Shown: positions 1 through 43,271 of the stretch, in pieces
Layout of the letters: every line of letters starts with the position of its first letter
Numbering within the stretch: position 1 is the first letter of the stretch
Source of the DNA: Catajapyx aquilonaris
Lineage: Eukaryota
Direction: 5' to 3'
DNA length: 43,271 bases
Assembly (NCBI GenBank): GCA_000934665.2
Contig: JYFJ02003340.1
Coordinates: 1-43,271 of the forward strand
The notes under the pieces: model-generated
The model's input: only the letters and a program-made list of their open reading frames with translations
Database searches by the model: none
Told to the model about the DNA's origin: nothing
Translations under genes and position numbers: made by a program

Positions 1-2
1 CC

Positions 3-137
3 AGTCCGGCAGACCAGATGAAGCCAGGTCGGGAGGAGGGGGAAACCATTCTGGGAGGCTTCGGAGGAGGAGGGTTTGGGATGGGCGGCCCTGGGTCACC
101 TCCGCTGCCACCACGGGTCGGGATGTCCGGATATTAA
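3..137 (+). CDS. 3' terminal coding end of an unidentified gene entering from the left (…SPADQMKPGREEGETILGGFGGGGFGMGGPGSPPLPPRVGMSGY*)
   Basis: GC-rich open frame 3..137 ending TAA, followed by AATAAA at 156-161. No family recognised and the frame choice is inferred. Confidence 0.5.
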   Translation, partial: SPADQMKPGREEGETILGGFGGGGFGMGGPGSPPLPPRVGMSGY

Positions 138-209
138 TGGAGCCTTACTGACCTGAATAAAGCTGGGTCTCTGATGAATCATGTGGTGTTATTATCTCCC
201 AAGATTGTT

Positions 210-3200
210 TTATTTATTTATTTTTTCAATCTGAACATTGTGGCCATAAACTATGCTTTTTATGTGTTTCTTCATATGCATCACCAGTTTGTATCTGAAA
301 GGGAAAATCTTCAGGCACACACCACAACGAAACTTTCCGGTATGAATCGCCATGTGGCCAGCCATAATACGTGATGACGAAAAGGATTTTTGGCACACAC
401 TGCACTGGAAAGGCTGCTCTCCAGTGTGGGACCTTCTGTGATCCTCCATTCTGCTCTTTATGAGAAATTTCGTCCCGCACAAGTCACAAGAGTAAGGCTT
501 CAGCCTGAGGTGGACCACCTTGTAATGTTGTTGTAGATATCGCTTCGTTGCGTATGACATTACACAAACATCACAAGCGTATGTCTTTGCCACATTGACT
601 GTTTCCCGGTTTTTCCAGTTCAATTCCGCAGTATTTCCTGAAGTCGAATCAGATGTCCCACAGTCCGCATTACACACATTGTCAGAAGTTCCTTGCATAC
701 TTGCATCAGATGGTTGTACTCCGCAGCTTTCCTGCAAGAAAACATTAAAATTATTACACAAATGGCACTGCCACTGGCTAAATCACATCATGTTCATAAG
801 AGGAAGCAGCATCACAATGCATATTATGTTAGGCAAATCTGCAAACTGTAATTTGTTTCATGTTTATTCACATGTGATTCCTACGCCCACAAAATGTTGC
901 GGAAAAACACACATAAATTTCCAACCAAATTACATTCTGAACATTCACATGCCTGGCCTCATTCTACAACATGTTTCGTCACAGATTAATCTACTCGATT
1001 GCCGCTTTTCCTAATTTTTTCCCCTATAACATTTCAGGTACATACCACCGGCAAACTCCTGGAATTTTTTAAAACAAAGTATCCTCTTCAGTGGGGATTT
1101 AATAGCACAAATTATTCTGTCACTTCCGGTGAAGGTTGTCCGGCATATTCCGCACCCATACTCTTTTTGTGCATCGATATTAGATGATTCAATGTGTGAA
1201 GTGCTGGAAATGATTTTGTGCATGTTTCGCACTGTAATGTCCTCTTTCCTTCATCCTCCGATTGAGTCTGTGAAATATTTCTCATGTCAGACGAGTGAAA
1301 CTTATTTACACCTTGATAGAGAGCAATGTGATATACTATTACTTGTATATTAGACGAGTATGGTGTTCCGCACACATCGCACGTGTGTGCTTCTTCCATG
1401 CGACCATCTTCCTGCTTGGTCACCACCTCTGAATTTAACGCAGCATTTTCTGTGACCGCAGCACACATTGTTTCCTCAGTACGTCTCTTATACTTTGCTC
1501 TACTTCGTTTCATTTTGCGGCCAACCTATAAGAAACACCAATGCTATAATGGACCTTCTAACCCAAACTTCTCAGCTGCGGCATGCTTACAAGCTACAAC
1601 ACAAACAGGTACAAGATGCGCATTGGCAGAAAAAAAAAGCTTAAAGACGCATTATCATCTCAACGAAACTACCTTGACCTAGTGTTCCCATAGCTCTATG
1701 AATGTTCAGCGGAAATTCCATTACCGTTCCATGCATTAAAAATTATGTGAATTGGGCAAACATACCTTTTTCCTCCTCTTGGTTTTCTTCCCCGTCCCAA
1801 TTTTGTGGTGGTAGGGAGGCACATATTCGTCCTCAGAGTCACTCGCAGTAGGGACATCCTGGCTATTCTCCTCTGCTTCTGTATATGAAGGAGCCTGAAA
1901 ATAAAGCCAAGTCGTCAACAACACTTTACTCCATAGATCGCCCCATAGAAGAATTAAAATGAGTTGTTTTTTTGCCAAATACAGCTTATTGTTAAAAATT
2001 ACAAAAAAACACAGCTTGACCTTGACTTTCTCGTCTCTGAATTTGGCTAGAACATGTTGCCAATGTATCGGGGAATACTTCGCCAACATGTTGCACTAAA
2101 AATTAACTCACAGGATTTACATTTTTAAAAAAAATTATAATTCAGGTGTCAGTAATCACATCGTTAGAAAAAAAAATCAGGTCATACTTACAGCAGAACG
2201 TTTACTCCTAGTCAGACTTATGCCTGGACGTACGAAATCTGATGTAAAAGCATCGTCTCCATCTGCAACATGACCGTTTATTACTTACTGTATAGAAACA
2301 AAAACTGAAGGACAAAACTACACAATTACAGTGCCAACTACTGTACAGTGAACTCCTTCAACCGACTAGCATTACTGCAATTATCTATAGCTTTGGAGCC
2401 ATTCATTTGTAAACATGTGAGCCATACTTATATCGGCAGCAGATCCATCTTCTGCATATATGCCATTATTTATGAGGTTGGCAATTTCAGCGATATTTCT
2501 GTCCGTCTCTTCTGTCAGGTCTCGATTCCAGCCCAACTGCAAAAGAAAATGAGCAAAAACCCTTTCAATTCCAGGAAAAAAAATTTTGGTATTCGGCAAG
2601 TCAAGCGATGAAGTCATACACGAATTATTCCAAACATGTAAATTTCAAACCAAAATTTTTTTAAAGATTGAGAGCACCATTTAGCATATGATCAAATTGT
2701 TGTGACCTTTTTACTCACCATGCTTTTATAACCATCCACATTTTCGGGCTCTATTGACACCTCCTCAGTCCATAGGTCCGTTTCTAATTTGATTTGGTTC
2801 ACAGCCTCTAACGCATCACAATTTCTTTGGACGTTGACGGAAGTAAGAACTGAAGCAGCAGCTGAAATTTAACATGCAACCCATTAGTAAAAGATGTATG
2901 TTCCTGTATCCATTACAGGAAGTACCCGTGGTTCAGAGGAATAAAGTTGATGAAAACTAAAATTAACTCACACTGACGTGTCTTCCTGGTTCGCATTGCA
3001 CCTTGTGTCACATCATTCGCTGGTCCATGATCCTGGCCACGTAAGGCATCAGTATAGTGATTCAAGTTGTCCGAGTCAATCCGGCTATTTACATTAGTTG
3101 GCTGTTTTTTGCAGGCACCCTAAAATAATTCAACATTCGATTCAAGCATGAGTACATTAAGAATCATGAACTAAGGAATGTACAAATTTTTGTGGTTGCT

Positions 3201-3777
3201 TTATTATTCACGTCAGGTAAATATGCAACTTCAATTTTTTTTAAAACACCCGACATGATGTTTCAATCACAAAATAAACACTGGCTTGTACTCAGCCGAT
3301 TACTTACAGCAGGACGTTTCCTAAGATTCATTCTACCTGACCCAGCGTCAGTGGTCAATGATGGGTCGCAGGCCACAGCAGGCCTTATGTCCGTCTCATC
3401 TGGTTCGTTGCATTCCGAGATTCCAGTCGTAGTGCCCGTTACCCATCCACTAGCTTGAAAATTGCTTCCAAGTCCTTCATGAATGTTTTCCTCTTTATGG
3501 GCCGAGTTCCCAGGATTTCCTGCGGGTTCAACTGGTACACGAGGCCCAGCCTGCTCACCTGTCAAGAACATTAACATGTTAACAATTTGTCACATATAAT
3601 ATTGGCAGTTTCACCTTCCATTCCTCTTTCCATGAACCACTCCTTCAGCCTGGTCACCACTCCCATTGTGACCCTCTCTTCCAGAGACTCCAGTCCGGAC
3701 ACCACAGACTCCAGAAGACGCTTGTTGCGGTCCGAGTTGTCCAAAAGAATGTCCAGAGTCCTATCCAACTTGCCCAT
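210..3777 (-). CDS. Multi-exon C2H2 zinc-finger protein with an N-terminal coiled-coil-like segment and 4 intact C-terminal fingers
   Basis: Phase-consistent exons 3777-3615, 3558-3308, 3119-2972, 2861-2719, 2536-2428, 2262-2192, 1894-1766, 1525-(donor uncertain, ~1343 or ~1124) and 731-210. The last exon has four C2H2 fingers (YACDVC..H..VH, YSCDLC..HRRSH, TGEQP linker, FQCSVC..HMAIH, FRCGVC..HMKKH). accATGg start at 3777. Confidence 0.75.
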
Positions 3778-4269
3778 GGTTCCTCCTAAGCCTGTCTTCA
3801 GCAACGATAGCCCAAAATCAGCCAAAAATTCAAGCCAAGAAAAACTTTTTCATGGAACATTCGAAGCCGCCATCTTTGAAGGGCTGTATACAACACAGCA
3901 GCTGGTCGATGTAACAGCTGGAGTAGCTGTTCTTCGGAAAGTAACGGCTAAATAGCAGTTTGAAACTCTGAGTGTGTTAATTACACAATTTTAATTATGG
4001 ATTTAATTATGGTGCATTGTTGATGACAATCTGGTCATATCAGCTAATTAGCTATAATATTATAAAAGGCACAGTTTGTCTGGTCCATTGCAACGACTCA
4101 ACGAGAGTGGATCTGCAATGAAATCGCATGAGATGGTTTCCAATACAGGTTGTACCTATGTACATAATGGATTTTATTTTAAATAGTGGCTGTTCACTCT
4201 AGGTACACACTGTTGTAATAAGACAATGTTATAACACACACCATTGTAACGCTACTGACAATAGGCTAC

Positions 4270-4828
4270 TCAATAGAGATCGGGCTGCCTGAGCCTGGCC
4301 GTTCTGTCCTTGTTGCCGACGTGCTCCTTGAACAGCCTCATGACCTCGGTGTCAAACTCTTTGGGCGTTGGTTTGACCCCGGTTGCCCAGTAGTACAGAT
4401 CCCAGTCGTTCGAAGGGAGGTTGATCATGCGGTCATACTCCTCCAGCTGCGACTCGCTCATGGTGTCCAGGTACTTGGCCGAGAAGGTGCTCAGTAGAAG
4501 GTCGTTCTCCAGCATCCCACGCTTCCTGGACTGGTAGAGAAGGCGGGCCCTCTTCTGGTCAGAAGGCTCGCCTACTTTGGGCTCAAACGGAGGGATCCAC
4601 GATTCAGTCGACAGCATGCGGACAGCCATCACCTGGAACAAATCAAGCTAATCTTATAAGAAAGTGTGTTTGTGTGTTTGTCCATGGCAAACCATAGCAT
4701 CAAGGCATGGCAACAGGCCGTGGGAAGAACGGGCTCTCCTGCTAGTTTGGCATAAACGTTGCAGCGGTTACACTCACCGTCTGTGGCCGGAACATGGCCA
4801 ACAGCTGCCTGGACATCATGGACATCAT
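4270..4828 (-). CDS. SDHAF2: Succinate dehydrogenase assembly factor 2, mitochondrial (~137 aa)
   Basis: Exons 4828-4778 (presequence-like [17 protein letters not shown], donor gtgagt) and 4632-4270. Signature motifs [21 protein letters not shown] and [11 protein letters not shown]. Confidence 0.96.
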
Positions 4829-4874
4829 GGGGACGTCCTGGTTGCGGACTGAGAACGTCCCAAACGGATCAAAA

Positions 4875-4949
4875 CGGAAGGAATTAAGACCCTGCGTCTT
4901 CAGCAAATGTTGCGAATGGGGGCTGCCATCTTGGTGCATGTGACGTCAC
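4875..4949 (-). promoter_or_regulatory. Housekeeping-type promoter motifs upstream of SDHAF2
   Basis: ETS-like CGGAAG at 4875-4880, YY1-like GCCATCTT at 4925-4932, CRE palindrome GTGACGTCAC at 4940-4949. Confidence 0.45.
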
Positions 4950-5185
4950 GAAGTAGCACAGCAGCTACAAGATTAAGCAGCTTCTTGTAGCTTAGCTAGA
5001 AATCACTGTGAAAAAATAGCTCTTCAAACACTGTAAATTATGATACGGACGCTTATAATTAGTGTTTCATTAGTAGTCGCTCATAGTGTGCCGGGTGAGG
5101 TGTAATTACCGGTACTATAGGGGTCTTATTACGTCATCTAAAGTGGGCCAAGAAGTGTTGCCAAAATTTGGCAATGGGTCATCCG

Positions 5186-5255
5186 CTGCGGCTGCTGCTG
5201 CTGCTGCTACTATACTACTACAGTACTACTACTAGACTTACTACTACAGGTACAG

Positions 5256-5303
<48 letters not shown>
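5186..5303. repeat. Compound (CTG)n/(CTA)n microsatellite
   Basis: Direct reading: ctgctg… grading into ctactactac…. Confidence 0.95.
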
Positions 5304-5305
<2 letters not shown>

Positions 5306-5564
5306 GTGGTTGGTGGTTGACCTTTTGCTGAAGGAAGGATCGGGGTTGGAGGTCAGAGGGTGGTGGAACATGACCCCGCTCCATAGGGCAGCCTGGAATG
5401 GTCACCTGGATACGGTCAGGTTCCTGATGTGTCAAGGGGCTGACCAGAAGGCAAGGGACAAGTACGGTCAGACGCCCTATGACCTCGCCAAGAAGATGCG
5501 GAGAACTGATGTTGCCAATCTTCTAAAGGTACCTACACGAAATTATTTTACATCAACTGGGTGA
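5304..5564 (+). pseudogene. Ankyrin-repeat coding fragment (about 2 repeats); isolated exon or disrupted gene
   Basis: VVDLLLKEGSGLEVRGWWNMTPLHRAAWNGHLDTVRFLMCQGADQKARDKYGQTPYDLA matches the ankyrin consensus. There is no in-frame ATG or clear acceptor upstream (microsatellite with an in-frame stop). Possible donor AAG|gtacct near 5529. Confidence 0.6.
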
Positions 5565-6225
5565 GTCATTAAGTTAGTTTATTTTAACGAACGCGACCGA
5601 GTGCGCACCACAGTTCTCGCAGCTTGCATGGTTGGAATTATCAATGATATAGTGTGTGTACTGCGCTGCACTTATTTCCAACGCTATGTTTGAGAAGGAG
5701 AAAAATTGCCTCCGTTTGCGACGTTGCCAAAAGCTCCAGAACGAACCTAAGATGCTACTAGATGGCAACGTTGCCGTCTGAAATGGAGCTGCGCGAGTGT
5801 GGATGCGCACTCGGTTGCGCTCGTAACAATTTTTTGAAAATATTATTGCAAAGGTAAATTGAAGTAATGTGCACGCTTTAAACGCAATTATTTCGTTAAA
5901 ATTACCAGGAACTGCAACCACTTAACTCTTTTTTTCGTTGTTAACAGAAGCTGCAACACCACCAGTCGTGGAAATTTTGGCAGTAGCTACGTCACACTTT
6001 GTTGTGAATTCTTCAACAATGAATGTGCATTGCCAACCTAAGAAAGGAAACTTAAAAATGCAAACAGAGTTGTTTACATTATTTGGTAGGGAAACGTCTC
6101 ATTCGACTCCGAAGATTCAAAGAGATAGGACGCGTATTTATCATTCGTGAACGGTTTACACTTTTTAATTGCATTTTTTTAAATTTTTTACAATAATTTT
6201 TAATATATTGCAATAATTTTGAGGC

Positions 6226-7513
6226 ATGTCGGCATTGAGGTACCGTAGCAGACTCGCTGACTACCTAGATGTCGGAGAGGATAAGATTAGAGAAGATATT
6301 CGGTTGTGGAAAGTATGGCGATTAGCAAATGGGACACCACCTTCGGAGATATTCCCTGAGCCTGAACCACCGTCGTCGCCACCTGAGTACGACGAGGACA
6401 CCTGCTGTCATCGTGTCCCACCTGTGCTGGCCGAATGTGCCAAACTTGTGGACATCACACCCGAGGTCAATCCGGACGACATCAAAACGAAGCAGGTCAC
6501 TACGTACAAAGTTCCAGAGAGACCAAAGAAGAATGACCTACCACCATTTTGTTATGGGTCCAACAGCTACTGCACATCGCTGCCTAAGATCATACGAGAA
6601 GGTACGTATCTTTTTTTGCATTGTTGATGTCGCATCATCAATAAATCGTGCACCACTTTTCCAGGCCCGACAGGCGATTCACGTGCATCTAAAGTCATAG
6701 GCGAATGGGTAGATTGGCCACATGCTGGGGTGTACAGAAAGATGCAAATCGAAGCTACATGTCACTACCCGCAGGTCTACTCAGAAGACACAAGGTAAGT
6801 ACTCGTCCTGTACAGTGTTTGGGTGACAGCTCTGTCCATGCCAAGCCCAGTATGACTTTTGGGGTTAAACTTTAATGACCTGTTTCTTTCGTCCCTCCAG
6901 GCGCATGGATATCCTGTCAAAGAATTTCCCGTCCGTGGATGTGTACACAGGGGCCTTGCCCTTACGACCTCAATACCAGTACAATTTCGAGGAGGACTAC
7001 GCATCGGTGTTCCAAGAGAAGAAAGGCAGCAGCAAAGGACGCAAGCACCAGAACTCCTTGGACTTCCCAGATTCTCGGCTTGATGACAGAAAGCCCTGGA
7101 ACAAGTACATGCAGCTGGGTCCTCCGTGGTTTGAACCTCTGGAGATCGTGAAGAACTTGAGCAAAGCAGAGTTGGTCGACGCACGGAGTAAGTCGGATCA
7201 TGACGCCAAGATGATGCTGGTTGCCCCTGTGACCACGGAGGAAAAAGTGAGACGCCAGACGGAAGCGGCTATTCATCTGAACAGCGATGGTAAAAACTCC
7301 AGGTTCCACGACAAGTGCATGCATCCGGAGGAGTCAAAATACTGCACCTGCCCGCCCAGCAAGGGACCATCGAGGAGAGTGTTTCATCGCCCAGCTCGGC
7401 CGAAGAAGGCACAAACAACAAGTTCCTCCACATTCGCCTCCACAACTACTACTGGTGACTCCCCGTCTGTGAGGACAATGTACCGGAAGAAGCAAGGCGC
7501 ACCATGGATATAG
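6226..7513 (+). CDS. Uncharacterised protein, paralog A (~372 aa, 3 coding exons)
   Basis: Exons 6226-6601, 6665-6794 and 6901-7513 with GT-AG introns of phase 1 and 2. The joined frame is open and homologous to paralog B. A further 5' exon (6058-6085) is possible. Confidence 0.8.
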
Positions 7514-7602
7514 ATAGGAGGTGTACAATCAGCATTTGCTGACATTAAAGTTTCAATCAGAATAATATTTTGGTAATTTTCAAACGTACTGCGCCATTTC
7601 AG

Positions 7603-7616
7603 CAGCGCCATCTATG
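7603..7616 (-). promoter_or_regulatory. CTCF-like insulator motif between paralogs A and B
   Basis: Minus strand reads CATAGATGGCGCTG, matching the TAGATGGCGC CTCF core. Confidence 0.4.
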
Positions 7617-7879
7617 ATGCATAGCCGGAAGCGCTAGCCTCCGATTAAGCCCTGCCAGCTACTGCCATCCTTGGCGTATACCAGAACTAACAGAACAACC
7701 CTCTCATTCCAGATCTATAGACCAAAATTTTGGGCATTTAGACTTTTAAAAGCGCAGTTTTCGGACTTTTTGCTCAATCACAACGAGATTTGCCATAAGT
7801 GTGCAAAGTTTCAGTGCTCTCAGCGGTGTGGAAGTGTGCTAGGTAGCCCGGACAAACACGGGCAATACCGGAGAGTCAA

Positions 7880-9963
7880 ATGACCCGACGTGTCGATGTA
7901 TGAGAGTTACTCTGTTGATTACATTGTTGCATATCCTTGACTCCCAACAGTATACAGTTGCGTTCCGACCTAAAGGCACGTCGGGTGCTGCCTCCGTTTG
8001 TCCAAGTCCCTTTTATGACATCTCAGCCATGATCGCCCCGAGCAGACACCAGCGGTACGATGACCACCTACTCTTCAACACCGACCGGATCGTAAATGAC
8101 GGCATACGTAACTGGCAGACGTCCCGGACACTTGACCACAATCCGCCTAGGGCTTTCAAACAACGGTTCGCCTTCACGGCTTCAGATGCTTCAGGCATTG
8201 GACCATGCATGGGAGGAGAGCCTGCGTCCTGCTTACCACACGGGGCTCAAACCAATCCCCATCTGTCCGAAGGAATACTGGACAAGCCGGAACCACGAAT
8301 TGCGGGCACAGATAGGGTCATCAAGTTCAAGCCAGCTCAGACATCCTTGAAGCAAGATCCAGGGCCATTTTGGTACGGATCCAAAAGCAATTTGGCACCC
8401 ATGCCTCCAGCTGTAAGAGATGGTAAGGTATATCGCGACTGATCTTTCCTACGCGACGAAATGGCGCTCATATGTAACCGAAGAAAAAAAATTTCTGTGA
8501 ATGTTGTGGCGCAGCAGATCAACGAACGTTATTGTGGATTTGCCATCGCTCTTTGAACTGCCCCGCGCCTCCACTCCGACTCCCCCGCCACTTCGTCGCA
8601 TAGTAAAGATCATCCGTCATCGTTGACTCTGTATTCCTAGGCATGTCCGGCAACCCCAGGTCATCCAGCGAGATAGGCAGCTGGGTCAAGTGGATCCCTC
8701 CGGAGAGGGAAAGGGAACTGTACCACTTTGAAAACACCACAAGGCATCCTCGGGAGTGGTCTCACGACACACGGTAAGCTCAACACGAGTGTGCATGAAT
8801 AAGGTAGCAGACCTGAATCTCAAAAAGAGAGGCAGTTTCGGCTGATCTTTCCTACGCGACGAAGTGGCGGAAGTCGGGGGGTAGAGGCGCGGTGGAGCAG
8901 TGCAAAGAGCGGGGCAGGGTCAGTCCCTGAGCGTGATAATTGCAGAGCTCGGTCATGTAACCGCAAAAAAATTACTGTAAGTTTTGTGGCGTCACAGGCC
9001 AACGAACGTTATTATGGCTTTGCCACGGCAAGATTCACTCGGGCGTCACATGCGGTCGCCGAACTGGCCCTTCGAGCTTCCACCTCGACTCCCGCCACCG
9101 CGACTCCCGCCACCGCGACTCCCGCCACCTCGACTCCCGCCACCTCGACTCCCGCCACTTCGTCGCGTAATAAAGAACGTTATTGTGGCTTTGACAATGC
9201 GAGATGCGTTTCGTAACCACCCAAACTTTTTTCCCCCCACAGGCACTTGTCTTCACTCTGTGTGTCCTACCCTCACATAAACTGGTACGCTGGCGAAGAG
9301 TGTCTGTACGGTCCGCCCCTGCAGGTGTCCTATGCGGGGCTGAAGATAAAGGAGGCCCCACCGAGCGTGGCCCCTCGAGGTCGCAAGATCTTGGTTGACC
9401 TCTCCAAGATGCCTCCGCACACACCGGATCGCAACAGAGGCACCATCACCACCAACTCGACCCCTTGGCATCACCAGGAGCACCCTCCGTGGAACCGTCG
9501 TATGCAGGTTGCACCCGATTGGATGAAGGTGCTGGACAGGACCACCAGAGGAGCGATGAAGATGCAGGAGCAACAGACGACGCTGCCGATTGCGTCGGAA
9601 TCACGTAGGAGCGTGATGCTGGAGTCGTCTCCTTCGGTGGAGCAAGTGCGGGTGTCAATGTCGGGGCCGTCTGCCCCTGGCGAACTGATGACGACCGAGC
9701 AGCAACGTCGACTGCTGATGCGGAGACAGACCACGCTGCAGGAGAGGACCAAGCGACAGGAGGTGTCGTGCACTCAGCTGCAGAGCAGACGGGGACACAA
9801 CTCGACGTTTCACTCCAAATGCTTCGCTGAGTTCAAGGGCGCCAGGAAGTCCAGGGGTTGCTTCGATAAGTGGAGGATCAGGAAGGAGAGGGAACAAAGG
9901 GCAGAAGCAGCAGCTGCTGCTGCCAAAGGATCCGCATGGGACTCACAGACGATTAAAGAGTAA
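7880..9963 (+). CDS. Uncharacterised protein, paralog B (~447 aa, 4 coding exons)
   Basis: caaaATG at 7880. Exons 7880-7897, 7951-8422, 8641-8773 and 9243-9963. The last two introns are phase 1 and 2 at positions homologous to paralog A. Confidence 0.8.
8440..8612. mobile_element. MITE-like element with TGATCTTT…AAAGATCA termini, copy 1 (intron of paralog B)
   Basis: ~27-bp imperfect terminal inverted repeats tgatctttcctacgcgacgaaatggcg / cgccacttcgtcgcatagtaaagatca. Internal aacgaacgttattgtgg is shared with the other copies. Confidence 0.7.
8843..9177. mobile_element. Same MITE family, longer copy with an internal 15-bp tandem repeat (cgactcccgccacc[g/t] x5)
   Basis: Left end tgatctttcctacgcgacgaagtggcgg; right end ccgccacttcgtcgcgtaataaaga; 15-mer array at ~9082-9160. 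Confidence 0.65.
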
Positions 9964-10146
9964 TATCACGGAGTGTGCACGAAATACACTGACAACAAAC
10001 GTATACACGCAGCATTTAAATAACAAAAAAGAAGGAATTATTTACGTACCGTAAACACTACATGTAATGGAATGAGTGACATTTGAAAAGAGTAAAGGGC
10101 AATGTGATGGGCACACTTGTCGTTTTTTATTGAGAGGGTTGAATGG

Positions 10147-12084
10147 TTAATCTTGTGGAGGTGTCCACTTGGTTGGGTCTAGTCCGCTGTATTGAAGCAG
10201 AAGTTTGGTCACAGGGTGATACAGAAGAGGTCCCACATGTTTAGCAGCGATAATGTCTGCGTGTGTGAAGAGAGGCCATTTGTTCTGGAAGGTTCCGACT
10301 AGATTTGGGAGCTGGTCGGCCTGTATCTTAACATCCTGAAAAGGAAGGTTAAATCCCAGCTATGTTGATATCTGATAGAGCGATGGCCCCCCCAATGGGA
10401 ATTGCATAAAGTGATTGTATAATGGGCAATCGCAGCAGGAATTTCTTTGTAGGTTAACATGACTCAATTATTACAGTGTTTTTTGTTTGACTTCATTAAA
10501 AAAATTTTTGCATGCTGTTATTGCTGCCTTACTCTTGGATTTAAATAAAAATCGTTGATCGACCAAAAGATGGCCACTGGAGCTGTGATTTTCCTCAGAT
10601 CGTAGACTGGTGGTGTGGATGAGTTGTACAGACGAAGGTTCTTCGATGGTCCGAAATCGTACTTGGCAAATGCACGCCTTTCTCTCATTTGTGAGTAGTG
10701 AAAAAAGAGGCGAAACGATCCGCCAGCACGCTCGTACAAAATAATTTCTTCATATTTCTCCTGCAAAAATTGAAAGCAAAAAAAAAAAATGTTGTAGTTT
10801 ACATTGTGAGAGATTGCTGGCTTTTTCTTATTACAACAGAGCAGTTGTCATCAAGGTTCAGGCAAGTGACTATCTTGTGACTATAGGTCAAGTTCCTTCA
10901 TCATAGGACAAGGAATATACTGTAATTTCGAGATTACTTGCCTCGTCCACTTCTTCCAGATCGAACCCTAGAGTCACTGCTGCTCCAATTTTGCCGATGC
11001 CTCTAGTGTACCGGTTCCACGTGTAAAATGCGTGCCCCAGAGGATACAGCACCTCCGCAAAAGGAAGACTAATGCTCATCACTCCCAATGACATCAACAA
11101 CTTCTGGAAATGTGCGTTATTAGGTTTATGGTCTTCATCACGGTCCCACTGGAAATAGTGAAAAATGAGAGTACTATGCCGGTCTCTGTAATCCAATATG
11201 GAGGCTCTATGAGCGTGGCAGGCGAAACTTCATTGACCCTATCGGTGAGTCCATGCAGTGTAACAGCCAGATACACTTTTGAGTTGTACTCTGGTCTTCC
11301 GGACAGAGCTTGGAAGATTGCTGTTCCTCCATAGGACATTCCGACTAATCCGACCTTGTCATGACCCGTTTTCTCCAGGACATAGTCTATGATGGTTGGC
11401 ATGTCCACTGTGGCGATCTGGTCCCCACCGAAGTCCCAGAAGTCTTCGTACAAAGGGTCTTTGGTCAAATGCTTCCTGCAGTGAGCGTTCCCTCTGTAGT
11501 TGACCAACCAGACGTCGAACCCAGCATCAGCTAATGTGAATGCTTTTGGGAGGACCACAAACAAACTGTAAGGCATCTAAAAATCAGTGTTACATGCTTC
11601 ACAGAATGGCCCCTAATATATTACCTAGAGATCTTGATGGACGGCCGATAATGTAGCTCGCTGAAGAAAGGACGACTGCATGAAGTAGGAGGACTGGTGG
11701 TCTTTTGGGACTGCTGCTGTTTGTCGAAGATGACATTCTTCCATATGGTACTCGGTCCACGGCCAGTATGTATCCATCAGATACTACCTGGTGTTGCTCG
11801 CGCGGGTAGCCCTTCTGCTTCTGTACCACCTCGCACTGATGATACACATATAAGCAAGGTTTATTATGTTGGGCACTAACTAGAGGTAGAGGTTACTAAA
11901 TAGCCCACCATAATTATTAGCTCTGCTCCTGATTCTTGCAATATTCAATATCTGTTTCATATTATGATCGGTTTAGTCTACTCACAATATTCGGTGGTTC
12001 AGACTCCTTAAAGTAAAAGAGCCTAAGTGCACTTGTTTCCAGAACAAGAGTAGCCACAACGATCAGGACTGATGATCCAGCCAT
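10147..12084 (-). CDS. Secreted acid lipase family protein (lipase 3/gastric lipase-like), copy 1 (418 aa)
   Basis: Exons 12084-11986, 11835-11625, 11542-11175, 11103-10942, 10760-10533 and 10335-10147. Signal peptide, LADAGFDVWLVNYRGN, FWDF, GMSYGG, WSINDF, FTHAD. Confidence 0.9.
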
Positions 12085-13210
12085 CGTCGCTGATATTGGG
12101 CTGGTATGATCTATGGTGAGCTGTGCAATTGCCTTTTTCCTGCATCTCATATCATTATGCATGGTTCCTTTTTAGCACAATTACGCGCAACTCTCCAGGG
12201 TAATTTTGTAATGAATGATCTATATATGTATGTGTATAGATTGGGGAGGAAAAACATGATCAGGTTTTTCTCCCCATCCTTACGGAATACCGGAAGGACG
12301 AAAGTGTTATTCAAATGAAAACGAGACAAGGTCATAGCAAATACAACAGATGCCCAACATTCAAAAAATATTTTTGTCTGACTATTTATCGCATCATTAT
12401 TTTCATTATTTGACCCCATTACATTTTATTAGGCATATACCCCGACTTAGTTTCATTAATCATCTTACTTTGCAGTTGAAATAGAAATTAACATTATGTG
12501 TAATTTCTTCCTCTTAACATTTAAAGTTAAACTGTCAATATTTAAATCACTGTGTCTCAGTTAATTGTTATTGTTCTGCAATGATTATTATGATTTATGT
12601 CGTGCCATTACAGATCAAATTAACCGACCTTTCATTTATAATCATCATTTTGCAAGGTTCCTTTTTGTCATAATTAACACGCGGCTCTCCGGGATAGTTT
12701 TGCAACTCCTGAGCAATATACGTATAGGCTAATTATTATAAGGCAGGGTGGAAAATGATCGGGTTTTTCTTACATTATTACAGAAGGCTTTAATGGCAAC
12801 AGTGCATAAGTCACGTGCACTTCATTTATTCATGTATTGCCGTCTGAGAGAAATTACATACATTACATATACATATCTTCACGAAAATTGTCCCAAAGAT
12901 GGGATAGCCAGCGATGACATGGCCATTTGCTAATGACCTTGGGTGATTTTCATTTGAATAACACTTGAACACTTTTGTCCTTCCGGTATTCCGTAAAGAT
13001 GAGGAGAAAAACCTGATCATGTTTTTCCTATCCAATCTATACATACATAGATCATTCATTACAAAATTACCCTGGAGAGTTGCGTGTAATTGTGCTAAAA
13101 AGGCACTTTGCATAATGATATGAGATGCATGAAAAAGGAGACATATACGGTAAGATATAATGACACAGCTCAGCATAGTCCACACCAGTTTAGATCCAAT
13201 ATCAACGACG

Positions 13211-15090
13211 ATGGGTCCATCATCAGTCCTGCTCGTTGTGGCTACTCTTGTTCTGGGAACAAGTGCAATAAGGGTGGTGTACCTTCCGGAGCCTGTACCA
13301 CCGAACATTGTGAGTATACATTAAAGCGATAATAATACGAAAAAGAAGTTGAATATTGCAATGGTTTCGCTGTAAATCTGATATGGCCTTTCAACAAGAA
13401 TTGTACAAGGTGGGCCACAAGTCCCGTTGTATAAATTATCCCTGTGTTTCGCATCAGTGCGAGGTGGTACGGAAAGTGAAGGGCTACCCGTGCGAGGACC
13501 ACAACATAGTATCTGATGGATACATACTGGCCACACACCGAGTACCATATGGAAGAAACTCATCTTCGACAAACAGCATCAATCCCAAAAGACCACCAGT
13601 CCTCCTGCTTAGTGGAGTGACCCTTACTTCAGCGAGCTACATTATCGGTCGTCCATCCAGAGCTCTAGGTAATATCAGGGGGCCTCCATTTCTGTGAAGT
13701 TATGTCATATTTTTAGATGCCTTATGTTTGTTTGCGGTCCTCCCAAAAGCATTCATATTAGCTGATGCTGGGTTCGACGTCTGGTTGGTCAACTGGAGAG
13801 GAAGCGCTCACGGCAGGAAGCATTTGACCAAAGACCCTTTGTACGAGGACTTCTGGGACTTTGGCCAGGACGAGGTATCCACAGTGGACATGCCAAACAT
13901 CATAGACTATGTCCTGGAGAAGACGGGTCATAAGAAGGTCGGAATGGTCGGATTATCCTTTGGAGGAACAGCCATCTACCAATCTTTGTCCGGAAGACCA
14001 GAGTACAACTCAAAAGTGTATCTGGCTGTTACAATGGGCGCACTCACCGATAGGGTCAATGAAGTTTCGCCTGTCTCACTCATAGAGCCTCCATATTGGA
14101 TGATAGACATTACCATTGTAAGCTCATTTTTCACTAATAAGTACCTTACGCATATTCCCGTAATGTTTGTTTTTCCAGAAGTTGTCGGTTCTCACCGGAG
14201 TGATGAGCGTTGGTTTTCCATTTCCGGAGGTGGTGCATCCTCTGGCGTACATATTTTACACGTTTAACCGGTACACTAGAGCCATAGGCAAAATTGGAGC
14301 AGCAGTGGGTCTAGGGTTCGATCTGGCAGAAGTGGACGAGGCAAGTAATCCATCTGGAAATTATACATAACCTTCTATTCATTACTTCACCTAAGTCACC
14401 TATATGAACGATGAAGAAAGCCGCTCTGTTGTAATGAGATTTCATGCATATCTGTCATCATGTAAACGACAACACTTTTTGTACTTTCCATTTTTGCAGG
14501 AGAAATATGAAGATATGATTTTGTTGGAGCGTATTTCCGGAGCGTGGCGCATTATGTATCAGTACTCACAAATGAGAGAAAGGCGTGCATTTGCCAAGTA
14601 CGATTTCGGAGCAGCGGAGAACCTTCGTCGGTACAACTCATCCACACCACCAGTCTACGATCTGAGGAAAATCACAGCTCCATTGGCCCTCTTTTGGTCG
14701 ATCAACGATTTTTTTACACATCCAAGAGTAAGGCATCAATAACAGCAGGCGAAAAAAATTAATGAAGCCAATGTTACAGCCTTACAAAGAAATTCCTGCG
14801 ATTGCTCATTATACAATCACTTTCTGCAATTATTCGCATTGGGGGCCATCGCTTTATCAGATATCAACATATAGCTCTGCGATTTAACCTTCCCTTTTCA
14901 GGACGTTAAGATACAGGCCGACCAGCTCCCAAATCTAGTCGGAACCTTCCAGAACAAATGGCCTCTCTTCACACACCCGGACATCATCGCTGCTATACAC
15001 GTGGGACCTCTTCTGTATCACCCTGTGACCAAACTTCTGCTTCAATACAGCGGACTAGACCCAACAAAGTGGACACCTCCACAAGATTAA
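13211..15090 (+). CDS. Secreted acid lipase family protein, copy 2 (418 aa)
   Basis: Exons 13211-13309, 13458-13668, 13750-14117, 14179-14340, 14500-14727 and 14902-15090. GLSFGG, WSINDF and FTHPD give an intact Ser-Asp-His triad. Confidence 0.92.
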
Positions 15091-16024
15091 CCCTTCAACT
15101 TGAAGATGGTCTCACAATAAAAATGACATGTGTGTCCATCTCAATGAGCCTTATTACTATGTGTAAAACTATATAGTAAACCCGTTGACAAAATTTGGCG
15201 ACACTTTCAATCATCTTAATATTTTAGTTCGTTTGTGGAGTTATTTGTATGTGCGTAGATTCGCTACAGAAAACCAGGGGAATGCCCCTACACCGCATCA
15301 GACGAGTTTGTCCATCTAATCGAAATGCGCTTTATTTACTAATCTGTTCAAAATCACTAACCAACGATTCCAATAATTGAAGTGACTCTTACACACTTTT
15401 TCCTGTAATAATTGAAGGGGTCGGTGCAATACTGCCCTAACCCACCAAATGACACAAATTGAGTTTCGCGCACTTCCATATACTACACTCAAATATCTAA
15501 TAAAGTACACTGAGATTGTCCAGTTTCTGCCATTATTATGTTGGCGAGAAATCAAACAATGTTTTTATTGCTCCAAGGTTATGAATGCCTTTTCTGCAGC
15601 AAAACCGCCCTAACCCTCCATCTTCAAATATGGCAGCGCGTATAGGTTGCAGCTGCGAGCAGCTGTGTCTCACGAGATGGGCTTAAACAGCTCTTGGCTT
15701 AAATAGTGAGCTTTTGCCTGATGACACCGATGTGGATGAGAGTACCTGAGATTCAGAGTTCGATCCTGATAATGATGATGTGCAAAGTAGTAGTCATTTG
15801 CAGCAAAATAATAATAATAGTTGGGTCATTCCATGTCAAGACAGACAATTTGGTGGCTCGACCATCTCATAATTTGACATATAAAAATCATTGAAATGGT
15901 GCCAAAAATAAAGTTAAGAGCCTCCCAGGTGAAAATTCCACGGAGATATGGCAACGTCTTTCAGCAACAATGGAGCCGGAAGGACCGTTTACTTCAGGTG
16001 AAGTTATTGTTGTACCCTCATGTT

Positions 16025-16710
16025 CATATTATATCAAATGAACTGTTGTGAGATGAGGAACATTTTGTGGCAACATGTTTAACATAGTTTGTAAAATAAA
16101 AATGCTAAAAAAATTGCATTATTGTGCAAAACGGACACATTTCATATGGTCCGATGTCATTGTTAAACACATGCTAAGTGTGTGGTAGGTACATTGTCAT
16201 CTGATCATTACTACTGTAGGGCAACATCAAGGTCAATCAGACTTGGACATAATAAATCATGAAATGTCCGGAAAAGCCCTCTACAGGCTACTCCACCTTA
16301 TTTGATGTTGCGAGTGAACCATTTATGGTAAGAGTTCTTATACCGCTATGTTATGCATGAAAAGACGCTTCTGGTAACTTAAACCCAGCCCCACATTGAG
16401 AAAATGATGACCCCAAAGATGACCAAATTAGTGGAAAACAGACATTTTTCAGAAGTTTTATTTCCAAGACTGCTTGACCTGTGATGTTGTCCTTCGACAG
16501 TATAGTAATGATCAGATGACAATGTATACCGACCATATTAATTCCACACGCTTAGCATGTGTTTAGCAATGACATTGGACCATATCATATGTGTCCGTTT
16601 CGAACAATAATGCGAATTTTTTAGCATTTTTATTTTACAATCTAGGTTATACCCGATGACACCAAAATGTTCCTCATCTCACGACAGTTCATTTGATATA
16701 ATTTATATGA
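16025..16710. repeat. ~165-bp inverted repeat pair with a ~360-bp spacer (probable non-autonomous DNA transposon relic)
   Basis: ~16025-16185 (attatatcaaatgaactg…aaacacatgctaagtgtgtgg) is the reverse complement of ~16544-16710 with scattered mismatches. Confidence 0.75.
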
Positions 16711-17465
16711 TCACTAAACTAACTAGTGAAGCTTGTGATACATATTCTTGACCAAAATCAGGGGAGACGAAACTGTCAATATTTAAATCACTGTGTCTCC
16801 TAATGTTCTCCAATGATTATTATGATTTATGGCGAGACGTGCCATTACAGAACAAATTACGTACCCGACCTTTTATTTATAATTATCATTTTGCAAGGTT
16901 CCTTTTTGTCATGCAGCTCTCCGGGATAGTTTTGTACTCCTGAGCGATATACTGTACGCGGCGAATATAGATGAGGCGGGGGAAAAATGATCGTGTTTTT
17001 ATCCTATATTCTTCTACGGAAGGCTTTAATGGCAACTGTGCATTAGAGTCACGTTACTAAAACACTTCATTTATTCATATATTTGAATTGTCGTCTGAGA
17101 GAAATTACATACATTACATTCACATTACTTCACGAAATTGTCCCAAAAATATGGGATAGCCAGCGATGACATGGCAATTTGCTAATGACCTTGGGCGATT
17201 TTCATTTGAATAACACTTGAACACTTTTGTCCTTCCGGTATTCCGTAAGGATGGGGAAGAAAACCTGATCATGTTTTTCCTCCCCTATCTATATACGTAT
17301 ATAGATCATTAATTACAAAATTGCCCTGGAGAGTTGCGTGTAATTGTGCTAAAAAGGCACTTTGCATAATGATATGAGATGCATGCAAAAAGGAGATATA
17401 CTGTGAGATATAATGGCACAGCTCAGCATATAGTCCACACCAGTTTAGATCCAATATCAGCGACG

Positions 17466-19353
17466 ATGGGTCCATCATCAGTCCTGCTCGTTGTGGCTAC
17501 TCTTGTTCTGGGAACAAGTGCACTAAGGCTATTGTACCTTCCAGAGTCTGTACCACCGAACATTGTGAGTACACTAAAGCGATCATAATACGAAAAAGAA
17601 GTTGAACATTGCAATAGTTTTGCTGTAAATCTGATATGGCCTTTCAATAAGAATTGTACAAGGTGGGCCACAAGTCCCGTTATATAAATTATCCCTGTGT
17701 TTCGCATCAGTGCGAGGTGGTACGGAAAGTGAAGGGCTACCCGTGCGAGGACCACAACATAGTATCTGATGGATACATACTGGCCACACACCGAGTACCA
17801 TATGGAAGAAACTCATCTTCGACAAACAGCATCAATGCCAAAAGACCACCGGTCCTCCTGCTTAGTGGAGTGACCCTTACTTCAGCGAGCTACATTATCG
17901 GCCGTCCATCCAGAGCTCTAGGTAATATCAGGGGGCCTCCATTTCTGTGACGCATGTAATATTTTTAGATGCCTTATAATTGTTTGTTTGCGGTCCTCCA
18001 AAAGCATTCATATTAGCTGATGCTGGGTTCGACGTCTGGTTGGTCAACTGGAGAGGAAACCCTCACGGCAGGAAGCATTTGACCAAAGACCCTTTGTACG
18101 AGGACTTCTGGGACTTTGGCCAGGACGAGGTATCCACAGTGGACATGCCAAACATCATAGACTATGTCCTGGCGAAGACGGGTCATAAGAAGGTCGGAAT
18201 GGCCGGATTATCCTTTGGAGGAACAGCCATCTTCCAATCTCTGTCCGGAAGACCAGAGTACAACTCAAAAGTGTATCTGGCTGTTACAATGAGTGGAATC
18301 ACCGATAGGGTCAATGAAGTTTCGCCTGCCTCACTCATAGAGCCTCCATATTGGATGATAGACATTGCCATTGTAAGCTCACTTTTCACTAATAAGTTCC
18401 AGTATGAACCTAACGCACATTCCCGTAATGTTTGTTTTTCCAGAAGTTGTCGGTTCACTTCGGAATGATGAGCCTTGGTGTTCCCTTTGCGGAGGTGCTG
18501 CATCCTCTGGCGTACAAATTTTACACGTTTAACCGGTACACTAGAGCCATAGGCAAAATTGGAGCAGCAGTGGGTCTAGGGTTCGATCTGGCAGAAGTGG
18601 ACGAGGCAAGTAATCCATCTGGAAATTATACATAGCCTTCTATTCATTACTTGACCACAGTCACCTATGCACGAACGATGTTGTAATGAGATTTCATACC
18701 TATCATGTAAACGACAACATTTTTTTTTTGTACTTTCCATTTTTGCAGGAGAAATATGAAGACATGATTTTGTTTGACCGTTTTGGCGGAGCGTGGCGCA
18801 TTCTGTATCAGTTCTCGCAAATGAGGGATAGGGGTGCATTTGCCAAGTACGATTTCGGAGCAGCGGAGAACCTTCGTCGGTACAACTCATCCACACCGCC
18901 AGTCTACGATCTGAGGAAAATCACGGCTCCATTGGCCCTCTTTTGGTCGATCAACGATTTTTTTACACATCCAAGAGTAAGGCATCAATAACAGCAGGCG
19001 AAAAAAATTAATGAAGCCAAACAAAAATACTGAAAGTCATGTTAGCCTTACAAAGAAATTCCTGCGATTGCTCATTATACAATCACTTTATATGCAATTA
19101 TTCACATTGGGGGCCATCGCTCTATCAGATATCAACATAGCTGCGATTTAACCTTCCTTTTCAGGACGTTAAGATACAGGCCGACCAGCTCCCAAATCTA
19201 GTCGGAACCTTCCAGAACAAATGGCCTCTCTTCACACACCCGGACATTATCGCTGCTATACATGTGGGACCTCTTCTGTATCACCCTGTGACCAAACTTC
19301 TGCTTCAATACAGCGGACTAGACCCAACCAAGTGGACACCTCCACAAGATTAA
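17466..19353 (+). CDS. Secreted acid lipase family protein, copy 3 (418 aa; recent tandem duplicate of copy 2)
   Basis: Exons 17466-17564, 17711-17921, 18005-18372, 18444-18605, 18749-18976 and 19165-19353. The duplicated unit starts ~16770, matching ~12529. Confidence 0.92.
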
Positions 19354-19384
19354 CCTCCAACTTTGAAGATGGTCTCACAATAAA

Positions 19385-19710
19385 GAATGACGAGTGTGTC
19401 CTTTTGTCCATCGAAATGGTTTATTACTACAGTATGTACAAAATACATTCGCTAATCACTGATTACAATAAATAATGTAGTGATTAATGAACAATAATTG
19501 GGTATACATTATTGTCCATAAGAAGGGGAGGATATCCGCTCTTGTTTTTCCTCTTCATTCATTAGGAAATTACCCTCGGTGAGTTGCGTGTAATTATGGT
19601 TTAAAAAAATGTAACCTTGCATAATGATTATTATAGCATAGAGAAAAAGGAGGTGTACTGTAACATAATTGCACAGCTCACCATAGACCATACCAGTTTA
19701 GATCTAATAT
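19385..19710 (+). pseudogene. Orphan lipase promoter/5' leader, inverted copy of the region upstream of copy 4, truncated just before the ATG
   Basis: Reverse-complement match to ~22255-22580. Ends at ccagtttagatctaatat, where copy 4 continues ccagtttagatccaatatcagcgaggATG. Confidence 0.8.
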
Positions 19711-20004
19711 TATCGAGTACCTTCGAGACCTTCGTGTACCTTCGAGACGAGTAACCTTCGAGAACCTTGCACAATAAAATGTTATATAATAAATATTGTG
19801 CTGTCTCGCCATAAATCATAACTCATAAGCAACTGAGATACATAGATGAAAATAGACCTAATTTACTTCAAAATGTTCGCAGAAAGAAATATTACCATAG
19901 AAAGTGTGCAGATAATTATGGCAATTTTATATATGTTTTGATGTCTGTCTGCTGTACATATGTTTAATAACTTCATACATCAATAAAAATCAACATACTT
20001 TTTC

Positions 20005-20045
20005 CCGCGGTCCCTTGAAGTCTGTTATTTCCAGATTCAACTGTA
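20005..20045. mobile_element. Possible pogo/Tc1-like terminal repeat relic
   Basis: ggtcccttgaagtctgttatttccagattcaactg|ta resembles CAGTYGAA-type termini with a TA flank. The partner end was not found. Confidence 0.3.
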
Positions 20046-20457
20046 TTTTTGGGGGGACATAAATGGCCTCCTTACTATCCCTTTCCCACTTGTATTTAAA
20101 CTGCTGCTTTTGTATAGTGACGTGATTAAGTAGTTTCTTAAATGATATTGATTTTAGTAACAGTGTTGTTACTCAGGGACAGGAAATGAATTTCCTCAAA
20201 ACTATATAATCATGCTTTTTTTTTGTTTTCAAAGTAATTCTTTATAACATAAAATCTCATTTTGCAACCATAATTTATACACAACTCTTCCGGAGAGTTT
20301 TGCAACTCCTACAAATGGGACTGAAAAAAAATGATCTCTGGTTTTTCTTTCCATTATTTACGGAAAGTCTGATAGGAAAAAGTGTGTATAAGAATCACTT
20401 TATTTATTGGAATCGGTTATGAATACATTTTGAAAGAAAAAATCCTATGGCTGATGG

Positions 20458-22247
20458 TTAATCAGTTGGAGGTGTCCACTTGGTTGGCTCTAGTCCGCTG
20501 TGTTGAAGCAGAACTCTGGCGATAGGATGGTAGAGAAGAGGACCGATGGCCTGAGCAGCCAGTAGGTCCTGGTGATTGAATAGAGGCCATTCGTTCTGGT
20601 GGATTCCGGCTATATTTGGAAGCTGCTTTTTCATAACTTCAACGTCCTGCAAAAGGAAAGTGAGATTATATATGGCAGGAATTTATTTGCACGTTAATTT
20701 TTTCTTAAATTTGGCATCATTCATTATTTTTCTCTATAATACTGTTAAAAGCTGCCTTACTTTTGCATTTGTTTGAAAATCGCTGAGCGACCAAAAGATG
20801 TACATTGGGGCTGTGATTTTCCTCAGATCGTAGACTGGCGGTGTGGATGAGTTGTACCGACGATAGTTCTCCGATGGTCCGAAATCGTACATGGCAAATT
20901 CACCCCTATCTCTCATTTGCAAGTACTGAATATAACTGCGAAACGATCCGCTAATACGCACGTACAAAAGCATTTCTTCATATTTCTCCTGCAGATAAAT
21001 GGAAAGAAAAACAAGTTTAACGAGCCTCATAAGCAATGAATAATAATCACTTATACAAATCACTTATGTTCAGGTGTGCGCCAACTGGTAGGGGATAACG
21101 TACTACTTCCAAGTTGGGGGGGTGGGCCCAGCGGTGTTGCCAAAATTTGGCAAAGAGTCTGCCTATAGTTGTATAATTTCTCCAGAGAGATTACTTGCCT
21201 CGTCCACATCTTCCAGATTGAAACCAAAACCCACTCCTGCTCCAATTTTACCGATGGCTCTAGTTAACCCGTTCAATGTGTAAAATGAGTGCGCCAGAGA
21301 ATACACCGCCTCATAAGGAATGATGTTGCTCATCTGTCCGAAGAACATCGCCAACCTCTAGTGGAAAAACAAATATTACAGAAATGTGCATTAGGTTAAT
21401 CGCCTTCATTTGAGCGTCCCTCTGGAATCAGTGAAAAATGAGCTTACCACGAGGGTGTCTACAATCCAAAATGGAGGCTCCAAGAGAGAAACCGGCGAAA
21501 GTTCCCTTGTCCGATCCATGGATCCGCTGAGAGGAATCGCCACAGAGACCTTTGCATTGTACTCTGTTCTTGTGGACAGAAATTGGTAGATGATTGTTCC
21601 TCCAAAGGACAATCCGACTAATCCGACCTTATCAAACCCAGTCTTCTCCAGGACATAGTCTATGTAGACTGGAACGTCCACTGTGGCCATATCGTCCTGA
21701 CCAAAGTCCCAGAAGTCCGCGTCCAAAGGTTTTTTGGTCAAATGCTTCCTGCACTCAATGGTCCCTCGGAAATTGGGCATCCAGACGTCGAACCCTGCCT
21801 CCGCCAAGATGAATGCTTTTGGAGGACCACAAACAAACGAATTATATACGTTTTCACATAATGGAGACCCATAATATTATACCTAGAGATCTTGATTGAC
21901 GGCCCATAATGAAGGTCGCTGAAGAAAAGCCCATTCCATGAAGCAGGATGACTGGTGGTCTTTTGCTGCCGTTTGACGAAGATGAGTTCCTTCCATATGG
22001 CACTCGTTCCATGGTCAGTATGTATCCATCAGATATTACCTTGTGTTGCTCGCACGGGTAGCCCTTCTTATTCCGTATCACCTCGCACTGACAATACATA
22101 ATCAAGGAAATTAGTGCGACATTAATTAAGTTTGACGACGTTACTCACAATGTTCGGTCCTGCATATTCAGGCATGGACAGCAGCCTTAGTGCACTTGTT
22201 CCCAGAACAAGAGTAGCCACAACGATCAGGACTGATGATAGACCCAT
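20458..22247 (-). CDS. Secreted acid lipase family protein, copy 4 (~415 aa)
   Basis: Exons 22247-22149, 22087-21883, 21815-21448, 21357-21199, 20988-20761 and 20646-20458. HGM, GLSFGG, WSLSDF, FNHQD. Confidence 0.92.
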
Positions 22248-23834
22248 CCTCGCTGATATTGGATCTAAACTGGTATGGTCTACGGTGAGCTCTTGCCATT
22301 ATGTTACAGTACACCTCCTTTTTCTCTATGCTATAATTATCATTATGCAAGGTTATACATTTTTTAAACCATAATTACACGCAACTCACCAAGGGTAATT
22401 TCCTAATGAATGAAAAGAAAAAACAAGAGCGGATATCCTCCCCTTCTTATATGGACAATAATGCATACCCAATTATCGTTCATTAATCAATACATTTATT
22501 GTAATCGGTGATTATACGGAATGTATTTTGCACATACTGTAGTAAAAGAAAGCATTTCGACGGACAAACGTGTCGTTTTTTTGAAGGTGATGATGATGAT
22601 GATGATTAAAGTAAGTTCTAGTGTTTTTTTTACATGTAATTTTTCCTCATTTAAGCCTGACCTTCCTGGAATTCACTCTGAGAGTTGGAAAATTTAAAAT
22701 CGCGTTATGATCGTTAAAATTATGAGAAAATGACATATGGCATCACGTCCAATTTTCAAAATCTTATGTTGGGTCCTTTCTTTTCGGGATTGTATTGTTA
22801 TAATAATTCCTGAAATCCATAAATTTGACTTCAGAACAACCCGAGGATTAATCAGATTTTCAATTTAATTTAATTTTTTTTAAACATGCACCTTTAAATA
22901 CTTGTGCAAAAAATGTATTTCTGGTTTGTTGATTGCTAAATATTGTTAAGAATAAACCTGATAAACGGTTTCGACACAAGTTATATTATTAACGAAACAG
23001 CTTATACATAAAAATGCAGGGGGAAGGCCATTGAGGTTAATACAAAAAGTAGTCAATGAACTACCGTAGCCTTCAGATTATAATTAAATCAGATCCCTAC
23101 GTTTCTTGCATGTCAAGGTCAAATTATTGAGAACATGTTTTAATAACAGAAAGGAAGTGACGAAACCTTCTTTTTTTCTTCTTCATAATTTATTTCGCAA
23201 TGGTCAGCAACTTTTTGTGTATTATAAGCAACGGTTATCTCTAAATATCCGCTATTATTTACTAATTTTATTTACATTTCTGGATTCAGACTTATTAGGA
23301 CAGTGCACTTATCATGTATATTATGTATAGTTAGGCTAAGAATAATCTGTTAAGAGTAGACCACATTATACTGTACAGTGTTGCATTTTTTGGTCACTTC
23401 CTTATCGTCAGCAGGAAACCACCTGTTTCCTTCATGCCAACCACAATAATTACTTTACATGTATGAATTCAGGCCACATGTGTTGGTGTCTGGGAAAGGA
23501 GTTACAACATTGCATATTTGCAGACAAATTTGGCCTGTTTCTGCGACAAGAATCGTTCAGGTTATGTACACAGTGAATTTTTTTCCCCACTTATTATGTG
23601 ACTAACCAACATGACAATAACGTTTAGTGGAGGGGTTATCAACAAACAATGTTTGCTATTACACAGACTATTACAACAAAACAATGACCATCTCGTCTTC
23701 AGTTGATTCGGACATGCTAACAATATAGGTAAGAGATTTACAACTTTTAAAATAGGTGGTTTAAAATGTTTTAAAAAAATCATCAGCTAAAATTAAATGA
23801 CTAATTGTTGTGCTGTATTGTAGATGACGATTGA

Positions 23835-25239
23835 ATGATGAGAACTCTACGAGCACGTGCGATGTGTCTGGTCCTGGCAGCCTTTTCAGCTACTTTTCTC
23901 ATGTTTGTTATCACTTCTAGTAGGAAAGAACAGTCGAGTACAAAAAATGTGCGAAATAATAACCTTATTAATGAAGAGCCTAAGCATCAGGATAGACTAA
24001 CAACAGAGAGTGTTTCGAGCACTATAAAGACACATGATGGCATGTGTCGACAATCGGACAAGACAACGATATATAACGACTACCAGATGTTGGAGACCAC
24101 GTAAGTCACTTTCATATAGTGTTGGTGTAGCGCAATTATTTGACATGTTTTCAGGAACTTGTCTGCGTACATACGACCAGATCAGGTCACAACGTTGATC
24201 GAACCGAATGACCTGTGCGGTACCGAGCAGATTTACCTACTGTTGGGTATCCACTCTGCTGTGTCACACTTCGAGAAACGAAGGGTCATCAGGGCCACCT
24301 GGGGTCGTGACCTGCTCCAGATGCGACCTGACATACGTATGATGTTCATCATAGGTCGAACAAACTATCCTGATGTCATCGTAAGTGGACATCATAATTA
24401 TCATATCCGCGGATATTTAAATTAAGATTTGCCTATTATAGTCGCGGATAGTTGACGAAGCGTTTGAACATGACGACATGCTTCAAGAAGACTTTTGTGA
24501 CAGCTACTTCAACATGACCTTAAAGGCTGTGTTTCTGCTCAAGTGGACGATCCGCCATTGTCCTCAGGCCAAGTACTTCTTCAGGAACGACGACGACACA
24601 ATTGTCCGTCCAACCAATTTGATGACGCTCCTGAAGCAGTACGACGACGGCGTAAGTTGTTAATACACATCCTGAAAATTAATTAAGGTTAATTAATGAT
24701 ATGTCCAGCAGACTAGAGAGATGCACCGGATGGACTGGATAAATCCGGGCATGTCATACTTCCTGCTGGGAGCTAATCCCCAGAGAGGAGCTGATGTCCA
24801 GAGGAACCCGAAGTCCCAGTGGTACGTCCCGAAGAGCATCTACCCCGAATTCCTGTACCCGGATTACTACGGAGGGTCATGCGGATTTGTCACCTCGGGG
24901 TCGCTCCTGCCCTGGTTGTACCAGGAGAGCCTCCAGACGCGGTACATGCACACAGACGATGTGTTCCTGACTGGCGTCGTGGCTGCCAGGAAGCTCAACC
25001 TCACCCTCGATGGCCACCCTGGGTTCGCCAACTACTTCCGATGCAACGTCACCGGGTTGGTATCGGGATCCGGCTACCATCCCAAAGTGACGGAGACCCT
25101 GTGGAGGAAATGGGCCAACCAGACCAGACGAGCAGGTCATCCGACACAGTTTTATGCTTGTAGACGGACACTGGGTACCAGCTTGACCATGAATGACTGG
25201 ATCGCTGAAGTGCGACGGATCATGAAGGGAAACATATGA
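23835..25239 (+). CDS. GT31 beta-1,3-galactosyltransferase-family type II membrane protein
   Basis: Exons 23835-24100, 24155-24380, 24442-24651 and 24709(or 24712, NAGNAG)-25239. N-terminal TM helix; RRVIRATWG, DMLQEDFCDSYFNMTLK, YFFRNDDD, WYVP…YPDY, DDVFLTG. Confidence 0.93.
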
Positions 25240-25313
25240 TTTGTCACACTCTATGTCCGCTCCTGGTTTTATTCCCCCACAAGAAGAAGTGTCATTATCT
25301 TATACGGTCTGGA

Positions 25314-25638
25314 CAGGGAGCATATTCGTTTTCCGCGTCTCTCTGTTTGGGGGCTTTGTTAAGGCTGGCTGCCATTTTGAAGTGGGGGCAACGCCAACGA
25401 GGTATAAATAGGGTACAGGCAAGGGTACAGGCAAAAATAGGGTCCGCCATCTTTGATTCGCGCGTGGCCGCCAAAACCATCAAAGATGGCGGACCCTATT
25501 TTTGCCTGTACCCTATTATTTTATACCTCGTTGGCGTCGCCCCCACTTCAAAATGGCCGCCAGCTTTGGCAACGGCTCCAAACAGAGAGACGCGGAAATC
25601 GAATGTTTGCGCCTCTTATGTATAGTATATGCTCCCTG
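25314..25638. mobile_element. Fold-back MITE (325 bp) with a 7-bp target-site duplication; P/Galileo-like
   Basis: Termini CAGGGAGCATAT / ATATGCTCCCTG, ~140-bp inverted arms, and GTCTGGA duplicated at 25307-25313 and 25639-25645. Confidence 0.88.
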
Positions 25639-25981
25639 GTCTGGATATATTTTTAAACACAACAAATGCAACGAGGAAGTCTGCGTATTATTTTTAAACA
25701 TTTAAATAAAAAAAAACAAGGCCGGAAATATCATCTTCTTACTATAGTAAATAAGTTACTGTGTAGTCAAAAACAACAATTTTTTCAGGCTCAAAAGCAA
25801 CTAAGATTGCAACAAGGTCATACTGAAACAGTTGCAAAGTTAACTTATTTAATACAATGTTTTTGCATTATTTATTATTATTGTGGAATAATAATAATAT
25901 TCCACAATAACCAAAGGATTCATTAAACTGGTCGTACGCTGGTAACCCCATCTTGGGAATATGCTGTGAGTGTAATGAACT

Positions 25982-26113
<132 letters not shown>

Positions 26114-26324
26114 AGACATCTGAACACAATTGTTTTACGTCAGTTTCACAATGGCTTTAGAGACGAGGAAGTGGAGGAAAAACCTCCCATGTTTTATTCC
26201 TCTCCAAGTACACCTCTGGGCGAATGAAGCAAAAGGAACCTTGCAGAGTGTAAAAAAAGGCACGCTCTTTGCGACATAGTGGCACATCTAAGTCTGAAAA
26301 TGTATCAGTATTGATACATCAACC

Positions 26325-28110
26325 ATGTTGGCTGGATCAGTCCTGATCATCGCCACTCTTGCCCTGATGGGAACAAGTGCACAGTTTCCCAGGATACTTT
26401 TCTTCGATGAGTATGAAGCACCGTCCATGGTAAGTACCTTGTTAGCGTCTTAATATGAGTTTAAAATCACCAAGCCTTACTTTTGTTCATGTAGTGCGAG
26501 TACACAAACAAGAAGGGATGGGCATGCGAGCAACACAGGGTAATATCAGATGGATACATCCTGGTAGTGGATCGCATCATAGGTCCAGGGAAAAACTCAA
26601 TTTCTAAGAACACCACAAGTGGGAAGAAACCACCAGTCATACTAATTCATGGACTAGGGTTTTCTTCGGCCAATTTTGTACTCGGACGTCCCGAAAATGC
26701 TCTAGGTAAACATGTACAGACCATTTTGGGCTGATCTTTTACAACGCGACGAACGAACGTTATTGTGACCTTGCCACACAAGATCGTCCCGTAGTAAAGA
26801 TCATGTCATCATAATTTGTTTGTTTGTGGCACTCCCAGGTCTCATCTTAGCGAATGAGGGCTTCGACATCTGGATGCCCAACACCCGAGGCAACATATAC
26901 TGCAGGAAGCATATGACCAAAAACCCTATGTACTCGGACTTCTGGGACTTTGGCCAGGACGAGATAGCCACAGTGGACGTTCCAAACATCATAGACTATG
27001 TCCTGGAGAAGACTGGGTTTGACAAGGTCGGAATAGTCGGATTGTCCTTAGGTGGTACAACCCTCTACCAGACATTCTCCGCAAGACCAGAGTACAACTC
27101 AAAAGTGTATCTGATGGTAGTACTCAGCGGACCTACCGATCGGCTGCATGATAATTCGCCTATTTCTCTAGCTGAACCTCCGTTTTGGGTTGCGGATTCG
27201 TTCGTGGTACGTCAATCGCAACTAAAGGCCTGTTTGCGCCATCACAATTTGAGCCTCTGTCGCACGACTAGAGAGCCTCGGTCGCACGACTAGACAGCCT
27301 CTGTCGCACGACTAGACAGCCTCTGTCGCACGACCACTGGTCGTGCGACAGAGGCTCAAATCGTGAGGGCGTATACAGGCCTTCAGTGTTTTTGTACTGT
27401 ACCGAAGACACATTTTCCGCATTGTCTTACAGAAACTTATGATCGACTTGGGACTGGTGAGCATCCAACTACCTTTTCCGGAGATAATGCCGCTTTTCAA
27501 CACACTTTACACGTGGAACAAGTACACTAAAACATTAGGAACAGTTTCGGCAGGAGTTTCTCTAGGATTTGATCTGGATCAGTTTGACTATGTAAGTTAC
27601 GTGAATCGTGATAACCATTACAGTCTGTTCATTATTGTCTTCATACGCGCAGGATAAGTTTGCGGAAGGACTTTTGTACATATATCCTTCGCTGTCCTGG
27701 CGCACTATTATTCAGTACATACAAATGAGGCAAAGGATTTCATTTGCCAAGTACGATTTCGGACCAGCGGAGAACCTTCGTCGGTACAACTCAACAATAC
27801 CGCCAGTGTACGACCTTAGAAAAATCACAGCTCCAGTGGCCCTCTTTTGGTCTCTCAACGATTGGTCCACACCTGTAAAGGTAAGCCCTTCCACATTTAC
27901 AAACCGCAATAAATTGTTATTAAATTATTATTATTATTATTGCAGGATATCCAAATTAAGAGTGAGCAGTTGCCCAATCTAGTCGGAGCTTTCCAGATCG
28001 AGTGGCCTCTATTCACTCACCTAGATCTGATCTATTCTTTGAAAGCGGGTGAATTGCTCTTTTCACGTGTCACCAAACTTATGATACAGTACAGCGGAAT
28101 TGATACATGA
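26325..28110 (+). CDS. Secreted acid lipase family protein, copy 5 (most divergent, ~411 aa)
   Basis: Exons 26325-26429, 26495-26705, 26839-27206, 27433-27591, 27653-27880 and 27946-28110. HGL, GLSLGG, WSLNDW, FTHLD. All introns GT-AG. Confidence 0.92.
26732..26803. mobile_element. Internally deleted copy of the TGATCTTT…AAAGATCA element (lipase 5 intron 2)
   Basis: tgatcttttacaacgcgacgaacgaacgttattgtg…gtagtaaagatca matches the ends and core of 8440-8612. Confidence 0.65.
27226..27382. mobile_element. PIF/Harbinger-like MITE with an internal 22-bp tandem repeat (lipase 5 intron 3)
   Basis: ~43-bp TIRs aggcctgtttgcgccatcacaatttgagcctctgtcgcacgac / gtcgtgcgacagaggctcaaatcgtgagggcgtatacaggcct. 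Flanks TAA and TCA (degenerate TWA duplication). agcctctgtcgcacgactagac about x4. Confidence 0.75.
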
Positions 28111-28343
28111 TCGTACTTCGTACAAATGTGTCAAGTTCGTGGTGAGAAAACATATGTTATATGAAGCTAATAAATATAAGGGATTATTTTGCCCTTTGAT
28201 TTTCTATGCATGTTTCGCCAACAGGAAACGAAAGACTATCGATTATTATTAAATAACTACAATGTACCCTTTAAAAATAACTCATGATTTATGTGCGACC
28301 CTGATATGATTTAATACGGGTAATTTTTAAAAAACTGATATTG

Positions 28344-28412
28344 CTTTACGCGACACGGAGATGTCGGGAGGGGAGGTACTTTTTCAAGAGCGACGATGAC
28401 ATTTTCGTCACA
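28344..28412 (+). pseudogene. Short relic of a second GT31 glycosyltransferase gene (DxD motif segment)
   Basis: YATRRCREGRYFFKSDDDIFV aligns with WTIRHCPQAKYFFRNDDDTIV of the neighbouring GT31 gene. It is a GC-richer patch in AT-rich DNA. Confidence 0.6.
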
Positions 28413-29514
28413 ATTTCCATTCGAGTGATTGGCAAAGCCACAGTAACGTTCGTTGGCCAGCGGCAGGCACCTTGTGTACACTGCAAAAGAATCACCAAAA
28501 AAAAAAACGCATCAACTGGTATTCATATGACTGTATTTCTTTTTTTTTTTTGATCACCATTAATAACCATCGTCACCAAAAAATCACATTTAAGTATTTC
28601 AGTTGATCAGGACCACTCTAAATGCATTATGTAAAATGTTCTTTGGCACTTTCATTGTTTACAACAGAATCCAACAAACTTGTAAGGAGGGCGGGGGGAA
28701 AAAAAAGCAAGGAATGATCAGTCGCAAAGATATTGATGGAACCAACTACCCAATTGAAAAATAAATTCCCGTTACCTTTATTTTTTTTGGTCCCAATCTA
28801 ACGCAAAATGTATCGCAAAAATTGCACTGGACAAAGCTGTACTAGCATATATCATGATGCCGATTTTTAATGACGGAAGACACTTAAAGTCTAACGTCGT
28901 TAACAGAAATTAAAGGCTCTTATAACAAAAAAATATGTACAATTAACAAACTGGAATGCAGGAAACAAAATTATCACATTTGCAGGACGAAGCTAATTGA
29001 AGCGATTGCTTAGGTACAAAAATATGGCTAATTGCGAATACAAAAAAAAAAAACGTGCAACTCCGACTAATTAACTGTGACCCTAACAGGATGTGCGATA
29101 CTCAACATGAACCATCATCATAACGATAGCAAGTACGACAGGATTTGTCTGACACTTTCTTTGTTAGCGAATATTTATGGAGCTGCAATTGCCAATTATT
29201 TCGATCCGATTTTGATCAAAATGTTGGTTAACAAGTGTCGCGCAAATTCCTTGCATTACTTGTAATAATCTCATGTATTGCCAACGAAAGTTGCACATAA
29301 TTAAAAACTTGGCACTCAAAAACTCCGCGAAATGTGGAATCGCCTTTAAGAATGTGACTAAACAGTGACAATTGCAAAATAATTTCCGTACGTCCGTTTT
29401 GCTCTTGAATTTGCAATTTTCCGAGTACTCTTCCGATTAAATTTGCGGGTCACGACTAGTATGATGCGATGTAATATAGAGAACGCTTTTTTAAATTAGC
29501 TGCATTTTCTGATA

Positions 29515-29632
29515 CAGGGTGAGTCGAAAGGTCGTTCAATGCCTTTGTCATGTACCTATGTGATATTATTCCTTTCGCTAGTTGCATACTTGACAATTGC
29601 AATGAACAGAGCTTGTACGTAAAGTCACCCTG
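29515..29632. mobile_element. Small Tc1/mariner-type MITE
   Basis: TA|CAGGGTGA…TCACCCTG|TA termini; the TIR is short. Confidence 0.55.
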
Positions 29633-29843
29633 TACATATTAAACTCAGCAGAACATTAAAAAAAAAAAAGGCAGTATGATTATCCAACAAAAAAAGGCCT
29701 CCTTTTCACAATAAATTTTTTTTTCGCTCAATCCTAACGATTCGACCACCATAATGAAAAGCACCATTTGTTTTCCCGTGGATGACTCGCATTGTTTTCA
29801 GTCCCCGTTCCTTCCTAATGAAGTAGCTCACGTTAAACCAATC

Positions 29844-31748
29844 TCACAAGATGGTGCACTTTGCATTGACAATATTGGGGCAGCATCCACATCTGTGATG
29901 CATTGGCCTCGGAGGTACCAAATTCAAGTCGTCCTCGTCTTCTTCGGCTGAGAGCTCCAGGTTCTCGATGCTGAACGTATCGGTCAGTTCCTGCCTACAG
30001 CCGTCCTTGTTGCTTTGTGATATCGGGAAGAAGTCAATCTCTTCTTCGCTGAAATGTAAACCGGACAGTGTTTAAGAAAGCAGCGATATTAAACCATTGC
30101 CGACTGACCTTTCATCTGTGTCCCATTCGACAAGCGGCTGCCTTTCCCTAGCCGTTGCTGCCTGCGATTTCGCCGGAACAGGCAGACGCTGAATCGGAAT
30201 CAGGCTTGAGTTGATCGAAGACGAACACGAGCCACTTCCGCCACCTCCAAGGTCCCCGCTGCCTCCTCCGCCCACGCCCATTGCAATTCTGCTACATGCA
30301 GCTCCTTTTCTACACTCGGACTTTCCGACGCCATGAGTCTTGCGCACCAGTGCTATCTTCTTCTCTGTAATGCGAACAATGAGTTTTCATGCCGCATCGA
30401 CTCAGCGTAATGTACTTGCCTAATTTCCGCTGTAGTTCAATGGTGCTGGATTTCTTTGGCGTTCCGGCGCTGGTGCTACTTGCGGAACTGCTGTCGCTGC
30501 TTGCCTGCACAGAATTAGCATTTAAAAAAATTAATCAGTGTTAATAAAATTAACAAAATCAAATTAAATACTGAAAAATTGAAAATTAATTATCAATTTT
30601 CCAGTTTTTAAATTATCAATAGATTTTTCAGGTTTCATTAATTCAATGAATTTTGTGGTTTTCAGTTTTTAATTGTTAAATAAATTGTCCATTTTCCATT
30701 TTCAATTTGTCAATTAATTGCAAAATTAAAAACTGGAAAATCAATTGAACAAATAGAACTGAAAAATAGAAAAAATTAACTATCAATTTTCCTGTTTCCA
30801 GTTTTTAATGTATCAATAAATTTTTGCAGCTTCTAATTATTGTTCAATGAATTTTCCAGTTTCCAGTAGTTTTTAATTTTCCAATTAATTTTTTTCACTT
30901 TCAGTTTTTAATAATTTTCAATTGCTTTTCCACTTTCCATTTGTCAATTTATTGCAAAATTAAAAACTGGAAAAATTTAACAGGTCAATTAAATCTGGAA
31001 AATTAACTGAAGGATTGAAATCTGGAAAATTAACTGAAGGATTAAAATCTGGAAAATTAATCGACTGATTGAAATATCTGGAAAATTAATTGAACCATTA
31101 AAAAGTGAAAAGTTAATTGAACAATTAAGAAGTGAAAAGAGATTAATATTGAAAAATTAACTGAAAGGTGGAAAATTAATTTAATAAGCATTAAAAATCC
31201 ACACTTAAAATCAGTCAATATTTCCAAACCGCACATATGAAATACCAAGTGTGTCGTAACTTACGACACACACACTTTGACAGCATTTTGTTGCAACCAT
31301 ATGCTTACGACTCGTAAGCATATGTTTGCAACAAAATGCCGTCAAAAGTTAAGCATAAACGTCCATATTTTCCTTGCATTCTGGGCCATGCTGCCGTTAC
31401 ACTTTTAATGATCCGGTGTTCGTTCGGAACGGAACGAAAGCGACCCAACCATTCATCTCGAATTCGTATTGTCCATGTTTGCAACATTCAGTCGTCATGA
31501 ACCATTTTCCTTATAATATTCTTACTATGCTGCCGTTATGATTTTTAATTCTTCGTATCATCCAAGCCAATATTATTCCTTTTACGACTACTTAGCTCCA
31601 AATGTCTTGATCCGATTTAACCAAAACATTTTTACATCAAACAAACAATGTCAATTACCATGAAGAGCAGCTTGTTGTTGCTATCCTGGTGGAAAGTGTG
31701 TGTGGAACGTATCCTGTGATCGCTGTCTTCTATCCCGCTGTCCTCCAT
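29844..31748 (-). CDS. FAM219A: FAM219 family protein (211 aa) ending in a CaaX motif (CTIL)
   Basis: Exons 31748-31659, 30504-30420, 30364-30109 and 30048-29844. ELQRKLEKKIALVRK, QPLVEWDTDESEEE and EDEDDLNLVPPRPMHHRCGCC…KCTIL match FAM219 motifs (LQVKLEKQRELARK, QPLV..DSDSD, DDEDLDLIPPK…CxCC…Cxxx). A versus B orthology cannot be resolved here. Confidence 0.88.
30525..31195. repeat. AT-rich degenerate repeat (aaaactggaaaa/aaattaactga units in both orientations) in FAM219 intron 1
   Basis: Recurring ctggaaaattaa units and their reverse complements, including a local tandem aaatctggaaaattaactgaaggatt. Confidence 0.7.
31249..31346. repeat. Two adjacent palindromes (11-bp and 35-bp arms, 1-nt spacers)
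   Basis: gtgtgtcgtaa-c-ttacgacacac, then tttgacagcattttgttgcaaccatatgcttacga-c-tcgtaagcatatgtttgcaacaaaatgccgtcaaa (2 mismatches). Confidence 0.9.
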
Positions 31749-32291
31749 CCTCCTCACCTCCTCTTTGGCCTATCAAGACTAGATGCGTTGAGCTCAACAT
31801 ATAATAGTTTTTTGTGTACACACTTTATTGGGAGCCAGAAAAGTGGCCCGCCTCTTAATTACTAATTAATTAAATATATCAAGAGAGAAAAGAAGGCTAG
31901 ATGTCACTTGGTGGCCGCCATCTTGGATTCGAATAAAAAAAGACAAAAAAAAAATAAAAAAAAAGATGGCGGATAAAATCGAACGCGAACCCCCATAAAA
32001 CGTAGCGGTTATATTGTACTAGCGATCGATTTTTATAGCCGTTATTAATTAAAGCGCGATTTGTAGCCGCGACTTGTTAAGCGCGACTCGTTAAGCGCGA
32101 TTTTTGTCAACATTTTTTTTTAATTGAAAAAAAAAAATTTGTAAACAAGTTTCCAGGGAAACGTGTTTTTTTATTTTTTTTATTTTTTTTTAAAGGGACT
32201 CTGGGCTTCAACACGTATTGATCACATCAAAATCGGTGATTGGAAAGATCTGGCCTGATTTGCTGCAGGCGGAGGAATAGGCATTACGAAC
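31749..32291. promoter_or_regulatory. Probable bidirectional promoter between FAM219 and DNAI1
   Basis: 543 bp between the divergent ATGs. Divergent YY1-like motifs GCCGCCATCTT (31914-31924) and AAGATGGCGG (31963-31972); repeated AAGCGCGA motifs at ~32050-32100. Confidence 0.65.
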
Positions 32292-35200
32292 ATGCCTCCT
32301 GCGAAGAATCCAAAGGTATGAGTGTGTACCGCAAGCGTACAACATTTAAAATTGACAAGATAAATCATAGTTAGTTGAGTCGTTCTAAAACAAAATTAGA
32401 ACATTAATTACAAGATCAGTATTAATTTAATGGCCATAAATATATATCCGGCTCACCAAAGTTATTTTTTTGTTGCAATTATTGCGACAAGCCATTCGCA
32501 AACAAATCGCAACTGCAAATAATTGATGCGGCTTGGCGTATGCTCATAAATAATGCATGCTTACAAACATTAAATGAACAGTAATAAGAATAATTACAGA
32601 CCATATAAGCCGTTCATTTAATAAGCGCATGATCGGAGCTGCCAAATTCCAACGATTTGCAATTTAATTAGTAACGTACAGTTGTCGCAATTGGAACGCT
32701 TAATGAACATTAAAGCATGAATAATTAAATGACAATAATGACTGTTCAATAATAAGCTTATGATTTAATTAAGCAATTTAATTAGTTAGTTAATTAATTT
32801 AATTAGTAACGTACAGTTGTCGCAATTGGAACGCTTAATAAACATTAAAGCATGAATAATTAGTAAAAATACAATAATGACTGTTCAATAATAAGCTTAT
32901 GATCCAGAATAACGCAGCAAATTTGTCACTCATAAGCCGCATACGCGAAACAATTATTTGCAATTTTTTCATGACAATTGTATAGTTGTCGCAATTGTTT
33001 GCATAAACATGCTTACATCCATTAAAACATGAATAATCATAAAATGTACAGAACGTTCATTACTGATTAACATTAAGAGTGGTTGGGCATGAATACCGTC
33101 GCTCATGAAACAATTATTATGTGAGATTGTACGGTAAATTGCTTATTAATTGCTTATTGAATTACAAATTAGCATGGAGCCGACCGACCACATCGTCTGT
33201 CAGGCGGCGCACATCGCAAGAGTGTGGCCGTATCGCACGCGTCGGAAAAGCGGGACACGCTGGGTTCGACCGTGGACATAGGACAAAGAGAGCGGCATGG
33301 TACGCGCCACCATGCGGCTGCGTACATGTTCCAGCCGGAGAGGGACCACGTGTCGGACGCCGAGCTCAAAGAGGAAATCGAGCGGATCCTGACCACCCGC
33401 AACCCGCATGCGAAGGTCTCCCGGGTGGTGTTCAACTTCCACGAGATGACCTACAAGCCTGTGCCGCAGCAGCTGCGTAAGCCCATCGTGGTCTTCGAGC
33501 TGGAGGGCCACATGCTGCACCACGAGTCGGACGAGGCTCAGAAGCAGCTGAGAGGGGAGAAGAGCCACGAGGAAGCCGCCAAGGAGGAGGTGAGCCAGCC
33601 GCATTTCCCTGGAGCAGACGGCTTTTCATGAGCCATCCATACATACGAAAGAATACAAATTAATGTGGTTTGTGTGCCGCACAGGTTAAGGAGGAGGTGT
33701 CAGTTGCGAAGGTGGATGAGGGTGCGGGCGGGGACGAAGCGGAGGAAGAGGAGGATGAGGGTACGGCGGAAGTGGCGGAGCAGGCGGAACCTGAGGAAGC
33801 GGAGGCGGGTGAAACAACCGGCGCGGCAGGAGAAGGCAGCGCGCACAAGGGCGTTAAGGTGCTGAACAAGTTCAACTTTTGCGACCGCGCCGGGCAGACT
33901 TACCTGGTGGTCCGGAGGGAGCATGAGACGCAAACGGAGCCGCCGCCGCAGGGGGATCTATCCGGGCTCGTGCTGCAGTGGGTCATATTCGATGCGTACC
34001 AGGAGGATTTCGCTATTCAGGTACGGCCTGTTGCGACGTCGATTGTACAAAGCGCTGAGTTGTTCATGTTGTAGGAAGCGGAGAAGGAGCGTGCGGCTGC
34101 GGCGGAGAAGGCGGCTGCCAGGGAAGCTTCTGGTGGTGGAGGCGGTGCTCCGGCTGCTGGCGGCCGACCTGGGACAGCCGCCGGTGGTTCAAAAGACGAC
34201 CGTCGTGCCAAGAAGGGCATGGCCTCGTACGACATGGCCGTCGGCGTCGAGGACCTCAGCGGTGTGGCATACCCGACGAAGATACTGGAGCGGCTTGTCT
34301 GCCAGAACATCTACAACGAGATCAACCAAGGTATTATTGCGACGTAAGTGTGACGTTACCTGAATCAAACGGACCGATTCACAGATTTCAAGTTCTGGGA
34401 GGACCTCTCGGATGAGTTCCGCGATGGTAAGGGCAGCGTACTTCCGCTCTGGAGGTTCGGGTACGACCGCAGCCGGGGTTGCAACAACGTCACTTGCATC
34501 AGCTGGAGCCACCACTACCCGGACCTGTTCGGCGTCGGATACGGATGCTGTAAGTACATGCGGTTCCGCACAATTGCGTACATTAAATTAGCGTCTTCCA
34601 GATGAGTTCGACATGCAGCATGTGTCCGGTACGCTGTGCTTGTTCACGCTGAAGAATCCATCGTACCCGGAGCTGGTGCGTCCCATGCCGTCCGGAGTGG
34701 CCGCGCTGGACATGAGTCCCGACCTGCCCTGCCTGCTGGTGGTCGGCCTGTACAACGGGAATGTCGTGGTCGTCGACGGCCGCTCGGCTGAGACGCCCAT
34801 AATGCGGTCGTCCCATTGCAAGGGAAAGCACAGCGAGACGGTCACGCAGGTCGTATGGGGCAAGGCGGGCGTTGCGGACGGAGAGCGCAACTTCTACTCC
34901 CTGTCCAACGACGGGGAGATGCGCCACTGGGTGCTGGGGTCGGACGAGCTCAGGTGGATGCGGATCCTGCGTCTGAGGCACGACCGAAAGCCAGTTGTGG
35001 GACCAAGAGGCGTGCCGATCCAGGCGTACGGTGAGTCCAATCCGCATTAGCGTACGAAATTATGCTTACAAGAGTTGTCCGCAGCTGTCGGCACGTCTCT
35101 GACTTTGCACCCGGTGGACCCGGCGCTCTTCCTGGTCGGCACGGAGGAAGGGAAGATCCGGCTGTACAGCACCGCTTACACCTCTAGGGTGATACGCTCC

Positions 35201-35760
35201 TACCGCGGGCACCGCCTGGCCATCACAGGCCTGGAGTGGAACACCTTCTGTCCGGACATATTCATCAGCTCGTCCGAGGACCGCACGATCAAGATCTGGA
35301 AGCGGTGGTCCAGCGTACCTGTGTTCAACTTCCCAATGTCCGCAGCAGTCGGCGACGTCGCTTGGTCTCCATACGCATCTACAGTGTTCGCAGTTCCGGT
35401 CGGAGACGGTCTGATCTTCATATTTGATCTGACTGTGAACAGACAGCGGCCGATCTGCAGGCAGGTAAGTCCAGCCGGTCCTGTAACGAGAGCAATGCTG
35501 CTAAATTTTGGAAATCGCAGGTGGTGGCATCGAAGCGACGAGGCGGCCGGCTGACCCACCTCTGCTTCAACAAGACGTACCCGATCGTACTTCTGTCTGA
35601 CGAGCGAGGCCACATCCACTGCCTGAAGCTGTCACCGAACCTCCGTAAGGTTAACAAGGACTCGAAGGGAAACAACATCGTCGGGAGCGCACTGATCGAG
35701 ATGGAAAAGACCAAGATGGACAAGATCCTCTCGCTGATTCAGGATCCGCAGCTTGATTAA
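32292..35760 (+). CDS. DNAI1: Axonemal outer-arm dynein intermediate chain 1 (IC78-type, WD40)
   Basis: Exons 32292-32315, 33173-33589, 33685-34020, 34075-34330, 34385-34549, 34602-35030, 35085-35464 and 35521-35760. Motifs ELKEEIERILTTRNPHA, LNKFNFCDRAGQTY, DFKFWEDLSDEFRDGKGSVLPLWRF, FTLKNPSYPE, FLVGTEEGKI, AVGDVAWSPYASTVFA and LKLSPNLRK. Confidence 0.93.
32662..32903. repeat. ~105-bp direct duplication in DNAI1 intron 1
   Basis: atttaattagtaacgtacagttgtcgcaattggaacgctta…aataagcttatgat at ~32662-32764 and ~32797-32903. Confidence 0.85.
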
Positions 35761-36179
35761 GCGTTAACGAGGCCTGCAAGCGGCATATTTTTTTTTTCTT
35801 TCTTGAGCCGTCAATTTTATCAATCGGCAGGTAGGGAAAAGCCTGATGTCTAAATCGCAATTGGAAAGGTCACAATAATAATAATAAAAAGTAGGGGGCA
35901 AGATCTCTGAAAAATTGTTTTAATTCGATTCGAACCTGCCTACAAAGTTTCAGTCGCCCACAAGTACCATAACATGAAAAAGCATTAATTAAATAATAAA
36001 CATCGGTAATAAAACGGAAATCGACAGCTTCCTGCACTCGGGAGAAAAAAAAGTAAGCGGCACTTGTTATTTAAAAATAAAAATAAAAATAAAAACCAAC
36101 TTTGAAGGAAATTAACACAACATGACAGTCGGGCTTATCTTACGGTTAATTAGTGCACTTAACAGATGTGCAGGAATGA

Positions 36180-37385
36180 TTACTGCAAGTACACTTCCCA
36201 TCCTTCGGTAGGAATGTCTGGAGGGGCGACCCAAGTTGGAGGCACACTCTGACCTGAGCTGTCCAAGTACTGGTCCCAAGAATTCCTGCAAATTGCGATG
36301 AGATTACAAACAAAAAGTTTCTCAACTGATAATAATCGCACGATTGAACGTACCTAACATGCGTGAGAGCAGCAAGATCCCGTTGAGCCGCAGTTTGACA
36401 CAAATAATGCGGGTACAAAGGATGGGTGTGGTTCGGCGAAGGTGGGCCAAACAGCGATGTGAGGTCAGTCACAGCCGATTCCTTCCTCTTGGGTCTCTTT
36501 GCGTCCTTGTTGTCCTGGTCCATAATCACCCGAAGCGCAGCCTCTTCCTTCTCGTACAGCTCCAACTGACATGACATCATGTCCTTCAGTGGCTGAAGTC
36601 TGCTTTCGAACTCCTGTTGCATCCGAGGGTCCTCGCCAGGCCGAACCTTTTCCTTCCGAAGCTCTGCAAGTGCGGACAGAAGCGCAATTGACCGTCGGGC
36701 TTCCGACTGTTTGCGTCTCACGTCGCCTAAAACCGAGTCGGCCTCCAGCTTCATCGCATGCTCCTGCAAATAGTCAGTTTAATAACAGCGAACATTACAA
36801 GTGCGATCAGTACTAACTTGTTTGGCTTTGTTGGATTTCGCAGCAACCGATTCCATCCATTTGTCCACTTCGCTCGCTTTCCGTTGCCGCAGTTGCAGCT
36901 CCTCAGTCCGCTCTTCATTCGCCCGCTTCTTTCTCCGTCCATCCCGCTGCCTCTTCCGTATCCTCCGTTCAACATCCTGCTTCAATCTGGCGATATCATC
37001 GGAACTTAAAGCAGCGATTTGTCCAACCAACTCGTCCGCTTCCGCCTTCTTCACCACCACCTGGCTCCACAAACCATCCCACTCGTCACAATCCACCGCA
37101 TTTTGTAAGTCCGCCTTGACCTTTCCAAGCTCGGAAAGGACCAAGTGGGCTTGCTTCACGACCCGGCTCAGGTCGCCAATCTAGCAGGAAAAATCATAAT
37201 AAGCTTCAGTAACTTGGTGTAAAAAGTCAAGACAGTACCTTGAATCCATTTTCATTTCCACGTTGTTTAACAATGGGAACCTCCCTCTGTCCCTTCGAGA
37301 GTGCCCAACAATCCACCCACTGTTGGTCAGCCCCACGCCGCCAGCCACCCCAGGACTGCCAACCACACTGTCCCGCACCGTACAT
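36180..37385 (-). CDS. PDCD7: Programmed cell death protein 7 / U11-59K minor-spliceosome protein (~341 aa)
   Basis: Exons 37385-37239, 37180-36818, 36763-36354 and 36285-36180. MKLEADSVLGDVRRKQSEA, LYEKEEAALRVIM, LFG and RNSWDQYL…VPPTWVAPP…W match the PDCD7 C-terminal domain. Confidence 0.88.
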
Positions 37386-37600
37386 TAGTCCTTGTTACAA
37401 TACGAAAATAAACCGAAGAAAAAAAAAAATCTGGCTCCACTGCACGTCACTTGCGTATATATTTTTATAATGTTAATCAAAAAAACCGAAGCACCGAATT
37501 AAAATAGATAGTCTTCCCCTTCCCGACGACGCTTGACGAATTAGGTGGTTTAAAACCCCCTCCTTCCTCAGAAAACTTTTGTCTTTTCCTTTCTTTTTTT

Positions 37601-39969
37601 TTAGGCCGGAAGCTGCTCGATCCCGGCGTTCAGGATCCGACGCGCCTCCCGCACCTCCTCAGTCTCGGCAAACTTCTCCTGCAGGTCCTCGATCAGGATC
37701 TTAAGCTCCTCAGATGCCTGCTGCAGGTGGCGCACGCAGTCCGGGATCATCATCAGAGACTCCTGCAGAACCTTCTCCTGCAGAAGGATGTACGCCTCCT
37801 CACGCCCTGCAAGAGAACAAGCAGCATGACAACGTCGCAGAAGTAAATTACGAGCAACGACATACCGATGAGCATGAAAAAAATTGTAAAAGTATCTTTT
37901 ATATAAATTTCACTAGCAGTTGAGCCTATTCTTCGTAAGACCCGTTTCCATGATTTTATGCCATGAAAATTGTGTTGCCATGCACCCTGTTGCCATGTCC
38001 CCATTGCCATGTACTGTTGCCACGTACCCACTGCCATGTACTAGGTTGCCACGTACCCACTGCCATGTATCAATTGCTATGTACTGTTGTCATGTACCTA
38101 CTCCCATGTACTAGGTTGTCATGTACCCATTGCCAAGTACTGTTGCCATGTACCCATTGCCATGTACTAGGTTGCCATGTACCCACTGCCATGTATCAAT
38201 TGCCATGTACTAGGTTGCCATGTACCCACTGCCATGTATCAATTGCTATGTACTGTTGTCATGTACCTACTCCCATGTACTAGGTTGCCATGTACCCATT
38301 GCCAAGTACTGTTGCCATGTACCCACTGCCATGTACCCTTTGCCACATATCTGCTGCCGTGTATCCATTGTCATGCACCCTGTTTGCCATGTATGCCAGT
38401 TGCCATGGACAAGCGAACAAACTTTCACTTATATGTACATAAGATGTCCCAAGGTCAGGTCATGGCAGGATGGTCTGGTCATCCTCGTAAATATCTGTTA
38501 AACGTTTTGATGATCTCACGGCTGTTGACAGTAGCATGAAACGGCTCAAAATTAAATCTTCGTGCAATGATTTTAATCGTGGTTTTGCGACTTAGCATGT
38601 TGGCGCCTGTCAAATGTTGATAAATCGCATTATCAGTTCGCTTTTGTTCTCTCTCTCTCAAAGGAACTATTCTTCCCAAGGCTGTGTACAGGCATATCGG
38701 TCAAGGCTCCTTTTTTAATCAGCACGGCCCACAGAAGGTGAAGTGTGGGTGGCTCATGACTCATGCGCGATGACTCCATACCACCCCCCACCCACCCACT
38801 CCCTTTTGTTCCATGTGAACCAACTCTTCCTTCTTCCTTAAAAAGGGATGCTCTTGGCCATGAAACAACCAAACATTTATCACACTAAACATATTTAAAT
38901 ATTAATATTGATAATATTAAATATTTTAATATAACATTTAATACTATTTCAATTTATTTACTGGCCTAAAAAAAAAGCAACATTTACCCCTCGTAAATTT
39001 TCGCATTTATATAATAATCACTTATTTTATTGGCTAATTTTATTAATTTTATGATGTATCGACTTATTTTATTAATTTTATGATGTATTGACTTATTTTA
39101 TTAATTTTATGATGTATTGACTTATGATTTAATGCCTGCTTTTATTTACCAGTATGCACTTATTTATTGTCATTAACTTATCTTAAAAATGCACTTATTA
39201 TTTTTTATTTACAGATTTAAATGTGATCACAGGGTAAACAAAATTACAGTAAAAAGTTTTATTTTATTTATTTGCTAATTTTACTCTTACTTATTTTTCA
39301 TTATTTACTAATTTTACTCTTCTACGTATTTTTAATTATTTATTTATTTCTTTACTCATGTTACGTGATGTTACTCATTCACTTTTTTTTTATTATTGTA
39401 CTTTACTTATTTACATACAAGTACTTATTTTATTAACAATTTTTTTGTTTTGCTTATTTATCCTCATTGATGCATATTTATTGATTTATTTATGTACCCT
39501 TTTTTATTGCCTCTAATTCACTTACTCTATGTATTTATTTATATTTATTTACTGATTTAAAATCTGAGCACAGGTTATCATCCAACATGTGGCATTTTAG
39601 GCCAACGTGTGCCACACCCGGATGAACCTCAGCGTGTCTGTTGGAGGATGCGTTCCGTCAACGCACGACGCACAATGCATTGAGCTGTGGCATTGAGCTG
39701 TCACTTATTAAGCGGACAAGTGTTGTGTCCAGCAAAAGGGACGTACTGGTTGTCGTTGTTCTCCCTCCCCCAGCCTCACCTTCCTCCCTGTACTTGTCTA
39801 TCTTCTTCCTCTGGTCCTCGGCCTCCTTCTCGTAGCACAGCTTCTCCTTGGTGTACCTCTTCACCACCCCGGTCTTGATCTTCAGTGGCTTCAAGGCAGG
39901 GTCGGGCTTGGCTTGGGTCGTCTTGTTGGCTGCTGGGGATGCTGCCTTCTTGGAATCCGCGTCGGCCAT
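37601..39969 (-). CDS. TBCA: Tubulin-specific chaperone A (131 aa, with a short N-terminal extension)
   Basis: Exons 39969-39780 and 37806-37601 (phase 1). LKIKTGVVKRYTKEKLCYEKE and VLQESLMMIPDC. Confidence 0.95.
37972..38410. repeat. 13-15-bp unit satellite (tgccatgtac core) with a higher-order duplication, in the TBCA intron
   Basis: About 30 variant monomers. A ~135-bp block of variants at ~38032 recurs at ~38201. Confidence 0.92.
39035..39125. repeat. ~29-bp tandem repeat x3 (gacttatttttattaattttatgatgtat)
   Basis: Direct reading. Confidence 0.85.
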
Positions 39970-40314
39970 ACTCTTCCTCTCAAAAATGGGATCGAATCGG
40001 GCACAGGTCAAAAGGTTGAACGGGTAAAAGAAGAAAAAGGAAGAGAAAAAATCGAACGTCTTTTTTTCCTTCCAACGTTGGTTTCCGAAGCTCTCTGGAC
40101 AGGGAGGGCCGAATGCAACGCAGCGACTGCAAATCGCTGCTAATTCATCGCGTTGTTATCAACAGGCGTTTAATTCAATGCCCTAATTGCGGTTCAAGAA
40201 CCTCATTAAACGTGCGCAAATTTTGCAAAAAATCACATTGTAATAAAGTCCGATAATAAGTAGTACGTGCTCACAGTACCGCATGAAAAATGGACTGTTA
40301 CTTCCGTTATTGTT

Positions 40315-40359
40315 CTTCTGTTATTGTTCAAGCTGTTACAGCTTGAACAATAACAGAAG
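40315..40359. repeat. Perfect palindrome, 22-bp arms with a 1-nt spacer
   Basis: cttctgttattgttcaagctgt-t-acagcttgaacaataacagaag. Confidence 0.95.
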
Positions 40360-40714
40360 TCGCTGCTAATTCGTCAGGCTATCACTGCGATCGCCCAAAG
40401 AGCTATAAATGTAAATTATTTTGCAATTCATGCACTAATTACGACTAGTTGAACCTCATTACAAATGTCTAATAAGCAGTATGGAATTAGGTTTTCAAAA
40501 ATTGTGCATACTCGTACCAAACCAAATTGATGTATAACAGCGGCTATATGATGAGCAGATAGCCGGTTAAGAACAGGCTGGATTTAAAACTGCTTTAAAG
40601 AGAAAATGGCATGCACGTTTCCTAATTAATGACCCGGATAATTAGTCTGTCAAATGCAATCAGCCGCGTGTATCTCAATTAGAGGAAAATATTATTTACA
40701 ACGAGGTATAAATA

Positions 40715-41315
40715 CTGTATAAATAGCTGTTTACATCTCTTATATTTACCAGCTAATATAAATAGCCGTTTACATCTGTTATATTTACCAGATAATATAA
40801 ATAGTAGTTTACATCTATTAAGTTTACCAGCTAATGTAAATAGCCATTTACATCTATTATATTTACCAGCTAATATAAATAGCCGTTTACATCTGTTATA
40901 TTTACCAGCTAATATAAATAGCCATTTACATCTGTTATATCTACCAGCTAATATAAATAGCCGTTTACATCTGTTATAATATTTACCAGCTAATATAAAT
41001 AGCCGTTTACATCTGTTATATTCATCAGCTAATATAAATAGCCGTTTACATGTTATATTTACCAGCTAATATAAATAGCCGTTTACATCTGTTATAATAT
41101 TTACCAGCTAATATAAATAGCCGTTTACATATGTTACTGTTATCAGCTAATATAAATAGCCGTTTACATATGTTCCTGTTATCAGCTAATATAAATAGCC
41201 GTTTAAATCTGTTACTGCTATCAGCTAATATAAATAGCCGTTTATATCTATTATATTTATCAGCTAATATAAATAGATTTTATATGGATTATATTTATCA
41301 GCTAATATAAGTAGC
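40715..41315. repeat. ~39-bp minisatellite, about 15 copies
   Basis: Unit ccagctaatataaatagccgtttacatctgttatattta with variants. Confidence 0.95.
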
Positions 41316-41844
41316 TACTTATAAGAATTACATTTATTATTTTGCATGTATTAGCCATTATAAGTAACAATTTATATATTTATTAGATTACATTTATTAG
41401 CTATTACCGGTAGCTTTTTATTAGCTTTATAACTAGATCACCTCTATTCCGACGTAATGTACAGTTTTGTCGAGATATGGCGTACGTTACAGTATTCACC
41501 CATGATTATACATATTACAATTCAATAATTATAGTTTAATATTGTATATGGTAATTAAGTATTGTAACAGGGTATTTTAATATTACATGTTAAGTTAATT
41601 AATGCACATTGAACGCAAAGTCGCATTTAATTTGGGCGTGCCTGTGCTTTTTGCGTCAACCGAACTTCTTTTCAGGTCAGGCTTCGGGTTGTTTTTTTTT
41701 TTTCCTTCCCTCTTTCGTAACTTGCGTTGTAATTTTTTTCCTCATTACATCGAACGTACTTGTTTTTTGTACGGAGAGAGTGCAGAGAGTACAGAGAGTG
41801 TGTGTACACCGCTGCCTGTACCGCACAACCTACTATTAAAAGCC

Positions 41845-42170
41845 ATGATGTCTGACGACTGCGACGCTGTGGTGGAGCGAATCCTGTCTGATCTAGACGC
41901 GGCCTTCAAGAAGGACAGGCTCATGTAAGGGGAAGAAGAGTGACCCTCCTCTCACTTTATCTTTTGGAAAGGATTATTATTATTTAAAAAATAACCACCA
42001 CATTTTCTGCAGAGATGAGTTCGGGGTCGTCCCGTGCTTCCACAGGCAGAACAAGTCTCCCGTGGTGCACGTGGAGCACAAGCTTGGCCTGGAGGACTGG
42101 AGCATCAAGCCCCTCTACATGTACACTTACAGGAAGATCATGGACTGGAAGAGGAACAGGAGGAGGGAAG
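41845..42170 (+). CDS. PTAR1: Protein prenyltransferase alpha subunit repeat-containing protein 1, first two exons (no further exon recognised in the window)
   Basis: Exons 41845-41924 and 42013-42170 give MMSDDCDAVVERILSDLDAAFKKDRLIDEFGVVPCFHRQNKSPVVHVEHKLGLEDWSIKPLY, matching the PTAR1 N-terminus (IDEIGLIPC…NRSPIVLVENKLGVESW). Confidence 0.88.
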
Positions 42171-42297
42171 GTGGTCACGCACGCACTCCCATTTAATAAT
42201 CAATTCATTATTATTATTAGCCGGAAGTGTTCTCGTACCACGAATTACCAGTAACGCTCACCTATTGTAATAGTACGAGATGCAATTATTGTGACAA

Positions 42298-42665
42298 ATT
42301 GAATTCAGGAGAGAGTACGCTACGTTACGAGTAACGCGCAAGTAATAATAATAGATAATTAATTATGTTCCCTCTTTAAAAACGACATGAGTTTAAAATA
42401 TCCAACAAGTTATTTTTAAAAAATAACTTCACATTTTTTTTATTGCAATCATAATAATTGATAATCAACTGAAAGTGTTCAGGAGAGTAAGCTACATTAG
42501 CTTACGTAATAATGGTGATTAACTGCAAGTGTTCAGGAGAGAGTAAGGTGTGTTACGAGCAACAATAGCAAAGTACTCACAAATTTTGTAATATTGCAAT
42601 TGTACAAAATACAATAGTTATCAATTGAATTCAGGAGAGAGTACGTTCTATTACGAGTAACGCTT
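42298..42665. repeat. Dispersed direct repeats (ttcaggagagagta…ttacgagtaacgc) x4 in the PTAR1 intron
   Basis: The motif recurs near 42304, 42478, 42532 and 42630 with variable spacing. Confidence 0.7.
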
Positions 42666-43271
42666 ACAAAGTGCTGACGAATTTTTAAATATTTGTATCT
42701 TTTATATCAGTTATTTTAATTTTATAAATTAATTTATCGTGTCTATTTTTGTTATATTTTCGTGTGTTTTTATTATATTTACGTATTGTATTCACTTTTG
42801 TAGCATTTTAATCATGTTTTTATATTATTCACATATTGTTAGTAATTTTTATATTGTGATAATTTATTATGCTTACCTACGTACTTTTGTTATACGTTTT
42901 CGTATATTTCATATTATTCGCGTGGTAATTTTTGTCGTATTCTTGCGCACGCTATAATTTAATTTTTATTCATTTGCTTTTGTATAATTCACATTATTTC
43001 ATTGTCGGTAATTTTCATTTATTGCTGTTTTCATTTATTTGACGTATAATGTACTAGCAGCTGACCTGCCTAGTTTCCCGGGTGTGTTTTGGTTGAAACA
43101 TGCAGCATTAAATTGCTCGACAAAAGTAACCCCCAGGATTTCTATAGAAAACAAGCAAACAAACATCGTGATTTATACTTGCCCAACTGCATGGTAATTC
43201 GCTCACCCTGAACATTTGCACCATAGATGAGCAGAAACCCACCAATGCGCGAAATTATTGAAGATACAATG

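What the first reader, a model, noticed from the sequence alone, without database searches (positions are those of the whole stretch)
29844..35760. FAM219 and DNAI1 are head-to-head, as in human: candidate ancient bidirectional gene pair
Seen: FAM219 (minus, ATG 31748) and DNAI1 (plus, ATG 32292) diverge from a 543-bp interval. FAM219 is fragmented in the ORF track and only becomes recognisable after splicing. Established, from memory: human FAM219A (C9orf25) and DNAI1 are adjacent and divergently transcribed on 9p13.3. Inference: the pair predates the protostome/deuterostome split and is held together by shared regulation. This would hint at a link between the poorly characterised FAM219 and motile cilia or sperm flagella, or at DNAI1 borrowing a housekeeping promoter.
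Basis: partly seen in the sequence, partly recalled or inferred. Interest (0 to 1): 0.82.

Follow-up and report, generated by a model that had tools for sequence, protein, structure and literature searches.

The report
FAM219–DNAI1 head-to-head gene pair
An insect-type genome keeps the cilia-motor gene DNAI1 and the small lipid-anchored protein gene FAM219 back to back as in humans: a real and probably ancestral gene neighbourhood, but one more example of a known kind and no proof that the two genes work together.

Summary
A 4-exon FAM219 gene (minus strand, ATG 31748, stop 29844) and an 8-exon DNAI1 gene (plus strand, ATG 32292, stop 35760) diverge from a 543-bp interval. All five DNAI1 exons tested match human DNAI1 best and in order; DNAI2 scores far lower. 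The spliced FAM219 protein fits an arthropod family profile over its full length, and that profile retrieves canonical FAM219A proteins.

The human arrangement is in print: TSS distance 243 bp, head-to-head also in chicken and Fugu (Li 2006), and listed for four vertebrates only (Davila-Lopez 2010). So only the extension to an arthropod is new.

Descent from the bilaterian ancestor is very likely on arithmetic grounds. I could not test any intermediate lineage, and Drosophila has probably lost the pair.

"Held together by shared regulation" is not shown. The human pair is not co-expressed in Li's data. The interval holds two separate motif sets: a divergent TISU/YY1-type pair, and a Fox plus X-box module next to DNAI1 like the one at Drosophila Dnai1.

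A FAM219–cilia link is already suggested in print: human FAM219A is a prenylated PDE6D cargo. The CaaX box is conserved here (CTIL).

Modest interest; a new member of a known kind.

The parts
31659..31748 (-). FAM219 coding exon 1 (ATG at 31748; 30 codons; donor ATG|GTAATT)
   Evidence: N-terminus MEDSG is shared with 87 of 112 family hits.
30420..30504 (-). FAM219 coding exon 2, followed by a GC-AG intron (donor TTAG|GCAAGT, 55 nt, 30419-30365)
   Evidence: The join gives ...QRKL-E-KKIALVRK, which parallels ...HKKLERRIEQAKK in P0002 and P0001. With a GT donor the frame runs into a stop.
30109..30364 (-). FAM219 coding exon 3 (Gly-rich insert, LIPIQRLPVP and PLVEWDTDE motifs)
   Evidence: Aligned over its full length to the arthropod family HMM.
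29844..30048 (-). FAM219 coding exon 4 (acidic DEDDLNLVPP motif, Cys cluster, CaaX box CTIL, stop TGA 29846-29844)
   Evidence: PF15260 hit at 22.4 bits, E = 1.5e-4. Cys at position -4 in 90 of 112 family hits.
31749..32291 (.). 543-bp interval between the two start codons (GC about 0.33-0.36)
   Evidence: No RNA gene inside.
31914..31925 (-). TISU/YY1-type element CAAGATGGCGGC on the FAM219 strand, 12 of 12 to SAASATGGCGGC, 165 nt upstream of the FAM219 ATG
   Evidence: The 10-mer occurs 5 times in the window against 0.09 expected. Consensus taken from PMC9658832.
31962..31973 (+). Inverted TISU/YY1-type copy AAAGATGGCGGA on the DNAI1 strand (10 of 12); 36 nt separate the two 12-mers (38 nt between the 10-mer cores)
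   Evidence: inverted repeat I22.
32052..32100 (.). 14-bp tandem repeat AAGCGCGACTTGTT, 3.6 copies; meaning unknown
32141..32147 (+). Forkhead-type motif GTAAACA (fits RYMAAYA), 1 bp from the X-box, 151 bp upstream of the DNAI1 ATG
   Evidence: Consensus and Drosophila parallels from Newton 2012 Table S2.
32149..32162 (.). Palindromic X-box-like site GTTTCCAGGGAAAC (fits RYYNYYN(1-3)RRNRAC), 129 nt upstream of the DNAI1 ATG
   Evidence: Not significant alone: 3 in the window against 4.3 expected. X-box plus Fox within 25 bp arose in 2.1% of 20000 simulated intervals.
32292..32315 (+). DNAI1 coding exon 1 (MPPAKNPK; donor AAG|GTATGAGT)
   Evidence: Inferred; no RNA evidence.
33173..33589 (+). 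DNAI1 coding exon 2 (N-terminal region specific to IC1/IC78)
   Evidence: The PDB search hits only DNAI1 and Chlamydomonas IC78: 8j07_m1 at 1.8e-12, chain residues 9-122.
33685..34020 (+). DNAI1 coding exon 3
   Evidence: Best PDB hits are DNAI1: 5.5e-11 and 7.9e-11, residues 136-240.
34075..34330 (+). DNAI1 coding exon 4 (Ala/Gly-rich, low complexity)
   Evidence: Frame and splice sites only.
34385..34549 (+). DNAI1 coding exon 5
   Evidence: Frame and splice sites.
34602..35030 (+). DNAI1 coding exon 6 (WD40 propeller)
   Evidence: DNAI1 3.9e-22 and 6.9e-20; DNAI4 1e-14; DNAI2 4.1e-5.
35085..35464 (+). DNAI1 coding exon 7 (WD40 propeller); the alternative in-frame acceptor at 35073 is not excluded
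   Evidence: DNAI1 3.3e-33 and 2.5e-32; DNAI4 8.1e-23. Pfam WD40. All 84 database hits at E <= 1e-20 are of DNAI1 type.
35521..35760 (+). DNAI1 coding exon 8 (stop TAA 35758-35760)
   Evidence: DNAI1 8.1e-17 and 4.6e-15, residues 628-697.

Best explanation
The window comes from an insect-type arthropod. It carries the single-copy orthologues of DNAI1 (outer-arm axonemal dynein intermediate chain 1) and FAM219, arranged 5'-to-5' with 543 bp between the start codons.

FAM219 here is a small protein with no recognised domain outside its own family. It ends in a Cys cluster and a CaaX box, so it is most likely prenylated.

The arrangement matches the published human/chicken/Fugu DNAI1-C9orf25 head-to-head pair. 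It is most likely inherited from the bilaterian ancestor (inference).

The most likely reason it persists is promoter crowding, not common function. Both promoters sit in a few hundred bases, so almost any breakpoint between the genes would damage one of them. In the interval I read two modules:
1. A central divergent pair of TISU/YY1-type elements, a constitutive promoter type in mammals. It probably marks the FAM219 start region and perhaps a distal DNAI1 start.
2. A Fox motif plus X-box directly upstream of DNAI1. This is the motif pair that Fd3F (a FoxJ1 relative) and Rfx use on motile-cilia genes in Drosophila, including the fly DNAI1 gene.

On this reading DNAI1 is switched on only in ciliated cells by its own module, FAM219 is read more broadly, and the two need not be co-expressed.

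Shown: gene identities, gene structures, geometry, and presence of the motifs. Inferred: common ancestry of the arrangement, the function of the motifs, and the reason for persistence.
For: Gene identities:
- Five DNAI1 exons match human DNAI1 best and in order along the chain.
- Database hits are of DNAI1 type.
- The FAM219 model scores 175.6 bits over its full length against an HMM of 99 arthropod relatives.
- That profile found 183 cluster representatives in an exhaustive search. Of the 131 new ones listed, 68 carry PF15260, many at 130-143 bits.
- An HMM of 22 canonical FAM219A proteins scores the window model at 38.1 bits, against 9.1 for the best of 1000 shuffles.

Vertebrate arrangement in print:
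- Li 2006 text and supplement.
- Davila-Lopez 2010 supplement.
- Horse gene table.

Chance argument (my arithmetic). A given gene is the divergent 5' neighbour of DNAI1 with probability of about 1 in 2N, roughly 4e-5 for N of about 13000. Irimia 2012 reports 593 unrelated pairs retained since the bilaterian ancestor, 54.8% of the human ones in 5'-5' orientation.

Motifs:
- The 10-mer AAGATGGCGG occurs 5 times against 0.09 expected. The minus-strand copy matches the TISU consensus 12 of 12.
- GTAAACA lies 1 bp from GTTTCCAGGGAAAC and 151 bp upstream of the ATG.
- Newton 2012 Table S2 lists Fox-to-X-box distances of 0-65 bp and Fox-to-ATG distances of -6 to -172 for Fd3F/Rfx targets. For fly DNAI1 (CG9313) it gives a conserved pair 4 bp apart.
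- CG9313 is expressed only in chordotonal neurons and testis.

Expression: the human pair is not co-expressed in Li's data, r = -0.25, p = 0.19.
Against: - No genome of any intermediate lineage could be inspected, so common ancestry rests on a probability argument and two lineages.
- Davila-Lopez 2010 found the pair in four vertebrates only among 64 species. Weak annotation of invertebrate FAM219 at that date could explain this.
- Drosophila seems to have the two genes on different arms (recalled, not tested).
- No transcript data exist for this window, so start sites, and therefore promoter crowding, are unproven.
- The X-box pattern alone is at chance level in the window: 3 against 4.3 expected. 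Four of 7 looser X-box-like sites in the window also have a Fox motif within 25 bp. The module was found post hoc.
- The TISU/YY1-type 10-mer also sits inside a 170-bp palindrome at 25385-25550. It may belong to a repeat family and not to promoters.
- TISU and YY1 knowledge comes from mammals.
Confidence: 0.6

Rival explanations
1. First reader's reading. One shared, co-regulating bidirectional promoter keeps the pair together because FAM219 works in motile cilia or sperm flagella with DNAI1.
For: - Human FAM219A is a prenylation-dependent PDE6D cargo. Its non-prenylated mutant sits at the ciliary base and centrosome.
- The CaaX box is conserved in the window protein (CTIL) and in 90 of 112 family hits.
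- The Fox/X-box module lies only about 390-415 bp from the FAM219 ATG and could act in both directions.
- 5'-5' conserved pairs are enriched for co-expression in general.
Against: - The human pair shows r = -0.25, p = 0.19 in Li's data set.
- Wild-type FAM219A was not detected inside cilia.
- Ser at -3 from the prenylated Cys, which that paper links to ciliary cargo, is Asn in the window protein and Ser in only 13 of 90 family members.
- Drosophilid relatives have lost the CaaX box and probably the linkage.
- CG31051 is absent from the motile-cilia gene tables I could read.
Confidence: 0.15
2. Passive retention. The pair is ancestral and has survived only because a 0.2-0.5 kb gap is a very small target for breakpoints. 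No selection acts on the neighbourhood.
For: - The gap is small in human (243 bp between TSSs, 743 bp between CDSs) and here (543 bp).
- The pair appears lost in fast-rearranging flies, as expected for an unconstrained linkage (one search gives 46 pairs retained in flies).
Against: - Irimia 2012 argues that retention of the same pairs in several lineages exceeds neutral expectation.
- Chicken and Fugu keep the orientation although their CDS distances are 66100 and 5011 bp, so a tiny gap is not universal.
Confidence: 0.2
3. Independent convergence. The two genes became divergent neighbours separately in arthropods and in vertebrates.
For: - Only two lineages are documented.
- The 2010 survey of 64 species reports vertebrates only.
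Against: - The chance of this exact neighbour and orientation is about 4e-5 per genome (my arithmetic).
- No other 9p13-type neighbour is in the window, so there is no larger block whose reshuffling would make it likely.
- The orientation is identical.
Confidence: 0.04
4. Artefact: mis-assembly or vertebrate contamination creates the adjacency.
For: None found. The source genome is not held, so read support could not be checked.
Against: - Both proteins are only about 45-51% identical to their nearest database relatives.
- Both genes have the same 52-60-nt intron style and the same composition.
- The flanks carry insect-type genes such as an acid-lipase array.
- There is no N in the window.
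Confidence: 0.01

Closest known systems
Human DNAI1 / C9orf25 (FAM219A) head-to-head pair at 9p13.3, conserved in chicken and Fugu (Li et al. 2006, PMC1487180; Davila-Lopez et al. 2010, PMC2871058)
   Same: Same two orthologous genes and the same divergent 5'-5' orientation. The gap is short: human TSS distance 243 bp and CDS distance 743 bp; here the ATG distance is 543 bp.
   Different: Here the host is an arthropod. The published records list vertebrates only. Vertebrates also have a second paralogue, FAM219B, which is not next to a DNAI1 gene (recalled).
Conserved ancestral microsyntenic pairs (CAMPs) of Irimia et al. 2012 (PMC3514665), e.g. HSPE1-HSPD1
   Same: Unrelated genes kept adjacent since the bilaterian ancestor, mostly 5'-5', with short gaps. 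The proposed cause is shared or interleaved cis-regulation.
   Different: CAMP status needs linkage in at least 4 of 11 major lineages; I have two. I could not check whether this pair is on their list, because the supplement was unreadable. There is no co-expression evidence for this pair, unlike HSPE1-HSPD1.
Fd3F/Rfx (FoxJ1/RFX) Fox-motif plus X-box module of Drosophila motile-cilia genes, including CG9313 = Dnai1 (Newton et al. 2012, PMC3414849)
   Same: GTAAACA fits RYMAAYA and GTTTCCAGGGAAAC fits RYYNYYN(1-3)RRNRAC. The spacing is 1 bp (published range 0-65; 4 bp for CG9313). The Fox motif is 151 bp upstream of the ATG (published range -6 to -172).
   Different: It is untested here: no conservation check in relatives and no reporter. 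Statistically it is only suggestive, at 2.1% of simulated intervals, and it was found post hoc.
TISU element / YY1 site SAASATGGCGGC of mammalian short-5'UTR promoters (as cited in PMC9658832)
   Same: A 12-of-12 match on the FAM219 strand and a 10-of-12 inverted copy 36 nt away. The 10-mer is strongly over-represented in the window.
   Different: In mammals the ATG inside TISU is the start codon. Here both internal ATGs open ORFs of only 5 and 10 codons (read), and the real ATGs lie 165 and 318 nt further on. Its function in arthropods is unknown, and one other pair lies in a foldback palindrome.
Human FAM219A as a prenylated PDE6D cargo (Cells 2023, PMC9857354)
   Same: A C-terminal CaaX box preceded by a Cys cluster and the acidic ...DEDLDLIPP-type motif.
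   Different: X is Leu here, which by textbook rule predicts geranylgeranylation (recalled); in the canonical chordate proteins X is Gln. The residue at -3 is Asn, not Ser. PDE6D binding is untested.

Membership tests
DNAI1 (outer-arm dynein intermediate chain 1; IC78/ODA9; Tetrahymena DIC2) | More similar to DNAI1 than to DNAI2, DNAI3/DNAI4 or the cytoplasmic dynein intermediate chains | tested here: met
   Exon 6: DNAI1 6.9e-20, DNAI4 1e-14, DNAI2 4.1e-5, DYNC1I2 3e-4. Exon 7: DNAI1 2.5e-32, DNAI4 8.1e-23, DYNC1I2 8.7e-12; DNAI2 is not among the 60 rows shown of 347 (the top two rows are designed WD40 repeats). No tree was built because no DNAI2-4 sequences were held.
DNAI1 (outer-arm dynein intermediate chain 1; IC78/ODA9; Tetrahymena DIC2) | Collinear match along the whole chain, including the non-WD40 N-terminal region | tested here: met
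   Exons 2, 3, 6, 7 and 8 map to human DNAI1 residues 9-122, 136-238, 358-492, 496-625 and 628-695. Exons 2, 3 and 8 hit only DNAI1-type chains.
DNAI1 (outer-arm dynein intermediate chain 1; IC78/ODA9; Tetrahymena DIC2) | C-terminal WD40 beta-propeller | tested here: met
   PF00400 WD40, E = 1.6e-10, on exon 7, plus many propeller families.
DNAI1 (outer-arm dynein intermediate chain 1; IC78/ODA9; Tetrahymena DIC2) | Assembles with DNAI2 and the heavy chains into outer dynein arms | not testable with these tools
   Needs biochemistry or genetics.
FAM219 (Pfam PF15260) | Pfam match at or above the gathering score (27 bits) | tested here: inconclusive
   The last exon alone scores 22.4 bits, E = 1.5e-4. 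The spliced protein could not be handed to the Pfam tool.
FAM219 (Pfam PF15260) | Profile-level homology to canonical FAM219A proteins | tested here: met
   An HMM of 22 proteins with PF15260 at 100 bits or more scores the spliced model at 38.1 bits, against 9.1 for the best of 1000 shuffles. The arthropod profile retrieves 68 PF15260 carriers among 131 new representatives. Of 99 arthropod relatives, 17 hit PF15260 at E <= 1e-3. NCBI names several insect relatives 'protein FAM219A'.
FAM219 (Pfam PF15260) | C-terminal CaaX box with upstream Cys cluster | tested here: met
   The window protein ends ...CGCCPNIVNAKCTIL. Cys at -4 in 90 of 112 hits, and 88 of those 90 have further Cys within 16 residues.
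FAM219 (Pfam PF15260) | Prenylation-dependent binding to PDE6D (shown for human FAM219A) | not testable with these tools
   Known only from PMC9857354. Ser at -3 is not present here.
Conserved ancestral microsyntenic pair (Irimia 2012) | Linkage in at least 4 of 11 major metazoan lineages | tested here: inconclusive
   Two lineages are documented: vertebrates from print and this arthropod. No eukaryote genome context is held.
Bidirectional promoter pair (divergent TSSs less than 1 kb apart) | Transcription start sites less than 1000 bp apart on opposite strands | tested here: inconclusive
   The ATGs are 543 bp apart, so the TSSs are closer than that unless either gene has an upstream non-coding exon. 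No RNA data.
Rfx/Fox (Fd3F, FoxJ1) target promoter | X-box and Fox motif closely spaced near the start site, conserved in relatives, and needed for expression | tested here: inconclusive
   Motifs, spacing and position fit the published table. Chance level is 2.1%. Conservation and function were not testable.

The most novel reading that the evidence does not exclude
FAM219 is an ancient, doubly lipid-anchored (Cys cluster plus CaaX) component of the motile-cilium programme. An RFX/FoxJ1-responsive bidirectional promoter reads it together with DNAI1, and that promoter has been kept intact since the bilaterian ancestor. On this reading the gene neighbourhood marks FAM219A as an unrecognised candidate for motile-ciliopathy or male-infertility phenotypes. 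It would also link PDE6D-type lipid-cargo trafficking to outer-arm dynein delivery.
Probability: 0.12. Interest if true: 0.7.

Novelty: new member of a known kind. Interest (0 to 1): 0.38.

Why it matters
If the pair is truly ancestral, it joins the few hundred gene neighbourhoods that have survived more than 500 million years. It would then be a compact 0.5-kb test case: do such pairs persist through shared regulation, or only because two promoters are packed too tightly to separate?

It also adds independent, though weak, genomic-context evidence to the one published hint that the poorly characterised FAM219A is connected to cilia.

The arthropod gene models are of practical use too. They include a GC-AG intron and a conserved CaaX box, and many insect FAM219 orthologues are still labelled 'uncharacterized'.

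Tried and rejected
- **RNA evidence.** The look-up of sequencing runs listed no RNA holder. Start sites and junctions stay unverified.
- **Own genome.** Not held.
- **Earlier scan notes.** Nothing on this genome, on these sequences or on these words.
- **Metagenome contigs with a termite-like FAM219 protein.** Six short loci (1.1-5.8 kb) hold only FAM219 exons. tblastn with the DNAI1 model found nothing. The 47.6-kb contig of P0097 was not returned.
- **Adjacency through consecutive locus tags or accessions.** This failed.
- **Unreadable supplements.** Those of Irimia 2012 and Cachero 2011 could not be read. They could list this pair, or CG31051 expression.
- **Literature searches with no record of the pair outside vertebrates.** FAM219A+DNAI1, C9orf25+DNAI1, DNAI1+microsynten (0 papers), FAM219+'dynein intermediate chain' (0 papers), FAM219+Drosophila+ortholog.
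- **GT donor for FAM219 exon 2.** Rejected because the frame hits a stop. Replaced by the GC donor.
- **Other promoter motifs.** DRE, Ohler motif 1, NRF1, E2F and Inr gave no match in the interval at the settings.
- **Bacterial promoter/terminator scan.** Irrelevant for a eukaryote.
- **Other human 9p13.3 neighbours.** None found among Pfam hits of 129 further ORFs in the window.


Full report
**What is there**

The region is eukaryotic. Exons have GC of 0.52-0.60 and lie in AT-rich DNA with GC of 0.33-0.37. Introns are very short.

On the plus strand I built an 8-exon gene running from 32292 to 35760. It has 748 codons. All introns are GT-AG, and six of the seven are 52-95 nt long.

On the minus strand I built a 4-exon gene running from 31748 to 29844, with 211 codons. 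Its second intron has a GC donor (TTAG|GCAAGT, 55 nt). The only nearby GT donor leads into a stop codon. The GC join gives a reading that parallels the ...KKLERRIEQAKK stretch of insect relatives.

The two start codons are 543 bp apart. No tRNA or Rfam family lies in 29000-36500.

**DNAI1 identity**

I searched five exons one by one against all PDB chains. Each hits human DNAI1 (8j07_m1) and a second DNAI1 chain (9fqr_Gn) best. The hits run in order along the chain: residues 9-122, 136-238, 358-492, 496-625 and 628-695.

- For exon 6, DNAI1 scores 6.9e-20, DNAI4 1e-14 and DNAI2 4.1e-5.
- For exon 7, the two top rows are designed WD40 proteins, which is a repeat artefact. DNAI1-type chains follow; DNAI4 scores 8.1e-23 and cytoplasmic IC2 8.7e-12.
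- Exons 2, 3 and 8 hit only DNAI1-type chains, among them Chlamydomonas IC78 and Tetrahymena DIC2.

A word-index search with exon 7 gave 84 proteins at E <= 1e-20 among 372 candidates. Every informative name is 'dynein axonemal intermediate chain 1' or DNAI1, with three exceptions. Rows P0173, P0192 and P0193 are called 'dynein intermediate chain 2, ciliary', which I recall is the sea-urchin name for the same orthologue. None is called DNAI2.

Identity to fish DNAI1 is 49-52% and to Drosophila 42%. I built no tree, because I held no DNAI2-4 sequences.

The predicted N-terminus MPPAKNPK resembles those of P0136, P0191 and P0190.

**FAM219 identity**

- The last exon alone scores 22.4 bits on PF15260. 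This is below the 27-bit gathering score.
- The same exon found a thrips protein and a damselfly protein. Their profile found 112 proteins, nearly all from insects plus one millipede. NCBI names several 'protein FAM219A'.
- The spliced model scores 175.6 bits, end to end, against an HMM of 99 of these proteins.
- 17 of those 99 match PF15260 at E <= 1e-3.
- An exhaustive search of 1.84 billion cluster representatives with the 99-sequence profile gave 183 hits at E <= 1e-3. I Pfam-scanned the 131 new proteins among the best 150. 68 carry PF15260, many at 130-143 bits over the whole model, and no other family recurs.
- An HMM built from 22 of those canonical proteins scores the window's model at 38.1 bits. 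The best of 1000 shuffles scores 9.1.

So the minus-strand gene is the arthropod FAM219 orthologue. Its closest relatives are polyneopteran insects at 42-46% identity. This places the window in an insect-type arthropod whose own proteins are not in the database.

**What FAM219 looks like**

No Pfam family other than its own matches it. It has a conserved N-terminus (MEDSG in 87 of 112 hits), an LIPIQRLPVP motif, and an acidic ...DEDDLNLVPP motif. It then has a Cys cluster and a C-terminal CaaX box, CTIL in the window.

Cys stands at position -4 in 90 of 112 family hits. The last residue is L in 54, I in 15, M in 14, and Q, N or R in the remaining 7. Drosophilid members end ...CFGCWRRR and lack the box.

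Passages of PMC9857354 report the following for human FAM219A:
- It binds PDE6D only when Cys182 of its CaaX box is intact.
- The wild-type protein was not seen inside the cilium.
- The Cys-to-Ala mutant sits at the ciliary base and centrosome.
- The authors suggest a ciliary role.

The Ser at -3 that they tie to ciliary cargo is Asn in the window protein. It is Ser in 13 of 90 family members.

**Is the human arrangement as recalled, and is it known?**

Yes on both counts.

- Li et al. 2006 (PMC1487180; I read passages and supplement rows) list DNAI1 (+) and C9orf25 (-). The TSS distance is 243 bp and the CDS distance 743 bp. [quoted passage not shown] Their expression correlation is -0.25 with p = 0.19.
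- Davila-Lopez et al. 2010 (PMC2871058; supplement file 6, row 358) list the pair as conserved in chicken, stickleback, human and mouse only, out of 64 eukaryotes.
- A horse gene table also shows the two genes adjacent (PMC8515666).
- My searches found no record outside vertebrates.
- Irimia et al. 2012 could list the pair, but its supplement could not be read.

**Ancestral or convergent?**

I could not inspect any other animal genome:
- No genome is held for this window.
- Metagenome loci held only FAM219 exons.
- Cluster look-ups were off.

The argument is therefore arithmetic and counts as inference. In a genome of about 13000 genes, one named gene is the divergent 5' neighbour of DNAI1 with probability of about 4e-5. 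Against that, Irimia 2012 (passages) reports 593 unrelated pairs retained from the bilaterian ancestor. Of the human ones, 54.8% are in 5'-5' orientation. Flies retain 46 and Lottia or amphioxus 448-492. Shared descent is thus far more likely than convergence.

One lineage probably lacks the pair. The fly DNAI1 orthologue is CG9313, Entrez 37374. A fly FAM219 relative (P0099) falls in an Atlas cluster named CG31051. By ID conventions that I recall, these lie on arms 2R and 3R. I did not test this.

No other gene in the window is a human 9p13.3 neighbour.

**What the interval holds**

1. *A divergent pair of TISU/YY1-type elements.* CAAGATGGCGGC lies at 31914-31925 on the minus strand. It matches the consensus SAASATGGCGGC 12 of 12, as quoted in PMC9658832. 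A copy matching 10 of 12 lies at 31962-31973 on the plus strand.
   - The 10-mer AAGATGGCGG occurs 5 times in the window against 0.09 expected.
   - The other copies lie just upstream of an ATG at 3867-3876 and as a divergent pair inside a 170-bp palindrome at 25385-25550.
   - The palindrome copy leaves open that the motif belongs to a repeat.
2. *A 14-bp tandem repeat, 3.6 copies,* at 32052-32100.
3. *A Fox motif next to an X-box.* GTAAACA (32141-32147) is followed after 1 bp by the palindrome GTTTCCAGGGAAAC (32149-32162). The palindrome ends 129 nt upstream of the DNAI1 ATG.
   - These fit RYMAAYA and RYYNYYN(1-3)RRNRAC as given in Newton 2012, Table S2 (PMC3414849, supplementary file 1 part 1).
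   - In that table Fd3F/Rfx targets have X-box-to-Fox distances of 0-65 bp and Fox-to-ATG distances of -6 to -172.
   - Fly DNAI1 (CG9313) has a conserved pair 4 bp apart.
   - Statistically this is only suggestive. The X-box pattern alone is at chance, 3 against 4.3 expected. An X-box plus a Fox motif within 25 bp arose in 2.1% of 20000 simulated intervals. Four of 7 looser X-box-like sites elsewhere in the window also have a Fox motif nearby.

**Reading**

The pair is real and very probably ancestral. The evidence favours two crowded promoters over one co-regulating promoter. One is a constitutive-type core near FAM219. The other is a cilia-type module at DNAI1.

This fits three observations:
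- The human pair is not co-expressed.
- Fly Dnai1 is restricted to chordotonal neurons and testis.
- FAM219 has no demonstrated ciliary function.

The reading stays an inference until start sites and expression are measured.

A true FAM219-cilia link is possible but unproven; I give it about 0.12-0.15.

**Verdict**

The vertebrate part is already known. The arthropod extension is a new member of a known kind (conserved divergent gene pairs). Interest is modest.

Noticed in passing
window 25385-25550: A near-perfect palindrome of about 170 bp (foldback or MITE-like). It carries a divergent pair of the same AAGATGGCGG 10-mer (25444 minus, 25483 plus) that sits between FAM219 and DNAI1. The motif may therefore spread with a repeat family.
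   Followed up: partly
window 30365-30419 (minus strand): A GC-AG intron in FAM219 (donor TTAG|GCAAGT). It would be missed by GT-only gene finders, and the family is often annotated as 'uncharacterized' or fragmentary.
   Followed up: yes
window 11097-27290: Five tandem acid-lipase gene copies (Abhydro_lipase plus Abhydrolase_1 exon pairs) on both strands, with a galactosyltransferase exon at 24700-25236 among them.
   Followed up: no
window 36146-37180 and 37604-40155 (minus strand): PDCD7 lies tail-to-tail with DNAI1, and TBCA lies beyond it. Human PDCD7 and FAM219B both lie on 15q (recalled, unchecked), in a region I recall as paralogous to 9p13.
   Followed up: no
proteins P0086, P0088-P0092, P0096, P0098, P0099, P0101, P0103: Drosophilid FAM219 relatives end ...CFGCWRRR and have lost the CaaX box that 90 of 112 family members keep. 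Their Atlas cluster is named CG31051.
   Followed up: partly
window 30991-31139 and 32600-32900: 27-bp and 56-bp tandem repeats in FAM219 intron 1. Direct repeats of about 120 bp are visible by eye in DNAI1 intron 1.
   Followed up: no
window 3852-3876 (minus strand): A third TISU/YY1-type copy (AAAGATGGCGGC). Its internal ATG opens only a short ORF and lies just upstream of the open frame 3574-3849. It is possibly the promoter of an unidentified minus-strand gene.
   Followed up: no
window 6869-9960 (plus strand): Long GC-rich open frames (up to 248 codons, GC up to 0.58) with no Pfam hit at E <= 1e-4. An unidentified gene lies between an ankyrin-repeat exon and the lipase array.
   Followed up: no
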